In this document: one piece after another, positions 1 to 64,000 of the stretch
Position numbering within the stretch: the stretch's first letter is position 1
Layout of the letters: every line of letters starts with the position of its first letter
Source: Candidatus Staskawiczbacteria bacterium
GTDB lineage: Bacteria > Patescibacteriota > Minisyncoccia > Minisyncoccales > Staskawiczbacteraceae
Direction: 5' to 3'
Length of the DNA: 64,000 nt
NCBI GenBank assembly: GCA_963778905.1
Contig: CAVZWH010000024.1
Span: 12,498-76,497, forward strand
The notes under the pieces: generated by a model
Seen by the model: the letters and a program-made list of their open reading frames with translations, nothing else
What the model was told of the DNA's origin: nothing
Database searches by the model: none
Translations under genes and position numbers: made by a program

Positions 1-335
<335 letters not shown>

Positions 336-336
<1 letters not shown>

Positions 337-1124
337 TGGAAACAACAATTAACGGAGTTAAAACTAACTACCAAGTTTTTGGCGATAAGGTCGCGAGAGA
401 TTTTCGCGTAGCGGAATCTCCCGACCTAGGAAAACCCTTTTTGATTTTGCATGGCTGGGGATCTAACTCAGACAGATGGGTTTCTGTGGCAGAAAAAATT
501 TCAGAAAAAGGTTTTAAGGTTTATGTTCCGGATTTACCGGGATTCGGCAAATCAGATGCTTTAACGACTGCGTGGAATATGAACAATTATGTGAACTGGC
601 TGGAAAACCTGGTAAAAGAATTAAATTTGAATGAATTTTATTTGATGGGACATTCTTTTGGCGGGGCGCTGGCTGTTAAGCTAACCATAAAACATGCTCA
701 GGATGTAAAAAAATTATTTTTGGTCTCTGCCGCATCGGTTAGAAAAAAAACAACAAAAAAATGGGCGTATAAAAATATTTCTAAGATTGTCAAACCATTT
801 TCATTTTTTCCTTTTTATGAATTTTTTAGAAAAGCGTTTTATAAATTTGTTATCCGAAAGTCAGATTATGTTTATGTTGAGGGCGTGATGAAAGAAACAT
901 TTAAAAATGTTGTTTTTGAAGACTTGTCGCAGTTTACAGGATTTATCAGAACGCCAACCGTAATTATCTGGGGCGATAAAGACAAATCAACCCCGATAGA
1001 AGATGCTTATTTTATGAATGGAAAAATAAAAAATTCTAAATTGATAGTATTAAATGGATTCGGACACATTTTGAATAGAGATTGTCCGGAAATTTTAGCG
1101 GAGAAAATTTTAGAAAACACATAA
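336..1124 (+). CDS. alpha/beta-fold hydrolase
   Basis: HGWGSNS...GHSFGG nucleophile elbow (GxSxG), C-terminal GFGH; ATG overlaps serS stop. Confidence 0.7.
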
Positions 1125-1125
1125 C

Positions 1126-2757
1126 ATGTATTTATTGCTAAATACGCTTTGGTTTATATGGATGCTAAAATACGTCTTGTTTTGGCTGTATTTGTGGCAG
1201 TTAAAAGAATATCATATCGGCAGATTTATAGACCACCTTAGAACTCATAAAGGCAAGAAACTTTTATTTAGCCCAATCCAGATTTTTAAGTTTATTTCAG
1301 TATTAGTTCTTCTTCTATACAACAATAGTTTTTTTATCTATTTATTTCCAATTTTACTTTTAATATATATCGGCGAATTTCTCCTGGTTTTAAGAGCAAT
1401 TTTTTCTAAATCAATAAAAAAGCCGATAAGAACTTTCAAATCGTTATTTTTAACATCAGTTTCTTTTGCAATTGTTATTTTATTTTTGATCTGGACGTCA
1501 AACTTTTCTGATACATTTGGAGTAATTCTTCTTTTAGCTTTTGACGTTTTAATTCCGCTGATTATTTCTGCGGTTGTCCTTATATTTCAGCCGTTTTTTG
1601 TTATAATAAGAAGCAATATTTTGAAAAAAGCCGGCAAAAAACTTGAAAGGATAAAATCGGTCAGCAAGCTGACGGTTATAGCGGTTACCGGATCTTACGG
1701 AAAAACATCAACCAAAGAATTTTTGGCGACAATACTTTCTAAAAAATTTAAAGTTTTATCAACAAAAGAACATCAAAATTCTGAAATCGGTATTGCAAAA
1801 TGCATTTTAGAAGACCTAAAACCTCATCATCAGATTTTTATTGCCGAAGTCGGCGCTTATAACAAAGGAAAAGTAAAAGAAGTCTGCTCTATGCTAAAAC
1901 CAAAAATTGGCATTGTGACCGGCGTAAATGAGCAGCATCTGGCGCTTTTTGGCTCATTAAAAAATTTGCTTTCGGCGGAAGGAGGCGAGGAATTGGCGGA
2001 GGCTCTGCCAAAAGATGGAATTTTAGTTGTAAATGGCGACAACAGATATTGTTTAGCTCTTTGCAAGGGAACAATTGTCTGCGCGATCACAGATAAAAAC
2101 AAAAAAATTTATAGTTTGAGCAACAAGATAATAAATTCAGATATTTGGGCAGATAGCATCACCGTTCATAAAAATTATATTTCTTTTTTAGCAATTGATA
2201 AGTCGGGCAATATGGCGCATTTTGACGTAAAAGTTTTGGGCAAACAAAACGTTCAAAATCTTTTGGGAGCTATTTTGGTGGCAAAAGAATTGGGCATGAA
2301 TTTTGACCAGATTTCTGAAGCTTGCAAAGACATTTCACAAAAACAAGCAGGGATGGTTCTAAAACAAGGAAAACATGGCTTTGATATTATAGATTCTTCT
2401 TATTCTGCAAATTCTGATGGAGTTTTGGCCGATTTAGATTATTTTTCAATTTTCCAAGGCAAAAAAATTATTATAATGCCGTGTTTAATAGAGCTTGGAA
2501 AAAAATCTTTTGAAGTGCACCAGAAATTGGGCAAAAAAATTGGCGAGGTTTGCGATTTAGCCATAATAACAAGCAAAGACAGATTTGAAGAATTGAAAAA
2601 GGGAGCAATGGAGGCTGGAATGAAAGAAAAAAATATTATATTTTGCGACAATACGCAGGACATTTATTCAATGATTACGCTTTTTTGTAAATCTGGCGAC
2701 GCGGTTTTGTTAGAAGGCAGAGTTCCGGCTGGCTTAATAAAATTATTATCAAAATGA
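1126..2757 (+). CDS. Mur ligase family protein (MurF-like central+C-terminal domains) with ~180-aa N-terminal polytopic membrane domain
   Basis: VIAVTGSYGKTSTKEFL P-loop, DSSYSANSDGVLADLDYF and MPCLIELGKKSFEVHQKLG resemble MurF C-terminal domain; N-terminus is 5-6 hydrophobic helices instead of the Mur ligase N-domain. Confidence 0.65.
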   Translation: MYLLLNTLWFIWMLKYVLFWLYLWQLKEYHIGRFIDHLRTHKGKKLLFSPIQIFKFISVLVLLLYNNSFFIYLFPILLLIYIGEFLLVLRAIFSKSIKKPIRTFKSLFLTSVSFAIVILFLIWTSNFSDTFGVILLLAFDVLIPLIISAVVLIFQPFFVIIRSNILKKAGKKLERIKSVSKLTVIAVTGSYGKTSTKEFLATILSKKFKVLSTKEHQNSEIGIAKCILEDLKPHHQIFIAEVGAYNKGKVKEVCSMLKPKIGIVTGVNEQHLALFGSLKNLLSAEGGEELAEALPKDGILVVNGDNRYCLALCKGTIVCAITDKNKKIYSLSNKIINSDIWADSITVHKNYISFLAIDKSGNMAHFDVKVLGKQNVQNLLGAILVAKELGMNFDQISEACKDISQKQAGMVLKQGKHGFDIIDSSYSANSDGVLADLDYFSIFQGKKIIIMPCLIELGKKSFEVHQKLGKKIGEVCDLAIITSKDRFEELKKGAMEAGMKEKNIIFCDNTQDIYSMITLFCKSGDAVLLEGRVPAGLIKLLSK

Positions 2758-4019
2758 GTTATTTTAAGCCAATATCAATATCGCTTTCGCCAAATGTTGA
2801 AAAGGACGATTTACATCTGGCCCTAAATTTGATTGTGCGGCCATGGCTTTGGAAAAAAGGGAAAGCGGTGAGTGAATTAGAAAATGAATTTAGAAATTAT
2901 CTTGGCGTAAAATATGCTTTTTCTTTTAATTCTGGAAGAAGCGCTTTTTTTGCGATTTTGAAATCCTTAAATTTAGAGAAGCAAAGCGGCGTTTTGTTGC
3001 AGGCTTTTACTTGCAATGCGGTTCCAAACCCTGTTTTATGGTCAGATTTGGCTCCCGTTTATGTTGATTGCAATAAAGATGATTTTAATATTGATGTTGA
3101 AGACTTAAAGAAAAAAATTACTCCGCAAACAAAGGTTTTAATTGTTCAGCACACATTTGGACTGCCGGCAAACATGGACGAAATAATTTCTATTGTGCGG
3201 GACCCAAAGGGTACCCCTGGTTTGATTTTAATAGAGGACTGCGCGCATTCGTTGGGAGCAGAATTTAATGGGCAAAAAGTTGGCACATTAGGAAAAGCCG
3301 CATTTTTTAGTTTTTCAAGAGACAAAGTAATTTCTTCAGTTTATGGCGGCATGGCTGTCACCAACGACGAAAAAATTGCAAAAAATTTAGAACAATTGCA
3401 GAAAGAATTTGGCCAGCCATCAATGTTCTGGATTTTTCAGCAAATTTTGCATCCTATTTTATTGGGTTATATTATTTTGCCAGTTTATAACTTTTTGGAT
3501 TTGGGAAAAATATTTTTAGTTTTTTCGCAAGTGACGCATATTTTGTCTAAAGCTGTTTCCTGGAAAGAGAAAAGGGGACAACGCCCAGATTATTTTCCAA
3601 AAGCTTTGCCAAATGCAATGGCAATTATGGCTTTGAATCAATTTAACAAATTGGAAAAATTTAATAATCACAGGCAAAAGGTTGCAAATTATTATTTTGA
3701 AGCCTTAAAAGGCGGAAATTTCAAACTGCCTAAAAAATTTGAAAACAGAAAAAATATTTTTTTGCGTTTTACTGTAAAACACCCGAAAGCTCACGAAATA
3801 ATTTATGATGCCTGGCACAAACAAAATATATTGCTTGGCGACTGGTACACAAGTGCGATTGCTCCGTTTGACACAAAAATTGAGCAAATAAAATATAAAC
3901 CGGGAAGCTGTAAAAATGCCGAGGAATTATCAAAAACTACATTAAATCTGCCAACCCATATTAATATCTCAAAAAAAAATGCAGAATGTATTATTAACTT
4001 CCTAAAAACGTGGAATTAA
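2754..4019 (+). CDS. DegT/DnrJ/EryC1/StrS-family PLP-dependent sugar aminotransferase
   Basis: DCAHSLGAEFNGQKVGTLG and SFSRDKVIS (PLP-lysine region) motifs; overlaps upstream gene by 4 nt. Confidence 0.8.
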   Translation: MSYFKPISISLSPNVEKDDLHLALNLIVRPWLWKKGKAVSELENEFRNYLGVKYAFSFNSGRSAFFAILKSLNLEKQSGVLLQAFTCNAVPNPVLWSDLAPVYVDCNKDDFNIDVEDLKKKITPQTKVLIVQHTFGLPANMDEIISIVRDPKGTPGLILIEDCAHSLGAEFNGQKVGTLGKAAFFSFSRDKVISSVYGGMAVTNDEKIAKNLEQLQKEFGQPSMFWIFQQILHPILLGYIILPVYNFLDLGKIFLVFSQVTHILSKAVSWKEKRGQRPDYFPKALPNAMAIMALNQFNKLEKFNNHRQKVANYYFEALKGGNFKLPKKFENRKNIFLRFTVKHPKAHEIIYDAWHKQNILLGDWYTSAIAPFDTKIEQIKYKPGSCKNAEELSKTTLNLPTHINISKKNAECIINFLKTWN

Positions 4020-5062
4020 AAGAAATAATAAATAAAGATGAATGGGAGGAATTTTTGTTGCAGTGTACGGAAAAAACTTTTTTGCAATCCTGGAATTGGG
4101 GCGAATTTAACAAAGCAATGCAAAGCAAGATTTGGAGATTTGGAGTTTATAACGGCAAAAGATTAATTGCCGCCGCCTTAGTTATAAAAATTTCGGCAAG
4201 AAGAGGAACTTTTTTGTTTGTTCCTCATGGGCCGGTTGTTGCTGAAGGATTAGAAGAAAAAGATAAAAAAGAAATTTTGGAATTAATTTTAATCCAATTA
4301 AGCGGAATTTCCAAAGAAGAAAAAGCAAGTTTTATAAGATTTTCTCCAATTTTCAGCAGGAGCGAGAAAAATGAAAATATTTTTATTGATTTAGGTTTTA
4401 GGTTATCTCCTATTCATATGCATCCGGAGGCCACATGGGAATTAGATATTACTTTACCGGAAGAGAAGCTGTTAATAAATATGAGAAAAACCGCCAGATA
4501 TTTAATCCGCCAGGCAGAAAAAAATCCGGATATAGAAATAGTAAAAAGCAATAATATTGAGGACTTAAAACTTTTTTGGCCCGTTTATCAAAAAACTGCA
4601 AAACGGCACCACTTCGTAGTTTTTTCTGAAAAATATTTGCAGACAGAATTTAATTGTTTTTCTAACGACAAAGAAATATCAATATTTTTGGGAAAATATA
4701 AGGGACAGGTTGTGTCCTCGGCCATTTTTGTTATTTGGCAGGGTATTTGCTTTTATCATCATTCGGGGTCTTTAACAAAGTTCAATAAAATTCCGGTTTC
4801 TTATTTATTGCAGTGGCATGCTATAAAAGAGGCGAAAAACAGAGGATGTAAAATTTATAATTTTTGGGGAATTGCTCCGGGCATAGAAACCGAATCCGAT
4901 GCGCAAAAATCATCTCATCCCTGGGCTGGCCTGTCGCTTTTTAAGATGGGATTTGGCGGATATAAAAAAGAATATGTCAAAACACAGGATTTTGTTATCT
5001 CCAAAAAATATTGGATAAATTATATAATCGAAGTTTTAAGAAAACGTAAAAGAAACCTTTAA
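4010..5062 (+). CDS. FemAB-family peptidyltransferase (peptidoglycan interpeptide bridge formation), GTG start
   Basis: FLQSWNWGEF..., two GNAT-like halves, WGIAPG motif typical of FemX/FemAB proteins. Confidence 0.7.
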   Translation: MELKEIINKDEWEEFLLQCTEKTFLQSWNWGEFNKAMQSKIWRFGVYNGKRLIAAALVIKISARRGTFLFVPHGPVVAEGLEEKDKKEILELILIQLSGISKEEKASFIRFSPIFSRSEKNENIFIDLGFRLSPIHMHPEATWELDITLPEEKLLINMRKTARYLIRQAEKNPDIEIVKSNNIEDLKLFWPVYQKTAKRHHFVVFSEKYLQTEFNCFSNDKEISIFLGKYKGQVVSSAIFVIWQGICFYHHSGSLTKFNKIPVSYLLQWHAIKEAKNRGCKIYNFWGIAPGIETESDAQKSSHPWAGLSLFKMGFGGYKKEYVKTQDFVISKKYWINYIIEVLRKRKRNL

Positions 5063-5910
5063 TGTCTTATAGAAAAAAACACGTAAAAAGCAAGATTGGC
5101 AAAATAAAGCCTAAAAAATCAATATTCAAAAGATTATGGTTTTGGATTACAATTTTATTTTTGATAATTATTTTTTCTGTTTTTTATATCGTATTTTTTT
5201 ATTCTGGATTTCAGGTAAAAAATATTTTGATTTCAGGAAACGATAATATAAAAACTCAAGAACTGCAGGATATAATTTTGAATAACGCTAATACCGGGCT
5301 GGTTGGATTTTGGAATTTGAAAATAATATCTAAAAGCATCTTTTTAGTCAACACCGACAAAATAAATAAAGAGATTTTAGAAAAGTTTCCTATAATTGAA
5401 AGTTTAAGAATAAATAAAAAATTTCCAGAGACAATAACGCTGCAGGTCGCAGAAAGAAAACCAATCGGCGTTTTTTGTAACAATGATAATCAGTGTTTTC
5501 TAATTGATGAGAACGGGATTATATTTGAGCCATTGTTAATAGCTCCAAATAATTTTACTATTGTGCGACAAACATTAGAAGACAATAATATTTTTGCCGG
5601 GGAAAAAATTGTTAATCAAAATATAATTACCGCAATTTCCAAGATTCAAAAAATCTTGAAAGATAATTTTCAGATAGACTTAAAGGAAGCGTTGATTGCA
5701 AGTTCTGTAAGGTTAAATGTTACGACAAGCGAAAATTGGCAGATTTATTTTGATTTGAGTCCGGATTCTGATATTAATTTGCAGATTACAAAACTAAATC
5801 TTTTGTTGAATGGTGAAATTTCTTCAGACAGCAGAAAAAATTTGCGATATATAGATTTAAGGCCGAAAGATAGAGCCATTATCTGCGATAATAAAACTTG
5901 CGGAGGATGA
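5062..5910 (+). CDS. ftsQ: cell division protein FtsQ/DivIB-like (POTRA domain)
   Basis: N-terminal basic region + single TM, LQVAERKPIGVF POTRA-like core; position in PG/division cluster. Confidence 0.6.
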   Translation: MSYRKKHVKSKIGKIKPKKSIFKRLWFWITILFLIIIFSVFYIVFFYSGFQVKNILISGNDNIKTQELQDIILNNANTGLVGFWNLKIISKSIFLVNTDKINKEILEKFPIIESLRINKKFPETITLQVAERKPIGVFCNNDNQCFLIDENGIIFEPLLIAPNNFTIVRQTLEDNNIFAGEKIVNQNIITAISKIQKILKDNFQIDLKEALIASSVRLNVTTSENWQIYFDLSPDSDINLQITKLNLLLNGEISSDSRKNLRYIDLRPKDRAIICDNKTCGG

Positions 5911-5912
5911 TG

Positions 5913-5940
5913 AACCGCCGATAGGCGGTTTTTTGTTTTG
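5913..5940 (+). terminator. rho-independent terminator
   Basis: aaccgcc-gata-ggcggtt hairpin followed by TTTTTGTTTTG. Confidence 0.7.
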
Positions 5941-5998
5941 CCTTCAATAAATTTGACAAACTAATATAATCAATGTATAATAAAATATATTTAAAAAT

Positions 5999-6937
5999 AT
6001 GAATTATTCTTTGCCTGAGGCAAAATTTAACGTTGAATTTTTGCAAAATTTTTTAGAAAGCAATATTTTGTTATATTGCATTATTTTGCTTTTGGCATTA
6101 AAAATTATTACCGTTGCTGTCTCTATCAATTTTCCGCAGAATATATTTTTTGCCGACATAACAAGGGCATCTCTTGAAAATTTTGCAAACCAGACACGTC
6201 AATCAGTGGGTTTGCCCTCGTTGGTAGAAAATCAAAAATTAGATCAGGCCGCCCAATCAAAGGCAGAAAATATGGTGGCAGATGATTATTTTGCCCACAC
6301 AAGCCCGCAAGGAATTACGCCGTGGTATTGGTTTTTGCAAGCCGGATATAATTATAAATATGCCGGAGAAAATTTGGCAATTGGGTTTTTTGATTCGCAA
6401 GAAGTTTATAACGCCTGGTTAAATTCTCCTTCGCATAAGGCAAATATTGTAAATCCAAATTACAAGGAAGTTGGCACGGCCGTGTTGGCTGGATTCGGCC
6501 CAAACAATACAATTGTTGTTGTTCAGGATTTTGGAAGCCAGTTGCCGGCAAAACAAGTTGCAACCCAGCCAAAACAGACTTCAGCTGTTAAACCAAGTGA
6601 ACAAACCCCGGTTGCCAATGCCGGAGAAAAAGTTTTGTCGCAATCAACAGAATCGCAAAGTACGTTGGAAACCGCCAAAACAGGCAGTTCAAATGTTTAT
6701 TCTAAAATTATGAATTCTGTTTTATACAATTATGGCGGATTGTTGCAGGACATTATTTACGGAGTTTCTTTGGTCGTGATAGGAATTTTGCTTGCGCTGA
6801 TATTTTTTAACGCAAGCATTCCTTTTGAAAATAAACTTGTATTTAGGTCGGTTCTTATTGTAATATTATTATCACTGGCAACATTATTAAACAAAGGTTT
6901 TATAGTTGCAATTATTCCGTATCAAATAATTATTTAA
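5999..6937 (+). CDS. CAP (SCP/PR-1-like) domain secreted protein with C-terminal membrane anchor
   Basis: YFAHTSPQG...GENLAIGF...WLNSPSHKANI CAP-domain signature; N- and C-terminal hydrophobic segments. Confidence 0.7.
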   Translation: MNYSLPEAKFNVEFLQNFLESNILLYCIILLLALKIITVAVSINFPQNIFFADITRASLENFANQTRQSVGLPSLVENQKLDQAAQSKAENMVADDYFAHTSPQGITPWYWFLQAGYNYKYAGENLAIGFFDSQEVYNAWLNSPSHKANIVNPNYKEVGTAVLAGFGPNNTIVVVQDFGSQLPAKQVATQPKQTSAVKPSEQTPVANAGEKVLSQSTESQSTLETAKTGSSNVYSKIMNSVLYNYGGLLQDIIYGVSLVVIGILLALIFFNASIPFENKLVFRSVLIVILLSLATLLNKGFIVAIIPYQIII

Positions 6938-6938
6938 T

Positions 6939-7643
6939 ATGAACAAAGAAAACGCAAAGAAAATTTTGAAATTGGCTGTCGCGATATATCTGGCAAGTTT
7001 TCTGATTATTAACTGGAATGATGTTTCCTGGATTTTTAATTACAAAGAGGTTGCCGGATTAGTGGAAGATTTTTTCAATCCATATCCATCTATAGATGCT
7101 TCTACCATGAACGCATATTTTTATCCAAATCATAGCCAAGATGCTACTTCTGTGGCAACAGGACAACCTGTCGCCCAATCCATTAAAAACGTAAAAACAA
7201 ATTTTACGGACCAGCAAAACACATTAGAGGTTCCCAAATTATCTCTTTTGCTTCCCATAGTTTTTGCAGACAGCACAGATAAAGAAACTATGGCAAAAGA
7301 TCTTGATTTGGGAGTGGTATTTTATCCGGGATCAGTTTATCCCGGCCAAACCGGTCAGATGATAATTTTGGGGCACTCGGCTCCTCCTGGCTGGCCGCAC
7401 ATAAAACACGACTGGGCTTTTACCGACTTAGATAAGTTAGTTCCCGGAGATACAATATTAATTGACTTAAATAACAAACAATATACATATGTAGTAAAAG
7501 AAAAAGATATTATTAAAAGAGGAGCCGATGTCCCAACAGATAGTTCGGCCATTAATAATAATGTCCTAACACTGATTAGTTGCTGGCCGCCGGGAAAAGA
7601 TTATCAAAGGATAGCAGTTTCAGCAGAGTTCCAAAACAACTAA
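6939..7643 (+). CDS. sortase family transpeptidase
   Basis: N-terminal TM, conserved His (ILGHS) and TLISCWP (TLxTC catalytic Cys) motif. Confidence 0.75.
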   Translation: MNKENAKKILKLAVAIYLASFLIINWNDVSWIFNYKEVAGLVEDFFNPYPSIDASTMNAYFYPNHSQDATSVATGQPVAQSIKNVKTNFTDQQNTLEVPKLSLLLPIVFADSTDKETMAKDLDLGVVFYPGSVYPGQTGQMIILGHSAPPGWPHIKHDWAFTDLDKLVPGDTILIDLNNKQYTYVVKEKDIIKRGADVPTDSSAINNNVLTLISCWPPGKDYQRIAVSAEFQNN

Positions 7644-7787
7644 CACCCATTGACTTATTTACTTCAATATGGTAGGGTCAATCATTATTTAGTTTTCGTC
7701 ATTAAAAGTTGATTTAGTCAACACATAGCGCAACGTCAAATAAAAAATAATTTATTCTTTTTTATTCTAATTACAGCTACGAAAAAT

Positions 7788-10700
7788 ATGAATACATTTT
7801 TGAAAGTTTTCGTAATAACCGGCCTAACTATAGTTTCGGCAATTTTGATTTCCGTAACAATGGCGCCGGCTACGGCCAGAGCATTAAGTTGTGATGGGAA
7901 TTCAGGTCCTGCTAACCAAGGAACAGTTGTTTTAGCCCAAGACAGCACAGTAACCGTGACTGTTAATTATATCTGTAATGATCTTAGGGACACGGATTAT
8001 TTCGGTTTGTCGTCTCCAACAAAAATTACTTTTGGAGAAGCCCATAGTTCATCAAACGGATCATATAACGCTGGAAATTTCAAAGCAGGTACAGAACTAA
8101 TATTTTTTCTTTATGACGCCACTCATGGCAATACATGGTACACTGGTCCTGCCTCCAGAAACTCAGATGGACAAGTCCATGCAGATTTCAGAAATGTCGG
8201 AACCAATAACTGGACTATTGGTTTTAATGATGCAGCGTACCCAGCGGACAATAATTTATTCAACGATATTGTTATAAATGTGACCGCCACCCCTTCCTGC
8301 ACCGCCAACAGCACAAAACAGTGCTCGGGCAACGCAGTATATTGGTATAATTCATGTGGAACAAAAGGAAGCCTTTTTCAGCAATGTACATCAACACAAA
8401 CATGTACCAACGCTCAATGCGTAAACAATTGTACCCCCAACACCGCTAAGCAATGCGTCGGCAACGCTGTCTACAACTTTAACTCCTGCGGAGTTCAGGG
8501 TACTCTCTACCAGCAATGTACATCAAACCAGATTTGTCAGAACGCACAGTGCGTGAATATTGCCTGTTCATCAAACACCGACTGCGGTGCCAACGCCTAC
8601 ACCGGCTCACCCTTCTGCCAAGGCAACTCAGTTTACCAAAACTACATAACATACACATGTAACAACCCGGGAACAGCAAGCTCATCTTGTTCTAATAGTA
8701 CGGCCGCACAAAAGAAAAATGATTGTACAGCTAATCAGACGTGTTCGAACGGCGCATGCGTTAATCAAACCATCACCTGCACCAGCAACACCGACTGCGG
8801 AGCTAACGCCTACACCGGCTCACCCTTCTGCCAAGGCAACAGCGTTTACCAGAATTACATCACCTACACATGTAACAACGCTGGCACATCAACCTCGTAT
8901 TGCTCCAACAACACAGCAGCACAGAAAAAGAACGATTGCACAGCTAACCAGACCTGCGCCAACGGTTCGTGCACCAACCAGAACATAACCTGCACCAGCA
9001 ACACCGACTGCGGAACAAACAGCTACACCGGCTCACCCTTCTGTCAGTCAGGTAATGTATATCAAAACTACATAACATACACCTGCACTAATCCGGGAAC
9101 AGCCAGTTCGTACTGCTCAAACAACACAGCTTCACAATTAAAAACAACCTGCGCATCAGGACAGACCTGCGCCAACGGAAGCTGCTCAAATCAAACCATC
9201 ACCTGCACCAGCAACACCGACTGCGGAGCTAACGCCTACACCGGCTCACCCTTCTGCCAAGGCAACAGCGTTTACCAGAATTACATCACCTACACATGTA
9301 ACAACGCTGGCACATCAACCTCGTATTGCTCCAACAACACAGCAGCACAGAAAAAGAACGATTGCACAGCTAACCAGACCTGCGCCAACGGTTCGTGCAC
9401 CAACCAGAACATAACCTGCACCAGCAACACCGACTGCGGAACAAACAGCTACACCGGCTCACCCTTCTGTCAGTCAGGTAATGTATATCAAAACTACATA
9501 ACATACACCTGCACTAATCCGGGAACAGCCAGTTCGTACTGCTCAAACAACACAGCTTCACAATTAAAAACAACCTGCGCATCAGGACAGACCTGCGCCA
9601 ACGGAAGCTGCTCAAATCAAACCATCACCTGCACCAGCAACACCGACTGCGGAGCTAACGCCTACACCGGCTCACCCTTCTGCCAAGGCAACAGCGTTTA
9701 CCAGAATTACATCACCTACACATGTAACAACGCTGGCACATCAACCTCGTATTGCTCCAACAACACAGCAGCACAGCTAAAAACCACCTGCACGGGAAAC
9801 CAGACATGCAGCAACGGAAGCTGTTCAACAACCTGCACCCAAAACTCATATCAGCAATGCCAAGGAAACTATCTGTATTGGTACAACTCATGCGGAGTCC
9901 AGGAAGGCCAGTCGCAGTACTGCCCCAACGGATGCTCGGGCAACTCGTGCACGAACAACAACTGCACTTACCACTCGTACGAGCAGTGCATCGGCAACAA
10001 CCTTTACTGGTACAACTCGTGCGGAGTTCAGCAGGACTTGGTTCAGTACTGCCCAAACGGATGCTCAGGGAATACGTGCACGAACAATAATATTTATGCA
10101 ACAGTTCAAACAAATTCAGCGACAAATGTAAACAATAACCAGGCAACTCTAAATGGTTATTTATATTCCGGCAGCAACAATAATAATAATTGCACTAATT
10201 ATGTTTGGTTTCAATACGGACCAACTACTTCCTATGGGACTGAAACAAATCACCAGACGCAAGGTTATTCCGGAGCATTTAGCCAAATTGTAAACTTATA
10301 CAATAATTACAATACCAACAGCTATCACTTCAGGGCCGCAGCTCAGGATTGTTCGGGCAACACGGTTTACGGCCAGGACATGACAATTTACAGCAACAAT
10401 ATTGGAACAGGAACTTTAACCGTAAACAAAACAGTCAGAGACCTCACCACTGGTGCTGGATTTGCCAGCTCAACTTCAGCCTCTCCAAGCGATATGTTGA
10501 TGTTTATGATAACTTTGCAGAATACAGGCAGCCAAGATGTTTCAAATGTGATTGCCAGAGATTATCTTCCTGCAAACCTTATTTACAATGACCAGTTGAC
10601 CGTTGCCTGCACAACCAATAACAGCAATTACAATAATTGCAATGGAAGCAATTACAATTACACTGGAAATATTTCATCTGGCGTAAACTTAAATACAATA

Positions 10701-11087
10701 TATGCCGGCCAGACAGTAACAATTACTTATCAGGTGCAGGTTGCCGGAGCTGCAAACTTTTCTTACGGATCTACAACATTGAATAACAATGTTTCTGTAT
10801 CAAGCACTAACGGTAGCAACCCTACATCATCAGCATCAGTCATTGTAACCAGAACCGCAGTTTACGGAGCCAGCACAGTTTCAACCGGATTAACCAATAA
10901 TTTTTGGGTTGATTCGTTTTTCTTGCCATTATTGCTCACCTTAATTGGTCTTTGGATGTGGAGATCTGGAGTGTTTTTCGGAGTAGAAAAATGGTTAGAC
11001 AACAAGAAAAAAATCCGCAGAGGATACAAAGCAGAAAAAGAATTGAACCACAGAATTACTCAAATACAAAAGACAGAAAGAGTATAA
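7788..11087 (+). CDS. giant cysteine-rich repeat surface protein (signal peptide, ~15 Cys-rich modules, FN3-like + DUF11-like domains, C-terminal sorting-signal-like tail)
   Basis: Signal peptide-like N-terminus; alternating 71-aa six-Cys modules (CTSNTDCGANAYTGSPFCQGNSVYQNYITYTC...); YHFRAAAQ FN3-like; TLTVNKTVRDL...DYLPANLIY DUF11-like; C-terminal STGLTNN-hydrophobic-KKKIRRGYK tail. Confidence 0.8.
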   Translation: MNTFLKVFVITGLTIVSAILISVTMAPATARALSCDGNSGPANQGTVVLAQDSTVTVTVNYICNDLRDTDYFGLSSPTKITFGEAHSSSNGSYNAGNFKAGTELIFFLYDATHGNTWYTGPASRNSDGQVHADFRNVGTNNWTIGFNDAAYPADNNLFNDIVINVTATPSCTANSTKQCSGNAVYWYNSCGTKGSLFQQCTSTQTCTNAQCVNNCTPNTAKQCVGNAVYNFNSCGVQGTLYQQCTSNQICQNAQCVNIACSSNTDCGANAYTGSPFCQGNSVYQNYITYTCNNPGTASSSCSNSTAAQKKNDCTANQTCSNGACVNQTITCTSNTDCGANAYTGSPFCQGNSVYQNYITYTCNNAGTSTSYCSNNTAAQKKNDCTANQTCANGSCTNQNITCTSNTDCGTNSYTGSPFCQSGNVYQNYITYTCTNPGTASSYCSNNTASQLKTTCASGQTCANGSCSNQTITCTSNTDCGANAYTGSPFCQGNSVYQNYITYTCNNAGTSTSYCSNNTAAQKKNDCTANQTCANGSCTNQNITCTSNTDCGTNSYTGSPFCQSGNVYQNYITYTCTNPGTASSYCSNNTASQLKTTCASGQTCANGSCSNQTITCTSNTDCGANAYTGSPFCQGNSVYQNYITYTCNNAGTSTSYCSNNTAAQLKTTCTGNQTCSNGSCSTTCTQNSYQQCQGNYLYWYNSCGVQEGQSQYCPNGCSGNSCTNNNCTYHSYEQCIGNNLYWYNSCGVQQDLVQYCPNGCSGNTCTNNNIYATVQTNSATNVNNNQATLNGYLYSGSNNNNNCTNYVWFQYGPTTSYGTETNHQTQGYSGAFSQIVNLYNNYNTNSYHFRAAAQDCSGNTVYGQDMTIYSNNIGTGTLTVNKTVRDLTTGAGFASSTSASPSDMLMFMITLQNTGSQDVSNVIARDYLPANLIYNDQLTVACTTNNSNYNNCNGSNYNYTGNISSGVNLNTIYAGQTVTITYQVQVAGAANFSYGSTTLNNNVSVSSTNGSNPTSSASVIVTRTAVYGASTVSTGLTNNFWVDSFFLPLLLTLIGLWMWRSGVFFGVEKWLDNKKKIRRGYKAEKELNHRITQIQKTERV
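8769..9775 (+). repeat. perfect 426-bp (142-aa) tandem repeat, ~2.4 copies, inside the giant surface protein gene; diverged copy at ~8563-8768
   Basis: Identical nucleotide stretches begin at 8769, 9195 and 9621 (accatcacctgcaccagcaacaccgactgcggagctaacgcc...), third copy diverges near 9775. Confidence 0.9.
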
Positions 11088-11094
11088 AGAAACA

Positions 11095-11130
11095 AAAAGC
11101 CCGCGACCAAGTCGCGGGCTTTTTGTTTTT
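11095..11130. terminator. bidirectional rho-independent terminator (serves giant gene on + and recR on -)
   Basis: agcccgcgac-caa-gtcgcgggct hairpin flanked by A-run upstream and TTTTTGTTTTT downstream. Confidence 0.75.
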
Positions 11131-11727
11131 ATTTGCGGCCTTCCAGCGCATTTTCTAAAGTTTCTTCGTCGGCGTACTCAAGTTCGCCGCCGACCGGAAT
11201 TCCTTTTGCCAGATGAGTGATTTTGAAAGCGGGCGAGGGAATTGCTTCTTTTATTGTGGATTCAACTAAAACAGATGTTGCTCTGCCTTCGGGCGTTGGA
11301 TTTAATGCAATAATTATTTCTGAAAAATTATTATCTTTTACTCTTTTTTTAGTTCTTCAATTCTTAATTGATTTATATCTTCTTTTCTCATTGTTGCCAC
11401 AGTTCCACCCAAAATGAAATAAAGTCCGTTATATTTTTTTGTGCTTTCAAGCGACAATAAATCTGTTTCTTTTTCAACTATGCAAAGCAGATTTTTATTT
11501 CTTGATGGATTTTGGCAAATAGTACATAATTTTTCACCGCCTTCAAAAGGGTCAAAACAAAGTTCGCATAATTTTATTTTGTTTTTTAATTCTATAATTG
11601 CATCTGCCAGCTCGTCTATTTTTTCTTTTGGCAGTTTCATCAAATAATAAACAAAACGGCCGGCAGTTCTGGAGCCAACCGTAGGAAATTTTCTAAAAAT
11701 ATCTTTTAGTTTTTCTATTGAATCCAT
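11129..11727 (-). CDS. recR: recombination protein RecR, interrupted by a frameshift in an A7/T7 homopolymer (11344-11350)
   Basis: N-terminal part (ORF 11338-11727: HhH, C4 zinc finger CELC...CTIC, start of Toprim LLCIVEKETD) stops at 11338; the rest of the Toprim/C-terminus (IIIALNPTPEGRATSV...ITHLAKGIPVGGELEYADEETL) continues in another frame down to the TAA at 11129. Confidence 0.7.
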
Positions 11728-11728
11728 A

Positions 11729-13078
11729 TTATGCTTCGCTAGAATATTCGCCTTTATCTAAATTTCTGAAACTTACCCTGTGTTCGTCAAAATATAAATC
11801 AATGCCGCCGGTTGGGCCATTTCTGTGCTTTTCAATTAAAATTTTTGCAACGTTTTTGCTCAGCGAATTTTCGTTGTATTTATCTTCTCTGTAAATAAAC
11901 ATTACAACATCGGCGTCCTGCTCAATGGCTCCGGATTCGCGCAAATCAGCCAATCTTGGAATTTGCGGGACTCTTGCCTCAACCGCGCGAGATAATTGGG
12001 ATAAAACAAGTACCGGCACATTTAATTCTTTTGCCAGCATTTTTAATGCCCTGGAATTTTCTGTGACCTGCTGAACCGCCGATTGAAATCTGTTCATTGG
12101 TTCCATCAACTGCAGATAATCTATAACAATTAATGACAAACCCTTGTTTGCCTGAAGCCGGCGCGCCATGGCTCTTATCTGCAAAATGTTTACAGAGCCG
12201 GCGTCGTCAATATACAAAGGCGCGTCAGACAAACTTCCCATGGCGTGCTGAATTCTTGAATAATCGTCTGATGTCAGCCGGCCGTTTCTTAAATTCCACA
12301 GATTAATATTTGCCATGCTGGCCAAAAGTCTGTCGGCTAATTGATCTTTTGACATTTCAAGCGAAAAAAGTCCGACTGGTTTATTTTCTAAAACCGCAAT
12401 GTTTCTGGCAATGTCTAAAGCCAGCGAAGTTTTTCCCATGCTTGGCCTGGCTGCCAAAATTACCAAATCAGATTTTTGCAAACCGCCCAAAATTTTATCT
12501 AAATCAGTAAAACCGGTTGCAACTCCGCGCAATTTGCCGGCATATTTTGAAAGCTCGTCTAATCTTTCAAAGGTGTCTGATAAAATATCTTTTATGGGCA
12601 AAAATGCCTGAGTCAAAGATCTTTGTCCAATTGAGAAAACAGTTTTTTCTGCTTTATCTAACAAAACATCAACTTCTTCTGCCTCGTCAAAAGCAGACAA
12701 ACCAATTTCTTCTGAGGCAGAAATTAAATCTCTTAAAATCTTTTTTTGTCTGACAATTTTTGCATAATTGGAAACGTGCGTGGCAGTTGGGACTGTGTTG
12801 ATTAAAGAGGTTAAATATGTTAACCCGCCAATATCTTCCAATTTATTTTTTTCTTTTAACCTGGCGGAAACCGAAAGAATATCAATTGGATTTGACCTTT
12901 CGTAAAGCTCGGCCATTGCGCCAAATATATCTTGGTGGATTCCTTTGTAAAAATCTTCTGCTTTTATAAAATCAACAATTTTTACAATTGCATCTTTGTC
13001 CAACATCAAACAGCCCAGCAAACATTGTTCTGCTTCAGTATTTTGCGGAGGAAGTTTTTCTGCCAATTCTTTAGCCAT
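11729..13078 (-). CDS. dnaB: replicative DNA helicase DnaB
   Basis: Walker A GKTSLALDIARN, DnaB N-terminal and RecA-like C-terminal motifs, 449 aa (no intein). Confidence 0.9.
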   Translation of the reverse strand: MAKELAEKLPPQNTEAEQCLLGCLMLDKDAIVKIVDFIKAEDFYKGIHQDIFGAMAELYERSNPIDILSVSARLKEKNKLEDIGGLTYLTSLINTVPTATHVSNYAKIVRQKKILRDLISASEEIGLSAFDEAEEVDVLLDKAEKTVFSIGQRSLTQAFLPIKDILSDTFERLDELSKYAGKLRGVATGFTDLDKILGGLQKSDLVILAARPSMGKTSLALDIARNIAVLENKPVGLFSLEMSKDQLADRLLASMANINLWNLRNGRLTSDDYSRIQHAMGSLSDAPLYIDDAGSVNILQIRAMARRLQANKGLSLIVIDYLQLMEPMNRFQSAVQQVTENSRALKMLAKELNVPVLVLSQLSRAVEARVPQIPRLADLRESGAIEQDADVVMFIYREDKYNENSLSKNVAKILIEKHRNGPTGGIDLYFDEHRVSFRNLDKGEYSSEA

Positions 13079-13192
13079 AATATGTCTTTATATCAAAACT
13101 ATGAAAACTGGGCAAGGGATTGACAATGTAATAATTATATTGTATTGTTAATATATAGAACAGAAGGGAGTTTTTTTGAAAGGAGGCGACAC

Positions 13193-13429
13193 ATGTTCGC
13201 CGAACATAAAACAGAATGTGTTGTTTGGGACGGCTTTCCGGCGACAATAACCAAAGACGGGAGGCTTGTTTTTGGAGAAGACAAGGAAACCTTAGAGCAG
13301 GGCATTTCCCGCCGTTCGGCATTGATTGAATTTTTCTCCTCAAGAGGAGAAAAAGCGGAGGCGGAAAAGGTTCGCCAGATCCTCCAAAAAATGATGCGGC
13401 TGGCTGAAGATGTCGGTTCTCATCAGTAG
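13193..13429 (+). CDS. small hypothetical protein (78 aa) in a GC-rich island; strong SD (AGGAGG-N7-ATG)
   Basis: ORF with canonical RBS; codon usage GC-rich (GGC, GAC, CGC) unlike neighbours; no recognisable family. Confidence 0.25.
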   Translation: MFAEHKTECVVWDGFPATITKDGRLVFGEDKETLEQGISRRSALIEFFSSRGEKAEAEKVRQILQKMMRLAEDVGSHQ

Positions 13430-13445
13430 GTCTGCGAGCGCGGAC

Positions 13446-13493
13446 TAAAAAGCCGATTGGCAAAATCTCTAAACAGAGAAATTTCAATCGGCT
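13446..13493 (-). terminator. rho-independent terminator of cysS
   Basis: On minus strand agccgattg...caatcggct hairpin followed by TTTTT. Confidence 0.7.
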
Positions 13494-13504
13494 GTTTGTT
13501 TGCT

Positions 13505-14908
13505 TTAAATTCCTCTCGCAATCGGCCCTTTTTTTGTATCTTCAACTATAAATCCTTTTCTTGCAATCTCTGCGCGAATTTCGTCTGATTTCTGCCAGTT
13601 CTGATTTTTTCTGGCAAATTCTCTTTCTTTCACTAATTTTTTTATTTCAGCTGGAATTGTTTTGTTCACTTTCTTAAAATTAATAATTCCAAAAATATCA
13701 TTTATTTCTTGGAAAAACTTATAAATTTCTTCAGCATCTTTTTTGGAAATTAAATCTTTTTCTAAAAGTTCGTTTGCTTTTTTAATAAATTCAAACATTA
13801 CTGCAAAGGCTTTGGGCGTATTAAAATCATCATCCAATTCCTTATAGAAGTCTGATTTGAATTTTGAAATTAGTTTTGAATTTTTAGTTGTCGTTTTTCG
13901 TTTTTCGCTTTTAGTTTTTAGTTTTCTAAGAAATTCTTCAATTTTTTCAACAGTTGATTTTACTTCAATCATTGCTGATTCAGAATAATCAACCGGAGAA
14001 GACCACAAATTTTTTGCAACGAAGAACTTCAAATAATTTGCCGGGCATCTTTTCAAAAAATCGCTTATGGTAATAAAATTTCCCAGGGATTTGGACATTT
14101 TTTGGCCATTGACCGTTAAAAATCCAACATGCATCCAATATTTTACCATTGGTGCCTTTCCGGAAATTGCTTCCATTTGGCTTATCTCTGCTTCGTGGTG
14201 CGGAAAAATTAAATCTCTTGCTCCGCCGTGTATGTCGTATTGCGGTCCGAAAAATTTTTCTGTTATTGCGGTATCTTCAATGTGCCAGCCTGGGCGCCCC
14301 GAACCCCACGGGCTTTTCCAGTTTGGTTCATTCTCAGCAGAAAATTTCCACAAGCAAAAATCGCCTCTATTTTTTTTGTCTTTGCTGTAATCAATACGCG
14401 AAACAGCGTCTTCTGCCTGCAGAGCGGTTCTGCCGGAAAGTTTTCCATATTTTTTGAATTTTGAAATGTCGTAATAAATTCCATCGCCTTCAATTTTGTA
14501 AGCAAAACCTTTTTCTTGCAGGCGTTTTACCTGGCTGATTATTTCTTTGATATAATTTGTGGCTCTGGCATATTTTGAAACGCTGTCAATGCCCAGAAGT
14601 TTCATATTTTGCAGATATTCTTTTTCAAATGCCAATGCCAAATCTTTTGGAGAAACTCCTTTTTCTCTGGCGCGGGCAATAATTTTGTCGTCTAAATCGG
14701 TTATGTTCTGCAAGTAAAAAACATTAAAACCAGAAACTTTCAAATATTTTACAAACGAATCAAAAGCAATATAGTTTCTGGCGTGGCCTATGTGAGAATA
14801 ATCGTAAACCGTCGGACCGCAGACAAATAAATTAACTTGTTTGCCTTTTTTTGGCTTGAATAAATCTTTTTTGCCAGATAACGTGTTATATATTTTTAAA
14901 TTTGACAT
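13505..14908 (-). CDS. cysS: cysteinyl-tRNA synthetase
   Basis: HIGHARNY and KMSKSLGN class I aaRS motifs, zinc-binding Cys region. Confidence 0.9.
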   Translation of the reverse strand: MSNLKIYNTLSGKKDLFKPKKGKQVNLFVCGPTVYDYSHIGHARNYIAFDSFVKYLKVSGFNVFYLQNITDLDDKIIARAREKGVSPKDLALAFEKEYLQNMKLLGIDSVSKYARATNYIKEIISQVKRLQEKGFAYKIEGDGIYYDISKFKKYGKLSGRTALQAEDAVSRIDYSKDKKNRGDFCLWKFSAENEPNWKSPWGSGRPGWHIEDTAITEKFFGPQYDIHGGARDLIFPHHEAEISQMEAISGKAPMVKYWMHVGFLTVNGQKMSKSLGNFITISDFLKRCPANYLKFFVAKNLWSSPVDYSESAMIEVKSTVEKIEEFLRKLKTKSEKRKTTTKNSKLISKFKSDFYKELDDDFNTPKAFAVMFEFIKKANELLEKDLISKKDAEEIYKFFQEINDIFGIINFKKVNKTIPAEIKKLVKEREFARKNQNWQKSDEIRAEIARKGFIVEDTKKGPIARGI

Positions 14909-15521
14909 GTCCTTTTTCTTTTAATTCTAATATTCTTGTAAACATGCTTAAAAAAGAAAAAATTATAGAAATCCACAAAACATCAATGAAGAAAATAGGC
15001 GGCGAGTTTGGCCAGACTATTAAAATTACAATAAATACAACAGACATTAAAACCATCTTTGTTTTACCATAAATATTTGATTCAAGATATATTTCCTTTG
15101 ATTTATAAAATATTGAGGCCAAAGCGTTGATAATTTCCACCAAGATTAATATTAGAAGCAGCCATTTGTGGTAGTGATATAAGCTGTAAACAGCAATTGG
15201 GATTATTAAAATTCTGTCAGACGTAGAATCTAACATGGCGCCAAATTCAGTAACTTTATTTGTGCCTCTTGCAATCGGTCCGTCAATGAGGTCGGTGAAG
15301 ACGCCAACGCAAAAAAGAGACACTATTAAAATTTTATTTTCAATGCCAAGCCAAAAAATTAGTATAAACAACACTATGCTTATTAAAACTCTAACCCAAG
15401 TAACCTGATTGGGCGAAACACGAGAAGGCCAATAGGGTTTTATAAAAAGAAAAAGAAATTCGTCCCGCCAGTGGTCAATTTTTTCTAAAAAATATTTTAG
15501 GTCGTCTAAAAAATTTTTCAT
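14886..15521 (-). CDS. CDP-alcohol phosphatidyltransferase family protein
   Basis: DLIDGPIARGTNKVTEFGAMLDSTSDRI = D-G-x2-A-R-x8-G-x3-D-x3-D signature; multiple TM helices; overlaps cysS start by 23 nt. Confidence 0.7.
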   Translation of the reverse strand: MKNFLDDLKYFLEKIDHWRDEFLFLFIKPYWPSRVSPNQVTWVRVLISIVLFILIFWLGIENKILIVSLFCVGVFTDLIDGPIARGTNKVTEFGAMLDSTSDRILIIPIAVYSLYHYHKWLLLILILVEIINALASIFYKSKEIYLESNIYGKTKMVLMSVVFIVILIVWPNSPPIFFIDVLWISIIFSFLSMFTRILELKEKGHVKFKNI

Positions 15522-15584
15522 AGGTTTAATTATCTTACCAAACTTTGCAAAAAAATGGAACTATGATAACCTTAAATAATTTCC

Positions 15585-16145
15585 ATGAAAAAAAACGATA
15601 TCATTTTTGCAATAGTTTGCGGATTGGCAGTGGCTTGGATTGCTTTGGATTTTTTCGGCAAGTATGGTTGGATTTTTTTCTTTGTCTTACCGATTTTTTC
15701 AGTAATTGGTTTGTGTCTGGTTGAGTTGATTGGAAAAAAAATATTGTTTGTGCGCCAGGCCGGCAAATTTATTTTGGCAGGAAGCCTTGCCGATGTGATT
15801 GATATTAAAGTTTTTCAGTTTTTGTTTTGGCTGGCTCCATTTTCTTTGATATTCAAGGCAATTTCTTTTTTGGTTGCAACTTTCGTAAAATATTGGTGGA
15901 ATAAATATTGGGCATTTGAAAAAATGGAAAAAGAGGATATAAATAAGGAAGCAATTCAGTTTTTTGCAGTAACGCTGGCGGGATTAATATTAAATGTAGG
16001 GGCGTTTTATTACTTTACAAAAATATTGGGACCGCAATTTTCAATGCCAATTAAAACCTGGACAGAACTAAGCGTAATTTTTGCGGCGTTAGTATCTGCA
16101 GCATGGAACTTTTTAGGATATAAGTTTATCGTGTTCAAAAAATAG
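15585..16145 (+). CDS. GtrA-like polytopic membrane protein
   Basis: Four-plus TM helices; C-terminal AAWNFLGYKFIVFKK resembles GtrA-family C-terminus. Confidence 0.4.
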   Translation: MKKNDIIFAIVCGLAVAWIALDFFGKYGWIFFFVLPIFSVIGLCLVELIGKKILFVRQAGKFILAGSLADVIDIKVFQFLFWLAPFSLIFKAISFLVATFVKYWWNKYWAFEKMEKEDINKEAIQFFAVTLAGLILNVGAFYYFTKILGPQFSMPIKTWTELSVIFAALVSAAWNFLGYKFIVFKK

Positions 16146-16172
16146 AAATCCTCGCGGCTTCACCGCTATAGC

Positions 16173-16222
16173 GCAATTTTGTAAAAATTTATTTTTACTT
16201 CGTAAAAGTTTTACAAAATTGC
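16173..16222 (+). terminator. long AT-rich hairpin (14-bp perfect inverted repeat + inner stem) followed by T-rich tract; probable terminator/regulatory element upstream of dnaX
   Basis: gcaattttgtaaaa ... ttttacaaaattgc perfect IR with 22-nt spacer containing inner tttac-ttc-gtaaa stem; followed by ggatttatatatttt. Confidence 0.35.
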
Positions 16223-16286
16223 TGGATTTATATATTTTCCTCCGCTTCGCTACGGGCTGCCATTCGGCAGAAAATATAAAAAAATT

Positions 16287-17393
16287 ATGGCAAATTTAGT
16301 TTTGTATAGAAAATATAGGCCGCAGAGGTTTGCGGAGGTCGTGGGGCAAGAGCATGTGGTTACAACCCTAACCAATTCAATAAAAGGAAATAATATTTCC
16401 CATGCTTATTTGTTTTCCGGACCGCGGGGAAGCGGGAAAACAACAATTGCCAGATTGTTTGCCAAGGCCATAAATTGTGAGAAGCCGGTTGACGGCTTTG
16501 AGCCGTGCAACAAATGCTCTTCGTGTTTGGAAATTATGGCAGGAAATTCAATGGATTTAATTGAAATTGACGCGGCTTCGCACACCGGAGTTGACGATAT
16601 TAGGCAATTAATTGAAGGAGTAAAATTTGCGCCGGTAAAATCAAAATACAAGATATTTATAATTGACGAATGCCACCAGCTTTCAAAATCTGCGGCAAAT
16701 GCTTTGCTAAAAACATTGGAAGAGCCGCCGGCTCACGCGATATTTTTGCTGGCAACAACAGAATCGCACAAAATGATTCCGACAATTTTGTCGCGATGCC
16801 AAAAATTTGATTTCAAAAGATTGCAGGTGCCGGAAATTATTAAAAAACTGGAATTTATTTCCAAAAAAGAAAATGTAAAGTTTGACGAATCAGCTTTGTC
16901 ATTAATTGCTTTGAATTCACGCGGGTCATTTAGAGACGCAGAGTCATTGTTAGACCAATGTATGAGTTTTGCCGGGGAGGGAAGCGTGATAAAAACGCAG
17001 GATATAAAAGAATTATTGGGAATTGTTGAAGTTGGCGAAATTTCCCGATTTGTTGACCAGCTTGTAACAAAAAATACCAAAGACGCAATTTTTTCCATAA
17101 ATTTATTGTGCGACAATGGAGTTGATTTACAGGAATTTACCAAAACGTTGGTTTTCTATCTGCGGCAAGCTCTGCTTTCAAAAATTAATCCCGGTTTTTT
17201 GAATTTACAGAATTCCGGTTTATCTTTGCAGGAATTAGAAAAAATGAAAACGCAGACAGCAAATTTAACTCAAAAAGATTTGCAAAATATGCTGGAGTTT
17301 TTCATTGACGCAGAAAATAAAATAAAATATTCATCGGTTGCTCAATTACCATTGGAATTAGCAATAATAAATATAACGCATACAGAATCATAA
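16287..17393 (+). CDS. dnaX: DNA polymerase III subunit gamma/tau (short form)
   Basis: YRPQRFAEVVGQEHV, GPRGSGKTT Walker A, DECHQLS, SRCQKF sensor motifs. Confidence 0.85.
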   Translation: MANLVLYRKYRPQRFAEVVGQEHVVTTLTNSIKGNNISHAYLFSGPRGSGKTTIARLFAKAINCEKPVDGFEPCNKCSSCLEIMAGNSMDLIEIDAASHTGVDDIRQLIEGVKFAPVKSKYKIFIIDECHQLSKSAANALLKTLEEPPAHAIFLLATTESHKMIPTILSRCQKFDFKRLQVPEIIKKLEFISKKENVKFDESALSLIALNSRGSFRDAESLLDQCMSFAGEGSVIKTQDIKELLGIVEVGEISRFVDQLVTKNTKDAIFSINLLCDNGVDLQEFTKTLVFYLRQALLSKINPGFLNLQNSGLSLQELEKMKTQTANLTQKDLQNMLEFFIDAENKIKYSSVAQLPLELAIINITHTES

Positions 17394-17510
17394 TTATTGT
17401 AAATCTTATTGTGCGACAATTTGCGGCCTGCAAGGGCTGTTTTTTTATCCACATACTTGCATTTCAAAAAAGAGGTATAATAAAAGAATATACATTAAAT
17501 TATAAATTTC

Positions 17511-19133
17511 ATGGCAGAATTACAATTAATAGATTATATACAAAAAGCAAGACTGGCTGGCCAGGCAGATGAGCAAAGCAGAGCTTTGCTTTATCAAAAT
17601 GGCTGGACAGATGCAGAAGTTAATGATGCTTTTACTACAATAGACCAGCCGCAGCCACAGGTTATGAGCCAGCCAAAAGTTGACGATCAACCGCAAGTTG
17701 TGAATCAGCTACAACCACAGGCTCAATATCAACCTCAAACAACACCAAACCAAATGCCCAAAGAAAAAAAAGGAATGCCATTGATACTGAAAATTTTTAT
17801 ATTTTTAATTATTTTAGTTGTTTTAGCTGGCGCAGGATTATTTGTTGCCGGTCAATATTTTAATGTAAATATTCCATGGAATCCTTTTGCTCTTAGCCCG
17901 CAAGCTGTTGTCAAAAACATGATGGCAAATATGAAAAATATTAAAGCTTATCACACCTCCATTCAGGTAAGCATCAGCGCCGCGAGCAGCGCCAACGCAA
18001 ATCAAACCCTTGGCAGTTTTTCTCTTGACACCGAAGGCGGCACCGACATTACAGATGCAAAAAATCCAAAAGCAGATTATACTATTTCAGTTAATCTTGG
18101 ATTGCCAGCTGCTGTGACTTCGCCAATTTTAGCTAATATGGATGTAATCGGCGTAAATAATGTTTTATATTTGAGACTCAACAGCCTTCAAATGCCAACC
18201 GAATACACAAATGGAATAAACACAGCTCAAATTTTGGGAAATTGGCTGGAAGCTGATCAAGACTCCATGAAAGCGCTTACAGCCGCAGAGTCCAGCCAAA
18301 TCGGCCAAGTAACTTTACCACCAAGCAGCGCCAGTCAAAAAATGGCTCAAGAAATTCAGAATTTGATATCATCGGAAAATTTGGTTTCTGTTGACAAGCA
18401 ATTAAGCGACCAAGTTATAAATGGTCAGGACACATATCATTATTCTATAACTATAAGCAGCGCAAAATTAAAAGATTTGGCGACCAAAATTATGAATTTG
18501 ACAACGCAAGAAGCGGCCAGCACGCAGAATAGCGGAACCTCTGCTGGCAGTTCTTTGGTTGACGGCATGGCAGGAGGCGTTGCAAATTCTTTTATAGATG
18601 CAGTTGGCGACATAAATGCAGAAATATGGATTGGCAAAAAAGATTATTTGCTTTATCAGGTTAAATTTGACAAGACGATTGATTTAAATAAACTTTTCCC
18701 GGGAGCTAACACTCAATTAGCGATAAAGGTTGATGATAATAATTCTAATTTTAATAAACCAATAACAGTCCAAGAGCCGGCAAGCTCGCAAAAAATAGAA
18801 GACTTTGTTTTACCGCTGATAAAAGTTCAGCAGATACAGTCAGATATGTCTCAAGTAGGATCTACAGCTCAAATGCTTTTTACCGCAGATCAAAGTTATT
18901 TTTCGTTATGCACGAAAGGATTGCTAAACGGCTATGATACAAAATTTGGGACTCAACTCGTAAGCAGCGCTAAAGACTTGATGAATCAAGGGGCAAAAAA
19001 TCCATTATGTTTTGCGGGTGTTAATGATTTTTGCGTATCAACTCAGCTGGCAGATGGAAGCTGGATATGCGTAGATAAAATTGGAAACACTGGAAAAACA
19101 AAATGTATTTCATTCAAAACCGTCTGCCAATAA
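17511..19133 (+). CDS. hypothetical membrane-anchored protein (Gln/Pro-rich linker, single TM, large extracytoplasmic domain ending in 6-Cys motif)
   Basis: TM at ~aa 92-115; C-terminal CFAGVNDFCVSTQLADGSWICVDKIGNTGKTKCISFKTVC. Confidence 0.45.
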   Translation: MAELQLIDYIQKARLAGQADEQSRALLYQNGWTDAEVNDAFTTIDQPQPQVMSQPKVDDQPQVVNQLQPQAQYQPQTTPNQMPKEKKGMPLILKIFIFLIILVVLAGAGLFVAGQYFNVNIPWNPFALSPQAVVKNMMANMKNIKAYHTSIQVSISAASSANANQTLGSFSLDTEGGTDITDAKNPKADYTISVNLGLPAAVTSPILANMDVIGVNNVLYLRLNSLQMPTEYTNGINTAQILGNWLEADQDSMKALTAAESSQIGQVTLPPSSASQKMAQEIQNLISSENLVSVDKQLSDQVINGQDTYHYSITISSAKLKDLATKIMNLTTQEAASTQNSGTSAGSSLVDGMAGGVANSFIDAVGDINAEIWIGKKDYLLYQVKFDKTIDLNKLFPGANTQLAIKVDDNNSNFNKPITVQEPASSQKIEDFVLPLIKVQQIQSDMSQVGSTAQMLFTADQSYFSLCTKGLLNGYDTKFGTQLVSSAKDLMNQGAKNPLCFAGVNDFCVSTQLADGSWICVDKIGNTGKTKCISFKTVCQ

Positions 19134-20107
19134 GTAAAAAAATAATTATCGCAGTTTTGTTTTTAATAGCTGCTGTTTTAACAGCAGCTATTTGTTATTT
19201 ATTTTTACATAAATTAAATCCAAAAATTGTAAATAAAAAACCTGCGGTTAACGTGTGCTATGCTGTTCCTGAAAAAAATTATGTTCAACTATTGTTTGTT
19301 GGAGATATAATGTTTGATAGAGGAATAAGATATTATGCCCAAAAAAACAACGGAAACGATTTTATCTTTGATAAAATTTCGCAGACGCTTGCAGAAAATG
19401 ATTTAGTTGTTGCAAATCTTGAAGGCCCGATTACGGATAATAAATCAATTAGCGCCGATACAGCTCCCGGAAGCACAGATAATTATTTTTTCACTTTTGA
19501 TCCTGGCGTTGCCAAAACTCTTTTTGAAAAAAATATCAGATTGGTTAATTTGGGAAACAACCATATACTAAATTTTGGAAGCGCCGGATTAAAATCAACG
19601 CAAAAATATTTAGACCAGGCAGATGTTGATTATTTTGGAGCTCCCGGTGGCTTAAGAAGCATAATAAAAAATATTGCTGGATTGAAAATAGCTTTTGTAA
19701 GTTATAATCAGTTTAACGGAGACCGGGCATCAGATGTTGTAAATGAAATTAAAAAAGTAAAATCAGAGGCAGATTTGGCGGTTGTTTTTAGCCATTGGGG
19801 AGTTGAATATAGTTTGGCTCCCACCGATTTAATGAAAAGTTTGGCGCACCAATTTATTGATGCCGGTGCAGATTTGGTTATCGGTTCGCATCCGCACGTG
19901 ATTGAGCCAATGGAAATTTACAATGGAAAAAAAATTTATTATTCTTTGGGAAATTTCATTTTTGACCAATATTTTAACGAAGATGTCCGCAATGGTCTTG
20001 GCGTGGTAGTAAAAATCGATAAAGACACAAAACAGCTGGATTTTTCAGAAAAAAATTTTTATTTGCAAAATAACGGCCAAACAATTGAAAAAACTGCAGA
20101 AAAATGA
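19103..20107 (+). CDS. CapA/PgsA-family metallophosphatase-fold protein (poly-gamma-glutamate capsule synthesis-like)
   Basis: LLFVGDIMFDRGI, ANLEGPIT, NLGNNHILNFG, HWGVEY, GSHPHV motifs. Confidence 0.65.
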   Translation: MYFIQNRLPISKKIIIAVLFLIAAVLTAAICYLFLHKLNPKIVNKKPAVNVCYAVPEKNYVQLLFVGDIMFDRGIRYYAQKNNGNDFIFDKISQTLAENDLVVANLEGPITDNKSISADTAPGSTDNYFFTFDPGVAKTLFEKNIRLVNLGNNHILNFGSAGLKSTQKYLDQADVDYFGAPGGLRSIIKNIAGLKIAFVSYNQFNGDRASDVVNEIKKVKSEADLAVVFSHWGVEYSLAPTDLMKSLAHQFIDAGADLVIGSHPHVIEPMEIYNGKKIYYSLGNFIFDQYFNEDVRNGLGVVVKIDKDTKQLDFSEKNFYLQNNGQTIEKTAEK

Positions 20108-20130
20108 TATTATTCAAAAATCATAAACAT

Positions 20131-20201
20131 TCCGGGATCGTCTAATGGTAGGACACGGCCCTTTGGAGGCCGGTATCTTGGTTCGAATCCAAGTCCCGGA
20201 A
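20131..20201 (+). tRNA. tRNA-Gln (anticodon TTG)
   Basis: Cloverleaf: acceptor tccggga/tcccgga, D-arm UCGUCUAAUGGUAGGAC, anticodon stem cggcc/ggccg with loop cTTTGga, T-loop GGTTCGAATCC; CCA not encoded. Confidence 0.85.
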
Positions 20202-20210
20202 CAAATAAAA

Positions 20211-20852
20211 ATGCTGAAAGATTTAGTAAAAAGCTATAAAAAATATCTGGCGAACAAATATTTTGTTTGGTCATCAATTTTTGGTTTGCTTTTTTTAATC
20301 TTTAGTTTAGGCATTAATTTTTTGGCGGCGGCATACGCCACAGAAAAGGCGAGTAGCGCAGTAACAGATATAATTTTAAGCAATATACCAATTTACAATG
20401 TTGCCAACATTTTTGTATACGGGCTACTTGCTTTAATTGTTTTTATAGCTTTTATAACTTTAATCAGGCCTCAAAGAATTCCTTTTATAGCAAAAAGCAC
20501 GGCCACCTTTATTTTAATCCGTTCTATTTTTATAAGTTTGACCCATATCGGGCCATACCAAAATACAATTCCGATAAATGTTGATATTTTGAAAATATTT
20601 ACAACCGGCGGCGATTTATTTTTTTCCGGACACACTGGTTTGCCTTTTTTAATGGCATTGATTTTTTGGCAGAAAAAATTCCTTCGTTATTTATTTATTG
20701 CTCTTTCTGTTGCATTCGGAGCAGTAGCTTTGTTGGGGCACTATCACTATACAATAGATGTTTTATCGGCATTTTTTATAACATACGGCATTTACCATAT
20801 CTGCCTTAAATTTTTTAAGAAAGATTATCAAATTTTTTTGAACGGCACTTAA
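20211..20852 (+). CDS. PAP2-superfamily membrane phosphatase-like protein
   Basis: TLIRPQR (KxxxxxxRP-like), FFSGHTG (PSGH) and GHYHYTIDV (SRxxxxxHxxxD-like) motifs; start chosen downstream of tRNA (track ORF start 20145 overlaps the tRNA). Confidence 0.55.
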   Translation: MLKDLVKSYKKYLANKYFVWSSIFGLLFLIFSLGINFLAAAYATEKASSAVTDIILSNIPIYNVANIFVYGLLALIVFIAFITLIRPQRIPFIAKSTATFILIRSIFISLTHIGPYQNTIPINVDILKIFTTGGDLFFSGHTGLPFLMALIFWQKKFLRYLFIALSVAFGAVALLGHYHYTIDVLSAFFITYGIYHICLKFFKKDYQIFLNGT

Positions 20853-20868
20853 ACTTAAATTATTTTAT

Positions 20869-21456
20869 ATGATTACAATTTTAACTGACGAAAATTTTGA
20901 GGAACAAATAAAAAGCATTGAAAAATTAGTGCTTGTTGATTTTTTTGCAACGTGGTGCGAGCCGTGCTCTGTGCTCGCTCCGATTTTAGAAAAAATTGCA
21001 GAAGAGTTGAAAGAAAAAATTATTTTAATGAAGGCCAATCTTGACGATGTTCCAAAAGCTGCGGGAAAATTTGGAGTTGAAAAAATTCCGACAATAATTT
21101 TATTCAAAAACGGCCAGCCAATTTCAGGACTTGTTGGATTAGCCCCATATTCTTCAATTAAAGAATGGATAGAAAATGCGGAAAAAGAAAACGAACCGGA
21201 TATTAAAGAAATAATAAACAGATATGATAATTATGCAAAATCAAACGGATTTAGATTAAATCCTGACAAAAAAATAGTTGAAAGAGTTGTTAAGGGACTT
21301 TTAGCCAATGAAAAAAAATACGGGAAAAAATATTGTCCATGCAGAAGAATTTCTGGCAACGAAGAAAAAGATTCAGAAAAAATTTGCCCTTGCGCATTTC
21401 ACAAACAAGAAATTGAAAAAGACGGCCATTGTTTGTGCAATTTATATGTAAAATAG
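20869..21456 (+). CDS. thioredoxin domain fused to ferredoxin-thioredoxin-reductase catalytic-subunit-like Cys-rich domain
   Basis: N-terminal Trx fold with WCEPC active site; C-terminal YCPCRR...ICPCAFH...GHCLCNLY resembles FTR-beta CPC/CPC/CHC cluster. Confidence 0.6.
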   Translation: MITILTDENFEEQIKSIEKLVLVDFFATWCEPCSVLAPILEKIAEELKEKIILMKANLDDVPKAAGKFGVEKIPTIILFKNGQPISGLVGLAPYSSIKEWIENAEKENEPDIKEIINRYDNYAKSNGFRLNPDKKIVERVVKGLLANEKKYGKKYCPCRRISGNEEKDSEKICPCAFHKQEIEKDGHCLCNLYVK

Positions 21457-21489
21457 AACAAAATAGACAAATATATCGTATAAATTACA

Positions 21490-23433
21490 ATGGATGGCGA
21501 AATCGCAAACGCTAAAAAACAAAGCGACAGGACAATAAGCTATATAGAGGCCATTTTTTTGCCGCTGATACTGGCGGTCTTGTTTACAATACAAAATCAG
21601 GCATTTAACGGGTGGCTGGGTCTTTATTCAAAAGCATATTCTGTAAGGTTGTCTTTGGTGACTTTTGCGTTGGGAATTATTTTGTACGGTCCTTCTTTGC
21701 TTTTCAAAAAAAGATATAAATATATATATCTTTTTTTGATTTCATTTTTAGTTTTTTTTATTTTTTCTGCCCAATTTTTATATTACAGATATTCGCAAAG
21801 TTTTTTGCAATTTTCAGCAATAAAATATTTAGGCCAGGCAGACAGCGTGGAGGGCACTGTAAAAACTTTGCTTACGCCGGAGTTGCTGCTGTTTTTTAGC
21901 AATGTAATTATAGTTTTAATCGCGCTGATTTTAACATCCAGAAAAAAATATATAGAATTTGTTTTGCCAAAATGGGAAAAAATAATTATTATTTTAGCGA
22001 TGATAATTATGGTGGTTATTGGATATAAATATCTTTTGGACACAGAAAAAAAAGAGTGGGGAAGCACCAGCCGGCTTTATACAGACGTTTATGACTTAAA
22101 AACGCTGGTGGGCAAAATGGGAATTATGAATTTTTTTCTTGAAGATACGTTTAAGTATGTTTTAAGAAGTAATTTAATTTCAGCAGCCGATAAAAATTTT
22201 TTACAAACTTTTGCAAAAAACAGGACAACGCCAGAAACCGGCCAAAAATATTTTGCTTCAGAAAAAGGAAAAAATGTCATAATTATACAGGTGGAATCTT
22301 TGGAAAACGCTGTTATAAATAAAACAATTAATGGTCAGGAAATTACTCCAAACTTAAATCAGTTGGCAAAAAATGGCTTGTATTTTGACAATTATTACAC
22401 TCAAATTGGCCCGGGCAATACTGCTGACGCCGAATTTTCCACAATGGATTCTTTATATCCTTTGCCAGACGACGTGGTTTTTATTGATTATGCAAAAAAT
22501 CAGTACAATGCCTTGCCGCAGCTTCTTGTAAATAGTGGCTATGAAACTTATTCTATGCACGGAGATGTGCCGACATTTTGGAACCGGTCAAATATTTATC
22601 CTAGTTTGGGATACCAAAAAGCTTATGACTTAGACGATTATGTTGTGACAAGGCCGGTTGGCAAGGGTCCGTCTGATTTGGGAGATGAAGATTTATTTTC
22701 GCAGTCTTTGCCAAGATTAAAAAATTTTAAGCAGCCGTTTATGGCAACTTTAATCACAATGAGTTCGCACACCCCGTTTATTTTGCCAGATGATTTGCAG
22801 ACCTTGCAAATTCCGTCTGACACAACTTTGAATTACCAACAGCAGCAATATTTAGAAAGTGTGCACTATACTGACAAAGCAATCGGCGAATTTATAGACG
22901 GATTAAAAAAAGACGGCTTATATAACAATTCTTTAATTTTTATCTGGGGCGACCACGGAAGTTTTACAAATATTTCTTCGGCTTTGGGCCAAGATAAAAA
23001 TACTTTGCCGGAATTAGCTAACAGCCAGGTGCCGATGATTATTTTGGGAACAAATTTAACCGGAACCATAAATACTCCTGGCAGCCATTTGGATATTTAT
23101 CCTACTATTACAAATCTTTTGGGAATTACAGCTCCCAAAACTATTTTAGGCCAAGATTTATTAAACACAAAAGGACCCGCAAGCGGGTACCCCGTTGAAA
23201 CGCATTTTGAACTTGTTTCCGGCGGCATAGATGCTATTCTAACTGCTAATTTGGCGTATCGGGCAAGTGAGGACGGCTTGTTCAAAGACGGTTCTTGCGA
23301 ATCCTGGCCAGACCAAAAATCTCTGCCAATTACTAATTGTCAAAATTTATATAACCAGCAGGCAGAAAACATAAAAGCTTCTAATATTATTATAAGAGGC
23401 AATTTGCTTTATGTACTTGACAAACAAAGATAA
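21490..23433 (+). CDS. LTA-synthase/sulfatase-family membrane protein (LtaS-like phosphoglycerol transferase)
   Basis: 5 N-terminal TM helices + extracellular alkaline-phosphatase-like domain (QVESLENA..., YYTQIGPGNTADAEFSTMDSLYP, HGDV, IWGDHG). Confidence 0.7.
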   Translation: MDGEIANAKKQSDRTISYIEAIFLPLILAVLFTIQNQAFNGWLGLYSKAYSVRLSLVTFALGIILYGPSLLFKKRYKYIYLFLISFLVFFIFSAQFLYYRYSQSFLQFSAIKYLGQADSVEGTVKTLLTPELLLFFSNVIIVLIALILTSRKKYIEFVLPKWEKIIIILAMIIMVVIGYKYLLDTEKKEWGSTSRLYTDVYDLKTLVGKMGIMNFFLEDTFKYVLRSNLISAADKNFLQTFAKNRTTPETGQKYFASEKGKNVIIIQVESLENAVINKTINGQEITPNLNQLAKNGLYFDNYYTQIGPGNTADAEFSTMDSLYPLPDDVVFIDYAKNQYNALPQLLVNSGYETYSMHGDVPTFWNRSNIYPSLGYQKAYDLDDYVVTRPVGKGPSDLGDEDLFSQSLPRLKNFKQPFMATLITMSSHTPFILPDDLQTLQIPSDTTLNYQQQQYLESVHYTDKAIGEFIDGLKKDGLYNNSLIFIWGDHGSFTNISSALGQDKNTLPELANSQVPMIILGTNLTGTINTPGSHLDIYPTITNLLGITAPKTILGQDLLNTKGPASGYPVETHFELVSGGIDAILTANLAYRASEDGLFKDGSCESWPDQKSLPITNCQNLYNQQAENIKASNIIIRGNLLYVLDKQR

Positions 23434-23465
23434 AGGGATAAATTGAAAGTGTAATCAAAAAAAAT

Positions 23466-25037
23466 ATGAAAAACACAATTTTCAAACAAATATTTCTTTT
23501 AACTATTTGTTTTTTGCTTCTTTCCGTTGGCACAGCTGTATTTGCTCAAACCGTATCGCAAATTCAGACAAATTCAGCAACAAACATATCCAGCTACCAA
23601 GCAACCTTAAACGGATATTCATCCGGAAGTTCTTATAATACATATGTTTATTTTCAGTGGGGAACAACAAATGGCTATGGCAGCCAAACAAATCAACAAA
23701 ATATAAACTCTGCCGGCTCGTTTATCCAAGTTATCGCAGGTTTATCCGCCAACACCACTTACCATTTTAGAGCAGTTGCGCAAAACAATTACGGAACAGT
23801 TTATGGAAATGACATGACTTTTTACACAAGCGGAACCGGCACAAACACAATAACAGCCAACGCCGGACCAGATTTGTATTTGGGTTCTGGGCAAGCGGCA
23901 ACTTTGCAGGGTTCGGGATACGATCCAAACGGATATTCAATAAATTATTATTGGACATGCAATGGCGGAACTTTATCAAATTACAATATTGCTCAGCCAA
24001 CTTACACAGCTCCCTACGCAATCAATGGCAGCAGCCAAACAACTTATACTTGCACGCTTACAGCTACAAATAGTTATGGAAGTTCAAATTCAGACAGCAT
24101 GATAGTTTATGTAAATTATAATAACAACAATAACAACGGATCTTTTTATGCGCAGACAAATTCAGCAACAAATGTTCAAAATAATCAAGCAACCTTAAAC
24201 GGATATGAAGCCGGCGGCGCAACTTACAATAATTATGTTTGGTTTCAATACGGAACTGACACAAATTATGGAAACAATACAAACCAGCAGACGTTAAATT
24301 ATTCCGGCTCGTTTACCCAAAACATTGCAAACCTTTCTTACAACACCACTTACCATTTTAGAGCAGTTGCAGAAAGCAGTGGTCAAACAGTTTATGGCCA
24401 GGATATGACTTTCAACAGCAACGGCTCAAATAATAATTATTATGGCAATGGATCTTTATCAATTACAAAGCAAGTTATAAATCTTTCTTCTGGAAACTTA
24501 GCTTGGCAGTCATCAGTAAACGCAAAACCTGGCGACGTATTAAGTTTTGCCATAACTTTGCAGGCAACTGGCGGCCAGGAAATTGACAATGTTTTTGTGC
24601 GCGACAATCTGCCCGCAGACCTAATTTACAAAGGAAATATGACCGTAAATGCTTCGCAAAATTATTCGGGAAACCCTGCGTCGGGAATTAACATCGGCAC
24701 AATTCCAGCTGGCGGAATAGAAGTTATTGCTTATCAGGCGCAAGTGGCTCCGGCAGCAAATTTCATTTATGGAACAACAACATTAAGCAACAATGCAACC
24801 ATTACCAGCACAGAAGCGGGAACGCAAACCGCCAGCGCATCAGTTTTTGTGAATAATTCGTTGGTTTACGGAGCAGCAACATCTGTTTCAACCGGCTTAA
24901 CCAACAACCCAATAACAGATTCATTTTTCTTGCCAATGATTTTAATTATTTTTGGCTCTTGGTTTTATTTTTCAGGAAACGTTTACAAATTTTCCGACTG
25001 GCTTGGGTCACGGTTAGGAATTGGAATAAAGTTTTAG
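23466..25037 (+). CDS. surface protein with two FN3-like domains and DUF11-like domain; C-terminal tail homologous to that of the giant protein at 7788-11087
   Basis: Signal peptide; two TNSATN...ATLNGY...TYHFRAVA repeats; DUF11-like ITKQVINLSSG...DNLPADLIY; C-terminus VYGAATSVSTGLTNNPITDSFFLPMILIIFGSWFYF. Confidence 0.7.
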   Translation: MKNTIFKQIFLLTICFLLLSVGTAVFAQTVSQIQTNSATNISSYQATLNGYSSGSSYNTYVYFQWGTTNGYGSQTNQQNINSAGSFIQVIAGLSANTTYHFRAVAQNNYGTVYGNDMTFYTSGTGTNTITANAGPDLYLGSGQAATLQGSGYDPNGYSINYYWTCNGGTLSNYNIAQPTYTAPYAINGSSQTTYTCTLTATNSYGSSNSDSMIVYVNYNNNNNNGSFYAQTNSATNVQNNQATLNGYEAGGATYNNYVWFQYGTDTNYGNNTNQQTLNYSGSFTQNIANLSYNTTYHFRAVAESSGQTVYGQDMTFNSNGSNNNYYGNGSLSITKQVINLSSGNLAWQSSVNAKPGDVLSFAITLQATGGQEIDNVFVRDNLPADLIYKGNMTVNASQNYSGNPASGINIGTIPAGGIEVIAYQAQVAPAANFIYGTTTLSNNATITSTEAGTQTASASVFVNNSLVYGAATSVSTGLTNNPITDSFFLPMILIIFGSWFYFSGNVYKFSDWLGSRLGIGIKF

Positions 25038-25238
25038 AAAGAAAAAAACGAGATGATTTCAAGGCGCAGCAAGGAGGTTGTATCCTCTGGATACGCCGAC
25101 GAAGCTGCAACGAAGAAATCGCTCGTTTTTTTCTTTCCCTTCGGGCGGGCGAATTAAGGCAATCTTCTTCGTTGCTTCGGAGCTCGCGTACCACAGAGGG
25201 TACAACTCGCTCCTCGCGCCTCGAAGATTGCCTTAATT
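25037..25238. ncRNA. candidate structured RNA / paired inverted-repeat element (two perfect 16-bp inverted repeats with GC-rich spacers)
   Basis: IR1 gaaagaaaaaaacgag (25037-25052) / ctcgtttttttctttc (25122-25137); IR2 aattaaggcaatcttc (25152-25167) / gaagattgccttaatt (25223-25238); inner hairpins gtacc-acagag-ggtac, cc-ttcg-gg; GC content far above genome background. Confidence 0.3.
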
Positions 25239-25304
25239 CGCTTCCGCTAAAATTATTCCAATTCCTAACCGTGACCCTGAAAATACATTTAATCAATAAA
25301 ACAA

Positions 25305-25335
25305 AAAAGAGTTATTAAATAACTCTTTTTTGTTT
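25305..25335. terminator. bidirectional rho-independent terminator
   Basis: aagagtta-ttaaa-taactctt hairpin with A-run before and TTTTTTGTTT after. Confidence 0.7.
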
Positions 25336-25362
25336 CTAAAAAATTTGATAATATAGATAAAT

Positions 25363-28278
25363 ATGCCATTAGATTTATCCAAATTAAATGAGGAGCAAAA
25401 AGAGGCTGTGCTTTACGACAAAGGCCCGCTTTTGATTGTTGCCGGAGCCGGAACCGGAAAAACAACTGTTATCACACAGAGAATTGTGAATTTAATTGAA
25501 AAAAAATTAGTGGCGCCAGAAGAAATTTTGGCTGTAACTTTTACCGAAAAAGCTGCTTTTGAAATGGAAGAAAGAGTGGATAAATTACTGGATTTTGGAT
25601 ATATTGATTTGTGGATTTCAACTTTTCATTCTTTTTGCGAAAGAGTTTTGCGCGAAAATGCTTTAGATATTGGCTTGCCGAGCGATTTCAAAATTTTAGA
25701 CCAAACTTCCGGCTGGCTTTTAGCCCGGCAAAATTTAGACAAGTTTGATCTAAAATATTACAAAGCATTGGGAAATCCCACAAAATTTATTCAGGCATTA
25801 ATTTCTCATTTTTCTCATTGCAAAGACCAGGAAGTTTATCCAGAAAATTATTTAGAATATGCCGACACCTTAAAAACAAGAGATGACGGTTTAGAAGACG
25901 GAGAAACAGAAAGAATTATGGAAGTCGCAAATGCATATCACGTTTATCAGCAAATTTTATTGGAAAACAGCGCATTGGATTTTGGAGATTTAATAAATTA
26001 TTGCCTAAAACTTTTCAAAAAACGCCCATTAATTCTAAAAAAATATCGTGAAAAATTTAAATATATTTTGGTTGACGAATTTCAGGATACAAACTGGTCG
26101 CAATATGAATTGATAAAATTGTTGGCGGAGCCTAAAAATAATTTAACAGTTTGCGCCGATGACGACCAGGCGATTTATCGCTGGAGAGGAGCTTCTTTTT
26201 CAAATATTGTAAAATTTCAGGAAGATTTTCCAAATGCAAAACAAATTTCTTTAATTAAAAATTATAGGTCTTCGCAAAACATTTTAGACAAGTCATATGA
26301 TTTTATAATACAAAATAATCCCGACAGATTGGAATTTAGAAACAAAATAAATAAAAAACTTGTGGCAAATACAAAAGAAGAGGGGATTGTTGAACATATT
26401 CACGAGAAAACCTTAGACCAGGAAGTTGGTCAAACCTTAAAAAAGATTTTAGAAATTATAAAGCGCGACAAAGAAGCAACTTACAATGATTTTGCAATTT
26501 TAGTAAGGGCAAACGATTCGGCAATTCCGTTTATTAAGGCATTAGAAAGGGCAAATTTACCTTATCAATTTTTAGCTTCGCGCGGATTATACTCAAAACC
26601 AGTAATTTTGGATATAATTTCTTATTTTAAGCTGTTAGACAATTATCACGAAGGAACTGCGGTTTACAGAGTTTTGAATTTGCCATTTTTGGGGATTTCA
26701 GAAACAGACATCGCAACAATTACTCAATTTTGCCGCAGAAAAACAATTTCACTTTTTGATGCGTTGCAGCAGTTATCAATAATTCCCGGAATTTCCGCCA
26801 AAACAAAAGAAAAAGTTGTTTTTGTGTTAAGCTTAATAAAAAAACACAGCGGGGATGCGCGAGAAAAAGGAGTTTCAGAAATTTTAATTGCATTTTTGGA
26901 GGATTCTGGATACTTAAAATATTTAATCAATAAAAATGAAATAGAAAAAATTGATTTGTTAAATCAGTTTTACAAAAAAATAAAAACTTTTGAAGAAGCA
27001 ACAATTGAACCGACTTTGAAAAATTTTATGGAGGAAATGAATTTGGAATTGGAATCTGGCGAAGAAGGAAAACTGGAATTTGACCCTGAAAAAGGTCCCG
27101 ATATGATAAAAGTTATGACAATTCACGGAGCAAAAGGTTTGGAATTTAAGTACGTATTTTTAGTAAATATGGTTGATAAAAGATTTCCAACCATTGAAAG
27201 AAAAGATCCAATTGAACTGCCCGATGAGCTAATAAAAGATATAAAACCAAAAGGAGATGTTCATTTGCAGGAAGAGAGGCGGCTTTGTTATGTGGCAATG
27301 ACCAGAGCAAAAAAAGAACTCTATTTTACTTCAGCTGACGATTACGGCGGACAAAGAAAGAAAAAAATATCAAGATTTTTGTCAGAAATGAATTATAAAT
27401 CAGCTGACGAAAGTAAACCAAGTGAAAATGGATTATTAGCCGAAAAATTAAATCCAGCCGAAAGATTAAAGAAAAAAACAGAGCCGCAATATCTGCCTCA
27501 ACATTTTTCTTATTCCCAATTGGCTGCATTTGAAAAATGTCCGCTGCAATATAAATTTGGATTTATTTTGAAAGTGCCGACCCGAGGCAAAGCAGTTTTC
27601 TCTTTTGGAAAAACAATGCACAATACTTTGTACGAATTTTTGAAATTGAGTAATGAAGATAAAAAATCAGCGCAAGAAAATTTATTTGGAGAAAAAACAG
27701 CAAAAAACAGCAATAAAAAAAGTAAAAATTTTGACGAATTAACAAAATTATACGAAAAAAACTGGATTGATGAATGGTACGAAAATCAAAAACAAAAAGA
27801 TGATTATTATAAGTTGGGCAAAAGAATAATAAAGGAATTTTACAGCCAGTTTGAGAAAAATCCGCCAAAAATTTTGAAAATTAATGGAAGCCTGGCTTTA
27901 GAAATGCCGTTTAACTTAAAAATTGGCGAGCACACATTGTTTGGAGTTATTGACAGAATTGATGAGGAAAAAAACGGAGTTTTTATTATTGATTACAAAA
28001 CCGGCTCGTCAAAAGAAAAACCGGAAAAAGAACAGCTTTTAATTTACCAAATAGCAGCCCAGGAAGTTTTGCACTTAAAGCCTAAACAGCTTGCGTATTA
28101 TTATTTAGAAGACGGAAAATTTGCTTCATTTTTAGGTTCAGAAAGCGATTTGCAAAAACAAAAAGAAAAAATAATTGAGGAAATTGAGAAAATAAAAAAC
28201 AGCGAATTTGAGCCAACGCCCGGCTGGCAGTGCCAGTACTGCGATTTCAAAGACATCTGCGACTTTGCTCAACGCTAA
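25363..28278 (+). CDS. UvrD/PcrA-family ATP-dependent DNA helicase fused to C-terminal PD-(D/E)xK (RecB/Cas4-like) nuclease domain with 4-Cys cluster
   Basis: LIVAGAGTGKTT Walker A, DEFQDTN, helicase motifs; C-terminal VIDYKTG nuclease motif and C...CQYCDFKDIC cysteine cluster. Confidence 0.8.
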   Translation: MPLDLSKLNEEQKEAVLYDKGPLLIVAGAGTGKTTVITQRIVNLIEKKLVAPEEILAVTFTEKAAFEMEERVDKLLDFGYIDLWISTFHSFCERVLRENALDIGLPSDFKILDQTSGWLLARQNLDKFDLKYYKALGNPTKFIQALISHFSHCKDQEVYPENYLEYADTLKTRDDGLEDGETERIMEVANAYHVYQQILLENSALDFGDLINYCLKLFKKRPLILKKYREKFKYILVDEFQDTNWSQYELIKLLAEPKNNLTVCADDDQAIYRWRGASFSNIVKFQEDFPNAKQISLIKNYRSSQNILDKSYDFIIQNNPDRLEFRNKINKKLVANTKEEGIVEHIHEKTLDQEVGQTLKKILEIIKRDKEATYNDFAILVRANDSAIPFIKALERANLPYQFLASRGLYSKPVILDIISYFKLLDNYHEGTAVYRVLNLPFLGISETDIATITQFCRRKTISLFDALQQLSIIPGISAKTKEKVVFVLSLIKKHSGDAREKGVSEILIAFLEDSGYLKYLINKNEIEKIDLLNQFYKKIKTFEEATIEPTLKNFMEEMNLELESGEEGKLEFDPEKGPDMIKVMTIHGAKGLEFKYVFLVNMVDKRFPTIERKDPIELPDELIKDIKPKGDVHLQEERRLCYVAMTRAKKELYFTSADDYGGQRKKKISRFLSEMNYKSADESKPSENGLLAEKLNPAERLKKKTEPQYLPQHFSYSQLAAFEKCPLQYKFGFILKVPTRGKAVFSFGKTMHNTLYEFLKLSNEDKKSAQENLFGEKTAKNSNKKSKNFDELTKLYEKNWIDEWYENQKQKDDYYKLGKRIIKEFYSQFEKNPPKILKINGSLALEMPFNLKIGEHTLFGVIDRIDEEKNGVFIIDYKTGSSKEKPEKEQLLIYQIAAQEVLHLKPKQLAYYYLEDGKFASFLGSESDLQKQKEKIIEEIEKIKNSEFEPTPGWQCQYCDFKDICDFAQR

Positions 28279-28283
28279 ACATT

Positions 28284-28313
28284 AAAAAAATCGCCTCAAC
28301 AGGCGATTTTTTA
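28284..28313. terminator. bidirectional rho-independent terminator
   Basis: aaaaaaatcgcc-tcaac-aggcgattttttatttt. Confidence 0.75.
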
Positions 28314-28316
28314 TTT

Positions 28317-29315
28317 TTATCTTACTGATTTATAACCGCCAGGGACGCCATTTGGAGATAAAATAATTTGCCAAAGTTGAATTTGCCTTGCCCGAAATGA
28401 GCCGGCGCAGCTAAGCAGATAATAATTCCACATTCTGTAAAATCTGTCGTCGTATTTATTTTTTAATTTTGGCCAATTTTTCTCAAAATTTTTGTGCCAT
28501 TGCATCAAAGTTTTGTCATAATCGGCGCCAAAGTTGTGCACATCTTCAATGACAAATAATTTTTCTGAGCTGGATGTAATTTGTTTCAAAGAGGGGAGCG
28601 CTCCGTTTGGAAAAATATATTTATTCAGCCACGGATCAGAACCGACCCCAGAAGTTAGGCTGCCGATTGTGTGAAGCAAAAATAATCCATCGTCATTTAG
28701 GCATTTTTTTATCACATCAAAATATATTTTATAGTTTTTTGCGCCGACATGTTCAAACATTCCAATTGAAACAATATGGTTAAATTTTTCTTGCAAATCT
28801 CTGTAATCTTGCAGTCTTATTTCTACCTTCAATCCTTTGCATAATTTTTTTGCGAAATTTATTTGTTCTTTTGAAACAGTAATTCCAACAGCTGAAACTT
28901 TATAGTTTTCTGCTGCGTATTTAATAAAACCACCCCATCCGCACCCAATATCCAAAATTTTCTGGCCTGGCTGTAAATTTAATTTTTTGCAAATCAAGTC
29001 GTATTTTGCAATTTGCGCCGAGTCCAAATCGGGGTATCCTTTGGGTCGTTTTTTCCAATATCCGCAGCTGTAAGCCATTGTTTTTCCAAGCATGGCAGAA
29101 AACAATTCATTATCTAAATCATAATGTTTTTCGCCAACTTGGAATGCGCGATTTTTTGCCTGTAAATTAAATATTTTTGCTAAAATTGCGCCGGAAATAA
29201 GCGGCAAAGAAAAACCAATTTTTTCAGGTATTTTTGCCAAAAATAATTTATAAAAAAATTGGTCTAAATTTTTGCACTCCCACCATTTGTCCATGTAAGA
29301 TTCACCCAATCCCAA
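28317..29315 (-). CDS. cfa: cyclopropane-fatty-acyl-phospholipid synthase family SAM-dependent methyltransferase (TTG start, N-terminally short)
   Basis: GESYMDKWW, ILDIGCGWGG SAM motif, GMFEHVG, CFA-synthase C-terminal region. Confidence 0.75.
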   Translation of the reverse strand: MGLGESYMDKWWECKNLDQFFYKLFLAKIPEKIGFSLPLISGAILAKIFNLQAKNRAFQVGEKHYDLDNELFSAMLGKTMAYSCGYWKKRPKGYPDLDSAQIAKYDLICKKLNLQPGQKILDIGCGWGGFIKYAAENYKVSAVGITVSKEQINFAKKLCKGLKVEIRLQDYRDLQEKFNHIVSIGMFEHVGAKNYKIYFDVIKKCLNDDGLFLLHTIGSLTSGVGSDPWLNKYIFPNGALPSLKQITSSSEKLFVIEDVHNFGADYDKTLMQWHKNFEKNWPKLKNKYDDRFYRMWNYYLLSCAGSFRARQIQLWQIILSPNGVPGGYKSVR

Positions 29316-29556
29316 AGACCCTTCGGTTTTTACCCTGTTATAAAAATTTTAATTCAAAACTTTTATGTCCCAAGGATTGTTGCCATTTATTTTAATTCCA
29401 GACGGCTCCAATAATTTGTTTGCCCATGCCTCATTGTCCATATAAATTTATATTATCAGGCACAGAAAAAATTTCAATGAAGGTGCGTTGCAAACGAAGG
29501 AATAAAGGGTTAAAATATAAAAATATGGAAAATATAAATTTATAATTTTTCAAAAA

Positions 29557-30030
29557 ATGAATACCAAAAAAATATTACTTTCACTGGGATTCATCGCTGT
29601 TTTGGGAATTTATATAGTTTATCAGCGGGCAAGTAGTAATAATAATCCGATATTAAATAATGGGCAGTCTTCTTCTGTTTTGCCATCTGGCGGCCAAAAT
29701 CAAACCACAAATCAAAGTCAAACTACAAACCAACCGGTAGCGATTTCCGGATATAAAGACGGCCAATATACCGGAAGTTCGGTTAATGTTTTTTATGGTC
29801 AGGTTCAGGTTCAAGCAGTAATCAGCGGAGGGAAAATAGTTGATATAAAATTTTTGAACTATCCACAAGATAATAGAAATTCTCTTAGCAGGAGCAACAG
29901 TGCTTTGCCTCAATTAAAATCAGAGGCGATACAAGCACAGAGCGCCAATGTAAATGCGGTTTCCGGAGCCACCCAAACAAGCAGTGGATTTGTTCAGTCA
30001 TTGTCATCTGCTCTTTCTCAAGCAAGCTAA
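29557..30030 (+). CDS. FMN-binding domain protein (membrane-anchored, flavinylation target motif SGAT)
   Basis: N-terminal TM; C-terminal NAVSGATQTSSGFVQS matches FMN_bind [S/T]GAT flavinylation motif. Confidence 0.6.
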   Translation: MNTKKILLSLGFIAVLGIYIVYQRASSNNNPILNNGQSSSVLPSGGQNQTTNQSQTTNQPVAISGYKDGQYTGSSVNVFYGQVQVQAVISGGKIVDIKFLNYPQDNRNSLSRSNSALPQLKSEAIQAQSANVNAVSGATQTSSGFVQSLSSALSQAS

Positions 30031-30031
30031 T

Positions 30032-30796
30032 ATGAAAGAAACAAAACTTTTAATGGGAATGCCCATATCGGTGGAAATTGTTGACGAAACTGCAACGCAG
30101 GACAACATAAACAAAATTTTTGATTATTTCAAATATATTGATGAGAAATTCAGCGTATTCAAAAATAATAGCGAAATCACAAAAATAAATAACGGAAAGA
30201 TTAAAAAAGCAGATTATAGTTTTGACATGAAAACTATTTTTGAGCTTGCAGAGCAAACCAAAAAAGAAACTGACGGATATTTTGATATTGTAAACAATAA
30301 TGGAAAATATAATCCTTCTGGAATAGTAAAGGGATGGGCGATATACAAGGCGGCGGAACTATTAAAAAATATGGGTTATGAAAATTTTTATGTTGATGCG
30401 GGCGGCGATATACAAGTCCAAGGAAAAAATAAAGAAAAAGGGGTGCCCGCTCGTGGGCCGTGGAAAATAGGCATAAAAAATCCTTTTAATCAGAAAGAAA
30501 TTGTTAAAGTTGTTTACTTAGATAAAAATCAAGGAATAGCCACGTCTGGAACATATATACGAGGCCAGCACATATATAATCCAAAAAATAGACAGGAAAA
30601 AATGAATGAAATTGTAAGTATTTCTGTAATTGGCCCAAATGTTTGTGAGGCAGATAGATTTGCAACCGCAGCTTTTGCAATGCAAAGAAAAGGAATTAAT
30701 TTTATTGAAAAGTTAGATGGATTTGAGGCTTATATGATAGATAAAAATGGCATCGCCACCATGACAAGTAATTTTGAAAAATATATCCAATGCTAA
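30032..30796 (+). CDS. apbE: ApbE-family FAD:protein FMN transferase
   Basis: SGIVKGWAIYKAAELL, VDAGGDIQVQG, ATSGTY motifs; start set at MKETK rather than the upstream in-frame ATG at 29954 that overlaps the previous gene. Confidence 0.7.
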   Translation: MKETKLLMGMPISVEIVDETATQDNINKIFDYFKYIDEKFSVFKNNSEITKINNGKIKKADYSFDMKTIFELAEQTKKETDGYFDIVNNNGKYNPSGIVKGWAIYKAAELLKNMGYENFYVDAGGDIQVQGKNKEKGVPARGPWKIGIKNPFNQKEIVKVVYLDKNQGIATSGTYIRGQHIYNPKNRQEKMNEIVSISVIGPNVCEADRFATAAFAMQRKGINFIEKLDGFEAYMIDKNGIATMTSNFEKYIQC

Positions 30797-32280
30797 AATT
30801 TATAGATAATTTTCTAAACAAAACAACAATGTACAGGCTTGTTTTATACTGCCTGATATTTTTAGTTATAGTGGCTCTGGTTTTCAGTTTTTTAGGAAAG
30901 CTGCCTTTTAAGCCGTTAGATTTTTTATTTTCTACATTTTTTTTGCTTTCTTTTTGCATTTTGATAAATTGGATTTTTGCAAAAGTTTTTGAAGCTCCGT
31001 CAAATATAGAGTCGGTTTACATAACAGCTTTAATTTTGACTCTCATCATAAGCCCAGTGCCGGGCTTAAACCAATTGTTGTTTTTGTTTTTTGCCAGCGG
31101 CATAGCAATGGCTTCAAAATATATTTTAGCCATCTTCAAAAAACATATTTTTAATCCAGTTGCAATTTCTGTTGCCATCACATCCTTAGCCGCTGGCCAA
31201 TCTGCCAGCTGGTGGGTGGGAAATTTGTATATGGCGCCCTTTGTTTTAATAATTGGAATATTAATTACAAGAAAAATAAAAAAGGCTGACTTGGTAATAA
31301 GTTTTTTTGCAGTATCTGCGGCAGCGATATTAGTTAATAGTTTTTTAACCGGCGGAAATATTTTGAAAAGCGCCGAATTTATTTTATTTTATTCTTTTAT
31401 TCCTTTTTTGGGTTTTGTAATGCTCACAGAACCAATGACAACGCCGCCAACAAAAAAATTGCGAATAGCGTACGGAGCTTTAGTGGGATTTTTGTCTGCT
31501 CCGTTTGTTAATATAGCGGGTTTCTATTTTACGCCCGAAATAGCTCTTTTAGCCGGAAACATATTTTCATATTTTGCTAGTCCGAAAGAAAAATTAGTGT
31601 TAAAAATAATAGGTAAAATAGAAATTGCAAACAATACTTATGATTTTATATTTAAACCTGATAGAAAACTAAATTTTAAGCCCGGGCAATATTTAGAATG
31701 GACTCTATCGCATGAAAAAAGAGATAATAGGGGAATGAGAAGATATTTTACGATAGCTTCTTCTCCGACAGAGGAGAATATAAGAATGGGTGTTAAATTT
31801 TATGACAAACCCAGTACCTATAAACAATCCTTGATGTCGCTTAAGAACGGCAAAATTATCGTGGCATCACAATTGGCAGGAGATTTTGTTTTACCAGAGG
31901 ATAAGAATAAAAAATTAGTCTTTATTGCCGGCGGAATAGGTGTTACGCCATTTAGAAGTATGATAAAATATCTTATAGACAAGAATGAAAAAAGAGATAT
32001 AGTTATTTTTTATTCAAATAAAACCGTTGACGATATTGCATATAAAAATATTTTTGACGAAGCTGAAAAAAAGCTGGGAATCAAAACAATTTACCATTTA
32101 ACTGACAAAAGTGGATTTCTAAACCATGAAATGATCCAAAAATATGTGCCGGATTTTAAAGAGAGAATGTTTTTTATTTCAGGGCCACGATCTATGATTT
32201 TAACTTTTCAGAAAGCATTGAAAGAAGCAGGGGTTAATAAAAATCACATCCGAACAGATTTCTTTCCCGGATTTGCATAA
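30790..32280 (+). CDS. fusion: NqrB/RnfD-like polytopic membrane domain + C-terminal ferredoxin-NADP-reductase-like FAD/NAD(P)-binding domain
   Basis: N-terminal ~250 aa with HIFNPVA and MLTEPMTTPPT motifs (RnfD/NqrB-like); C-terminal RRYFTIASSP (RxYS FAD motif) and FIAGGIGVTPF (NAD-binding). Confidence 0.6.
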   Translation: MLKFIDNFLNKTTMYRLVLYCLIFLVIVALVFSFLGKLPFKPLDFLFSTFFLLSFCILINWIFAKVFEAPSNIESVYITALILTLIISPVPGLNQLLFLFFASGIAMASKYILAIFKKHIFNPVAISVAITSLAAGQSASWWVGNLYMAPFVLIIGILITRKIKKADLVISFFAVSAAAILVNSFLTGGNILKSAEFILFYSFIPFLGFVMLTEPMTTPPTKKLRIAYGALVGFLSAPFVNIAGFYFTPEIALLAGNIFSYFASPKEKLVLKIIGKIEIANNTYDFIFKPDRKLNFKPGQYLEWTLSHEKRDNRGMRRYFTIASSPTEENIRMGVKFYDKPSTYKQSLMSLKNGKIIVASQLAGDFVLPEDKNKKLVFIAGGIGVTPFRSMIKYLIDKNEKRDIVIFYSNKTVDDIAYKNIFDEAEKKLGIKTIYHLTDKSGFLNHEMIQKYVPDFKERMFFISGPRSMILTFQKALKEAGVNKNHIRTDFFPGFA

Positions 32281-32339
32281 TTTGTATTTATGTAAAAATT
32301 GTGCTATTATTAATAATCATTACTATTAATTAAACTGAC

Positions 32340-32897
32340 TTGGAAACGCAAGACAAAGTCTTAATACAGCAATATTTGAAAGGTGACGAAAAATCATTGG
32401 AGATTTTGATTGGAAAATATTTAAAACCTATTTACAGTCTTACTTATAGGAATATTGGAAATGCCGTGCAGGCAGAAGATGTTACGCAGGAAGTCTTTAT
32501 AAAAGTTTGGAAAAACTTAAAAAAATTTGATCAGAATAAGAATTTTAAACCTTGGATTTTTCAAATTGCCAAAAATACCTCCATTGATTATCTAAGAAAA
32601 AAGAAATCTATACCATTTTCCAGATTTGAAAACGAAAAAGGACAAAATATTTTATCTGAGAACTTAGTTGCAGCTCCTGTAAACTTAATTGAAAACCTAA
32701 GTGATAAAAGAGTTCTGGCAGGCGCAGCGCAGAACTTAAACGACAAAGAACAAAAAATTATAAGTCTCCGACACAATGATGGCTTGAGTTTTAAAGAAAT
32801 TGCCGACGTTTTTGAGGAATCCATTAATACCGTTAAAAGCAGATATCGCCGGGCTCTGGCAAATATGAGGGCAAACATTAAAAAAAGAGAAACTTAA
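32340..32897 (+). CDS. ECF-family RNA polymerase sigma factor (sigma-70 regions 2 and 4)
   Basis: DVTQEVFIKVWKNLKKFD (region 2.x), LSFKEIADVFEESINTVKSRYRRAL (region 4 HTH); TTG start. Confidence 0.75.
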   Translation: METQDKVLIQQYLKGDEKSLEILIGKYLKPIYSLTYRNIGNAVQAEDVTQEVFIKVWKNLKKFDQNKNFKPWIFQIAKNTSIDYLRKKKSIPFSRFENEKGQNILSENLVAAPVNLIENLSDKRVLAGAAQNLNDKEQKIISLRHNDGLSFKEIADVFEESINTVKSRYRRALANMRANIKKRET

Positions 32898-32926
32898 TTA
32901 CTCGGTCGAGCGTATTAATTCATAGT

Positions 32927-33304
32927 ATGAATACTTTTTACATAGAACCTCCAATCGAACTTTTTGAAAGAATAATAATGCGCATTCATAAAGAAGAGCG
33001 TGTTTTGGTTTTAAGAAGAGTTATTTTATTTTCAATAACTTTAGTGGTGTCGGTGGTTGGTTTTTTTCCGGCGCTGAATATGTTGATATCTGATTTTAAT
33101 CAATCCGGATTTTTAAACTTTTTATCTTTAATATTTTCGGATTTTCCAACCGTTGTGAAATATTGGCAAAGCTTCGCGATGATTCTTTTGGAATCATTGC
33201 CGGCATTGAGTTTAGCATTATTTTTAGCCATCTTGCTTACGCTTTCACAATCTATTAAATCTTTAACAAAAGACGTTAAATTTGTAATTAAAGCGCAAGC
33301 ATAA
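32927..33304 (+). CDS. putative anti-sigma factor / small membrane protein downstream of ECF sigma
   Basis: Position immediately after ECF sigma gene; two TM helices; no zinc motif. Confidence 0.35.
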   Translation: MNTFYIEPPIELFERIIMRIHKEERVLVLRRVILFSITLVVSVVGFFPALNMLISDFNQSGFLNFLSLIFSDFPTVVKYWQSFAMILLESLPALSLALFLAILLTLSQSIKSLTKDVKFVIKAQA

Positions 33305-33305
33305 A

Positions 33306-33833
33306 ATGAGCGAAAATTTTTTACAATCAAAATTATTTAAAGGAATTGTTTTGGGAATAGCCGGTCTCGTAATACTGGTTTTTGTTTTTGGCTTAGGAGT
33401 TTATGTTGGTATGGAAAAGGCTGATTTCTCTTTTAGATGGGCAGAAGAATATCATCAAAATTTTGGAGGACCTCAAGGGGGAATTTTTGGAAACTTTTTC
33501 GGTTCAGAAAAGGAGTTTGCTAATTCGAATGGTTCTTACGGTCAAATAATAAAAATAGACGGAAATATTTTAACCGTAAAAGATAATGATGGCGATAATA
33601 CTGAAAAAACAATTTTAGTTGGAGATAAGACTATAATAATACTTCAGAGAAAAAATATAAAATTATCTGATCTTAAAATAGGCGAGAATATAGTTGTGAT
33701 AGGAAGTCCGAATAATGATGGACAAATTCAGGCAGAACTTATAAGAGTAATGCCCGCAAAACCAGTTAATCCATCAACAACCACTCCGCCGCCAGTTAAT
33801 AATCCAGTTCCGCCGCCAACTCAAGGTTCTTAA
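33306..33833 (+). CDS. hypothetical membrane-anchored secreted protein (DUF5666-like beta repeats, Pro-rich tail)
   Basis: N-terminal TM, repeated (D)GS..T...I beta-strand motifs similar to ORF 37832-38278. Confidence 0.4.
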   Translation: MSENFLQSKLFKGIVLGIAGLVILVFVFGLGVYVGMEKADFSFRWAEEYHQNFGGPQGGIFGNFFGSEKEFANSNGSYGQIIKIDGNILTVKDNDGDNTEKTILVGDKTIIILQRKNIKLSDLKIGENIVVIGSPNNDGQIQAELIRVMPAKPVNPSTTTPPPVNNPVPPPTQGS

Positions 33834-33877
33834 AATTTTCACAAAAATAAATAAAATAATATTAATTTAAATCTATT

Positions 33878-35608
33878 ATGAATTTTTTCGGAAAAACAAA
33901 GGAAGTTGTTTTGAAGCACAAGTTTATTACGTTAGTAATTATTATTATTTTATGCGTTGGCGGATATTACGGCTACGGATTAATTTTTCCTAAAAAAACA
34001 AGCACAACCTATGTAACCTCTCAGGCAGCAAATGGAACGGTTACAACGTCGGTGTCCGGTTCCGGTCAAGTTGCCGCATCAAGCACTCTAAGCCTGCAAT
34101 TTCAGGCTTCCGGCACTCTTACTTATTTACCGGTACAGAATGGGCAAACTGTTTCAAGGGGGCAACTTATTGCCGAGCTAGATACAACTACCGCGCAAGA
34201 ATCCATCACAAACGATGAATCACAACTTCAGTCAGCGCAAATTTCTTTGCAAAAATTGGAAGGAGCAAGCACGTTGACCACTCCTCAAAACAAACAAGAC
34301 GCTTTAAATAATTTACAGACTGCAAATAATAATCTAAATCAAGACTATCAGTCGGGTTATAATACGATCTCGAGCGTTTTTACTGATTTGCCAAACATAA
34401 TGACAGATTTGCAAAATACTATTTATGGAAGCACCTTTAACAATTACCAGCAAAACATTGATTATTATACTTACAGCGCAAACACGTACGATCCGTCTGC
34501 AATTAATTTTAAAACTGGTTTAGTTGCATCATATCAAACAGCTTCAACGGATTATGCAAAAAATTTCAGCGATTACGAATCATTAACTACATCATCCAGT
34601 AATAGCAACATTGACTCTATGATTACCGAGACATACAATACGGCAAAGGATATTGCCCAGGCTATAAAAGATACAAACAATCTTATTCAATTTTATGAAG
34701 ACACTCTTACTAAATACAATATAAAAGTAAATTCTGCTGCAACTTCCCAGCTCGCAACTATTAATAGTGATTCAGTTAAAGCAGATAGCGACATTACAAG
34801 CTTGCTAAATATTCAAAACACTATTAAAAATGATGAAAATACAATATCAACTGACAACGAAGCAGTTGCTAATTCAGATTTAGATTTGCAATCTGCGCAA
34901 CTATCAGTTCAAAATGCGCAGAACAGTCTTGCCAATGACAAAGCTAATCTTGCCAATTATTATATTTATGCTCCGTTTGATGGTGCGTTGGGTAAAATAA
35001 CTGCAGAAGTCGGCCAGCAAGTCGGATCTGGAACATCTATTGCAACAATAGTCACAACGCAGGACATCTGCACAATTCCTTTAAATGAAGTTGATGCTGC
35101 AAAAGTTTCTCAAGGACAAGACGTTGTGCTAACTTTTAATGCTCTTCCAAATTTAACTGTTGCAGGAAAAGTTGCAACCATAGACCCAATTGGAACGGTT
35201 ACATCAGGAGTTGTCACATATAATGTGCAGATTAGTTTTGCAACGCAAGATTCAAGAGTAAAATCCGGAATGAGCATAAATGCGGAAATTATAACAGGCG
35301 TGGCGCAAAATGTTTTAGTAGTTCCAAATTCGGCAATAAAATCCCAAGGGACAACAAAATATGTCCAGGTTTTGGTTAATGGCGTGCCTCAAACAAAAAT
35401 AGTTACCGTTGGATTGAGCAGCGTTACGAGCACTCAAATTTTATCCGGACTTAATGTCGGTGATAAAGTTATAACCCAAACAGTGACAACCGGTGCCACG
35501 AGCACAAGCACGACGGGAACAGCTGGCGCTTCAACACTTAGACTTGGCGGCGGTGGGGGATTTGGCGGTGGAGGCGGAGGCTCTATAAGAGTGAGCGGTG
35601 GCCTTTAA
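33878..35608 (+). CDS. HlyD/MacA-family periplasmic adaptor (membrane fusion protein) with long coiled-coil and Gly-rich tail
   Basis: N-terminal TM, biotinyl/lipoyl-like hairpin (GTLTYLPVQNGQTVSRGQLIAELD), long coiled coil, C-terminal beta-barrel domain, GGGGGFGGGGGG tail. Confidence 0.65.
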   Translation: MNFFGKTKEVVLKHKFITLVIIIILCVGGYYGYGLIFPKKTSTTYVTSQAANGTVTTSVSGSGQVAASSTLSLQFQASGTLTYLPVQNGQTVSRGQLIAELDTTTAQESITNDESQLQSAQISLQKLEGASTLTTPQNKQDALNNLQTANNNLNQDYQSGYNTISSVFTDLPNIMTDLQNTIYGSTFNNYQQNIDYYTYSANTYDPSAINFKTGLVASYQTASTDYAKNFSDYESLTTSSSNSNIDSMITETYNTAKDIAQAIKDTNNLIQFYEDTLTKYNIKVNSAATSQLATINSDSVKADSDITSLLNIQNTIKNDENTISTDNEAVANSDLDLQSAQLSVQNAQNSLANDKANLANYYIYAPFDGALGKITAEVGQQVGSGTSIATIVTTQDICTIPLNEVDAAKVSQGQDVVLTFNALPNLTVAGKVATIDPIGTVTSGVVTYNVQISFATQDSRVKSGMSINAEIITGVAQNVLVVPNSAIKSQGTTKYVQVLVNGVPQTKIVTVGLSSVTSTQILSGLNVGDKVITQTVTTGATSTSTTGTAGASTLRLGGGGGFGGGGGGSIRVSGGL

Positions 35609-35728
35609 TTCAAATTAAAATGATAGAGTGCAAAAATATAAAAAAATTTACAGCTTCTATTTATTTTTTAAATGAAGGGTGCAAGCTCAATAAAATTCGG
35701 AAGTTCGAAATAAATTAATCTTGTAAAA

Positions 35729-36475
35729 ATGATAGAGTGTAAAGATATAAAAAAAATTTATAACAACGGAGGCGAAGAAACGATTGTATTAAAAGGAATT
35801 TCTTTTAAAATAACTGATGGTGAATTCATCGCGATTATGGGTCCGTCTGGTTCTGGAAAATCAACTTTGATGCATATTCTGGGCGCGTTAGATTCGCCAA
35901 CTAGCGGAACTTATTTATTGGATAATAAAGATGTTTCAAAACTTTCCGATAATGAATTGGCATACACACGAAGAAATAAAATCGGATTTGTTTTTCAATC
36001 TTACAATTTATTGCCAAGAGCAACCGTATTAAAAAATGTGATGATGCCTTTAATGTATGCAGGAGTTCCAATTAAACAAAGGGAAGAAAAAGCAATCGAA
36101 TGCTTAGTCGCGGCTGGGCTTCCTGATAATCGCTGGCATCATTTTTCAAACCAGCTTTCCGGCGGTCAGATGCAAAGAGTTGCCATCGCCAGGTCTTTAG
36201 TTAACGATCCTTCAATTATTTTGGCTGACGAGCCTACGGGAAATTTGGATTCAAAAACAGGAGAAATTGTTTTGGCGACGTTTCAGAAGTTAAATGATGA
36301 CAAAAAGGTTACCATTGTTTTAATTACGCACGAAAGATATGTTGCCGAGCACGCAAACAGAATTATACATATTTTAGACGGAGAAATTGTGCAAGATGAA
36401 AAAAATATCAAAAGACGCAAGGCCGACATTAATGGAAATTCTCATCAAAACGAATTTGAGGAAATTAAAAAATAA
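35729..36475 (+). CDS. ABC transporter ATP-binding protein (MacB/LolD/FtsE-like)
   Basis: GPSGSGKST Walker A, LSGGQMQRVAIARSL signature, ILADEPTGNLD Walker B. Confidence 0.85.
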   Translation: MIECKDIKKIYNNGGEETIVLKGISFKITDGEFIAIMGPSGSGKSTLMHILGALDSPTSGTYLLDNKDVSKLSDNELAYTRRNKIGFVFQSYNLLPRATVLKNVMMPLMYAGVPIKQREEKAIECLVAAGLPDNRWHHFSNQLSGGQMQRVAIARSLVNDPSIILADEPTGNLDSKTGEIVLATFQKLNDDKKVTIVLITHERYVAEHANRIIHILDGEIVQDEKNIKRRKADINGNSHQNEFEEIKK

Positions 36476-36491
36476 TTAAAATATAAATCAA

Positions 36492-37724
36492 ATGAAAGTA
36501 AATGATTTATTTGAAGAAACAACTTCCGCTCTTACCTCAAACAAAATGCGTTCAGGCCTGACGATTTTAGGTATAGTTATTGGAATTGCCTCTGTGATTG
36601 CTATGGTTGCAATTGGAAACGGTAGCCAAAGCTCAATAGACGCCACGATACAGTCAATTGGCTCTAATCTAATTATGGTAACTCCCGGAATGGCAAGAGG
36701 CGCTGGAGCTGGTCCTGTTTCCGCCGGCAGAGGCGGAGCAACAACATTAACTCAGGCAGATTCAGACGCAATTCAAAGCCAGGTTACCTCGATTGGAGCC
36801 ATTTCTCCGGAATTATCAAAAAGATATCAAGTAAAAGCCGACGGGAATAATACAAATACAACGGTTACCGGAACAGTTTCAGCTTATGCAGAAGTTCGTA
36901 ATGAGCAAATGGCTTCCGGTTCATTTATTTCCGACCAAGACGTAGCCAGTCTGTCAAAAGTTGCAGTATTGGGACCTACAACAGAATCTGATTTGTTTGG
37001 TACCGGCGTTGACGCAACCGGACAGACAATAACAATAAATAATATTATTTTTACGATAGTTGGGATTTTAAAGTCAAAAGGTGGAACAGGATTTGGAAAT
37101 CAAGATGACGTAATTTTTGTGCCAATTTCTACGGCTCAGCAATATTTGGCAGGTAATTCAAATAATTTTCTTTCAGAAATTGATATTTCGGCTAGCAGTC
37201 AGAGCAAAATGGCCTCAATTCAAACGCAAGTAACAAATTTACTTTTAGCGCGCCATAATATTACAAATCCGACGCTGGCCGACTTTCAGGTTTTAAATCA
37301 ACAAGACATTGTAAATACTGCTTCGTCAGTTACAAACACGATGACTATTTTATTGGCATCAGTTGCCGGAATTTCGCTTGTCGTTGGAGGAATTGGAATT
37401 ATGAATATGATGTTGACAACGGTTACTGAAAGGACGCGGGAAATTGGATTAAGAAAAGCAATTGGAGCAGATGAAGCAGACATTAATATACAATTTTTAA
37501 CAGAATCTTTTATGCTGACTCTCATTGGAGGAATAATCGGAATTGCTTTAGGATGGACCGTCTCATGGGGCATAACAAAATTTACAGGAACAGCAACAAG
37601 CGTTTCAATGCTGTCAATTATCCTGGCATTTGGAGTTTCAGCTGTGATTGGAGTTGTCTTTGGATATTATCCCGCAAGACGTGCGTCAAAACTAAATCCA
37701 ATCGAAGCATTGAGGTATGAATAA
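36492..37724 (+). CDS. ABC transporter permease, FtsX/MacB-type
   Basis: N-terminal TM, large periplasmic domain, C-terminal 3-TM FtsX domain (TERTREIGLRKAIGA). Confidence 0.8.
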   Translation: MKVNDLFEETTSALTSNKMRSGLTILGIVIGIASVIAMVAIGNGSQSSIDATIQSIGSNLIMVTPGMARGAGAGPVSAGRGGATTLTQADSDAIQSQVTSIGAISPELSKRYQVKADGNNTNTTVTGTVSAYAEVRNEQMASGSFISDQDVASLSKVAVLGPTTESDLFGTGVDATGQTITINNIIFTIVGILKSKGGTGFGNQDDVIFVPISTAQQYLAGNSNNFLSEIDISASSQSKMASIQTQVTNLLLARHNITNPTLADFQVLNQQDIVNTASSVTNTMTILLASVAGISLVVGGIGIMNMMLTTVTERTREIGLRKAIGADEADINIQFLTESFMLTLIGGIIGIALGWTVSWGITKFTGTATSVSMLSIILAFGVSAVIGVVFGYYPARRASKLNPIEALRYE

Positions 37725-37831
37725 TTTTTAAATTTTATAATTTTTAAATAATTTCTTAATTTCTTAATTTTTAAAAATTTGATCATTGTATCATTATTTT
37801 AAAAATTGAAAAATTAGAAATTAAAAATTTA

Positions 37832-38278
37832 ATGAGCAAAACATATAAAATCGTTACAGCAATCATTGTGTTGCTGGTCGTAGGTGGCGGAGCGTTTTAT
37901 TTTGGAATGAATTATGGCAAAAGCCAAGCTGCGACAACCGCAACTGCGGCGCGCGCAGGTTTTGCCGGTAGAACGGGACGAACGGGAGCAGCCGGAGCAG
38001 GTTTTACCACCGGAACCATTCTTTCCAATGACGGAAGCACTATAACTTTGCAATTACCGGCAAGCACTGGTGGTTCAAAAATAATTTTATATTCAACTGC
38101 AACTCAAATTTCTAAAACCACAGCCGGAACATCAGCTGATTTAGCAGTTGGCACATCTGTAAGTGTGACTGGAACAACAAATTCTGATGGAAGTGTAACG
38201 GCTAATTCAATTCAAATCAGACCAGCAGGTGTAAATCCTGGAGGCCCAAACATACCAACATCAGCTGCAGGTCAGTAA
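37832..38278 (+). CDS. hypothetical secreted protein (DUF5666-like)
   Basis: Signal anchor + Gly/Ala/Thr-rich region + NDGSTITLQL / NSDGSVTANSIQI repeats; paralog-like to 33306-33833. Confidence 0.4.
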   Translation: MSKTYKIVTAIIVLLVVGGGAFYFGMNYGKSQAATTATAARAGFAGRTGRTGAAGAGFTTGTILSNDGSTITLQLPASTGGSKIILYSTATQISKTTAGTSADLAVGTSVSVTGTTNSDGSVTANSIQIRPAGVNPGGPNIPTSAAGQ

Positions 38279-38305
38279 AAATATAATTATTTCATTGTGT
38301 GACAT

Positions 38306-38803
38306 ATGAACAAAATATTAATAGGTTTAGTCATAGTATTAATTATAATCGCAGTTGTGGCAATATATTTTTCTTTGCCAAAACAAAATAATAAACCAAT
38401 AATGCAAAATCAAATAAATCAAAATCCTCAACAAAGTGGAAGCTCTCCAACTGCAACTACTAGTTTCGATATTCAAGGAATGAAGGTTGAAATTTTAAAA
38501 CAAGGAACCGGCGAAGGGGCAAAAGTGGGGGACAACATAGTGGTAAATTATGTTGGAACTTTAACAGATGGCACAAAATTTGATTCTTCAATTGACAGAA
38601 ACCAGCCATTTCCATATACTTTGGGCCAAAATATGGTTATAAAAGGATGGGAGCTTGGGCTTTTGGGAATGAAAGTCGGTGAAAAAAGAAAACTGACAAT
38701 TCCGCCGGAATTAGCATACGGAGAAGCAGGGCGTCCACCGGTTATTCCTCAAAACGCAACCTTAATATTTGAAATTGATATGTTGTCTATTAACGGTAAA
38801 TAG
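38306..38803 (+). CDS. FKBP-type peptidyl-prolyl cis-trans isomerase (membrane-anchored)
   Basis: YVGTLTDGTKFDSS...PFPYTLGQNMVIKGWELGLLGMKVGEKRKLTIPPELAYG FKBP core. Confidence 0.8.
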   Translation: MNKILIGLVIVLIIIAVVAIYFSLPKQNNKPIMQNQINQNPQQSGSSPTATTSFDIQGMKVEILKQGTGEGAKVGDNIVVNYVGTLTDGTKFDSSIDRNQPFPYTLGQNMVIKGWELGLLGMKVGEKRKLTIPPELAYGEAGRPPVIPQNATLIFEIDMLSINGK

Positions 38804-38820
38804 AAATTATCACAAAATCA

Positions 38821-38847
38821 AAAAACCGGGCTTTACCCGGTTTTTTG
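38821..38847 (+). terminator. rho-independent terminator
   Basis: accgggc-ttt-acccggt hairpin + TTTTTTG. Confidence 0.75.
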
Positions 38848-38929
38848 ATTAAACGCTTGACATGCGTCTGCATTTATAATATAATAGATTATCTAATAGT
38901 TAGGTAATCAAACTATTAAACAATCATCT

Positions 38930-39349
38930 ATGGAGATTAATGAAAAACTATTATCTGCGATATTTAATATCGGCGGATTAATAAAAGAAAAAATGCATGC
39001 AAGCGATTGCTTAAAGGACTTTACATATTCAGAATTTGAAGTTTTAAAATTTGTAGGAAGCAACAAAAATACAACGATGAAATCGATAGCTAATTATCTG
39101 CACATAAAACCTTCTTCGGCAACTCCTGTAATTGATGGCTTGGTAAAAAAGGGGAACATAAAAAGAACACAAAGCAAAGATGACAGAAGGGTGCTTTATA
39201 TAGCCATAACGCCAAAAGGATTGAAATCTTTACAAAAAAAGTATAAAAATATACATAAAACTATTGAAAAAGTTTTTGGAAAGCTTAGTGATAAAGATAA
39301 AAAAACATTAATAAAAATATTTGAAAAAATTCATGCAGAAAATATATAA
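38930..39349 (+). CDS. MarR-family transcriptional regulator
   Basis: Winged-HTH MarR pattern (FTYSEFEVLKFV...MKSIANYLHIKPSSATPVIDGLVKKGNIKR). Confidence 0.7.
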   Translation: MEINEKLLSAIFNIGGLIKEKMHASDCLKDFTYSEFEVLKFVGSNKNTTMKSIANYLHIKPSSATPVIDGLVKKGNIKRTQSKDDRRVLYIAITPKGLKSLQKKYKNIHKTIEKVFGKLSDKDKKTLIKIFEKIHAENI

Positions 39350-40841
39350 AAATCTAATCATAGCAGGAATTGTAATAGTAGCAATCGGAATTGCTGTTTT
39401 GCTGTGGATGTTCTTTGGCAGAAGTTCGCCATTAATTCTGTCTTCAGTCCAAGCACACAATGGCGACATCACAGAAAAAATAAATTTAACAGGACAAGTT
39501 AAGGCATCTCAGGGCGTTGATTTGGCTTTTGTGGCTTCTGGAAAGATTATAGCAAATTACGTAAAAGCCGGTGATAAAATTTATGCTGGTCAAAGTTTGG
39601 CTGTTCTTGATCAAAATTCGGCAATGGCAACTTTGACAATCGCAAAAGGAGCATTGGCTCAGGCGCAAGCAAACTACGACAAGCTTTTAGCGGGCACGAC
39701 TCAGCAAAACATTCAGACAGTTCAAGATTCTATAAATTTATCTAAACAAAATTTAACCAACGCATATAACGGAGCTATAAACACATTGAATAATGCTTAC
39801 ACCAGCATATATAACGCATACAATGTTGCTGTTTTAATGCAAAATAATTATTTTTCAGCGCAGGATCAGCAAGGCATTCAGGTTTCTGACGCGAGAAATG
39901 ATATCAATAGCAACATGCAAAATGCGCAAAATTATTTGAATACAGCTGAAAAATCTTTGGCGCCCGCAGACATTGATACAAATGTCACGCAAATGATTTT
40001 AGCACTTAACAATGTTTATGACGATATAAATACTATTAGAGCTCAATGCGACCAGGGAATATATTATTCCAAAGTTGTGGCTGGAGATAAAGCATCTTTG
40101 GACACTCAAAAAACATCTATTAACACAACCTTGACCGGTGTTACTGCTTTGCAGCAAAATATTGCATCTTTGAAATTAGTTTTACAATCAGCACAAGACC
40201 AGTTAAGCGTCGCAACAGCTCCACCGACGCAAGAAAACATTAAATCAGCCAAAGCTCAAATACTTTCAGCTCAAGGGCAAGTTGATTTGGCGCAGGCTGC
40301 TGTAAATAACACAATTTTATTTGCGCCATTCAGTGGCCAGGTTGATAAAGATAATGTTGTTGTCGGTTCAATTGCATCTCCCAACGCGCCGGTAATAACA
40401 ATTTCAAATAATAATCTTGAAATAGACACGAGTGTTCCCGAGATTGATGTAGCAAATACAAAAATTGGAGATTTAGCAAACGTTGCTTTAGATGCATTTG
40501 GAAATGACACTATTTTTCCGGCAACAATTATTTCTATTGATTCAGCTCCGTCAATTGTAAATGGCATATCGGTTTATGGCGCCAAATTAAAATTTAATAA
40601 TTCAGACAGCAGAATAAATCCTGGCATGACGGCCAACATAACCGTAATCTCTGATACTCATTCAAATGTTTTGATAGTTCCGATATCGGCAGTCATACAA
40701 CAAAATGGCAAATATTTTGTGATAGTTGATAAAGGAAATTCTCAAAAAGAATCTAGAGAAATTACTGTCGGCCTGAGAGATGACAAAAATATTGAAATAA
40801 CTTCTGGATTATCATTAAACGAAAAAGTACTTGCATATTAA
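39321..40841 (+). CDS. HlyD-family efflux periplasmic adaptor
   Basis: N-terminal TM, lipoyl-like hairpin, long coiled coil, C-terminal beta-barrel. Confidence 0.6.
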   Translation: MKKFMQKIYKNLIIAGIVIVAIGIAVLLWMFFGRSSPLILSSVQAHNGDITEKINLTGQVKASQGVDLAFVASGKIIANYVKAGDKIYAGQSLAVLDQNSAMATLTIAKGALAQAQANYDKLLAGTTQQNIQTVQDSINLSKQNLTNAYNGAINTLNNAYTSIYNAYNVAVLMQNNYFSAQDQQGIQVSDARNDINSNMQNAQNYLNTAEKSLAPADIDTNVTQMILALNNVYDDINTIRAQCDQGIYYSKVVAGDKASLDTQKTSINTTLTGVTALQQNIASLKLVLQSAQDQLSVATAPPTQENIKSAKAQILSAQGQVDLAQAAVNNTILFAPFSGQVDKDNVVVGSIASPNAPVITISNNNLEIDTSVPEIDVANTKIGDLANVALDAFGNDTIFPATIISIDSAPSIVNGISVYGAKLKFNNSDSRINPGMTANITVISDTHSNVLIVPISAVIQQNGKYFVIVDKGNSQKESREITVGLRDDKNIEITSGLSLNEKVLAY

Positions 40842-41508
40842 AACTATGGAAAATAAAACTTTAGAAAATTTAGAAAAAGCAGAAAAAAAAATTGTTAAGA
40901 GCACCCGCAATAAAATAATCGCGGTGATTGTTGTTGCGGTGGTAATCTTGGGTAGCGTAATCGGGTTAATATATTGGAACATTGTTTCACACAGAGTTTA
41001 CATAGAAAATTCTTCAATATCAGCCCCCGTGGTTAATTTGTCTCCATCAGTTGGCGGAATTTTACAAGAAGTTTATGTTAATGTTGGCGACGAAGTGCAA
41101 AATTCGGCGCCAATTGCAAGAGTTGGCAACGAGTTGATAAAAGCGCCCTTGGCAGGCCAAATTTTATCTATAAATACAAGCATAGGAACTTCGTTCGGGC
41201 CAGGCCAGGCGGTCGCCACAATGATAAATCCAAACGATTTAAGAGTTGTCGGGCAGGTTGAGGAAGACAAAGGATTGTCACAAATAAAAATCGGGCAACA
41301 GGCAATTTTCACAGTTGATGCTTTTGGTTCAAAAGAATATTCCGGTATTGTAGACGAAATTAGTCCGACTTCCGACGCGGGCGACATTGTTTTTAATATT
41401 TCTGGCACAAGGCAGGAAATGAATTTTGATGTTAAGGTAAGATTTGACACAACTCAATACCCAGAATTAAAAAACGGAATGTCAGCAAAACTTTGGATTT
41501 ACAAATAG
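40831..41508 (+). CDS. HlyD/EmrA-family membrane fusion protein (short)
   Basis: N-terminal TM, biotinyl/lipoyl-like motifs (APLAGQILSINTSIGTSFGPGQAVATM). Confidence 0.55.
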   Translation: MHIKTMENKTLENLEKAEKKIVKSTRNKIIAVIVVAVVILGSVIGLIYWNIVSHRVYIENSSISAPVVNLSPSVGGILQEVYVNVGDEVQNSAPIARVGNELIKAPLAGQILSINTSIGTSFGPGQAVATMINPNDLRVVGQVEEDKGLSQIKIGQQAIFTVDAFGSKEYSGIVDEISPTSDAGDIVFNISGTRQEMNFDVKVRFDTTQYPELKNGMSAKLWIYK

Positions 41509-41518
41509 ATAAATAAAA

Positions 41519-43024
41519 ATGATTCAAGAAGACCATCCAAATTTTAAGTGGCTTGTGTTGCTCACTGTAATTATCGGAACTTTTTTGGGCAGATTAGATC
41601 AGACAATCGTAAACCTGGCTCTGCCAAAAATAATTGAAGATTTCAAAATTACAATTACCGCAGCCGGCTGGATTGCAACCGCGTACATATTAGCTAACGC
41701 GGTTTTTGTTCCTATTTGGGGAAAATTGGGCGACACCGTGGGCAGAAAAAAAATTTATATTTTGGGTTTTTCAATTTTTATTTTTGGCTCGGCTTTGGCA
41801 GGATTTGCGTGGAATCTAAGTTCTATGATTGTTTTTAGAATTATCCAAGCTGTCGCAAGTTCGGCAGATTATCCAACAGCCATGGCAATTTTAGCGGTAA
41901 CTTTTAAGCAGGGCAGGGAGCGGGCGCAGGCATTGGGTTTGTGGTCGGTTTCTTTTGCGGCAGCCGCGGTTTGTGGCCCGTTAATAGGAGGTCCTATGAT
42001 TGATGCATTTGGCTGGAGGAGCATATTTTTGTTAAATATTCCGGTTGGTCTTGTTGGGCTTGCAATGGCTTTTATTTTTGTCAGAGAGTCGGTTTCCGAA
42101 CACAAAACAATACATTTTGACTGGTCGGGCGCAATTGTTCTTGGCACGGCTCTTTCGGCATTAGTTTTGGTTCTTGACCAGGGAAGCGCTTGGGGCTGGT
42201 TAGCATATCAAAGCATAATTTGTTATATTGCTACAATTTTATTTACAATTATTTTTGTGTTTATAGAAAAATTTGCAGCCGAACCGATTGTTGACCTTAA
42301 GTTTTTCAAAAATAGCGTTTTTGTAAACACTTTAACAAATAATTTTATTACTTTTATGGCGTTATCGGGCGCATTATTTTTGGTTCCGATTTTTGTTGAA
42401 ACTTATTTAGGATATGACGCCACAAAAACCGGATATTTATTTATTCCGATGGCTCTTTTTATGGTGGTGGCCTCGGCAATTGGCGGAAGTTTGACTGGAA
42501 AAGTCCAGCCAAGATATGTAATTTTTGCCAGTACTTTTGTGGCATCCATTGGGTTGTTTATGTTTTCAGGTTTAGACCCAAGGACAAGCGCCATGGGCAT
42601 AATTATTCCTCTTTCGGTAATGGCTTTTGGGCTGGGTTTTGGCATGGCGCAGAGAACATCTGTTATTGCCGCCGTTGTGCCAACCGAAGAAATTGGAGTT
42701 GCTTCATCAATTTTGGCGCTTGGCAGAAATATCGCCGGAGCTTTTGGCATTGCAATTTTTGGCACAATTTTAACTAACGTCACAAATACAAATGTTTTGA
42801 ATATCGCTTATCACAGCACAATAAAAATTTTAAATCCGCAAATTTACCAGCAGGCAGTGGAATTAATTATTCTGAAAGCCCAGGTTGACGCGTACCAGCC
42901 GGTTTTTATTTCAGCCGCGGTTGTATTGCTGATAGGAGCCGCGCTTTCCTTATTGATTAAGGTCTCTAAAGAAAAAATGCACGGAGGAGCGCATGACGGC
43001 CAAGAAGTTTTTATTGAAGTTTAG
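41519..43024 (+). CDS. MFS transporter, DHA2 (EmrB/QacA) drug-efflux family, 14 TM
   Basis: GRLDQTIVNLALP, GKLGDTVGRKK motif A, 14 hydrophobic segments. Confidence 0.8.
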   Translation: MIQEDHPNFKWLVLLTVIIGTFLGRLDQTIVNLALPKIIEDFKITITAAGWIATAYILANAVFVPIWGKLGDTVGRKKIYILGFSIFIFGSALAGFAWNLSSMIVFRIIQAVASSADYPTAMAILAVTFKQGRERAQALGLWSVSFAAAAVCGPLIGGPMIDAFGWRSIFLLNIPVGLVGLAMAFIFVRESVSEHKTIHFDWSGAIVLGTALSALVLVLDQGSAWGWLAYQSIICYIATILFTIIFVFIEKFAAEPIVDLKFFKNSVFVNTLTNNFITFMALSGALFLVPIFVETYLGYDATKTGYLFIPMALFMVVASAIGGSLTGKVQPRYVIFASTFVASIGLFMFSGLDPRTSAMGIIIPLSVMAFGLGFGMAQRTSVIAAVVPTEEIGVASSILALGRNIAGAFGIAIFGTILTNVTNTNVLNIAYHSTIKILNPQIYQQAVELIILKAQVDAYQPVFISAAVVLLIGAALSLLIKVSKEKMHGGAHDGQEVFIEV

Positions 43025-43036
43025 AAACAGAACGAT

Positions 43037-43061
43037 AAAATCGCCGAAAGGCGATTTTTTT
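43037..43061 (+). terminator. rho-independent terminator
   Basis: aaatcgcc-gaaa-ggcgatttttttt. Confidence 0.8.
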
Positions 43062-43086
43062 GGTACAATAAACGTATAAATAGTAT

Positions 43087-43629
43087 ATGAAAAAATATGA
43101 AACAATAGTTTTAGGCGGAGGGTGTTTTTGGTGCACAGAAGCTGTGTTTAAGATGCTAAAGGGAATTATTTCAGTTGAACCAGGATATGCCGGAGGCACA
43201 AAAGAAAACCCAACTTACGAGGAAGTTTGTTCTGGAAAAACCGGGCATGCTGAGGTCATAAAAATTGAATATGACCCAAAAATTATTTCTTTTGAAAAAA
43301 TTTTAACAGTATTTTTTGCAAGCCACGATCCAACAACTATAAACAAGCAAAGAAATGACGTGGGCGAACAATACAGGTCAATGATTTTATATACAAATGA
43401 AAATCAAAAAACTGAAGCAGAAAATTTTATAAAAAAATTAAATGACTCCAGCAAAGAAGATAAGCCGATTGTCACGGAAACAAAATCTTTTGATAAATTC
43501 TATTCAGCAGAAAATTATCACAAAGATTACTACAAAAATCATCCAAAGAAAGCTTACTGCCAGGTTGTCATAAATCCAAAATTAGATAAAGTAAAAGAAA
43601 AATTTGCAAATTTATTAAAAAATTTATGA
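43087..43629 (+). CDS. msrA: peptide methionine sulfoxide reductase MsrA
   Basis: GGGCFWC active site, EVCSGKTGHAEVIKIEYDP. Confidence 0.85.
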   Translation: MKKYETIVLGGGCFWCTEAVFKMLKGIISVEPGYAGGTKENPTYEEVCSGKTGHAEVIKIEYDPKIISFEKILTVFFASHDPTTINKQRNDVGEQYRSMILYTNENQKTEAENFIKKLNDSSKEDKPIVTETKSFDKFYSAENYHKDYYKNHPKKAYCQVVINPKLDKVKEKFANLLKNL

Positions 43630-43979
43630 AAAAAGATTTCAAAAATTTAGCTACAGAGCAGTATAAAATAATGAGAGAGAAGGGGACTGAGACACCTTTT
43701 ACGGGCAAGTATGTCCACGAGACAAAAAACGGAACATATAATTGCGCCGCCTGCGGAAATCCTTTATTCAAATCAGATGCAAAATTTGATTCTGGTACCG
43801 GTTGGCCGAGTTTCGACCAGGCGATAGAAGGTTCTGTGGAATATAAACCAGATGGAAACCGCACGGAAATAATTTGTTCAAAATGTAAATCTCATTTAGG
43901 CCACGTATTTGATGATGGTCCGACCAAAACTGGTAAACGTTATTGCATCAATTCTGTGTGCTTGGATTTGAAATCCTAA
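43626..43979 (+). CDS. msrB: peptide methionine-(R)-S-oxide reductase MsrB
   Basis: CAACGNPLF...GWPSF...CSKCKSHLGHVFDDGP zinc/active-site motifs; overlaps msrA by 4 nt. Confidence 0.85.
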   Translation: MKKDFKNLATEQYKIMREKGTETPFTGKYVHETKNGTYNCAACGNPLFKSDAKFDSGTGWPSFDQAIEGSVEYKPDGNRTEIICSKCKSHLGHVFDDGPTKTGKRYCINSVCLDLKS

Positions 43980-43985
43980 AAATAA

Positions 43986-45179
43986 ATGGAAAACAACAAT
44001 AAATCACAAAAAAAGAACCGAAATGTTTTTTATGTCGGGCTTTTGAGTTTTTTTGGCGGAATAAGCCAGGATATTTTTTCGCCAATTTTGCCAATTTACT
44101 TAACTTCAATTTTAGGGTTTGATAAAACCATTGTGGGCATTGCCGAAGGAATTGTTACAGCAAGCGCAAATCTTTTTGCAATTGTTGCAGGATTTTTATC
44201 CGACAAATTAAAAAAACAAAAGCCAATAATTTTTTTAGGATATTTTTTATCAATGATTGGCAGAGTTTTGCTGGTTTTTTTTACTTCAATCGGTTCGGTT
44301 GTTGGTCTAAGATTGCTTGACGGCACAGGAAAGGGAATTAAAGAACCGCCGAAAGATGTTTTGGTGGCCGGCTCATCAGAAAAGCAAGTGCGCGGAAAAA
44401 GTTTTGGAATTGCAACAATGCTTGATACTTTGGGTTCTGTTGCAGGCCCTCTAATTTTATTTTTTCTTCTCTGGATTTTCAAAAACAGCAGCACACTTTA
44501 TCACGATATCTTATTTTTTTCGGCAGTTCCTTTAATAATCACTCTTTTATTGATATTTAAGCTTAAAGAATTACCAAAATCCGAAATTAAAAAGGTAGAA
44601 GTGCCGCAGTCAAAAGGTAAATTGCCGGCAACGTTTTATATTTTTATTGCAATAATTATTATTTTTACTTTGGGAAATTCTTCTGACGCATTTTTAATTC
44701 TTCGGGCAAAAAATCTTGGCGTAACATTATTGGAAATTCCACTAGTAATTGCGCTTTTCAATTTAATTTATGCTTTGGCTGCGGTTCCGTTTGGATCTTT
44801 ATCAGACAAAATCGGCAGAATTCCAACTTTGATTATCGGCTGGGCCTCGTATGCTTTGGTTTATTTGGGATTTGCTATTTCCACGCACGCAATTTTAATC
44901 TGGTTTTTGTACGGATTTTACGGAATTTATTATGCGATAAGCATGGGAGTTTCTAAAGCTTTTTTGTCGGACATCGTAAATCCCGACCACCGCGGCAGAG
45001 CTTTTGGAATTTACGGAATGACAGTTGGGCTTACAACTTTGCCGGCAAGTTTTTTGGCCGGGATTCTCTGGGATAAATTTGGAGCTGCAATTCCATTTTA
45101 TTTTGGAGCTGCAATGGCGCTGCTGGCCTGCATTAGTTTGTTATTTTATTCCAAGTATTGCAAAAATTTTATAAAGTAA
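43986..45179 (+). CDS. MFS transporter (12 TM)
   Basis: Twelve hydrophobic segments, GxLxDRxGR-like motif (LSDKIGRIP). Confidence 0.7.
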   Translation: MENNNKSQKKNRNVFYVGLLSFFGGISQDIFSPILPIYLTSILGFDKTIVGIAEGIVTASANLFAIVAGFLSDKLKKQKPIIFLGYFLSMIGRVLLVFFTSIGSVVGLRLLDGTGKGIKEPPKDVLVAGSSEKQVRGKSFGIATMLDTLGSVAGPLILFFLLWIFKNSSTLYHDILFFSAVPLIITLLLIFKLKELPKSEIKKVEVPQSKGKLPATFYIFIAIIIIFTLGNSSDAFLILRAKNLGVTLLEIPLVIALFNLIYALAAVPFGSLSDKIGRIPTLIIGWASYALVYLGFAISTHAILIWFLYGFYGIYYAISMGVSKAFLSDIVNPDHRGRAFGIYGMTVGLTTLPASFLAGILWDKFGAAIPFYFGAAMALLACISLLFYSKYCKNFIK

Positions 45180-45196
45180 TATTATATAAAACAAAG

Positions 45197-45272
45197 GGGG
45201 TCGTAAGCTCAATAGGGAGAGCCCCGCACTCTTTGTGCGGAAGGAATGTAGGTTCAAATCCTGCCGACTCCA
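45197..45272 (+). tRNA. tRNA-like gene, probable tRNA-Lys(CTT), atypical (3-nt linker between acceptor and D-stem, 7-nt variable loop)
   Basis: Acceptor ggggtcg/cgactcc (one G-U), D-arm gctc-AATAGGGA-gagc, anticodon stem ccgca/tgcgg loop cuCUUug, T-arm gtagg-TTCAAAT-cctgc; followed by terminator. Confidence 0.5.
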
Positions 45273-45274
45273 TT

Positions 45275-45304
45275 GACCCGAAGACTCGCTTTGGGTCTTT
45301 TTTT
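45275..45304 (+). terminator. rho-independent terminator
   Basis: gacccgaag-actcg-ctttgggtc hairpin + TTTTTTT. Confidence 0.7.
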
Positions 45305-45349
45305 ACCTCTTGATTTTTTCGTTTTTTAGAGTATAATAAAAACACAAAT

Positions 45350-45826
45350 ATGGAAGAAAAAAACATAGAAAAATTACAAAAAGAATTAGAAGAAGCCAAG
45401 GCAAAGTGCGAGGAATATTTGAACGGCTGGAAAAGAGAGCGCGCGGATTTTTTGAACTACAAAAAAGACGAAATGGAGAGAATGGGGCAGTTGGTAAAAT
45501 ATGCAAACGAGGAATTGATTTTGAAAATAATTCCAATTTTGGATAATATTTGTTTGGCAGAATCGCACGTGCCGGAAGATTTGAAAAATAATACTTGGAT
45601 TGAAGGATTTTTGCAGATTAAAAAACAGCTGTCAGATTTTCTTTCCAAAGAGGGGATTGAATCCATAAAAACTATCGGCCAAAAATTTGATCCAAACTTT
45701 ATGGAAGTCGTTGAGGAAGTTGAGGCCAAAGACAAAAAATCTAGCGTAGTAATTGAAGAGGTGCAAAAAGGTTATACTCTGCAAGGAAAAATAATTCGCC
45801 CGACAAAAGTTAAAATATCAAAATAA
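45350..45826 (+). CDS. grpE: nucleotide exchange factor GrpE
   Basis: Coiled-coil N-terminus, WKRERADFLNYKKDEMER GrpE signature, C-terminal beta domain. Confidence 0.8.
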   Translation: MEEKNIEKLQKELEEAKAKCEEYLNGWKRERADFLNYKKDEMERMGQLVKYANEELILKIIPILDNICLAESHVPEDLKNNTWIEGFLQIKKQLSDFLSKEGIESIKTIGQKFDPNFMEVVEEVEAKDKKSSVVIEEVQKGYTLQGKIIRPTKVKISK

Positions 45827-45828
45827 AT

Positions 45829-46482
45829 ATGAATAAGAATAAAATTATCAGGCAAGTCCAAAGTTATGTTAAAAAAGAATTTGAAGGGGAATCAAGCGGA
45901 CACGATTGGTGGCACATTTTCAGAGTTTGGAAAATGGCAAAAGAGATAGCAAAAAAAGAGGGCGGCGATTTGTTTGTCATTGAACTGGGGGCGTTGTTGC
46001 ACGATATCGCTGATTGGAAATTCCACGGCGGCGACTTAAAAGCAGGTTCAAAAAAGGCAAGACCATTGTTAAAAAAATTTAAAGTTGATAAAACAACTAT
46101 AGAACACGTTTGTGATATCATAGATAATGTTTCTTTCAAGGGCGCTGGCGCTAAAAATGGAATAAAAACACTGGAAGGAAAAATAGTTCAGGATTCTGAC
46201 AGATTAGATGTTATCGGCGCCATTGGTATTGCCAGAACATTTGCATACGGAGGAAACAAAGGACGAGAAATATATAATCCAAACATAAAACCAAAACTTC
46301 ACAAATCATTTGATGATTACAAAAATAACAAAAGCTCATCTGTAAACCATTTTTACGAAAAAGTTTTATTATTAAAGGACAGACTAAATACAAAAACTGC
46401 AAAGAAGATAGCCGAACCAAGACACAAGTTTCTGGAAAATTATTTGAAACAATTTTTTAAGGAATGGGAAGTAAAAATATAA
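45829..46482 (+). CDS. HD-domain metal-dependent phosphohydrolase
   Basis: GHDWWH...LLHDIAD HD motif. Confidence 0.7.
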   Translation: MNKNKIIRQVQSYVKKEFEGESSGHDWWHIFRVWKMAKEIAKKEGGDLFVIELGALLHDIADWKFHGGDLKAGSKKARPLLKKFKVDKTTIEHVCDIIDNVSFKGAGAKNGIKTLEGKIVQDSDRLDVIGAIGIARTFAYGGNKGREIYNPNIKPKLHKSFDDYKNNKSSSVNHFYEKVLLLKDRLNTKTAKKIAEPRHKFLENYLKQFFKEWEVKI

Positions 46483-46506
46483 AATTAATTATTAAATAAA
46501 AAAATT

Positions 46507-47535
46507 ATGGATAAAAAAGAACTAATAAAAAAAATTGAAGAGCAGAGGAAGTCTAAGGTTATTACATATGTAACCAGCGACAGACAAGGACCAGTAAATG
46601 CGCGAATTGCAATGGATGTTGTGCCGATTATTTCTAAACAATTGCAAAAAATCGGGAAAACGCAAAACATTGATTTGTTTTTATACAGCAGTGGCGGAGA
46701 TACTATGGTGCCCTGGAGGTTGGTTTCAATGATTAGAGAATACTGCGACAAATTTTCGGTGATAATTCCATACAAAGCCCACTCTGCTGCCACCATGATT
46801 TCTTTGGGAGCTGACGAAATTGTAATGAGCGATTTGTCCGAACTTTCGCCAATTGACCCGTCAACTGCCAACATTTTTAACCCTTCAGACCCGCAAAATC
46901 CGCTAAACAAAATTCCAATTTCAGTTGAAGACGTTATGGCATATTTCGACTTGGCAAAAAATAAATTTGGAATTAAAACTGATGAGGATTTGGCAAAAAT
47001 TTTTAATAAATTTGTAGAATCAAATCCGCAAATTCATCCTTTAGCACTTGGCAATATTAACCGCACTCATAATTTGATAAGAATACTTGCAAAACGGCTT
47101 TTGAAAAGCCACAAATCGCCGATGAAAGAAGATGAAATTGATAAAATTGTTGATTATTTTACAGAAAAACTTTATTCGCATCAATATTTTATTGGCAGAA
47201 AGGAAGCAAAAGACGACTTAGGATTAAAAAATGTTGTTAATGCCGATGATGCTTTGGCAAAATCAATGACAGAACTTTACGAGGCATACAAGGAAGAAAT
47301 GGGACTTGGCATTGGCGTGTGGAATCCAGAAAACGAGCTTGGATTAAACGTAAGCCAAAATAAAAAAGATTATAAAATCGCTAATATTGAAAGCGCGGAA
47401 TTATCAAATTATTTCAATCTTTCAATAGAATACAAACGCCAGCAAATTAATATGGTTCAGCAAACGCCCCAAGGCCCAATTCAAGTCCCGCAAGAACAAG
47501 TCATCTGGCGCGTCGTCGACCAAGGCTGGAAATAA
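46507..47535 (+). CDS. ClpP/crotonase-fold serine protease-like protein (SDH/S49-like)
   Basis: LFLYSSGGDTMVPWRLVSMIREY...AHSAATMISLGADEIVM resembles serine-dehydrogenase-proteinase/SppA-like families. Confidence 0.5.
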   Translation: MDKKELIKKIEEQRKSKVITYVTSDRQGPVNARIAMDVVPIISKQLQKIGKTQNIDLFLYSSGGDTMVPWRLVSMIREYCDKFSVIIPYKAHSAATMISLGADEIVMSDLSELSPIDPSTANIFNPSDPQNPLNKIPISVEDVMAYFDLAKNKFGIKTDEDLAKIFNKFVESNPQIHPLALGNINRTHNLIRILAKRLLKSHKSPMKEDEIDKIVDYFTEKLYSHQYFIGRKEAKDDLGLKNVVNADDALAKSMTELYEAYKEEMGLGIGVWNPENELGLNVSQNKKDYKIANIESAELSNYFNLSIEYKRQQINMVQQTPQGPIQVPQEQVIWRVVDQGWK

Positions 47536-47539
47536 AAAT

Positions 47540-48253
47540 ATGGTAGAACCAATTATAACAATAATTTTCATAATTTTTGATTTTTTTAATAAGGGTTTAG
47601 GGCTAATAACCTTAATCGTCGGCTCCTTTGCAATCGCTCTCTATATCGCGCAAAAGAAAGAATATAAAAGAAACATTGCTCAACTAATAGATCAAGAAAT
47701 AAGATATGCTGAAAATCAAATAACCAATTCGCACATTATTACTAAAGGAAATTATTATTTGGCACATAAATTGCTACCGACAAATCATTGGTATAAGAAT
47801 ATAAACTTATTTATGAAAGATTTTAACGAGACAAAAATCGATAAAATAAGTAGATTTTATTCGCAGGTGGAGTATTTAGATGAGATAATAAAAAAAATAT
47901 CTGACTACAAAAACGACATTCTAAAGGAAACAATAGTATCAAATGGTAAAATATTGGCGAAAGCAGACATAAGTATCGCCGTAGAACTACATGAGATAAA
48001 AAATTTGTTAACCGCGAAGCTGCAATTAGAGCAGGGCCATAACCTACAAATTGGCGAGACAAAAGATGCGACACAAGGGTACAATGTGCAACAAGCATCA
48101 TCCACGCATAAAGTCGACATAATAGTTGAAAGGAAATTAATGGCCGAAGATATATTGAATGAAGTTTCCAATAAAATAGAATTTATTTATAACACACCAA
48201 TAGGAGAAAAATTTAGAGATATTTCGAAAAAGAAATGGCATCAATTTTTATAA
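47540..48253 (+). CDS. hypothetical membrane-anchored protein
   Basis: N-terminal TM; no recognised motifs. Confidence 0.4.
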   Translation: MVEPIITIIFIIFDFFNKGLGLITLIVGSFAIALYIAQKKEYKRNIAQLIDQEIRYAENQITNSHIITKGNYYLAHKLLPTNHWYKNINLFMKDFNETKIDKISRFYSQVEYLDEIIKKISDYKNDILKETIVSNGKILAKADISIAVELHEIKNLLTAKLQLEQGHNLQIGETKDATQGYNVQQASSTHKVDIIVERKLMAEDILNEVSNKIEFIYNTPIGEKFRDISKKKWHQFL

Positions 48254-48440
48254 AAATAATTAAAAAATAAAAACATGGATAATGACATATCAGAAAAACT
48301 AAATAAGATAATTGAATTATTAGAAGAAATTAATACAAACATAATTACCATTGAAGAGAATACAGCAATAAGCGCCACTGAAAGAGCAAGAAGACAAGAA
48401 CAGGGCTATTAATCAAATTAAAATAATAAACAAAAAACAT

Positions 48441-50315
48441 ATGTCAAAAATTTTAGGAATCGATTTAGGTACAACGTTTTCGGCCATGGCGGTGGTGGAA
48501 GGAGGCGAGGCGAAGATTATTGAGAATAAAGAGGGGGCTAGAACTACGCCGTCTATTGTGGCAATCACAAAATCAGGAGAAAGAGTGGTTGGGGTTTTGG
48601 CTAAAAGGCAAGCTGTAACAAATCCAACAAACACAATTTTTTCTGTTAAAAGATTAATTGGAAGAAAGTTTTCCGATGCGGAAGTGCAAAGAGATAAAAA
48701 ATTGTTGCCTTATGAAATTAGAGAATCAGCTGATGGCGGAGTGGATGTAAAAATGGGGGATAAATGGTTAAATCCTGCTGAAATTTCGGCAATGATTTTG
48801 CAAAAATTAAAAGCAGATGCTGAAGCAAAACTTGGAGAAACAATTTCCGAGGCAATCATTACTTGCCCGGCATATTTTGACGACTCGCAAAGAAAAGCAA
48901 CAAAAATTGCAGGAGAAATTGCAGGTTTTAAGGTTGACAGGGTTATAAACGAACCCACGGCAGCCGCACTTGCCTACGGATTAAACAAAAAGAAAGATGA
49001 GAAAATTGTGGTTTATGATTTTGGCGGAGGAACTTTTGATATTTCCATTTTAGATGTTGGAGCTGACACGGTTGAAGTAAAAGCAACCGGCGGAAACACG
49101 CACTTAGGCGGAGATGACTTTGACCAGAGAATTATGGATTGGGTTGTAAAAGAATTCAAAAAAGATAACGGAGTTGATTTGTCAAAAGATAATTTGGCTT
49201 TGCAGAGAATTAAAGAAGCTGCTGAAAAAGCAAAAATTGAATTGTCTTCAAGCTTGGAAACCGAAATTAATTTACCGTTTATAACTTCTGACCAATCCGG
49301 GCCAAAGCATTTGCTTTTGAAATTAAAAAGAGCTGATTTTGAAAATATGGTGCATGACTATATTGATAAATCAATTGATTTGGTAAAGAAAACAATGAAA
49401 GAAGCCGGACTTGAGCCAAAAGATATAAATGAAGTTGTGCTGGTGGGCGGACAGACAAGAATGCCAAAAATGATAGAGGAAGTTAAAAAATATTTTGGCA
49501 AAGAACCAAACAAAGAAGTAAACCCAGACGAAGTTGTAGCAATTGGAGCCGCTATTCAAGGCGGAATTATGCAGGGCGAGGTGCGGGATGTTTTATTGCT
49601 TGATGTAACTCCGTTGTCTTTGGGAATTGAAACTTTTGGCGGAGTAAATACAATTTTAATTTCAAAAAATACAACTGTGCCAACTGCAAAAACTCAGGTT
49701 TTTTCAACCGCAGCCGACAGCCAAACATCCGTGGAAATTCATGTTTTGCAGGGCGAGCGTCCAATGGCGCAAGACAATAAAACTTTAGGAAGATTTATTT
49801 TGGACGGAATTCCGCCCGCGCCACGTGGTTTGCCACAGATTGAAGTTTCTTTTGATATTGATGCCAATGGAATTTTGAATGTTTCGGCAAAAGACAAGGC
49901 AACAGGAAAAACTCAGTCAATAAAAATTGAGGGCTCGTCTGGAATTTCAAAAGAAGAAGTTGAAAGAATGAAAAAAGATGCGGAGATGCACGCTGCAGAT
50001 GATAAAAAGAAACAAGAAACAATTGAAATCAAAAATACTGCCGACGCTTTGGTTTACACTTGCGAAAAAACTTTGAAAGACTCTGCCGATAAAATAAAAC
50101 CAGAAGATAAAAAGGAAGTTGAGGATAAAATAAATGCCTTGAAAGAAGTCGAAAAAGGTGATAATATAGAAGAAATTAAATTGAAGACACAAGATTTATC
50201 TGCAACAATCCAGAAAATCGGAGCCGAACTTTACAAAAATCAGAAGCCAGAAGACAAGCCAAAGGACGAAGGTAAAAATGACGCCGAGGAAGGAAATTAT
50301 AAAGAAAAAAAATAA
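48441..50315 (+). CDS. dnaK: molecular chaperone DnaK (Hsp70)
   Basis: [26 protein letters not shown] Hsp70 signatures, full length 624 aa. Confidence 0.95.
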
Positions 50316-50318
50316 ACA

Positions 50319-51413
50319 ATGAATTATTATGAAGTTCTTGGAGTGCAGAAAACCGCCTCACAAGACGAAATAAAAAAAGCATTTCACAAACTGGCGCACA
50401 AATATCATCCGGACAAGGGCGGCGATGAAAAAAAGTTCAAGGAAATAAACGAGGCGTACCAGGTGCTTTCAGATAAACAAAAACGCGAGCAGTACGACCA
50501 ATACGGCAGAGTTTTTGAAAACGGTCAGCCAGGCGGAGATCAGGGATTTAATTGGGCATGGGGCAACAGACCCGGGGGACCCTCTGGGTCGGAAGAAATT
50601 GAGTTTGATTTTGGAGATGTTGGCGATATTTTTGCAGAATTTTTTGGCGGAGCGCGACCAGGCAGAGGCAGAAAAGATTTTAAAAAAGGAAAAGACATAC
50701 AAGTTGATATAGAAATAAATTTAGAAAAAACGCTGAAAGAATTTGTTGAAAAAATAATTTTAGCAAAGCAAGTTGTTTGCCACAGATGCCAAGGTACCGG
50801 AGCCGAAGTTGGAAGCAAAATAAAAGAATGTTTTTCCTGCAGAGGAACAGGACAAGTTCAGCAGATTAAAAAAACATTTTTGGGTTCGTACACAACTTTG
50901 GCAACGTGCCCCGAATGCAAAGGCGAAGGAACAATTCCCGAAAAACCATGCAACGTTTGCAAGGGCGAAGGCAGAATAAAAGGCGAAGAAACAATTGAAG
51001 TGCATATTCCCGCTGGAATTGACACAAATCAGGTAATCAAGGTTGACGGAAAAGGAGAGGCAGGAAAAAAAGGAGCAAAAGCAGGAAATTTATTTGTCAG
51101 AATTTTTGTAAAACAGCATTCTGCATTTGAAAGAAGGGGAGACGATTTATTTTCAGAATTTGAAGTAAATTTTTCGCAGGCAGCTTTGGGAGATGAAATT
51201 GAAATGAAAACATTGGAGGGCACAAACATTTTGTTGGAAGTTCCGGCAGGAACAGAATCAGGAAAAGTTTTAAGAATTTCGGGAAAAGGAATTCCGCATT
51301 TTGGCGGATATGGCAGAGGAAATTTGTATATTGAATTGAAAGTAAAAACACCGCGCAAATTATCCAGAAAACAAAAAGAATTATTAGAAAAATTAAAAGA
51401 GGAGGGAATTTAA
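50319..51413 (+). CDS. dnaJ: molecular chaperone DnaJ
   Basis: J-domain with HPD (KYHPDKG), G/F-rich region, four CxxCxGxG zinc-finger repeats. Confidence 0.9.
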
Positions 51414-51422
51414 TTTCCACAT

Positions 51423-51494
51423 GCCCCGGTAGCTCAATGGTAGAGCAGTAGCCTTTTAAGCTATTGGTTCCGAGTTCGAGTCTCGGCCGGGGCA
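51423..51494 (+). tRNA. tRNA-Lys (anticodon TTT)
   Basis: Acceptor gccccgg/ccggggc, D-arm gctc-AATGGTA-gagc, anticodon stem gtagc/gctat loop cuUUUaa, T-arm ccgag-TTCGAGT-ctcgg. Confidence 0.9.
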
Positions 51495-52967
51495 CAAATT
51501 AGAACAGCCGTTCGCCAAAGCCATTGCTTGGAACGGCTTTTTAAGTGTAAAAGTGAGGTTTTTACCGCTTAATTTGGAGTTCTGAAATAGAAAGTTGATA
51601 AATGCTCGCTTTTCCATTGGTTCAGAACTTTTGAATAGCGAATATGCCCGTTTAGCAAGGCTCATAATCATTGCAATAGTGATATAAAATTCTTTGTCGG
51701 CTTTCTGATGTTTTTCCATTTCCTTGTTTAGGGCTGTCTGTTTTGCGTCGTATTCGTTGATTTTTTTATCGTAGTCCTCTTTGGCTATTTCCTCGTCAGC
51801 TAATCTATCAAGCAAGTTGCTTTTTCTTTTTGCATATTTATCGTGCTCTGCCCGCAGAGTTTTCATTGAGCCCTCGTAAAACTCATTCTTTGCGTCCTCG
51901 CTCTGTGCCAAAAGCGTCATTAGGCGTGTTTTTTGCCTCTCTGTGAGGCTTATCTTGCGGAGAACCTTGTATATTGGCTTAAATAGGTCATTCTCGTTGA
52001 CATAGAGCCTTTTAGTGTGCATTTTCTTGCTGTTGGTGCAACTATAATAATGATATTTGCCTTTGTGTGTTTCCGCCGTAATCGTGCAACCGCAATCGGC
52101 ACATTTTACCAAACCTCTGAAAGCATAAGGTTTGCAAGCGTATCTAAACTGCTTTTTATTAAAGCCACTAAAAACATCTTGCACTCGGTCAAATAATTGT
52201 TTTGAAATTAAAGGCTCGTATCGGTGCGGATAGAGAACTCCCTTAATTCTCATTTGCCCGTAATAAAACGGGTCTCGTAAAATAATATAAATTTGTCCTC
52301 TTGGTAGGGGCTTGGGAGTTTTGGTATTGCTTCTTAATCCCGCCCTTTCCATTACCTCTTGAATTTGTTTAGTTGAGGAAGTCCCAGTTGCATACATCTC
52401 AAACATCTTAACAATAAATTGACTTCTTAACGGGTCGGGTATTACATTTATTCTTTTGCCCGTATCGTCATAAACTCCCACATAGCCGATTTTTGGTTTT
52501 GTAATCCATTCTTTGTTTTGTATCTTTTGCTCGTAGCTTCTTTTAACATCATCAGAAAGCCTATTAAGATATTGTTTAGCCAAAAATACTTTCGCCTCCC
52601 ACATAAACATCTGGTTGCCTGTTGCATTTTTATTTACAAAAAACCCGTCTTGCACAAAATGAATTTCTAAATCCTCTTTGCGTCGCATTTCGTCTAAATC
52701 AACAGCGTCCTTGAAATTCCTTGTTGCTCGGTCAACATTCTCACAAAGCAAAACTCTAACATCTTTATGGCTTCTAATATACGCAATAACTTCCTCAAAC
52801 TTTTTTCTTATTTTATCTCCCGCACTTTCGTGAAATGAAAAAGTCTCAACTATTTCAAAGTCTTTTTTCTTTGCATATTCCTGCAACCTCCTTATTTGAG
52901 CGGGGAGTGAGTGTCCCTGCTCCTCCTGCTCCTTTGTTGAAACTCTTGCGAGTATTACCGCTTTCAT
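51456..52967 (-). CDS. large serine recombinase (resolvase-type catalytic domain + recombinase/zinc-ribbon domains)
   Basis: N-terminal VILARVSTKEQ...SLPAQ catalytic Ser motif, C-terminal CADCGCT...YYSC zinc ribbon, coiled-coil; 3' end overlaps tRNA-Lys antisense; ATG overlaps res stop (ATGA). Confidence 0.8.
   Translation of the reverse strand: MKAVILARVSTKEQEEQGHSLPAQIRRLQEYAKKKDFEIVETFSFHESAGDKIRKKFEEVIAYIRSHKDVRVLLCENVDRATRNFKDAVDLDEMRRKEDLEIHFVQDGFFVNKNATGNQMFMWEAKVFLAKQYLNRLSDDVKRSYEQKIQNKEWITKPKIGYVGVYDDTGKRINVIPDPLRSQFIVKMFEMYATGTSSTKQIQEVMERAGLRSNTKTPKPLPRGQIYIILRDPFYYGQMRIKGVLYPHRYEPLISKQLFDRVQDVFSGFNKKQFRYACKPYAFRGLVKCADCGCTITAETHKGKYHYYSCTNSKKMHTKRLYVNENDLFKPIYKVLRKISLTERQKTRLMTLLAQSEDAKNEFYEGSMKTLRAEHDKYAKRKSNLLDRLADEEIAKEDYDKKINEYDAKQTALNKEMEKHQKADKEFYITIAMIMSLAKRAYSLFKSSEPMEKRAFINFLFQNSKLSGKNLTFTLKKPFQAMALANGCSNLCPGRDSNSEPIA
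51506..51542 (+). terminator. rho-independent terminator after tRNA-Lys (lies antisense within recombinase ORF)
   Basis: agccgttc...gaacggct hairpin + TTTT. Confidence 0.6.
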
Positions 52968-55633
52968 TTAATAACTGCTTTTAATTTTCTATGAAACTCT
53001 GGCTCATAGGTATAGTTCCCATTTCTTACAATTTCAGTAAAGAAATTGTTATAATCGTCTGAGCTTACAATATAACCAAAATACTTTTTGCCTTTCAAAA
53101 CTTTGTTTAGCTCGGCTAAATAATTATTAAGCCCCTCTAATTTCAGTTTGTTTTTTAAAGTAATATCAGTTTTATCTTTTATCTCAACAAGTAAATAAAC
53201 ACTATCATTCATTTTAATTATAAAGTCGGGGTTAAACTCAATCTTATATTCGTCCTTACTGCAATCAATATAATAAAAGCCCCTTGATTTTGATTTTATC
53301 CACGCCTCAATGGTTTCATTGTTATTAAATAACCTTTCAATAAATTCTTTTTCATTGTCGCTATCTGGGAGTATAAAATTTAAAGGGTTCTTATATTTAT
53401 CTTTTTTAATATCATAAAATCTTTTTAAAATTGATTTTTTAGCTTTACCCTTAAACAATTCAAGGTCTTCTTTGTCGTCTATTAACCCCTGCCTTTGATA
53501 TTTTTTTAATTCGTAATTTACCAAATCTTCCAAATAATCCCACTTTTCAATATCGGTAATTTCTTGGCAATAAAAAGCCTTTTCATAATCATCTAAAAAA
53601 GTCTTAATGCCAACATTAGAAACTCCAAAATCTTTCGTATTTTTTTGTTTAATTTCGTATTGCTTTTTTTCCTCTTTGGCTTTTTCAGATATGCCCCAAT
53701 CAATACTGCTAAATTCTTCTTCAATCCTTCTAAAATTATAAACTGAAATTCTGTCTTTAATTTTTGACTTCTTAATCGTGGAGCAATCTAAAACACAATC
53801 AGCAAACTCTTCTGCGTTCCTAAATTTATCGGTAAAATCAGTATCAAGCCCAACGCCTTGATTATACCAGTCAACCAAATACTTTTTTGAATAATACTCA
53901 ATTTCAAAATTTGCCTGCATATAGCCCTCGCCCTTATCTCTTAAAGTCATAGTTCCAAACGCAACATCTAAATCTTTGCCTTGCTCCTTAAAGTTAGCAG
54001 TTGCCTTATTCAATGTATCTTTCATTGATATTTTTACTGCTTTCTGCGTTTCTCTTTTCTGTTGTGCTTTATCAAAATCTTCATTAAAATCCTCAAACTT
54101 TTCTTCTAAATAATCAATGTCAAAATTAAATTCTTTTGTTGGTTTAACCTCAAAGCGGTTTGTTGTATCAACAACATCATTAACTAATAAATTTATATTT
54201 TCGTCTCCCCATTTTTTGTGGTTTAAAACAATAACTTCTTGATATTTATCGTCTAAATTTGGCACACGCCTTAAACCCCTGCCGACTACCTGCGAAATTA
54301 AAAGTTTTGAATTAAACGCTCTCTCTTGGTGAGGGACAATTAAAAATACATTCTTGCAGTCCCAACCCTCTGAAAGCATACTAACCGAAATTATCCATTC
54401 AACTTTGTTTGCCTTGCTTCCGTCGTAAATATCAACATTATCAAATAGCTCTTCATTTTTTAAATGCTCGGGGTCAGAGGTGTAGCAAATCACTTTTTCG
54501 TCAATATCCTTTTCTTTTTTGTCTTTCAAAATCTTTTTAAAATCCTCCTCAACTTTTTTGGCTTCGTTAATATCGGCAGTAATGATAATGCCAATCGGTT
54601 TTTTGTTTATACCGTTATTTTTAAATTCTTTTTTAATTTTCTCTAACTGCTCTATGGCTAATAAAAATTGTTGTTTTTCTGCTTGAATTTCAGATATTTT
54701 TTCGTCGCCCTCTGGAAGATATTTAATATCCTTAATTACATCATTTTTAATAGCGTCCATTAAACCATATCTGTAAATAACATTATGCAAATATGTATTT
54801 GTTGCCTCAAACGGAGTAGCAGTAAAGTTTATAATGTTTTTTATTTTATAATCAGCATTATCTAAAAACTCCTTCCATTTTTTAATATCTTGGTATTCTT
54901 GGTTTCTCGGGTTGCTCCCCTGATTGAAATTATAAATATGGTGGGCTTCGTCATTTATTATTAAAACATCTTCGCCTCTGCCGTTTCCAAAACTTTCCTC
55001 TTTTGACAAAACAGCATTTTCGCTTTCATAAAATTTATGTATGTTATCAATAGCCAAACAATTATCTCCCAAAGCGTCCTCGTGCAAAGAAACAAGGTTT
55101 GGAAGTTTTAAGTTTTGAATTGATTTTATTTTATCAAAAAGCTCCTCAAACTTTTGGTTTAATTGTTTTTTAATTGTCTTTGACGGAGTAATTATTTGCA
55201 CTCTTTTAATCTCTGGCAGTTCGTTTAAAAGAATTATCGCAATTAAAAACATTACATAGCTTTTGCCAGTTCCAGTCGGCAAATCAATAGTCGCAATACG
55301 CTTGTTTAAATCGTCTAATTTGCCCTTAAAACCACTTCCGTATATTTCCTTGTAATAGTCCTCTAAGTCGCTGTTATGGGCTAAATTTTCGCTTAACAGC
55401 CCGTCTAAATCGCTATACTCTAAGTAATAGCTTAAAAGCTCCTCAATGGCTTGTTTCTGAAAGAAAAACTTGTTTGTGTCTTTATCCTCGCCCCGTCCGC
55501 AGACAACATCAATCAACTCCTGATATTTTTCAAGGACTTCTGGCTTTACTCTTTTTTTAGGTTTAAGTATTAGCTTGTCTGTTTTTAATTCCATAGTTTT
55601 AAATCGTAAATTGTTTAAATAATTCATTGCCAA
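52964..55633 (-). CDS. Type III restriction enzyme Res subunit (SF2 helicase + endonuclease)
   Basis: DLPTGTGKSYVM Walker A, NDEAHHIY DEAH box, helicase C-terminal motifs; immediately downstream of mod with 35-nt overlap. Confidence 0.75.
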   Translation of the reverse strand: MAMNYLNNLRFKTMELKTDKLILKPKKRVKPEVLEKYQELIDVVCGRGEDKDTNKFFFQKQAIEELLSYYLEYSDLDGLLSENLAHNSDLEDYYKEIYGSGFKGKLDDLNKRIATIDLPTGTGKSYVMFLIAIILLNELPEIKRVQIITPSKTIKKQLNQKFEELFDKIKSIQNLKLPNLVSLHEDALGDNCLAIDNIHKFYESENAVLSKEESFGNGRGEDVLIINDEAHHIYNFNQGSNPRNQEYQDIKKWKEFLDNADYKIKNIINFTATPFEATNTYLHNVIYRYGLMDAIKNDVIKDIKYLPEGDEKISEIQAEKQQFLLAIEQLEKIKKEFKNNGINKKPIGIIITADINEAKKVEEDFKKILKDKKEKDIDEKVICYTSDPEHLKNEELFDNVDIYDGSKANKVEWIISVSMLSEGWDCKNVFLIVPHQERAFNSKLLISQVVGRGLRRVPNLDDKYQEVIVLNHKKWGDENINLLVNDVVDTTNRFEVKPTKEFNFDIDYLEEKFEDFNEDFDKAQQKRETQKAVKISMKDTLNKATANFKEQGKDLDVAFGTMTLRDKGEGYMQANFEIEYYSKKYLVDWYNQGVGLDTDFTDKFRNAEEFADCVLDCSTIKKSKIKDRISVYNFRRIEEEFSSIDWGISEKAKEEKKQYEIKQKNTKDFGVSNVGIKTFLDDYEKAFYCQEITDIEKWDYLEDLVNYELKKYQRQGLIDDKEDLELFKGKAKKSILKRFYDIKKDKYKNPLNFILPDSDNEKEFIERLFNNNETIEAWIKSKSRGFYYIDCSKDEYKIEFNPDFIIKMNDSVYLLVEIKDKTDITLKNKLKLEGLNNYLAELNKVLKGKKYFGYIVSSDDYNNFFTEIVRNGNYTYEPEFHRKLKAVIK

Positions 55634-57653
55634 AATCGTCCATAAAAATTATGGCAATTTCTTTGCCTAATCCATTTTTATCTAAAACAATTTTCTTACT
55701 CTTTACAAATCCTTCAATTTTCTTTTCATTGCCTTCGTCGTCTTCCTCAACATCATTATCAGCAAAAAATGTTTCCGACACTTTAAAAGATTTTTGGTTG
55801 TAATCTTTATCAACTAAAATCATAGCTAAATTTTCAATTCCGTCTTTGTCGCCAATTTTTACGCTATTTATTTTTATTTCAACTCCGTCTTTATCTTTTT
55901 TAATTTCTTCCTCAATTTCTATCTCAAAAGTATTAACAAAATCAAACCCTGCAATGTTAGAAAACTTTGTCTCAATATCCGACTTCTTTTTTACTTGGCT
56001 TATTTTGTTTATTTTTTCCAAAGCAACTTTATCTATTTCGGGAGCTGTTTCGTCTGTTTTGTTTTTTAGGTTTCCTCTGTTGGCTTTTAGTATTACATTA
56101 TTTCTTAAATGTTTTATAATCTGTGAGCTATCCCTATTTTCAATTACAAACTGCACGAGCAAAGAGTAGGGGATTTTGTGGATATAAAATTGAGTGTCTT
56201 TAATCTTTAAATAGTTAGTGTATAGCTTATCTTGGTTCTGGGAGATAATAATATAAACTCTTTTTAATTTACCGCCCAATTTTTTCTCTAATTGCTCTAA
56301 ATCTTGTTTTGTTATTTTACCCTTGTTAGAAAAAACATAAACAAAGTTATTGCTATATTTTCCATTAAACTCCACGCCGTTTATTTTCTCTGCTTTGTTT
56401 TTATCAACTTGAAACAAATCACAAGCAAAGTTTTTATATAAGTCGTCTTCAATAATAATCTGCTTGTCTAAATCTCTAATCTCATAAACCCCGCTATTCA
56501 TAACAATAAATGGCTTATGATTTTGAATATCTAAAAGTCTTTTTTGTGTCGTATAAATAGCTAATTTACCAGCGTCAATTCCAATCCATTTTCGGTTTAG
56601 TTCTTCTGCCATAATACAAGTTGTTCCACTACCAGCAAAAGCGTCTAAGATAAGCTCACCCTCTTTTGTGCTTGCATTTAAAATCCTCGTCAGCAATCCT
56701 TTTGATTTTTGTGTAGGGTATCCTGTATATTGATTTGAGCCACTGATAAATGGTTTTGTATAATCTCCGTCCCAAACATCTCTAACATAAACTTCGCTGT
56801 AATACTTATCAAAAATAATGCTCTTAAATCTATCTGGCAAAGACTTTCCATTTTTTATTAGTTGTATAATTTTTTCTTTATCTTTTTCTGATAATTCATT
56901 GCATTTCCCTTCTTCTTTCTTTGTATCAATAAAGGGCTTTTCATATATTACTTTTTCTTTTTCTTGTTTAAAATAAAAATCTTTGTTTTTTGAGTAAAAT
57001 AATATAGTTTGGTGTTTCCTTGCAAAAGAACTCCTGCTTATTCCTTGTATTCTATAACCATATATTATTTCGTTTATCAATTTATCCTTTCCAAAAATTT
57101 CGTCCATAACCAATTTAATTGCGTGGACACTACGATAATCTAAATGCACATAAATACACCCGTCTTTACTTAAAAGCTCTTTCATTAAGAATAGTCTCTC
57201 TCTTAAAAACTCAACAAATTCTGCACCCTCTAATTTATCTTTATAGGCTTTTGTTTCTCCGTTTTTAAAATCACTTTGTGTCGCAAAGGGAGGGTCAATA
57301 TAAATCAGTTTAATTTGCTCTTTGTATCCGTTATCAAGCAAGTATTTTAATGCTTGTAAGTTGTCGCCATAAATCAATTTGTTATACCAATTTTTCTCTC
57401 CCGCAATTTCGCTCTTTTCTTTGCTTGTGCCAAATTTTCTAATCTCTTGAAACGGGGCAGATATTGTTTTATCAATTATGGTTCTTTTATCTTTTTTTCC
57501 GTCATAAATTAACTGAGCTGTTTTATTAACTCCCAATGCCTTTTGCAAATCAAAAATTTCATTATCAAATCTAAAATCAACTGGGAGCTTCCCGTATTTT
57601 TCTAAAATTTCCTTTTTGATTTTATAATCGTCAAAACTCTTTTGATTTGCCAT
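55599..57653 (-). CDS. Type III restriction-modification Mod subunit (beta-class N6-adenine DNA methyltransferase)
   Basis: IYIDPPF (motif IV DPPF/Y) preceding LILDAFAGSGTT (motif I), central variable target-recognition region. Confidence 0.8.
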   Translation of the reverse strand: MANQKSFDDYKIKKEILEKYGKLPVDFRFDNEIFDLQKALGVNKTAQLIYDGKKDKRTIIDKTISAPFQEIRKFGTSKEKSEIAGEKNWYNKLIYGDNLQALKYLLDNGYKEQIKLIYIDPPFATQSDFKNGETKAYKDKLEGAEFVEFLRERLFLMKELLSKDGCIYVHLDYRSVHAIKLVMDEIFGKDKLINEIIYGYRIQGISRSSFARKHQTILFYSKNKDFYFKQEKEKVIYEKPFIDTKKEEGKCNELSEKDKEKIIQLIKNGKSLPDRFKSIIFDKYYSEVYVRDVWDGDYTKPFISGSNQYTGYPTQKSKGLLTRILNASTKEGELILDAFAGSGTTCIMAEELNRKWIGIDAGKLAIYTTQKRLLDIQNHKPFIVMNSGVYEIRDLDKQIIIEDDLYKNFACDLFQVDKNKAEKINGVEFNGKYSNNFVYVFSNKGKITKQDLEQLEKKLGGKLKRVYIIISQNQDKLYTNYLKIKDTQFYIHKIPYSLLVQFVIENRDSSQIIKHLRNNVILKANRGNLKNKTDETAPEIDKVALEKINKISQVKKKSDIETKFSNIAGFDFVNTFEIEIEEEIKKDKDGVEIKINSVKIGDKDGIENLAMILVDKDYNQKSFKVSETFFADNDVEEDDEGNEKKIEGFVKSKKIVLDKNGLGKEIAIIFMDDFGNELFKQFTI

Positions 57654-57657
57654 AAAA

Positions 57658-57837
57658 TTATTTGGTTTTTACTTTATTTAAAAAATTATTAAACTCTTCC
57701 TTATCTATTCTAAACTCTTTGCCTATTTTATAGGCTTTTACTTTTTTCCGCTTAATGTATCTGTAAATTGTCATTGTTGAAACTCTTAGCTTTTCAGCTA
57801 ACTCCTCAACAAGGTAAAATTCTTTTTCTTGTGTCAT
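57658..57837 (-). CDS. excisionase-family HTH DNA-binding protein (59 aa; not in ORF track because <60 aa)
   Basis: MTQEKEFYLVEELAEKLRVSTMTIYRYIKRKKVKAYKIGKEFRIDKEEFNNFL matches HTH_17/Xis pattern; stop 4 nt before mod ATG. Confidence 0.5.
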   Translation of the reverse strand: MTQEKEFYLVEELAEKLRVSTMTIYRYIKRKKVKAYKIGKEFRIDKEEFNNFLNKVKTK

Positions 57838-57841
57838 ATTT

Positions 57842-57997
57842 TTATTTTTTTATTAACCTAATATCGTCGCCATAAACAGCCTCATAAAGTCCCACAAAGT
57901 TGTTAGCTCGGCGGGTTGCTTCCTCGTCTGATAATTTTATGCCGTAATTTTTATAATATAGCTCCCTAAATTCCTCAACAGCTTCTTTTGGCAACAT
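57842..57997 (-). CDS. small hypothetical protein (51 aa) upstream of xis-like gene
   Basis: ORF MLPKEAVEEFRELYYKNYGIKLSDEEATRRANNFVGLYEAVYGDDIRLIKK in operon position; weak. Confidence 0.2.
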   Translation of the reverse strand: MLPKEAVEEFRELYYKNYGIKLSDEEATRRANNFVGLYEAVYGDDIRLIKK

Positions 57998-58072
57998 ATT
58001 TTTTTATTACTTTTTAATGCTATTATGTCATTATATCGTATTTAACAATGGTTGACAACAGCAAGCTGTGGA

Positions 58073-59203
58073 TTATTTACCTAAATCATTATTTTTTATA
58101 GTTTCCTTGATAAGTTCAGTTAATTCCTCCTTGCTAAGATTATATTTAACCTCTACATTCTTACCCTCAAAATCAACATTCCTTATAATTTCTATTTGTT
58201 TATCTGTCTCAAACCTCCCATATCCGCCAGAGCCGAAAGTCGTTGCAGTATATTTATGCCCGAAATTCTGGCTAAACGCCCGTTTCTGCTCCTCTGTAAG
58301 TGATAGTTTTGATATTTGCCTAACTAATAAATGCCTGAAAGTGTGCGGGTGGTAATACTTAACTCCCGCATTTATAAATCTTTTTTCAAAGATTTTTCTT
58401 AATGCTGTCTGTGCTTTTATAAATACTGGCTCAACTTTTCCTGTGTTGTAATAACCTATATTATCTTTGCCGTTTTCAATTTTAGTAGCGGGGAATATAG
58501 GATTTTCTGGCGTAAATCCTCTTTGCTTTTGCAAGTAATCATACCATTGCATAAAATAAGTTAAGGTCTCTTTGTAGAAAAAGGGGATTAAGACAGAGGT
58601 TATATTTGTTGAATTTTTTGTTTTTACTCCTAATTCAGTATGTTGGTATAAAACTTGTTTCTCTCGGTCAAAACTTTTCATTGGGAGCGTCATAATAGCC
58701 TCAATTCTCGCCCCTGTCATAACAGCCAAAGAAAGCAAAGCCTTGTCTCTCATTTCAATCTCGTTCTCTCCCTTGATATTCTCAATGGCTTTTTTAACAT
58801 CTTGCAAGTCGGGGCATTTTATATCTTTCGGTTGTGTAGCTTCCTGATTTTCCTTGTTAGTTAGGTGCAGATAATCAACAGCGTTATTATTGTTTATCCT
58901 TTTGTAGCCGTTTTGTTTTGATAACCAGTCAAAAAAAAGCCTTATAAATCGTAAAATATGATAGCTGTAAGTTAGGCTAACATTTTCTTGGGAGCGGACT
59001 TTTTTCTTATTTCTTAGCCAGTTGGTAAATTCAACCGCCATAGTCTCGTTAAAATTTTTAAAATCTTTATAATCGGTAAAATCCTCCCATAAACAAATAG
59101 CATTTTCGCACCTGTTAATGCTTTTGGGCGAAAATCTTTTATAGTTTTTAAGCCATTCGTAAAATTTCCTTTTTACCTGCTCGTTTTTATAAGTTGTTTT
59201 CAT
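58073..59203 (-). CDS. tyrosine recombinase / phage-type integrase
   Basis: N-terminal SAM-like DNA-binding domain; catalytic region with ARIEA (Arg), HPHTFRHLL (HxxR), downstream Tyr. Confidence 0.7.
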   Translation of the reverse strand: MKTTYKNEQVKRKFYEWLKNYKRFSPKSINRCENAICLWEDFTDYKDFKNFNETMAVEFTNWLRNKKKVRSQENVSLTYSYHILRFIRLFFDWLSKQNGYKRINNNNAVDYLHLTNKENQEATQPKDIKCPDLQDVKKAIENIKGENEIEMRDKALLSLAVMTGARIEAIMTLPMKSFDREKQVLYQHTELGVKTKNSTNITSVLIPFFYKETLTYFMQWYDYLQKQRGFTPENPIFPATKIENGKDNIGYYNTGKVEPVFIKAQTALRKIFEKRFINAGVKYYHPHTFRHLLVRQISKLSLTEEQKRAFSQNFGHKYTATTFGSGGYGRFETDKQIEIIRNVDFEGKNVEVKYNLSKEELTELIKETIKNNDLGK

Positions 59204-59273
59204 AATTTTGTTAGTTTAATTGGTTAATGGTTGAATATGGTATTTACGAGTAATAATAAATAACTATTTAATC

Positions 59274-59666
59274 TCATTGGCATACCCCCGAATACTTATT
59301 TAGCTTTGTCCCGCAAAACTCACAAATACCAGTTTTTTTAATTTGCTTATGGTTATCTTTTCCTATTGTTTTGCCAGTTTCAAGAGCTTGCTCACTGCCA
59401 GCTTTTGCTTTAACCCCTTTTCGGCATTTCATACATAAAAACTCATCTTCTTTAATATGTATTTTTCCTTTCTCCCGTTGTATTTTTATAAAATCTATTA
59501 AATCCTCCCCCCATATTAAAAATGGTTTTATTCCTTCAATGGTTGCTAACCCCTCCTCGTTAATCCAACGACGGCAAGTTTCACCGCCAACTCCCCAAAC
59601 AGCCGTTATTTCTTTTATTAAATAGCTTCTTTTTTCCGTTATTAAATTGATATTGTATTTAGGCAT
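59274..59666 (-). CDS. hypothetical HTH + C-terminal zinc-ribbon protein
   Basis: ITAVWGVGGETCRRWINEEGL HTH-like; CMKCRKG...CEFCGTK CxxC-CxxC. Confidence 0.4.
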   Translation of the reverse strand: MPKYNINLITEKRSYLIKEITAVWGVGGETCRRWINEEGLATIEGIKPFLIWGEDLIDFIKIQREKGKIHIKEDEFLCMKCRKGVKAKAGSEQALETGKTIGKDNHKQIKKTGICEFCGTKLNKYSGVCQ

Positions 59667-59948
59667 AGGGTTATCTGTCGGTTTCTTGTTTAGGCTCTTT
59701 AATTTCTTTCTTTTTGTAAAGGTGCGGATTAACTCTCATATCAACCTTTAATAACAACTGAAAAAATCCCAACAAGTTCTGCTCGGCTTCATAATCGTCA
59801 ACCTCATCTATATTTTCATTATTTAGTTTGTCGGGGTTTTCCGCTTTCATACTCCTATCCTCCCACGAGAAATGAACTTAAATAAATCTTAACAATAGCA
59901 ATAAAAAAAGCCGATTTTACTCGGCGTTTGAAAGTTGATATTTTCTAT

Positions 59949-59977
59949 TAAGTTCTGTTAAGTTCTTTTAAGTTCTT
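59949..59977. repeat. three direct repeats TTAAGTTCT at 10-bp spacing (iteron-like)
   Basis: ttaagttct at 59949, 59959, 59969; straddles stop codon of ORF 59958-61322. Confidence 0.6.
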
Positions 59978-61322
59978 TACTCTTTCTTTTTTTAAGAACC
60001 GAAAATTGCTTTTCTGTTATGATTTTTGTCTTTATTTCTGGGTTAATCATTCTAATATCCCGCCCAATGATAACATCTGTAAGGGTATATTTCCCGCCCA
60101 TATAAATCGGGCAGGCTTCATTATAATCAAAATAGTCTCTCATACTAACTGAAATATCTTTTACATTAGTCCTACTCTCTGGGCGTATGTTTTTATCTTT
60201 TATTTCTTGTATAAAAATTTGCCAACTCTCGGAAATGTCTTTTATCTCCCTCGTCTCGCCATAATCCTCATTAACGGCAACCGAGTGTTTGCCATTTTTC
60301 ATTTTTATTATTGTTATTTTTTCAACCTTGCTCTTTGGCTTTAATTCTTTTGTTTTCTTTTTACCTACTGGCTCTGCATTTTTAACCATCTCTTCTACAA
60401 CTCGCTGTTGTGATTTTGTCCGCAAAGAGGCTTTTTCGGCTTCGCTTAATTCGGGCTTCGGAGCGTCTAACATTCCGAACGCTCTGCTTTGCATTTCGTT
60501 TAATGCTTCAAGCCCTCTTAATGCCTCACTCTTTTTGCTTAAATCCTTAATCAAATAATTATGTATTGCGGTTGCGTAGTTGAGATATTTTTTCCGTTTA
60601 AGGTGAGTTGGGACAAAATGGGAGATTGTGCCGTCGCTAAAATCTTTCATTTTTTCAAAATCAATACGCACTAATTCAAGAGCCCAAAGGTCATACCAAT
60701 TTTTTGGCTCTGCATAAGCAAGTTTTCTAATAGTTTCCTCAACATTTCGGACAACTTCATAAACAAAAAGTAAATCTCCCCAAACGCCCCATTCCTCAAT
60801 TTCTGCCAGATTGTCATATAAGTATTTTAGGGCGTGAAATTCCCTTATCTTGGCTGTTATATTTATATTCCGAAAAAACATATCGCCATCTCTTTCCTCA
60901 ACAAATTTATCAACTAAATCTTTATGCCCGTTAATTTTGAGATGGTGTATTAGGTCGGAAAAATACTGGCGTAAAGTGTCTATTTTATATGCGGTAGAAC
61001 CTATTGTTTGCGGGCTTTCCTCTCTTTCATATCCTGCGATTATTTCAAGCGTTATCGGGTCGTCAATTTTCTGTTTTTTTATTTCTGCAAACAAATTATT
61101 TTTCAAAATGGCTAATTCGGCAATAGCCTCTTTTTCGCCGTTCTGAACCGCCGTTCTTTGCTTTATTGCCTCCCCTTTTAACTTATCGGCTATAACGCTC
61201 GTTTCTGGCGTTTCAATTATAAACTTTACATAGCTGGCTAAATCCTTAAAAAAATAATAATCGTCCTGCTGTTCTGCAAATGCTTTGTAATAACGCTCTA
61301 AATTTTCGGTCGTGTCGCTCAT
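59958..61322 (-). CDS. hypothetical protein (454 aa), no recognisable domain; island cargo
   Basis: Long ORF with coherent composition; Lys/Glu-rich; no motif recognised. Confidence 0.45.
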   Translation of the reverse strand: MSDTTENLERYYKAFAEQQDDYYFFKDLASYVKFIIETPETSVIADKLKGEAIKQRTAVQNGEKEAIAELAILKNNLFAEIKKQKIDDPITLEIIAGYEREESPQTIGSTAYKIDTLRQYFSDLIHHLKINGHKDLVDKFVEERDGDMFFRNINITAKIREFHALKYLYDNLAEIEEWGVWGDLLFVYEVVRNVEETIRKLAYAEPKNWYDLWALELVRIDFEKMKDFSDGTISHFVPTHLKRKKYLNYATAIHNYLIKDLSKKSEALRGLEALNEMQSRAFGMLDAPKPELSEAEKASLRTKSQQRVVEEMVKNAEPVGKKKTKELKPKSKVEKITIIKMKNGKHSVAVNEDYGETREIKDISESWQIFIQEIKDKNIRPESRTNVKDISVSMRDYFDYNEACPIYMGGKYTLTDVIIGRDIRMINPEIKTKIITEKQFSVLKKRKSKELKRT

Positions 61323-61450
61323 TGCTTTTTAAGTATTTAGTATTTAACTATTTTACTTAAAAAGTTAATCATTGTAAAGTAAGCAGAATAAAATTATTTG
61401 AATTATTGCACTATAAATGAATGTGCTATATAATACAATAATTAACAATT

Positions 61451-62788
61451 ATGAATATCAAAAAATTGTTTTCTCCCAAAATACTAAATTACAAAGTTAA
61501 GACGCAGAAATACGGCTCAACTAATTATGTAAATTTGGATAATGCGGCTACAACCCCGCCTCTTTTGGCTGTGCAAAAAGGCGTTGACGATTATCTAATA
61601 AGCTATGGCTCGGTTCATAGGGGAGCTGGGACTAAATCTAAAATTTCAACAGATATTTATGAGGATAGCAGGGAAGTCATTAAAGATTTTGTTAATGCCC
61701 CAAAAGATAACTATGTTATTTTTACAACAAATACAACGGAGGCAATAAATACAGCCGCTTACTTTTTTTCGTTTTTGGAGGGCAAGGTTGCCGTTTCAGA
61801 AGTTGAGCATAGCTCGTCTTGGCTTCCGTGGATAGAAACAGAGGGAATAAAAATGCTCGGCTCAAAACAGGTGTCTTTATCCGAAGTTGAAAGCGAAAAT
61901 CAGAAAATACAGGAATTAGGGCGACAGCAAGTTATACAATATGATGTTAATGACGAGTTTGAATTTAATCTTGCGGACATTGAAAAAATACTCAAAGAAA
62001 ATAAAATAAAAGTCGTGGTCTTAACTGCGGCTTCAAACATCACTGGATATTGCCCCGATATAAAATCGGTAGGCGAGTTAGCTCATAAATACGGAGCTTA
62101 TTTTTTGGTGGACGCTTGCCAGTTTATCCAACATCACAAAATTGATATGCAAGCTATGGGTATTGATTTTCTTGTTGCTTCGGGACACAAGTTTTATGCT
62201 CCGTATGGCGACGGATTTTTAATTGGTGCAAAGAATTTTCTTGACGAATTTTTGCCCTACCAGATTGGAGGAGGTAATTTGCCGTATATAACGCAGGAGG
62301 GCGAGTTTCTACGCTTTAAGACGCAATTAGCTCACGACCCTGGCACTCCCAACGCTGTGGGAGCTGTTGCTATGGCTATTGCCTTAAAAGAATTAAAAAA
62401 GATAGGTATGGACGATATTGAAAAGCACGACGAGAAACTTACAACTAAATTATTTGATTATCTCGCTTCAAACCCAAAGGTTGAACTTTATGTTTCTAAA
62501 AAACATTTGACTACCGTAATACCTTTCAATATCAAGGGAATGGGTGCAAATGAAGTTGCAGAAAGACTGAATAGCGTTTATGGTATTGGCGTAAGGGCTG
62601 GGAGTTTCTGCGTATATAAAGTAGTTAGAAAATTACTACATATCACAGACGAAACAGAAATAATTAAATCCGTAAAAGCTGGAAGCACAGAAAAAGTTCC
62701 GTCGTTAGTCAGAGCTTCAATAGGTCTTTGCAATACTGAAAAAGATATAAAACGCTTAATTGAGGCAATTAAGGAAATAACTAAATAA
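61451..62788 (+). CDS. class V aminotransferase-fold PLP enzyme (cysteine desulfurase/SufS-NifS-like)
   Basis: SGHKFYAPYGDGFL (PLP-Lys in SGHK), NTTEAIN, catalytic-loop Cys (GSFCVY). Confidence 0.7.
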   Translation: MNIKKLFSPKILNYKVKTQKYGSTNYVNLDNAATTPPLLAVQKGVDDYLISYGSVHRGAGTKSKISTDIYEDSREVIKDFVNAPKDNYVIFTTNTTEAINTAAYFFSFLEGKVAVSEVEHSSSWLPWIETEGIKMLGSKQVSLSEVESENQKIQELGRQQVIQYDVNDEFEFNLADIEKILKENKIKVVVLTAASNITGYCPDIKSVGELAHKYGAYFLVDACQFIQHHKIDMQAMGIDFLVASGHKFYAPYGDGFLIGAKNFLDEFLPYQIGGGNLPYITQEGEFLRFKTQLAHDPGTPNAVGAVAMAIALKELKKIGMDDIEKHDEKLTTKLFDYLASNPKVELYVSKKHLTTVIPFNIKGMGANEVAERLNSVYGIGVRAGSFCVYKVVRKLLHITDETEIIKSVKAGSTEKVPSLVRASIGLCNTEKDIKRLIEAIKEITK

Positions 62789-62795
62789 TTAAAAT

Positions 62796-63494
62796 ATGAA
62801 TACAACAAATGTTAAGCCGTCGCAATTAAACTACGATAAATACACCTCTGATAAATACGACAAAGACATTGTTAATTCAATCCCATTTCATAGACAAATC
62901 CATAGTTTAATGATTGATTTTGTTAGAGATAATTATAAACCCGAAGAAAAGCAGGAAATTCTTGATTTGGGAGTTGGGACAGCTATCACAAGCCGACTAA
63001 TAAAAGATGTTTTACCAAATGCTAATTTTGACTTGGTTGATTTCTCCCGACAAATGCTAAAAGGTGCAAAGGAAAAAATGGGGTCTGAAAATGCGAATTA
63101 TATTTTTGGAGACTATGCAAAACTGAAATTAAAAAAGAAATACGATATTATTATTTGTGTTATCGGACTACACCACCAAACTCACGCTGGCAAGAAACAA
63201 ATGTTTAAGAAAATATACGGCTTATTGAAACCCAAAGGAGTATTTCTTTTTGCAGACTTAATAACTTACCGAAATGAAAAAGAGGCGGCACTAAATCAAG
63301 CTAAACACTTTAAGCACTTGGCAGATAATACAGAGGACGATAAAACTCTGTCTGAATGGGCTTATCACCATTTATATCTGAACGATTTAGCTCCCATTGA
63401 AGACCAAATAAAATGGCTAAAAGAGGACGGCTTCAGGGTTGATAAAAAGTTTTTGCAATTCAATACAACCCTATTGATTTGTAGAAAAAAGTAA
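62796..63494 (+). CDS. class I SAM-dependent methyltransferase
   Basis: ILDLGVGTAITS (motif I), DLVDFS (motif II acidic), IICVIGLHH. Confidence 0.7.
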   Translation: MNTTNVKPSQLNYDKYTSDKYDKDIVNSIPFHRQIHSLMIDFVRDNYKPEEKQEILDLGVGTAITSRLIKDVLPNANFDLVDFSRQMLKGAKEKMGSENANYIFGDYAKLKLKKKYDIIICVIGLHHQTHAGKKQMFKKIYGLLKPKGVFLFADLITYRNEKEAALNQAKHFKHLADNTEDDKTLSEWAYHHLYLNDLAPIEDQIKWLKEDGFRVDKKFLQFNTTLLICRKK

Positions 63495-63499
63495 GGTAT

Positions 63500-63657
63500 T
63501 TTAACGGACGAACCCTATAAGGCGAAATTAAAAGTTGAGGCGAGAGCGTCTAACTCAACCCTCATAGCCCGCCAGTCAAAAGTTCTAAGTTCGTCTAATA
63601 GAGGGCACAAACACATGCTAAGTCAGGTGACCTGGAGGCATGGCTAAAAAAGCAAAC
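63500..63657 (+). ncRNA. candidate structured RNA (GC-rich, multiple helices incl. possible pseudoknot) ending in intrinsic terminator
   Basis: Helices: ggacgaac(63506-13)/gttcgtct(63589-96); gttgag(63534-39)/ctcaac(63554-59); ccctc(63559-63)/gaggg(63601-05); catgc(63614-18)/gcatg(63638-42) enclosing tcagg-uga-cctgg; no ORF; followed by terminator. Confidence 0.3.
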
Positions 63658-63660
63658 TAA

Positions 63661-63688
63661 AATCGCCATTTTTTTCGGCGATTTTTTG
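63661..63688 (+). terminator. rho-independent terminator
   Basis: atcgcc-attttttc-ggcgat + TTTTTGTT. Confidence 0.7.
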
Positions 63689-63697
63689 TTGCTCGCT

Positions 63698-64000
63698 TTA
63701 TTGCAAGGTTATCTTTTTGTCTTTGAGCGTCAATTGACTTTTAAGATATGAGAGCAGTTCACGTTTTTCGTATATCGTTCCTTCCGCCAATAAATATTTC
63801 GCATAATTCTTAATGTCAATTTCTGCGTTGCGTGAATCCTTTTTATGTCCGAGCACGCCAATCCTGAATTTGTTGAATCTGGCAATCTCTTTTTCTATCG
63901 CACCTTTTACTCCGATACTATCTATATCTATCCGGTCGATTAAATTTATCAGTTCGGCTATTAATCCTTGCTCATTAATCGGTGGATTTTTACAGTCAAT
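63698..64000 (-). CDS. hypothetical protein, C-terminal part (gene continues beyond window end)
   Basis: Open frame on minus strand from window end to TAA at 63698-63700 (…LLSYLKSQLTLKDKKITLQ*); not in ORF track because no in-window start. Confidence 0.35.
   Translation of the reverse strand: MDCKNPPINEQGLIAELINLIDRIDIDSIGVKGAIEKEIARFNKFRIGVLGHKKDSRNAEIDIKNYAKYLLAEGTIYEKRELLSYLKSQLTLKDKKITLQ

Follow-up and report, generated by a model that had tools for sequence, protein, structure and literature searches.

A candidate family of palindromic three-way-junction mobile elements in Patescibacteria, with a copy at the end of a surface-protein gene

INTRODUCTION

Patescibacteria (CPR) have tiny, streamlined genomes with few recognised mobile elements or non-coding RNAs. 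Small palindromic DNA has been described in other settings. The Correia elements of Neisseria are bacterial MITEs that are co-transcribed with genes; they are 100-155 bp long, with conserved terminal repeats and a TA duplication. Mitochondrial double-hairpin elements are G+C-rich selfish hairpin insertions in spacers and at gene ends of compact AT-rich genomes, and the T-shaped inverted terminal repeat of parvoviruses (AAV) lies at the ends of a virus with linear single-stranded DNA, where Rep (HUH) processes it. Small bacterial repeats, among them REP/REPIN sequences mobilised by RAYTs, have been reviewed (PMC3184786), and REPs tagged with GTAG/CGTC were described in PMC3733652. Double-hairpin elements, or GC-rich palindromic clusters, of fungal and algal mitochondrial genomes are mentioned in PMC7218506, PMC3787672 and PMC2670323. 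Furthermore, quasi-palindrome correction by template switching during replication perfects the arms of inverted repeats, and one such event yields "compensatory" double changes (PMC8794818, PMC8604942, PMC5941160).

In this study, we analyzed an element at positions 25005-25277 of a 64,000-nucleotide stretch of DNA (the window), for which a preliminary description had reported two consecutive hairpins behind a surface-protein gene. On balance, sequence comparisons suggest that it is a copy of an undescribed family of non-autonomous, palindromic mobile elements that would act at the DNA level and be recognised by their structure. The family is provisionally assigned to CPR/Patescibacteria.

RESULTS

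Structure of the window copy

Closer examination of the window revealed a third perfect inverted repeat of 25 bp (25005-25029 / 25253-25277) that surrounds both hairpins, here named H1 and H2. Positions 25005-25277 form one 273-nt three-way junction, consisting of an outer helix (P1), H1 and H2, and the 5' arm of P1 begins within the coding sequence of the gene 23466-25037. The features of the locus are as follows:

23466..25037, + strand: host gene, encoding a secreted surface protein of 523 aa with PKD domain and C-terminal membrane anchor
25005..25029, + strand: 5' arm of outer helix P1, GGGTCACGGTTAGGAATTGGAATAA, perfect 25-bp inverted repeat with 25253-25277; as coding sequence, it gives the upstream protein its new C-terminal end GSRLGIGI
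25030-25031, + strand: bulge between P1 and P1b (2 nt, AG)
25032..25036, + strand: inner extension P1b, TTTTA, pairing with 25248-25252 in the centroid fold
25035-25037, + strand: stop codon TAG of 23466-25037
25037..25137, + strand: H1, with a perfect 16-bp A/T-tract stem (25037-25052 / 25122-25137)
within 25037..25137, + strand: second stem of H1, GATTTC/GAAATC
within 25037..25137, + strand: conserved, imperfect middle of H1, TTCAAGGCGC ... GCAACGAAGAA
25080-25094, + strand: variable tip hairpin of H1
25138..25144, + strand: H1-H2 linker, CCTTCGG, a possible C-UUCG-G mini-hairpin
25145..25247, + strand: H2, with base GCGG/CCGC and a perfect 19-bp stem (25149-25167 / 25223-25241)
within 25145..25247, + strand: conserved middle of H2, reverse complement of the H1 middle
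25189-25204, + strand: tip hairpin of H2, GTACC-ACAGAG-GGTAC
25248-25252, + strand: 3' strand of P1b, pairing with 25032-25036
25253-25277, + strand: 3' arm of P1, TTATTCCAATTCCTAACCGTGACCC
25299..25335, + strand: native bidirectional intrinsic terminator, a perfect 18-bp palindrome with A and T tracts, outside the element

The 16-bp perfect repeat at the base of H1 was found exactly where the preliminary description had placed it. The second repeat, reported as 16 bp at 25152-25238, is also perfect and in that place, its real length being 19 bp. The nested small hairpins can be read directly from the sequence (GTATCC-TCT-GGATAC, GTACC-ACAGAG-GGTAC, CC-TTCG-GG and GCAGC/GCTGC), and the reported contrast with the AT-rich flanks is real, with a G+C content of ~0.47-0.48 across the element versus 0.30-0.39 in the flanks; the H2 interior reaches 0.62. 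Of the three candidates named there (a novel small RNA, tandem MITE-like or recombination-site hairpins, and a 3'-UTR stabiliser), the MITE-like character comes closest to our results (a lineage-specific insertion from a dispersed multi-copy family); the pair itself turned out to be a single unit closed by the third inverted repeat, with H2 carrying an inverted copy of the H1 core.

Folding of the whole region yielded -165 kcal/mol compared to -83 ± 5 kcal/mol in dinucleotide shuffles, with z at about -15.6 on either strand and 0 of 100 shuffles as stable. Each arm was found within the 64-kb window in its own pair only (chance expectation, 0.00-0.39 matches), and neither the window nor 0.9 Mb of related genomes contained a further nested perfect repeat. 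The Logan assembly ERR11523660, which is independent, reproduced the left side as far as 25102 (L183) and the right side starting at 25213 (L005). Its contigs break inside the element, as would suit an assembly artefact, but both halves were recovered; the stability relative to shuffles argues against a chance palindrome, and the gene's own terminator downstream argues against an elaborate terminator. With 64 distinct relatives from many unrelated samples, the family refutes these explanations, and their probability is practically negligible.

Insertion at the end of the surface-protein gene

The last ~10 codons of the surface-protein gene, and its stop codon, come from the element. Relatives of this protein end in short tails after the residues DWL (...DWLGEKIK*, ...DWLKLRRGQK* and ...DWLKRIKQRA*). 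In the closest sequenced relative, in which the helicase encoded downstream is 90% identical, the site has no element and reads ...GACTGGCTTGG|CGAAAAAATAAAATAG, followed by the terminator and the helicase gene. Because this relative has an empty site, the window copy is a lineage-specific insertion, which swapped the short basic C-terminal tail of the surface protein for GSRLGIGIKF*. One empty site is documented (L006/L008), and divergence at its junction is too great to place the junction to the base. We also considered that P1 is made anew from the target at each insertion and rejected this, since the left arm of P1 is missing from the empty site and, among copies, P1 varies no more than the H2 stem and less than the tips.

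Relatives of the flanking genes were obtained via homologue look-ups; exact-protein look-ups of both genes gave no match. The downstream gene encodes a housekeeping UvrD/PD-(D/E)XK helicase-nuclease, which relatives lacking the element have as well. A conserved syntenic RNA upstream of the helicase gene was rejected, as 0 copies were found at 80 syntenic loci and the site of the closest relative is empty.

The intrinsic terminator of the preliminary description was correctly called. It spans 25299-25335, belongs to the gene itself, lies outside the element and is orthologous, in the same position, to a clear terminator of the empty-site relative (L008). Owing to its AT-rich stem, it escaped a simple terminator scan. 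The element sits upstream of this native terminator, between it and the stop codon, and should therefore be transcribed. With the insertion, the 3' untranslated region gained a structure of very high stability, and a putative effect on expression would be a by-product.

A dispersed family of related copies

First relatives were found by searching a protein database with the translated stop-free frames, which returned spurious ORFs lying over related elements. A DNA pattern scan with a 20-nt core revealed 89 metagenome stretches with 64 distinct full-length copies, the scan being seeded on an exact 20-mer in H1 and the sample biased to copies with conserved H1. Gene contexts are unrelated among the copies (prfA, rpsL, RuvC, PBP/dnaN, amidase and a site beside a 23S rRNA gene), one 135-kb contig carries two different copies, and many copies truncate contigs. 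The family is dispersed and multi-copy in some genomes. Furthermore, an nhmmer family profile used for the family search also matched the opposite strand of each copy.

Element length is tightly constrained (~265-285 bp in 42 aligned copies), and most of the 64 copies have a terminal inverted repeat of 23-31 bp. The mean pairwise identity of P1 between copies is 0.57, below that of the interior. An exact arm 20-mer gave 0 matches in 596 Gb of GTDB genomes and 0 in JGI metagenomes; with the arms also unique in the window, the arms as a repeat family in their own right were rejected. The preliminary description would have counted arms not repeated elsewhere against the element, which is misleading: the arms are unique, yet the copies share interior and fold. 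Terminal repeats that differ between copies are unlike those of classical MITEs and speak against a mobile element.

The bases to the left of the element are unconserved among copies, and a direct repeat abutting the ends, as expected of a target-site duplication, was absent in 40 of 42 copies. None of the copies examined was associated with a transposase, recombinase or reverse transcriptase, and no longer autonomous partner element was found among 182 loci. The reading frame is unconserved across the alignment and called ORFs start at scattered positions; therefore, the element encodes no protein. A small protein gene was rejected accordingly, the ORFs of 116 and 119 aa being by-products of a stop-free palindrome, and P0124 was a spurious match to a repeat protein.

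Database searches gave no relatives outside the family. No match at gathering score was found in the window with Rfam 15, only junk matches appeared at E values up to 10 on 24700-25600, and eight other family members had no Rfam 15 match; the known RNA family that would have overturned the preliminary call did not emerge. BLAST against phage and plasmid records gave no match, nor did viral contigs match the family. A first core pattern (AGGCGC..GTTGTAYCCTCTG) had 4 matches in viral contigs, all of them due to chance and lacking surrounding similarity. No description of the family was found in the literature on CPR repeats, MITEs or tRNA-like palindromes.

Covariation and strand symmetry

The check for covariation called for in the preliminary description showed that all three helices co-vary across 42 aligned members, with double compensatory changes in 46 of 64 pairs. 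In P1, alignment columns 8-31 pair with columns 280-303, and 23 of these 24 pairs are doubly compensated. Paired cells amounted to 93.9% compared to 79.6% in shuffles and double-change cells to 371 compared to 92, values reached by 0 of 500 shuffles; slid controls were 33-53% paired. Helix pairing is kept while helix sequence is free, and internal motifs are conserved. GAGATGATTTCAAGGC in H1 is invariant in 42/42 aligned members, a linker block CCC(T/G)TCGGGCGG is conserved in alignment A3, and P1b reads TTTAG/CTAAA in some members of that alignment and TTGAG/CTCAA in others.

Analysis of the mismatches within the helices revealed strand symmetry in P1, with G·U and A·C at 37 each (33 versus 35 in another count). 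The same holds for H2 (24 versus 24, omitting one invariant G·U that is probably no real pair), while H1 has 24 G·U versus 9 A·C. Comparison of the consensus H1 middle with the reverse complement of the H2 middle gave a score of 71 versus 21 ± 6 in shuffles. H2 carries the inverted H1 motif, so both strands fold to near-equivalent structures (dyad pseudo-symmetry). H1 and H2 are complementary to each other, yet without covariation, and a long-range H1-H2 helix or an alternative rod fold was rejected for this reason. The strand-symmetric mismatches of P1 and the inverted H1 core in H2 lead us to favor, with slightly better than even confidence, a DNA mobile element over a functional RNA made from one strand, which is possible but clearly less probable.

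Such a structured RNA would act as a stable non-coding RNA derived from read-through or as a cis-acting 3'-UTR or intercistronic element whose long perfect helices undergo cleavage of the RNase III type, with DNA copies spreading as a consequence or through an RNA intermediate. The very strong covariation of the three helices, the conserved junctions and internal loops, the G+C-rich core in an AT-rich genome and a linker that is mostly C-UUCG-G among members are consistent with this, as are the expected transcription of the window copy and the excess of G·U in H1. Also, the element points the same way as the nearest upstream gene in 18 of 22 close cases, and for the downstream gene the count is 17 of 24; copies often lie inside operons, often 4-50 nt before the next co-directional gene. 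In contrast, equal G·U and A·C in P1 and H2 are unlike known RNA helices, and a motif whose complement is kept in H2 without pairing is hard to reconcile with a single-stranded RNA. No own promoter was found for the element and no consistent terminator beside family copies, GNRA or UNCG tetraloops had no obvious excess in the tip loops (alignment A3, by eye, uncounted), the element is dispensable in a close relative, and it has no Rfam relative. The earlier proposal of a novel small RNA is in keeping with the missing Rfam match, the strong covariation and the co-orientation with upstream genes, whereas the mismatch spectrum and the dyad symmetry speak against a conventional one-strand RNA. Upstream co-orientation, operon placement and G·U above A·C in H1 fit a strand-specific, possibly RNA-level role and count against a mobile element.

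Likeness to tRNA 3' ends

In about half to most of the copies, the 3' arm of P1 resembles tRNA positions 53-73 and ends where the acceptor stem would end. The mimicry is limited to these positions, which are paired here with their own complement. A tRNA gene lies within ~60 nt in 3 of 42 copies. One element is located within a duplicated 3' half of tRNA-Ile (L093), another is followed by a tRNA-like T-arm and acceptor fragment (L168), and a third by tRNA-Ser (L153). No tRNA or tmRNA gene predicted by ARAGORN overlaps any element. An interrupted tRNA gene or tRNA intron was rejected, as in-silico excision never restored a tRNA, whether the right arm was kept or not. For a structured RNA, the tRNA-like outer 12 bp of P1 could be a processing signal of the RNase P or RNase Z type.

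The same likeness bears on a DNA rearrangement site, i.e., an invertible segment or a recombination site between two inverted pseudo-att sites, since the P1 arms resemble the block from T-loop to 3' end used by tRNA-targeting integrases. The tRNA-associated copies and the 223 bp flanked by a perfect 25-bp inverted repeat fit such a site. However, the neighbourhoods examined have no recombinase gene, orthologous copies all point the same way, without flip/flop, and excision restores no tRNA; arms that differ between copies mean that one sequence-specific integrase cannot serve all, and inversion would give the upstream protein a similar short tail. We consider a rearrangement site very unlikely.

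Even less credit is due to a retro-element-type RNA, either retron-like (msr/msd), with the outer inverted repeat as a1/a2, or a tRNA-primed cDNA element in which it is a primer-binding site complementary to a tRNA 3' end. The outer duplex with internal hairpins does resemble retron non-coding RNA, and the 5' arm of P1 is complementary to the tRNA-like 3' end, but no reverse transcriptase gene lies beside any copy examined, no CCA complement occurs at a fixed place, and the mismatch spectrum is strand-symmetric.

DISCUSSION

Proposed mechanism

Each copy of the proposed DNA-level mobile element consists of a ~30-bp outer helix P1 and the long hairpins H1 and H2, which together form a Y-shaped three-way junction. 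Recognition may be of this folded shape, as an extruded cruciform or as single-stranded DNA in replication, along with the conserved H1/H2 motifs, and P1 would set the fixed distance at which a putative enzyme acting in trans cuts. Arm-to-arm correction at the DNA level may hold the stems perfect, and it could come about by template switching at quasi-palindromes (PMC8794818, PMC8604942).

A more specific proposal, speculative and on the unlikely side, is a mobile element with ends defined by shape. A dimeric structure-specific enzyme, or host machinery for tRNA processing or tRNA integration, would recognise the C2-symmetric Y or cruciform and make a ruler cut; each strand would present the same hairpin motif and, at its 3' terminus, a mimic of a tRNA 3' end. 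If true, this would be a mechanism of transposition or propagation undescribed for bacteria, in CPR genomes that are poor in mobile DNA.

The family comprises at least 64 distinct copies with a tightly conserved length, a three-helix fold and very strong covariation, and lacks an Rfam, phage or plasmid match. Its copies break metagenome assemblies, rewrite gene ends and sit in operons. If it acts at the DNA level, it points to a new structure-specific mobilisation system and a tRNA-related origin or target; at the RNA level, it would be a new large class of structured RNA. In both cases, the family can serve to mark variation between strains, and it gives rise to misassemblies and falsely called "hypothetical proteins" in CPR genomes. 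With the alignment, the search pattern and both empty and filled sites available, DNA versus RNA is a question that can be tested directly.

Comparison with known systems

An intrinsic terminator is a short G+C-rich hairpin with a T run behind it that closes a transcription unit. Copies of the element, in contrast, often precede co-directional genes, and in the window a palindrome of its own at 25299-25335 terminates the gene. Integron attC sites are 57-141 bp long, with conserved outer R/L boxes, and occur in arrays, whereas the element has ~270 bp and variable ends and is solitary, without an integrase. Unlike invertons, its orthologous copies have one orientation, with no recombinase in the neighbourhoods examined. 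The topology of retron non-coding RNA (outer a1/a2 duplex, internal hairpins) is compatible with the element, but the downstream gene encodes a UvrD/PD-(D/E)XK helicase-nuclease, and no reverse transcriptase is found near other copies.

REP/REPIN sequences are likewise palindromic, non-autonomous and intergenic, and an enzyme whose gene lies in another part of the genome is believed to recognise REPs in folded, single-stranded form. They differ in being 20-40 nt long with a GTAG/CGTC tag at one end; the element has ~270 nt and three helices, and neither its ends nor the conserved blocks of alignment A3 show this tag. Elements derived from IS200/IS605 have subterminal hairpins but no terminal inverted repeats and insert 3' of a fixed tetra- or pentanucleotide, unlike the element with its long terminal repeats and unconserved left bases. 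The AAV repeat also has an outer stem around two internal hairpins and is read as folded DNA by a structure-specific enzyme; the element is an internal chromosomal insertion about twice that size, with no Rep gene nearby and no match in viral contigs. Mitochondrial double-hairpin elements resemble it as G+C-rich hairpin insertions at gene ends and in spacers of an AT-rich genome, but are much shorter, organellar and without an enclosing third helix, and there is no sequence relationship. Quasi-palindrome correction fits the perfect stems and the strand-symmetric mismatches, while it leaves origin, spread and conserved motifs unexplained.

Like a classical MITE, the element has terminal inverted repeats and is small, non-coding, multi-copy and insertion-polymorphic (one empty site); it departs from one in that its terminal repeats are not shared between copies or with an autonomous insertion sequence. 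From the Correia elements it differs in terminal repeats that vary between copies and co-vary within a copy, in an interior of two more conserved hairpins, and in that a target duplication and a parent insertion sequence were not found here. Like them, it is small, non-coding and multi-copy, has long terminal inverted repeats, lies at gene ends and between genes, and can provide genes with stop codons and mRNAs with long double-stranded RNA stems.

Architecture of the element

The preliminary description had recognised two hairpins behind the surface-protein gene, each closed by a perfect 16-bp inverted repeat. The first repeat is present at 25037-25052/25122-25137. The second, reported for 25152-25238, is also perfect, but it extends over 19 bp (25149-25167/25223-25241). 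As the whole structure, two hairpins proved insufficient: a third perfect repeat of 25 bp had been overlooked and encloses both. With its inner extension, this repeat delimits a unit of 273 nt at 25005-25277, composed as follows.

25005-25029/25253-25277, outer helix P1, perfect 25-bp inverted repeat
25032-25036/25248-25252, inner extension of P1, 5 bp beyond a 2-nt bulge in the predicted fold
25037-25137, H1, long hairpin
CCTTCGG, linker between H1 and H2
25145-25247, H2, long hairpin

According to the fold prediction, the element is a Y-shaped three-way junction of P1, H1 and H2, with free energies of -165 kcal/mol on the plus strand and -167 on the minus strand, versus about -83 to -85 ± 5 kcal/mol for shuffled sequence (z about -15.6 and -15.2, respectively). 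None of the arms is repeated elsewhere within the 64-kb window, and no further nested perfect repeats were found there or across 0.9 Mb from related genomes. Related CPR and archaeal contigs do contain other long perfect inverted repeats (L061:10068-10199, containing a tandem duplication within the hairpin; L073:5807-5905; L055:963-1032; L078:12542-12718), with arms of 19 to 32 nt and loops of 32 to 135 nt; they share no sequence relationship with the family presented below.

A second assembly (run ERR11523660) reproduced the element on the left as far as 25102 and on the right from 25213 onward, in two contigs that each break off within it. This reproduction and the metagenomic relatives rule out an assembly artefact.

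Insertion at the end of the surface-protein gene

The window genome is, as judged from its helicase homologues, a member of Candidatus Staskawiczbacteria in the CPR/Patescibacteria lineage. The element lies between genes for a secreted PKD-domain protein with a C-terminal membrane anchor (23466-25037) and a UvrD plus PD-(D/E)XK helicase-nuclease. The left arm of P1 overlaps the upstream coding sequence, whose TAG stop codon (25035-25037) sits at the P1/H1 junction. In the closest relative (L006, the same as L008; helicase 90% identical, same gene order), the surface protein ends in ...DWLGEKIK* and is directly followed by the terminator and helicase gene, i.e., an empty site. Short basic tails after DWL are found in other relatives as well, whereas the tail in the window reads DWLGSRLGIGIKF*. 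The short tails and the empty site thus identify the window element as an insertion after GACTGGCTTGG, a reading based on one filled/empty pair. It replaced the tail and stop codon of the surface protein. The native terminator (25299-25335), which is orthologous to that of L008, follows about 20 nt downstream of the element. A role of the element as the gene's terminator was rejected, as this native terminator is separate and downstream. In 40 of 42 copies no direct repeat abuts the ends, and no target duplication was visible on comparing the window with L008, which places the insertion point approximately.

An identical 9-mer, GACTGGCTT (codons D-W-L), immediately precedes two independent copies, in L126 (2270-2290) and in the window (24996-25006), and the genes concerned are unrelated; the chance of this was estimated at roughly 0.04, and the shared 9-mer may hint at a target preference. 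In L007 (4580-5001) and the same region of L011, with helicases 84 to 85% identical, the spacer before the helicase gene is instead occupied by some 420 nt that bear no relation to the element and include a small, conserved ORF (MSRKASRSKKKEKKHGPH...). Two helicase homologues (P0066 and P0083) are about 360 amino acids longer and each match PF14890, which we take to be an intein-splicing domain, which suggests that some CPR genomes encode an intein-bearing form of this helicase. Each of the terminators at 11090-11128, 38816-38850 and 25299-25335 is a perfect palindrome whose A and T tracts are symmetric, hence of bidirectional design; the AT-rich one at 25299-25335 was missed by a simple terminator scan.

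A family of dispersed copies

Rfam gave no match for the window element or for eight further family members, the arm sequences had 0 matches in 596 Gb of species-representative genomes or JGI metagenomes, and no copy was present in 80 loci syntenic for the helicase. The element has long stop-free frames on both strands, and gene callers sometimes place ORFs over such elements. The family was found by protein searches with the translated frames, which yielded P0121, then P0122-P0128 and, with a profile, 21 clusters. The contigs behind these matches carry the same three-helix element in unrelated surroundings: adjoining prfA (L088), between an M50 peptidase gene and rpsL (L091), after RuvC (L090), near a PBP gene and dnaN/dnaA (L089), and after an amidase gene near tRNA-Ile (L093). 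Metagenome retrieval seeded on an exact, invariant 20-mer of H1 gave 89 stretches with 96 instances, 64 of them distinct and full-length. One 135-kb contig harbors two different copies, and many copies lie at contig ends. Viral contigs, phage records and plasmid records contained no copy. Gene content and the window itself point to CPR hosts for the metagenomic copies.

The copies in L120, L122, L164, L158 and L173 have undergone internal deletion or rearrangement and keep only P1 and portions of the two hairpins, a sign that old copies decay. In the orthologous loci L100, L107 and L115, about 40 nt separate the element from a left-flank sequence (e.g., CCCAAGGCATCCGCCATTCGC in L107 and L115) that is presumably the reverse complement of the 23S rRNA 5' end; if so, these copies would be located in the spacer of an rRNA operon, in antisense. 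The element in L147 (100-470) is flanked by two occurrences of a hairpin-forming 24-nt sequence, GGCGAGAGTAG[G/A]TAGCTCTCTT[A/G]C, one preceding it by 61 nt and the other following it by 3 nt; this is the only long flanking direct repeat apart from that in L093.

Conserved blocks and covarying helices

Across the 42 copies of alignment A3, from which the anatomy was drawn, the element measures about 265 to 285 bp and contains the conserved blocks AGAA..AAAAAAYGAGATGATTTCAAGGC, AACGNAGAAATC, TTCC-C(TTCG)GGGCGG, TCCTCGCGCCTYGAA and CCGCTMAA.

Mean pairwise identity by region of the element
H1 stem and middle, 0.78-0.89
H2 middle, 0.69-0.81
H2 stem, 0.57-0.63
P1, 0.57
Hairpin tips, 0.40-0.47

Despite this divergence, pairing is kept in P1, H1 and H2. 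RNAalifold predicted all three helices, with double compensatory changes in 46 of 64 pairs. By pair count, 93.9% of cells were paired versus 79.6% in shuffles, and double-change cells numbered 371 versus 92; no shuffle out of 500 matched the observed value on any pairing measure, and slid controls were 33 to 53% paired. Between the window copy and that of L093, 9 of 25 P1 positions differ on both arms, yet each copy is still perfectly complementary.

The middles of H1 and H2 are reverse complements of each other (consensus score of 71, versus 21 ± 6 in shuffles and 17 in direct orientation), so that the family profile also recognises each copy, over its whole length, on the opposite strand. 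H1 and H2 are 88% complementary to each other; covariation between them did not exceed that of shuffles (142 of 500), and their pairing is therefore not a selected helix.

DNA element or RNA

We lean slightly toward a DNA-level, structure-recognised, non-autonomous mobile element over a functional RNA. That the element functions as an RNA of one strand is possible but rather doubtful. The strong covariation, the G+C-rich core and the location inside transcription units would fit such an RNA, as would the orientation of the copies, which is co-directional with the nearest upstream ORF within 100 nt in 18 cases (opposite in 4) and with the downstream ORF in 17 (opposite in 7); in 9 of 42 copies, that of the window included, the upstream ORF ends within the element. 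The orientation bias could equally be attributed to replication direction, since genes are mostly co-oriented with replication. In helices selected as RNA, G·U is far more common than A·C. H1 shows such an excess (24 versus 9), whereas transition mismatches in P1 are exactly strand-symmetric (G·U and A·C 37 each; 33 and 35, respectively, in another count) and H2 has 24 of each, leaving out one invariant, probably spurious G·U. Moreover, the H1 motif is conserved in H2 as its complement, yet the two do not pair, and neither an own promoter nor a consistent terminator accompanies the copies. Apart from the excess in H1, these points, together with the dyad symmetry, argue for the DNA-level element. 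Strand and dyad symmetry would be expected if the two DNA strands adopt equivalent folds, whether in a cruciform or singly, or alternatively if the arms are homogenised at the DNA level, e.g., by template switching at quasi-palindromes, which produces perfect arms and "compensatory" changes in one step (PMC8794818, PMC8604942, PMC5941160). The DNA-element and RNA readings are compatible and not mutually exclusive.

Likeness to tRNA 3' ends

About half of the copies carry a P1 3' arm similar to ..GTTCGAATCCCGCACCCCTA, which corresponds to a T-loop followed by the 3' strands of the T-stem and acceptor stem and ends at the tRNA end position; the 5' arm is its complement. In the window copy, the 3' arm is a divergent form, TTCCAATTCCTAACCGTGACCC. 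A tRNA gene was found within about 60 nt of 3 of the 42 copies: in L093, a duplicated 3' half of tRNA-Ile surrounds the element, which is placed precisely at the T-arm's 5' edge; in L168, 3 nt separate the element from a downstream fragment made up of a T-arm and acceptor; and in L153, tRNA-Ser, whose 3' end resembles the element's arm, begins 2 nt after it. This likeness may mean that the element arose from tRNA 3' ends, prefers them as targets or mimics them. ARAGORN detected no tRNA or tmRNA in any element, and an interrupted tRNA was rejected, being true of no copy.

On the minus strand of L093 (10030-10440), a partial second copy of the 3' half of tRNA-Ile (anticodon-stem 3' side to CCA) lies 45 nt after that gene; this partial copy resembles a scar left by an integrated element, and the Y-shaped element lies within it. 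Long leader and trailer sequences of perfect complementarity extend the acceptor stems of this tRNA-Ile (L093:10363-10460, minus strand; about 14 nt including CCA) and of a tRNA in L065 (12918-13025; 26 nt; probably Gln, by eye), suggesting unusual pre-tRNA processing through a long helix.

Comparison with known systems

Several identities were rejected for the element: a protein gene; a retron, no reverse transcriptase being nearby; and attC site, REP and IS200/IS605 derivative, whose defining features are absent. We rate the family as belonging among the non-autonomous palindromic mobile elements, and consider it unlikely to represent a new mobilisation mechanism. It is functionally similar to Correia elements (bacterial MITEs carried in mRNAs), REPINs and the G+C-rich double-hairpin elements of AT-rich mitochondrial genomes, and topologically similar to the T-shaped parvoviral terminal repeat. 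Unlike all of these, the family combines terminal repeats that are free in sequence yet co-varying, a fixed length, an internal pair of inverted conserved hairpin motifs and tRNA-like termini.

Follow-up and report, generated by a model that had tools for sequence, protein, structure and literature searches.

Within the window, i.e., the whole 64-kb stretch of DNA that was analysed, three tightly coupled genes on the forward strand encode a small FMN_bind protein, an ApbE-family flavin transferase, and a fusion of an NqrB/RnfD-type membrane domain with a ferredoxin-NADP-reductase (FNR)-type module (Table 1). The three open reading frames announced in the original prediction are present on this strand where it had placed them, every motif it quoted was found in the translations of gene 1 and of the fusion, and the adjoining cfa gene on the opposite strand was likewise borne out by Pfam and NCBIfam matches. 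The genes had also been described as overlapping, which holds for genes 2 and 3 (7 nt, 30790-30796) but not for genes 1 and 2, whose apparent 77-nt overlap arose because the longest open reading frame had been used. Based on the starts of homologues and an independent gene call of a protein identical to ApbE (P0271, 254 aa), the ApbE gene begins at ATG 30032, one base past the FMN_bind stop codon (TAA, 30028-30030); genes 1 and 2 are translationally coupled at a distance of 1 nt. The divergent region between cfa and the operon contains a single sigma-70-like match at 29488-29516 (+), and since promoter-like matches in this region occur at chance level (19 found versus 17.4 expected), the operon promoter stays presumed.

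Table 1. Features of the three-gene module and its upstream flank (positions are those of the window)
Feature	Position	Strand	Description and evidence
Three-gene module	29557-32280	+	FMN_bind, ApbE, and NqrB/RnfD-FNR fusion, tightly coupled
Gene 1, FMN_bind subunit	29557-30030	+	157 aa
Predicted flavinylation site SGAT, residues 136-139 (NAVSGAT139)	29962..29973	+	Motif match
Gene 2, ApbE	30032-30796	+	254 aa; longest open reading frame opens at 29954
Gene 3, fusion	30790-32280	+	496 aa
Gene 3, N-terminal half, residues 1-268	30790..31593	+	Polytopic NqrB/RnfD-fold membrane domain; Pfam, AlphaFold2, Foldseek
Gene 3, C-terminal half, residues 269-496	31594..32280	+	FNR-type FAD/NAD(P)H module, predicted cytoplasmic; Pfam, profile, Foldseek
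Divergent intergenic region, cfa to operon	29316..29556	.	Presumed operon promoter region; 241-nt gap
cfa	28317-29315	opposite strand	CMAS 2e-93 (Pfam); NCBIfam cyclopropane fatty acyl phospholipid synthase, 544 bits (cut-off 400)

The product of gene 1 opens with a signal-anchor-like segment, MNTKK and then some 20 hydrophobic residues, which a low-complexity N/Q/S/T linker connects to the FMN_bind domain at the C-terminus (Pfam, 6e-9, residues 80-153), in agreement with its initial description as a membrane-anchored FMN_bind protein bearing an SGAT motif. Its closest solved structure is the covalent-FMN domain 8p2a (E 4.4e-13), in which DAVSGAT stands opposite NAVSGAT of gene 1. This site is the sole match to [DNES]xx[ST]GA[ST] among the window's 149 open reading frames of 60 aa or more, and according to the published ApbE motif, Thr139 is the presumed acceptor of the FMN-phosphoryl group. 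Both the signal-anchor and the flavinylation motif are kept across 20 homologues, the site reading (D/N)x(V/I)SGA(T/S) in 19 of the 20 related loci, with the search having matched another site in the remaining one (L009). Compared pairwise with E. coli RsxG, the protein is not similar (E 3.7), so its likeness to NqrC and RnfG holds at the level of the domain family only, and with 22.6 bits it stays far below the 325-bit cut-off of NCBIfam PplA.

The assignment of gene 2 to ApbE, to which the flavinylation of the gene 1 motif had been attributed, agrees with its match to Pfam ApbE (PF02424; 6.9e-41, 141 bits) and to the structures of V. cholerae ApbE, Listeria FmnB, and E. coli ApbE at E 1e-13 to 1e-11 (FmnB, 1.2e-13). 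Its ATSGTY and EADRFAT segments align with V. cholerae ApbE, and H180 lies opposite chain residue 241, which we equate with the essential His257 in full-length numbering. Gene 2 retains the His of HIYNP as well as the ATSGxY and D...T motifs. Its product starts where FmnB has residue 24, past the lipobox, lacks about 47 internal residues (FmnB 110-165), and falls far under the cut-off of the NCBIfam ApbE equivalog model (58.6 versus 498 bits). The same short leaderless form is shared by all 20 syntenic ApbEs and by the 120 best database matches (237-275 aa), and no signal peptide, lipobox, or transmembrane segment was found in any of them. In all 20 loci, including those of the Gram-negative Mesorhizobium and Limimaricola, the protein opens straight at the conserved MGMP core, and the 120 closest homologues consist of the ApbE domain alone. 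This leaderless short ApbE is an oddity that goes unmentioned in the two genome-based studies that bear on such modules (Meheust et al. 2021; Huang et al. 2024). Characterised extracytoplasmic flavinylation relies on an exported ApbE; because the present one is without an export signal, the simple view that it attaches FMN outside the cell faces a topological problem.

One tentative solution, somewhat unlikely in our estimation, is that FMN would be joined in the cytoplasm, where FAD is made, by the short ApbE, and that the flavinylated domain would then be exported, which would constitute a new maturation route. Cytoplasmic flavinylation would make FAD export unnecessary in organisms with neither a periplasm nor an FAD exporter. 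The broader rival explanation, in which the architecture is the same and either FMN is attached in the cytoplasm before translocation or the FMN_bind domain remains on the cytoplasmic side and electrons are delivered into the membrane domain instead of to an outer flavin, is considered unlikely. It is consistent with the leaderless state of every syntenic and closely homologous ApbE, with the retention of the catalytic His and the metal-ligand motifs, with the translational coupling of the FMN_bind and ApbE genes, and with the existence of cytoplasmic ApbEs, such as the one serving the fumarate reductase of K. pneumoniae; in addition, ApbE modifies tags of as few as seven residues, and a folded substrate is therefore dispensable. 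On the other hand, there is no described case of export of a pre-flavinylated polypeptide, a Salmonella apbE mutant was not complemented by cytosolically expressed ApbE, and an additional, exported ApbE may lie beyond the 64-kb window. The signal-anchor and the long low-complexity linker point to an FMN_bind protein working outside, and in a published AlphaFold-multimer model (Huang et al. 2024, PMC10979944) the FMN_bind domain sits on the outer side, its site lying at the flavin pocket of the membrane domain.

The N-terminal half of gene 3 was matched by NQR2_RnfD_RnfE (PF03116) over residues 153-259 with 29.6 bits against a curated cut-off of 27.7, a partial match barely over the threshold that covers profile positions 180-282 of 296. 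The only solved structure retrieved by sequence was the RnfD chain 8ahx_D, and alignment to E. coli RsxD with hhalign gave E 1.9e-6. With the AlphaFold2 model of the membrane domain (pLDDT 85.4; whole fusion, pLDDT 87.6 and pTM 0.77), a Foldseek search of residues 1-268 returned RnfD or NqrB at all of ranks 1-15 (probability 1.00, query TM-score 0.48-0.72); urea transporters came next, at E > 0.2. The RnfD/NqrB type of the membrane half, set beforehand as a refutable point, was retrieved by each of these four routes, and the FNPVA and LTEPMTTPP motifs lie at residues 121-125 and 212-220.

In a global hhalign alignment, RsxD loop 146-218, which holds T187, appears as a deletion in the fusion, where a 13-residue loop (136-148) stands instead; position 140 of this loop, Ser or Thr in 41 of 47 sequences, aligns with the RsxD QMTSW motif and not with T187. 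The Thr of the extracytoplasmic loop that carries covalent FMN (NqrB T236, RnfD T187) is absent from the fusion, which has no [ST]GA[ST]-type motif. The riboflavin-site residues N200, N203, T345, and D346 of V. cholerae NqrB map via RsxD to H119, N122, T213, and E214, three of them being identical or conservative and N200 being replaced by His. These four residues, invariant in all 47 family members, would form a candidate inner flavin pocket.

The C-terminal half, proposed from the outset to be an FNR-type FAD/NAD(P) domain, was matched by NAD_binding_1 (PF00175; 2e-13, 51.4 bits, residues 378-472), and FAD_binding_6 remained just below its cut-off (19.4 bits, 1.4e-3, versus 21.1). With a family profile of this half, the FAD domains of cytochrome b5 reductase and NqrF were found at about 1e-15, and Foldseek returned the FNR fold of flavohemoglobin, the SpNOX dehydrogenase domain, and NqrF (E 1e-15 to 1e-12, target TM-score up to 0.86). 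RRYFTIASSP (317-326), GGIGVTPF (381-388), and the C-terminal aromatic residue F495 are conserved in the family, the first fitting the R-x-[YF]-[ST] signature of an FAD-binding beta-barrel and the second the GGxGxTP signature of a Rossmann NAD(P) domain. About 13 Lys/Arg residues of the membrane domain fall in predicted cytoplasmic loops and 2 in outer loops; since this positive-inside count puts both ends of the fusion in the cytoplasm, the FNR domain is predicted to lie on the cytoplasmic side. It is not left as a simple lone reductase, as the FMN_bind protein and ApbE are encoded as partners in the same operon.

All 20 related loci for which upstream DNA was available keep the order FMN_bind, ApbE, fusion, and these are the only genes conserved across them; the loci span several lineages of the candidate phyla radiation (CPR) as well as Alphaproteobacteria, and the three-gene arrangement is non-random. 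Relatives occur in Parcubacteria, Microgenomates, Saccharibacteria, Peregrinibacteria, and others, and the closest relatives of the fusion are 73-78% identical, the exact protein not being found in the collection searched. A profile of the membrane domain matched 594 clusters (50% identity) at E <= 1e-30, with full-length matches being mostly fusions of 480-515 aa. A decayed Rnf/Nqr remnant, or a membrane-tethered cytoplasmic FAD-dependent reductase without transmembrane electron transfer, would be compatible with a PF03116 match confined to the C-terminal third, with the missing flavinylation loop, and with the lack of RnfA/B/C/E, NqrA/D/E, and NqrF genes, none of which was detected among the window's open reading frames with Pfam or was recurrent in 23 related loci. 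Against this stand the conservation of the full 268-residue membrane domain (47 invariant positions among 18 sequences), its complete fold (TM-score 0.72 versus RnfD), the invariant flavin-pocket residues, the number of clusters, and a gene order kept from the CPR to Alphaproteobacteria. This pattern points to purifying selection on a working unit and not to decay, and we regard this rival as very improbable.

Around the module, ECF sigma factor, anti-sigma factor, and MacAB-like efflux system genes recur in only about one third of the loci, and no conserved gene for a terminal reductase or acceptor was found near the module in the neighbourhoods of related loci. Flavinylated FMN_bind proteins such as PplA are responsible for extracellular iron reduction in Listeria, and by analogy the module could be a ferric or metal reductase for iron assimilation, whose outer FMN would reduce Fe(III), free or chelated, outside the cell ahead of its uptake. 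The VIT1 ferrous iron transporter adjoins 6 of 127 published clusters (Meheust et al. 2021, PMC8238504), in line with such a role. However, an iron transporter was neither present in the window nor recurrent in 23 related loci, and the neighbours that do recur are the regulatory and efflux genes named above. We regard this alternative as quite improbable.

The architecture corresponds to the "NQR/RNF-like system" defined by Meheust et al. (2021, eLife, PMC8238504), mainly in Actinobacteria and the CPR, as a protein with N-terminal PF03116 and C-terminal PF00175 encoded no more than five genes from ApbE (PF02424) or FMN_bind (PF04205), for which an electron flow from NAD(P)H to extracytosolic FMN was proposed. 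In the present locus, both domains lie in one protein (29.6 and 51.4 bits, respectively), with the ApbE and FMN_bind genes directly upstream in the same operon. The published pipeline also demanded a predicted signal peptide; here, the FMN_bind N-terminus is signal-anchor-like and ApbE is without one. Because of this demand, only 127 clusters were counted in that study, and the family, judged from profile matches, is far bigger. Huang et al. (2024, PMC10979944) observed that the system has not kept the Thr that is flavinylated in NqrB/RnfD, which agrees with the deletion of the RsxD T187 loop in the fusion and the location of SGAT139 on the FMN_bind protein. The locus is a new case of a system predicted from genomes in 2021 and 2024, and no biochemical test of that system was found in the literature. 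The module had originally been thought unexpected in a reduced fermenter; this view is not sustained, as the CPR is one of the two main reported hosts and relatives are widespread there.

Taken as a whole, the locus probably encodes an NQR/RNF-like transmembrane oxidoreductase of two subunits, accompanied by a flavin transferase of its own. The conduit from NAD(P)H to an extracytoplasmic flavin put forward in the original prediction is the best-supported reading and coincides with the mechanism published, likewise as a prediction, for the same architecture. The scheme, in its predicted cofactor content, direction of electron flow, topology, and acceptor, would run as follows. The cytoplasmic FNR-type domain would oxidise NAD(P)H, with reduction of its FAD, and electrons would next reach a non-covalently bound flavin that sits in the H119/N122/T213/E214 pocket, within the cytoplasmic half of the membrane domain. 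They would then move to FMN bound covalently to Thr139 of the small FMN_bind subunit, attached by the ApbE encoded between both subunits; this subunit would dock at the outer face, replacing the deleted covalent-FMN loop of NqrB/RnfD. Finally, the outer FMN would reduce an extracytoplasmic acceptor that is not encoded by the module, for which soluble Fe(III), free flavins, O2, and an unlinked envelope protein are candidates. The module is probably not an ion-pumping respiratory complex; in a fermentative, quinone-less CPR cell, its role is likely the re-oxidation of NAD(P)H or the supply of reductant to the envelope.

CPR bacteria are viewed as fermenters that lack electron transport chains, and a two-protein device leading from NAD(P)H to the outside would be among their few membrane redox systems, with possible importance for redox balancing or for contact with host cells and minerals. 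The module is small enough (157 + 496 aa, and 254 aa for the transferase) to be an appealing minimal model of flavin-only transmembrane electron transfer, and its occurrence in cultured Mesorhizobium renders it experimentally approachable. The value of the locus is mainly confirmatory; what goes beyond the literature is limited to the ApbE without a leader and to how abundant the family really is. If cytoplasmic maturation is true, the reported "under-representation" of extracytosolic flavinylation in the CPR would be partly an artefact of the signal-peptide filter, in which case the module would rank among the most common membrane redox devices of these bacteria.

Several known systems share individual parts of the module. 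NOX and ferric-reductase (FRE) enzymes, e.g., Streptococcus pneumoniae SpNOX, likewise combine a polytopic cofactor-holding membrane domain with a C-terminal cytoplasmic FNR dehydrogenase, and the FNR half finds one of its best structural counterparts in the SpNOX dehydrogenase domain (E ~1e-13 to 1e-15, target TM-score up to 0.86). Their membrane domain, however, is unrelated, being a six-helix bis-haem domain as opposed to an RnfD/NqrB fold with presumed flavins; full-length SpNOX aligns poorly with the fusion over the whole chain (rmsd 14-17 Å), and the module additionally needs a separate flavinylated outer subunit. The cytoplasmic ApbE of Klebsiella pneumoniae is similarly without a signal peptide, but its substrate is a soluble NADH:fumarate reductase, whereas the sole candidate substrate in this operon bears a signal-anchor. 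In comparison with the flavin-based extracellular electron transfer of Listeria and other Firmicutes (Ndh2, EetA/B, DmkA/B, FmnA, FmnB, PplA), the common elements are an ApbE-family transferase, a membrane-associated, covalently flavinylated FMN_bind protein in a single-membrane cell, and a predicted connection of cytoplasmic NAD(P)H to an external acceptor. Unlike that system, the module has no Ndh2, quinone step, or EetA/B (Ndh2, DmkA/B, and EetA/B were all absent from the 64-kb window, as was an FAD-exporting ECF transporter), an RnfD-fold flavin domain would cross the membrane, the ApbE is not a lipoprotein, and the FMN_bind protein fails the PplA model.

With Na+-NQR and Rnf, the NqrB/RnfD fold is shared, the equivalents of NqrB riboflavin-site N203, T345, and D346 are kept in the fusion, the FNR module resembles the FAD/NAD domain of NqrF, and the outer subunit is an FMN_bind family member like NqrC and RnfG. 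In contrast, NqrA/D/E, RnfA/B/C/E, and Fe-S carriers are absent from the 64-kb window, the covalent-FMN loop (RsxD T187) is deleted, and the FNR domain is fused directly to the B/D-type subunit; electron flow is semicircular in these complexes and presumably one-way outward here, with no sign of ion pumping. With respect to the NQR/RNF-like system itself, the locus is an unrecorded sequence with a leaderless short ApbE unmentioned in the papers on that system, whereas the architecture, the gene neighbours, and the proposed electron flow are the same, so that there is no difference in kind.

The three-gene module described in the original prediction is confirmed by ORF coordinates, Pfam domains (table), and motifs, every one of the motifs named there being found in the window proteins. 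Its genes, encoding an FMN_bind protein (157 aa), an ApbE (254 aa), and a membrane-reductase fusion (496 aa), had been described as overlapping, which holds for ApbE and the fusion, where 7 nt are shared, but not for FMN_bind and ApbE, which lie 1 nt apart when ApbE is read from ATG 30032, one base past the FMN_bind stop. The start at 29954 is rejected, as all homologues and P0271, an independent call of the identical protein, begin at the equivalent of 30032; neither start gives a signal peptide. No terminator-like site was found between the operon genes, and promoter-like matches in the operon region occur at chance frequency. On the fusion, NQR2_RnfD_RnfE scores 29.6 bits against a cut-off of 27.7 and spans profile positions 180-282 of 296, while the C-terminal half is matched in Pfam by NAD_binding_1 (2e-13) and, slightly below its cut-off, by FAD_binding_6 (19.4 bits). 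NCBIfam gives only generic FNR-type reductase similarity for that half and an ApbE equivalog match of the second protein far below threshold.

Features of the module, its surroundings, and other parts of the window
Feature	Coordinates	Strand	Remarks
Sortase gene	6939-7643		
1099-aa ORF	7788-11087		follows the sortase gene
tRNA gene	20131-20201		overlaps the listed start of the PAP2_C-domain ORF
PAP2_C-domain ORF (235 aa)	20145-20852		
cfa ORF	28317-29315	-	TTG start; positions 56-382 of the 383-position NCBIfam model
FMN_bind protein	29557-30030	+	Pfam FMN_bind 6e-9
ApbE	29954-30796 (longest ORF); real start ATG 30032	+	Pfam ApbE 6.9e-41
Fusion	30790-32280	+	Pfam NQR2_RnfD_RnfE, then FAD_binding_6, NAD_binding_1
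ECF sigma factor	32340-32897		directly downstream of the fusion
Likely membrane anti-sigma factor	32927-33304		downstream of the ECF sigma factor
175-aa anchored protein, HlyD-like adaptor, MacB-type ABC ATPase, FtsX permease	within 32340-37724		
Methionine sulfoxide reductase A gene	43087-43629		11 kb downstream of the module
tRNA gene	51423-51494		3' end overlapped by the end of the large serine recombinase gene (minus strand)
Region from this tRNA gene, with recombinase and integrase	51423-59203		looks like an integrated mobile element

The membrane domain of the fusion (residues 1-268) is, as judged from profiles and a predicted structure, NqrB/RnfD-like. Its family profile matched a single solved chain, Azotobacter RnfD (E 0.073), over the region containing LTEPMTTPP, and RsxD, the E. 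coli RnfD, could be aligned with the last 100 residues of the domain at E 1.9e-6 (hhalign). AlphaFold2 was confident for both the full-length fusion (pLDDT 87.6, pTM 0.77) and the N-terminal domain (pLDDT 85.4), which was modelled separately; the full-length Foldseek search was uninformative on the membrane domain because it was swamped by FNR matches. When the N-terminal model was compared with solved structures, RnfD/NqrB occupied ranks 1-15 with query TM-scores of up to 0.72, followed by urea transporters at E > 0.2. The C-terminal module (residues 269-496) resembles, in profile or Foldseek comparisons, the FAD/NAD modules of flavohemoglobin, the SpNOX dehydrogenase domain, NqrF, and cytochrome b5 reductase.

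Global alignment indicates that the extracytoplasmic RsxD loop of ~70 residues carrying flavinylated Thr187 is deleted in the fusion, where a 13-residue loop is found instead, and the fusion contains no flavinylation motif. Ser140 (QSASWW) was considered as a vestigial membrane-domain flavinylation site and rejected, since it aligns not with T187 but with RsxD QMTSW, a conserved motif at the end of the helix preceding the loop; the occurrence of N, I, or D at this position in 6 of 47 sequences also counts against such a reading. The riboflavin site of V. cholerae NqrB has been located by experiment at N200, N203, T345, and D346, which correspond, through RsxD and NqrB alignments, to H119, N122, T213, and E214 of the fusion, all invariant in 47 family members and situated in predicted cytoplasmic loops. 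Lysine and arginine residues number about 13 in the predicted cytoplasmic loops versus 2 in the outer loops, and therefore both termini of the fusion, and hence the FNR module, are predicted to face the cytoplasm.

The FMN_bind protein begins with a short positive N-terminus and a stretch of ~20 hydrophobic residues, which a low-complexity linker follows. This arrangement, conserved in 20 homologues, has the sequence pattern of a signal-anchored extracytoplasmic domain. Its NAVSGAT139 is the sole flavinylation motif across the whole window, and its closest solved relative is the small covalent-FMN domain 8p2a (E 4e-13); RsxG, the E. coli RnfG, shows no recognisable pairwise similarity to it. 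Electrons would pass from NAD(P)H to the FAD of the fusion, then to the inner flavin of the RnfD-fold domain, and finally through the covalent FMN on Thr139, outside, to an extracytoplasmic acceptor. We infer every step of this path, which is well supported by the anatomy of the module. The original interpretation as an NAD(P)H-to-extracytoplasmic-flavin conduit is supported by the RnfD/NqrB fold, the FNR module, and the conserved three-gene order.

The ApbE is a short form, beginning at the conserved MGMP strand equivalent to FmnB residue 24, directly past the lipobox, and lacking ~47 internal residues that solved ApbEs have, with the His of HIYNP and the ATSGxY and D...T motifs retained. Neither signal peptide, lipobox, nor transmembrane segment was found in this form in the window or the related loci. 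The same short, leaderless ApbE (about 247-255 aa) occurs in 20 of 20 syntenic homologues, Gram-negative hosts included, and the 120 closest database relatives are equally short (237-275 aa). Characterised extracytoplasmic flavinylation is served by an exported lipoprotein ApbE, cytoplasmic ApbEs exist for cytoplasmic substrates, and tags of seven residues can be modified by ApbE. The sequences therefore pair a predicted cytoplasmic transferase with a predicted exported substrate. One possibility is that the FMN_bind protein is flavinylated in the cytoplasm and then exported; another is that a second ApbE is encoded elsewhere in the genome. A twin-arginine signal on the FMN_bind protein, which could export the folded, flavinylated domain, was rejected, as there is no RR motif. 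Export of ApbE by fusion or frameshifting onto the FMN_bind protein was likewise discarded, because the junction frames differ between loci; among the 120 closest ApbE homologues there is no FMN_bind fusion and no protein above 275 aa.

The module was compared across 23 related loci, for 20 of which upstream DNA is present, and the order FMN_bind, ApbE, fusion is kept in all 20. Clustering of all neighbouring ORFs left these three as the only universal genes. Searching with a profile built from just the membrane domain retrieved, as clusters at 50% identity, 594 representatives at E <= 1e-30 and 1306 at E <= 1e-10; the full-length matches are mostly fusions, at 480-515 aa. A protein identical to the ApbE is on record (P0271), but none identical to the fusion. 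Among genome loci, the closest to the fusion come from Candidatus Staskawiczbacteria, at 73% and 62% identity; next are further lineages of the candidate phyla radiation (CPR, Patescibacteria). The fusion also occurs in a few Alphaproteobacteria, one of them the isolate Mesorhizobium kowhaii ICMP 19512. Fusions 56-59% identical to the window protein are encoded in L004 and L005, whose records bear the labels 'uncultured Gammaproteobacteria' and 'Candidatus Udaeobacter'. Downstream, L005 shares its ECF sigma, anti-sigma, and efflux synteny with CPR loci; both contigs may be CPR sequences placed in the wrong genome bins.

The divergent neighbour had been called cfa, an assignment upheld by Pfam and NCBIfam as cyclopropane fatty-acyl phospholipid synthase, with the usual N-terminal ~55 residues missing from the ORF. 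As a functional partner it was rejected: it adjoins the module in only one of the 23 other loci (L022), and its adjacency is therefore incidental. Downstream, the ECF sigma factor, anti-sigma factor, small anchored protein, and HlyD/MacB/FtsX set recur in about one-third of the CPR loci as well as the window, in full in L001 and L005 and in part in L013, L007, L016, and L018, and are absent from most loci, which hints at envelope-stress co-regulation in one sub-lineage. In the proteobacterial loci the neighbours are unrelated to these and include a two-component system and a glutathione S-transferase, and no conserved terminal reductase or iron transporter was found near the module in the related loci. 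Besides the methionine sulfoxide reductase A gene of the window, L002 (11319-11696) and L018 have ORFs, at most 6 kb from the module, whose N-terminal sequences resemble MsrB by eye; such proximity may be coincidence, or the module may be a source of reductant for repairing oxidised envelope proteins.

Elsewhere, the window encodes a sortase, FemAB, a Mur ligase, DnaB, DnaK/DnaJ/GrpE, and MacAB-like systems. This set of genes for the cell wall, replication, chaperones, and efflux is one that small monoderm bacteria typically have; genes for respiration or quinones are absent, as are further Rnf/Nqr genes. The 1099-aa ORF lies in a stretch of 48% GC, against about 35% elsewhere, with strongly negative GC skew and positive AT skew. 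Its sole domain match, to DUF11, is weak, and it probably encodes a repetitive surface protein anchored by sortase; rRNA was rejected for the high-GC stretch at 8-10 kb, where Rfam has no match, its only matches in the window being three tRNAs. The true start codon of the PAP2_C-domain gene probably lies further downstream. Beyond the serine recombinase follow a type III restriction helicase, a DNA methylase, and a phage-type integrase, giving the appearance of a mobile element with a restriction-modification system. Near 52 kb the cumulative GC skew reverses its sign.

The architecture of the fusion is exactly that of the 'NQR/RNF-like system' of Meheust et al. 2021 (PMC8238504), a PF03116 and PF00175 fusion within a flavinylation gene cluster. 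Huang et al. 2024 (PMC10979944), who built an AlphaFold-multimer model of the Ktedonobacter complex, reported a lack of conservation at the flavinylation site of NqrB/RnfD; in their proposal, the NqrC/RnfG-like subunit brings its FMN to the site in the membrane subunit where the non-covalent flavin is bound. The present analysis independently reproduces these published points at this locus. No biochemical characterisation of the system was found in the literature. The original prediction is thus a correct reading of an already predicted kind of system and the locus an additional member, with low novelty of architecture. The short leaderless ApbE with a signal-anchored substrate, unmentioned in either study, goes beyond both, and the novelty of this puzzle is moderate. 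The pipeline of Meheust et al. 2021 counted 127 clusters, each of which had to include a predicted signal peptide; the family size found here suggests that the system is much commoner in CPR bacteria than that number implies.

What the first reader, a model, noticed from the sequence alone, without database searches (positions are those of the whole stretch)
51456..57837. xis-mod-res-serine recombinase arranged as one translationally coupled operon
The excisionase-like HTH stop lies 4 nt before the mod ATG. mod and res overlap by 35 nt. The res stop and recombinase start overlap (ATGA). The restriction-modification genes and the recombinase that mobilises them are therefore co-transcribed and probably co-translated. 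This would tie R-M expression to recombinase expression, as in a selfish mobile R-M unit. Alternatively the small HTH may act as a controller (C-protein-like) rather than an excisionase.
Basis: seen in the sequence. Interest (0 to 1): 0.55.

Follow-up and report, generated by a model that had tools for sequence, protein, structure and literature searches.

The report
Restriction cassette inside a split-integrase mobile element
The restriction-modification genes are swappable cargo held between a small DNA-binding protein gene and a serine integrase gene in a 12-kb mobile element, and inserting into a tRNA gene cuts off the end of that integrase gene, which has so far been described only in archaea.

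Summary
The gene string is real. On the minus strand it reads orf51, HTH, mod, res and large serine recombinase (LSR), separated by 4-nt gaps and one ATGA overlap. One detail is wrong: res starts at ATG 55594, 4 nt after the mod stop, so there is no 35-nt overlap. The string starts at a conserved promoter (58058..58030).

This is not a minimal R-M plus recombinase unit. It is the cargo operon of a 12.1-kb integrative element (about 51490-63611) inserted at the 3' end of tRNA-Lys.

In 41 related loci, mostly Patescibacteria, the same HTH and LSR frame unrelated R-M systems. These are always on the same strand and usually no more than 10 nt apart. Six further loci (seven counting a circular contig) have no comparable cargo, and in four of them the HTH abuts the LSR directly.

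The HTH belongs to the excisionase (Xis/BldC-type) family, not the C-protein family. Its likeliest binding site is a pair of direct repeats in its own promoter.

One result was unexpected. attP lies inside the LSR gene, so integration detaches the last 29 codons (63515-63602). In-frame rejoining restores a conserved tail in 29 loci. Unsplit copies exist, one on a circular contig.

There are no expression or activity data.

The parts
51423..51495 (+). tRNA-Lys(UUU), the integration target. It is intact.
   Evidence: ARAGORN. Rfam tRNA, 76 bits.
51490..51498 (-). attR core TTTGTGCCC. It covers the last 6 nt of the tRNA plus the next 3 nt.
   Evidence: The same 9-mer occurs at the other end of the island. 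I checked the coordinates.
51456..52967 (-). Large serine recombinase in its integrated form (503 aa). Its last 13 codons are antisense tRNA.
   Evidence: Pfam Resolvase, Recombinase and Zn_ribbon_recom. PHROG integrase, E 1e-64. More than 1000 homologues.
52964..55594 (-). res: Type III-like restriction subunit, 876 aa counted from ATG 55594.
   Evidence: Pfam ResIII, E 4.6e-17. TGTGKS, DEAH and a C-terminal PD...ExK motif can be read in the translation. Start codon fixed by the orthologues.
55599..57653 (-). mod: DNA methyltransferase, 684 aa.
   Evidence: Pfam N6_N4_Mtase, E 3e-44. PADLOC MTase_II and MTase_III models. DPPF lies before FAGSGTT in the translation.
57658..57837 (-). Small HTH protein of the excisionase (Xis/BldC-type) family, 59 aa.
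   Evidence: HTH_17, E 1.4e-12. TIGR01764, above its cut-off. PADLOC mad1, E 1.3e-10. Best PDB match 4j2n gp37.
57842..57997 (-). orf51, the first gene of the operon. Function unknown. It is a paralogue of the 59-aa ORF at 59671-59850.
   Evidence: Read from the sequence. Both fall in cluster c1. An orf51-like sequence is fused in frame to the HTH in L058.
58030..58058 (-). Operon promoter with two direct repeats: TTGTCAAC (58058..58051) and TTGTTAAA (58048..58041), 10 nt apart. These are followed by TATAAT at 58035..58030.
   Evidence: Best promoter-like site in the region. The motif is conserved upstream of the HTH block in 38 of 48 HTH-bearing loci and sits at background level elsewhere.
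58073..59203 (-). Tyrosine recombinase (376 aa), a backbone gene. Most relatives carry a Rep-like protein at this position instead.
   Evidence: Pfam Phage_integrase, E 7e-9. PHROG integrase. Clusters c8 and c0.
59274..61322 (-). Backbone genes of unknown function: 130 aa (59274-59666), 59 aa (59671-59850) and 454 aa (59958-61322).
   Evidence: Conserved clusters c7, c1 and c2 at the same positions in related loci. No Pfam, PHROG or NCBIfam family with a clear meaning.
61451..63494 (+). Two opposite-strand genes inside the island: a class-V aminotransferase (cysteine desulfurase-like) and a SAM methyltransferase. L001 and L005 lack them at this position.
   Evidence: Pfam. PADLOC gives generic DndA/SspA and mad2 similarity. 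blastn comparison with L001 and L005.
63515..63602 (-). Detached 3' end of the LSR gene. After the core it reads ...P-LLDELRTFDWRAMRVELDALASTFNFAL, then a stop.
   Evidence: In-frame joining gives a 521-aa protein. Against L003 there are 13 identical codons, 11 synonymous changes and 2 non-synonymous changes, and the other two frames are full of stops. The tail is homologous to the tails of unsplit LSRs.
63603..63611 (-). attL core TTTGTGCCC, the far end of the island.
   Evidence: Homology with L001 and L005 ends exactly here.

Best explanation
The window holds a 12.1-kb integrative element inserted at the extreme 3' end of tRNA-Lys, in a genome that is probably Candidatus Staskawiczbacteria. 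The finding covers its cargo operon.

**The operon.** A conserved promoter (58058..58030) is inferred to drive orf51, a small excisionase-family HTH protein, a Type III-like mod-res pair and the large serine recombinase (LSR) as one transcript.

**The cargo slot.** The HTH and the LSR are conserved frame genes. The space between them is a cargo slot that, across the family, holds R-M systems of almost every type. Cassettes appear to be exchanged by homologous recombination within the flanking HTH and the 5' end of the LSR gene. This mechanism is inferred.

**The HTH.** It most likely binds the two direct repeats that overlap its own promoter and sets the expression level of the operon. That would make it a controller by function, although it belongs to the Xis/BldC family rather than the C-protein family. 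It may also act as a directionality factor for the LSR.

**The LSR.** It is the integrase. Its attP lies inside its own coding sequence. Integration therefore swaps the conserved last 29 codons for 12 codons read from antisense tRNA. I infer that this changes or switches off the enzyme, which would allow it to sit in a constantly expressed R-M operon without causing excision.

**Shown:** gene order, element boundaries, the split gene, cargo diversity and promoter conservation.
**Inferred:** co-transcription, what the HTH binds, and what the truncation does.
For: **Anatomy**
- Junctions read.
- Best promoter-like site.

**Family architecture**
- 80 loci in total: 79, plus the window.
- 61 of 80 LSR ORFs overlap a convergent tRNA gene.
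- 46 loci have a stand-alone HTH upstream on the same strand.
- 41 of these carry cargo; 77 of 78 cargo genes are on the same strand and 108 of 119 junctions are 10 nt or less.

**Cargo types**
- Type III mod-res.
- N6_Mtase plus an S subunit.
- MmeI/Eco57I-like single-chain enzymes.
- C5 methyltransferase with HinP1I and Vsr.
- EcoRII-C, MvaI/BcnI, TdeIII, AlwI and SacI-like enzymes.
- EcoRI methylase with GmrSD_N.
- Mrr.
- PLD-SNF2 plus an MmeI-like enzyme.

**Loci without cargo**
- Six loci have less than 1 kb between the backbone gene and the LSR: L014, L023, L028, L029, L061 and L073.
- In L014, L028, L029 and L061 the HTH abuts the LSR directly.
- The circular contig L084 is a seventh case.

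**Cassette exchange**
- L005 backbone is 85-89% identical, with unrelated cargo.
- L016 cargo is 81% identical, but its LSR is only 48% identical in protein.
- Homology breaks fall at the HTH stop and the LSR start.

**Promoter and operator**
- Present in 38 of 48 HTH-bearing loci within 1.5 kb upstream of the HTH.
- 17 other matches in 875 kb of those loci, and 9 in 437 kb of HTH-less loci.
- No consistent site near the att cores.

**HTH family:**

**Split LSR**
- att cores and in-frame tail.
- Codon pattern.
- All 42 tail matches with E below 0.1 lie on the LSR strand, and 29 loci rejoin to 515-533 aa (one gives 561 aa).
- Unsplit proteins of 521-535 aa exist.
- L084 is a 9.6-kb contig with a 30-bp terminal overlap and an unsplit 535-aa LSR.
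Against: - There are no expression data, so co-transcription and translational coupling remain inferences.
- Promoter-like hexamers are common in this AT-rich DNA. The region holds 41 sites against 38.5 expected. One 10-of-12 match (53098..53069) lies inside res, about 100 nt upstream of the LSR start.
- Tight gene spacing is normal for this genome.
- Ten relatives have the Rep-like gene directly next to the LSR, with no HTH and no cargo. The HTH is therefore not an obligatory partner of the LSR.
- The HTH-cargo association (odds ratio 20, p = 5e-5) is not corrected for phylogeny.
- I did not find the circular form of this particular element.
- The structure model gives the tail low confidence, so its role is unknown.
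- All relatives come from metagenome assemblies.
Confidence: 0.7

Rival explanations
1. The HTH is mainly a recombination directionality factor (excisionase) for the LSR or for the neighbouring tyrosine recombinase. On this view the R-M genes simply landed between xis and int in an ancestor and have stayed there.
For: - It matches TIGR01764 (excisionase family) above the cut-off.
- PHROG annotates the match as 'excisionase and transcriptional regulator'.
- Its best solved relative is 4j2n gp37. From memory, that is the Xis of mycobacteriophage Pukovnik.
- In cargo-less relatives the HTH stop touches or overlaps the LSR start, as in a xis-int pair: L014, L028, L029, L061 and L084.
- From memory, the RDF of the serine integrase of phiRv1 is also an Xis-type HTH protein.
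Against: - Ten relatives have an LSR but no HTH.
- The only conserved repeat motif lies in the HTH's own promoter. None recurs near attL or attR.
- The HTH is fused in frame to Mod in L013 and L019.
- In two IMG/VR contigs the HTH leads R-M-like operons next to only distantly related serine recombinases.
Confidence: 0.25
2. The HTH is a C-protein-type controller that belongs to this R-M system and delays restriction relative to methylation. The recombinase is an unrelated neighbour.
For: - The HTH lies directly upstream of mod-res.
- HTH presence goes with cargo presence: 36, 6, 3 and 10 loci for both, HTH only, cargo only and neither. Fisher p = 5e-5.
- It resembles mad1, the HTH of the methylation-associated defence system, at E 1.3e-10.
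Against: - There is no HTH_3/XRE match. The NCBIfam MAD1 model scores 33.6 bits against a cut-off of 80.
- There is no palindromic C-box upstream.
- Nearly the same HTH, with a mean column identity of 67%, heads more than ten unrelated R-M types. It is also present with no comparable cargo in seven loci, counting the circular contig L084.
- The LSR is a conserved partner, not a chance neighbour.
Confidence: 0.1
3. One of the two recombinases captures and swaps the cassettes by site-specific recombination, as in an integron. On this view the exchange is not by homologous recombination.
For: - Cassette boundaries are sharp and always lie between the same two genes.
- A tyrosine recombinase lies just upstream in the window clade. 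Its weak top NCBIfam match is a 'tyrosine recombinase/integron integrase' model.
Against: - The gaps on either side of the cargo are mostly 1-10 nt, leaving no room for attC-like sites.
- No repeats flank the cargo.
- Most family members carry a Rep-like gene where the window has the tyrosine recombinase.
- The tract shared with L016 extends about 60 nt into the HTH gene and about 100 nt into the LSR gene, as expected for flanking homology.
Confidence: 0.05
4. The adjacency and tight spacing are an ordinary by-product of a compact genome and carry no functional link.
For: Host genes in the window are just as tightly packed, and none has a Shine-Dalgarno sequence.
Against: The same HTH ... LSR frame, with same-strand cargo, recurs in 41 loci from many lineages and next to ten different tRNA species.
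Confidence: 0.03

Closest known systems
R-M plus integrase units integrated into tRNA genes (Furuta, Abe and Kobayashi 2010, PMC2853133)
   Same: R-M genes travel with an integrase and insert at the 3' end of a tRNA gene. That paper also describes allelic substitution of one R-M type by another between conserved flanks.
   Different: - The examples detailed there use tyrosine-type integrase homologues. Here the integrase is a large serine recombinase.
- Here the R-M sits in a fixed slot inside the integrase operon.
- Here the element carries backbone genes.
- Here the integrase gene itself is cut by integration.
Defence-cargo hotspots in mobile elements: P2/P4 hotspots (from memory, Rousset et al. 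2022) and pipolins (PMC11551731)
   Same: Conserved core genes flank a variable position that collects defence systems exchangeable between related elements (abstract seen).
   Different: - The hosts differ: here they are mostly Patescibacteria.
- The element type differs: about 9 kb, Rep-like or tyrosine recombinase backbone, and an LSR.
- The slot holds almost only R-M systems.
- The slot lies between a small HTH gene and the integrase, within a single operon.
SSV-type 'suicidal' integrases of archaea (review PMC8371274)
   Same: The recombination site lies inside the integrase's own gene, and integration into a tRNA gene fragments that gene.
   Different: - Those enzymes are tyrosine recombinases. 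[quoted passage not shown]
- Here the enzyme is a serine recombinase in bacteria.
- Here only the last 29 codons are detached, so the catalytic and DNA-binding domains stay in one piece.
C-protein-controlled R-M operons (from memory: C.PvuII, C.AhdI, C.Esp1396I)
   Same: A small HTH gene sits at the head of an R-M operon, with a likely operator overlapping its own promoter.
   Different: - The fold family differs: excisionase/MerR-like HTH_17 rather than XRE/HTH_3.
- The repeats are direct, not palindromic.
- The protein does not vary with the R-M type.
BldC and Xis-type small winged-helix proteins (PDB 6ama, 6amk, 4j2n)
   Same: These are the nearest solved relatives by sequence. From memory, BldC and Xis bind direct repeats head to tail, which fits the two repeats 10 nt apart in the promoter.
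   Different: Similarity is low (E 1e-5 to 5e-3), and binding was not tested here.
Small serine recombinases as markers of antiphage defence loci (RADS, PMC13552941)
   Same: [quoted passage not shown]
   Different: That work concerns small serine recombinases. Here the enzyme is a large serine integrase, the att sites are defined, and the cargo position is fixed.

Membership tests
Type III restriction-modification system | Mod subunit: an N6/N4 DNA methyltransferase with DPPY/F ahead of FxGxG | tested here: met
   Pfam N6_N4_Mtase, E 3e-44. PADLOC MTase_III models down to E 3e-47, although an MTase_II model scores higher. IDPPF lies before FAGSGTT in the translation.
Type III restriction-modification system | Res subunit: an SF2 helicase-like ATPase with a C-terminal PD-(D/E)xK nuclease, encoded downstream of mod | tested here: inconclusive
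   Pfam ResIII, E 4.6e-17. TGTGKS, DEAH and PD...EIK can be read in the translation, and the gene order is mod then res. However, PADLOC REase_III reaches only E 6e-4, and the NCBIfam BPTD_3080 match (123.5 bits) is far below its 800-bit cut-off.
Type III restriction-modification system | ATP-dependent cleavage and hemimethylation at a short asymmetric site | not testable with these tools
   Needs enzymology or methylome data.
C (controller) proteins of R-M systems | XRE/HTH_3-type helix-turn-helix protein | tested here: not met
   No HTH_3 match. The best matches are HTH_17 and TIGR01764. No C protein appears among the PDB matches.
C (controller) proteins of R-M systems | Palindromic C-box operator upstream of its own gene | tested here: not met
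   No inverted repeat in 57830-58110. The conserved motif consists of two direct repeats.
C (controller) proteins of R-M systems | Belongs to, and varies with, a particular R-M system | tested here: not met
   The same HTH, with a mean column identity of 67%, heads more than ten unrelated R-M types. It is also present with no comparable cargo.
Excisionase / RDF (TIGR01764, HTH_17) | Excisionase-family DNA-binding domain | tested here: met
   TIGR01764 at 49.6 bits against a cut-off of 28.8. HTH_17 at 48.1 bits against 27.
Excisionase / RDF (TIGR01764, HTH_17) | Encoded next to the integrase it assists | tested here: met
   The HTH directly abuts the LSR in the cargo-less relatives L014, L028, L029, L061 and L084. 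In the window the R-M cassette separates the two genes.
Excisionase / RDF (TIGR01764, HTH_17) | Stimulates attL x attR recombination, through binding sites in an att arm or by contacting the integrase | tested here: inconclusive
   No recurring repeat motif near the att cores. Protein-protein contact and activity cannot be tested here.
Large serine recombinases (serine integrases) | N-terminal resolvase catalytic domain with the serine nucleophile, followed by a recombinase domain and a zinc ribbon carrying a coiled-coil insert | tested here: met
   All three Pfam domains are found. R8 and S10 are invariant in the alignment. The model of the homologue P0067 shows long paired helices at 343-419, after the zinc ribbon.
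Large serine recombinases (serine integrases) | Short att sites with a small identical core at both element ends | tested here: met
   A 9-nt core in the window and 5-12 nt cores in 29 loci, all at the tRNA 3' end.
SSV-type suicidal integrases | attP lies inside the integrase gene, so integration splits the gene | tested here: met
   Unsplit forms are seen.
SSV-type suicidal integrases | Archaeal tyrosine recombinase | tested here: not met
   The enzyme is a serine recombinase, and its closest relatives are in Patescibacteria genomes. It works like this family but is not a member.
Integron | Cassettes bounded by attC sites next to an attI site and an intI gene | tested here: not met
   Gaps around the cargo are 1-10 nt. 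No flanking repeats were found.

The most novel reading that the evidence does not exclude
This is the first family of bacterial, serine-type 'self-splitting' integrases. attP sits in the 3' end of the LSR gene. Only the free circular element can make the full-length enzyme. Integration into a tRNA gene replaces the conserved tail with tRNA-antisense codons. On this reading the switch, and not a separate promoter, is what allows the integrase to share a constantly expressed operon with a swappable R-M cassette under an Xis/BldC-type autoregulator. The split itself is well supported. What remains uncertain is whether it regulates activity.
Probability: 0.45. Interest if true: 0.8.

Novelty: new variant of a known kind. 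Interest (0 to 1): 0.68.

Why it matters
- **R-M spread in Patescibacteria.** These bacteria have small genomes and, as far as I know, few defence systems. A common, compact element family with a slot that collects R-M systems of nearly every type would explain how they acquire and swap R-M specificities. The genome scan found 275 relatives among species-representative genomes, and 41 of the 80 loci analysed carry cargo.
- **Self-splitting integrases.** A recent review states that recombinases which disrupt their own gene occur only in archaea. This serine recombinase family in bacteria would extend that. It also offers a simple, testable model for how integration could control integrase activity.
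- **Genome engineering.** These integrases come with precisely predicted att sites, which may be useful as tools.

Tried and rejected
- **Direct repeat of the tRNA 3' end.** A 29-mer search with up to 3 mismatches, and a general repeat search, found nothing. The real core is only 9 nt. I found it by comparing related loci.
- **Rfam.** Searches of the 86-bp conserved element and of the whole island gave nothing beyond the tRNA. The element turned out to be protein-coding.
- **Exact look-up of the recombinase.** No record was found when I gave the window reference, although an identical protein, P0001, exists.
- **Circular form of this clade.** I searched for the attP junction in metagenome and viral contigs. 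The only match, L085, is an unrelated GC-rich contig.
- **Backbone proteins.** Pfam, PHROG, NCBIfam and PADLOC gave no function for the 454-aa, 130-aa, 59-aa and 51-aa proteins. The only lead is a weak Phage_CRI (replication protein) match for the Rep-like family, seen in L083.
- **C-box palindrome upstream of the HTH block.** None found.
- **AlphaFold2 model of a full-length homologue.** The body is modelled well (mean pLDDT 78.9), but the tail has low confidence, so its role stays unknown.
- **Literature.** Six full-text searches found no description of this element family. The library holds open-access papers only.
Full report
**1. What is in the window**

The minus strand carries an unbroken string of genes:

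| Gene | Coordinates | Size |
|---|---|---|
| orf51 | 57997..57842 | 51 aa |
| HTH protein | 57837..57658 | 59 aa |
| mod | 57653..55599 | 684 aa |
| res | ends at 52964 | 876 aa from ATG 55594 |
| large serine recombinase (LSR) | 52967..51456 | 503 aa |

- Three junctions are 4-nt gaps. The res/LSR junction is an ATGA overlap.
- The reported 35-nt mod/res overlap depends on an upstream in-frame TTG. The orthologous Res proteins in L006 and L016 start at MELK..., 5 nt after their mod stop. That fixes the window start at ATG 55594.
- Pfam assigns N6_N4_Mtase to mod, ResIII to res and HTH_17 to the small protein. It assigns Resolvase, Recombinase and Zn_ribbon_recom to the recombinase.
- The best sigma-70-like site between 51 and 62 kb is TTGTCA-17-TATAAT at 58058..58030, directly upstream of orf51. 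No convincing minus-strand terminator lies inside the string.
- The overall counts of promoter-like and terminator-like sites are no higher than in shuffled sequence.
- Host genes here are equally tightly packed, and no gene in the window has a Shine-Dalgarno sequence. The spacing alone therefore proves nothing.

**2. The arrangement is a family trait**

- The LSR has more than 1000 homologues at E of 1e-10 or better. The genome scan found 275 relatives among species-representative genomes, mostly Patescibacteria. The closest are Candidatus Staskawiczbacteria.
- I analysed 80 loci, counting the window. In 61 of them the 3' end of the LSR ORF overlaps a convergent tRNA gene. The counts are Asn 32, Gln 10, His 9, Lys 3 and six others.
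- 46 loci have a stand-alone homologue of the HTH upstream on the same strand.
- 41 of these have genes between the HTH and the LSR. In those, 77 of 78 genes are on the same strand and 108 of 119 junctions are 10 nt or less.
- The cargo is almost always restriction-modification. It includes:
  - Type III mod-res;
  - N6_Mtase with an S subunit;
  - MmeI/Eco57I-like single-chain enzymes;
  - C5 methyltransferase with HinP1I and Vsr, or with EcoRII-C;
  - Dam-like methylases with AlwI or a SacI-like enzyme;
  - MvaI/BcnI and TdeIII;
  - EcoRI methylase with GmrSD_N;
  - Mrr;
  - a PLD-SNF2 protein with an MmeI-like enzyme.
- Six loci have less than 1 kb between the backbone gene and the LSR. In L014, L028, L029 and L061 the HTH abuts the LSR directly. 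The circular contig L084 is a seventh case.

**3. The cargo is exchangeable**

- L005 shares the backbone, the HTH and the LSR at 85-89% nucleotide identity but carries unrelated cargo.
- L016 carries the same Type III cassette at 81% identity. Its LSR is only 48% identical in protein.
- Homology breaks fall at the HTH stop and 2-5 nt before the LSR start. In L016 the shared tract reaches about 60 nt into the HTH gene and about 100 nt into the LSR gene.
- There are no repeats around the cargo and no room for attC-like sites.
- I therefore infer exchange by homologous recombination in the conserved flanks, not site-specific capture.

**4. The real mobile unit**

- Upstream of the HTH the family shares backbone genes:
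  - a protein of about 400 aa (454 aa here);
  - a protein of about 55 aa;
  - a protein of about 90-130 aa;
  - a protein of about 375 aa.
- In most loci the 375-aa protein is a Rep-like protein, with a weak Phage_CRI match in L083. In the window clade it is a tyrosine recombinase.
- An 86-bp stretch at 63524-63609 is 94-95% identical to L001 and L005 and about 80% identical to L003 and L006. In those loci it lies at the far end of the element.
- The stretch begins with TTTGTGCCC (63611..63603). The same 9-mer lies at the LSR/tRNA junction (51498..51490).
- The element therefore spans about 12.1 kb. It also contains two plus-strand genes, a class-V aminotransferase and a SAM methyltransferase, that are absent at this position in L001 and L005.

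**5. The integrase gene is split by integration**

- Joining the LSR ORF across the two cores continues it in frame...CSNLCP-LLDELRTFDWRAMRVELDALASTFNFAL. The result is 521 aa.
- The stretch is under protein-level selection. Against L003 there are 13 identical codons, 11 with only synonymous changes and 2 non-synonymous. The other two frames are full of stops.
- A profile of the tail finds 42 matches with E below 0.1. All 42 lie on the LSR strand. In 29 loci the join is in frame and gives 515-533 aa (one gives 561 aa), with the motif L-P-x(3-5)-F-R-T-x-[DN]-W. Median element size is 9.3 kb.
- Unsplit proteins of 521-535 aa with the same tail are in the database.
- L084 is a 9.6-kb contig with a 30-bp terminal overlap. 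A Rep-like ORF closes across its ends, and it carries an unsplit 535-aa LSR right after the HTH. The circular form of the family therefore exists.
- In the integrated state here, the tail is replaced by 12 codons read from antisense tRNA.
[quoted passage not shown] This family resembles those enzymes in that one respect but is a bacterial serine recombinase.
- I did not find the circular form of this particular clade. A structure model gave the tail low confidence.

**6. What the small HTH is**

*Family*
- It matches TIGR01764, the excisionase family, above the cut-off.
- Its PHROG match is 'excisionase and transcriptional regulator'.
- It matches PADLOC mad1, but it falls below the NCBIfam MAD1 cut-off.
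- Its nearest solved relatives are 4j2n gp37, then 6ama and 6amk. From memory these are a mycobacteriophage Xis and BldC.
- It is not an XRE-type C protein, and no palindrome lies upstream of it.

*Likely binding site*
- The promoter in front of the HTH block is conserved across the family. In the window it reads TTGTCAAC-N2-TTGTTAAAT-N5-TATAAT. More widely it reads TGTAAAG-N3/4-(T/A)GTAAAG-TATAAT.
- 38 of 48 HTH-bearing loci have this motif within 1.5 kb upstream of the HTH. There are 17 other matches in 875 kb of those loci, and 9 in 437 kb of HTH-less loci.
- No such site recurs near the att cores.

*Links to the cargo*
- HTH presence goes with cargo presence: 36, 6, 3 and 10 loci for both, HTH only, cargo only and neither. 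The odds ratio is 20 and p = 5e-5, without phylogenetic correction.
- The HTH is fused in frame to Mod in L013 and L019. An orf51-like sequence is fused to the HTH in L058.
- In two IMG/VR contigs a 60% identical HTH again heads an R-M-like operon next to a distant serine recombinase.

*Reading*
- I take the HTH to be an Xis/BldC-type protein that most likely regulates its own operon. A role as a directionality factor is not excluded.

**7. Verdict**

- The 'selfish R-M unit' reading is right in spirit but wrong about the unit.
- The C-protein alternative is wrong as a family assignment but may be right as a function.
- Because cargo 3' ends are unrelated between relatives and the gap to the LSR start is usually 10 nt or less, there is no conserved room for a dedicated LSR promoter. 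This is the best indirect argument for co-transcription. It remains untested.
- Six literature searches found no description of this element family.
- The closest precedents are:
  - R-M plus integrase units in tRNA genes (PMC2853133);
  - defence hotspots in other mobile elements;
  - SSV-type integrases.

Noticed in passing
window 63515-63611 together with 51456-51498: The last 29 codons of the LSR gene lie 12 kb away, at the other end of the island, just inside the attL core. Circularising the element restores a 521-aa ORF with a tail conserved across the family. attP therefore lies inside the integrase gene.
   Followed up: yes
window 50319-51495, compared with L001 1360-2603 and L005 1-2636: In the window, dnaJ is followed 9 nt later by a co-directional tRNA-Lys and then the LSR end of the island. 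In L001 and L005, dnaJ is followed by the far (attL) end of the island, and tRNA-Lys lies on the opposite strand beyond the LSR. The block made of tRNA plus island is therefore inverted relative to dnaKJ. I have no explanation. The outer flanks show no detectable homology.
   Followed up: partly
window 61451-63494: Two plus-strand genes, a class-V aminotransferase and a SAM methyltransferase, lie inside the island between the detached LSR tail and the promoter of the 454-aa gene. L001 and L005 have only about 60 nt there. PADLOC gives DndA/SspA and mad2 matches, which may be no more than generic similarity. This could be a second cargo position.
   Followed up: partly
window 58073-59203; L001 4180-5316; L083 4490-5617: At the same backbone position, 35 related loci carry a Rep-like protein of about 375 aa (weak Phage_CRI match). 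The window clade (window, L005, L006, L007, L068) instead carries a tyrosine recombinase plus a 130-aa protein. One has apparently replaced the other.
   Followed up: partly
window 57842-57997 and 59671-59850; L058 5094-5459; L013 5656-7623; L019 5524-7620: orf51 and the 59-aa ORF are weak paralogues (cluster c1). An orf51-like sequence is fused to the HTH in L058. The HTH is fused in frame to the Type III Mod in L013 and L019.
   Followed up: partly
L006 3112-9433, compared with window 57843-51532: L006 shares the whole HTH-mod-res-LSR block at 86.6% nucleotide identity but is inserted at tRNA-Gln(CTG). Homology stops about 35 nt before the att core. The target switch therefore maps to the very end of the LSR gene and the att region.
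   Followed up: partly
L086 7998-14661 and L087 7992-14204 (IMG/VR contigs): A 60% identical HTH again heads an R-M-like operon next to a much more distant serine recombinase of about 430 aa. In L087 that recombinase is on the opposite strand.
   Followed up: partly
window, all genes inspected between 39 and 63 kb: No gene has a Shine-Dalgarno sequence. Upstream regions are A-rich, and same-strand genes are typically 2-10 nt apart or overlap by 4 nt.
   Followed up: partly
window 8001-10000: G+C rises to 0.46-0.50 against about 0.35 elsewhere, with a strongly negative GC skew and a positive AT skew. Rfam at gathering threshold finds no RNA family there.
   Followed up: no
window 61350-61378 (minus strand): A promoter-like site, TTTACA-17-TAAAAT, lies in front of the 454-aa backbone gene. 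The surrounding 66-71 nt are 89-92% identical to L001 and L005.
   Followed up: no
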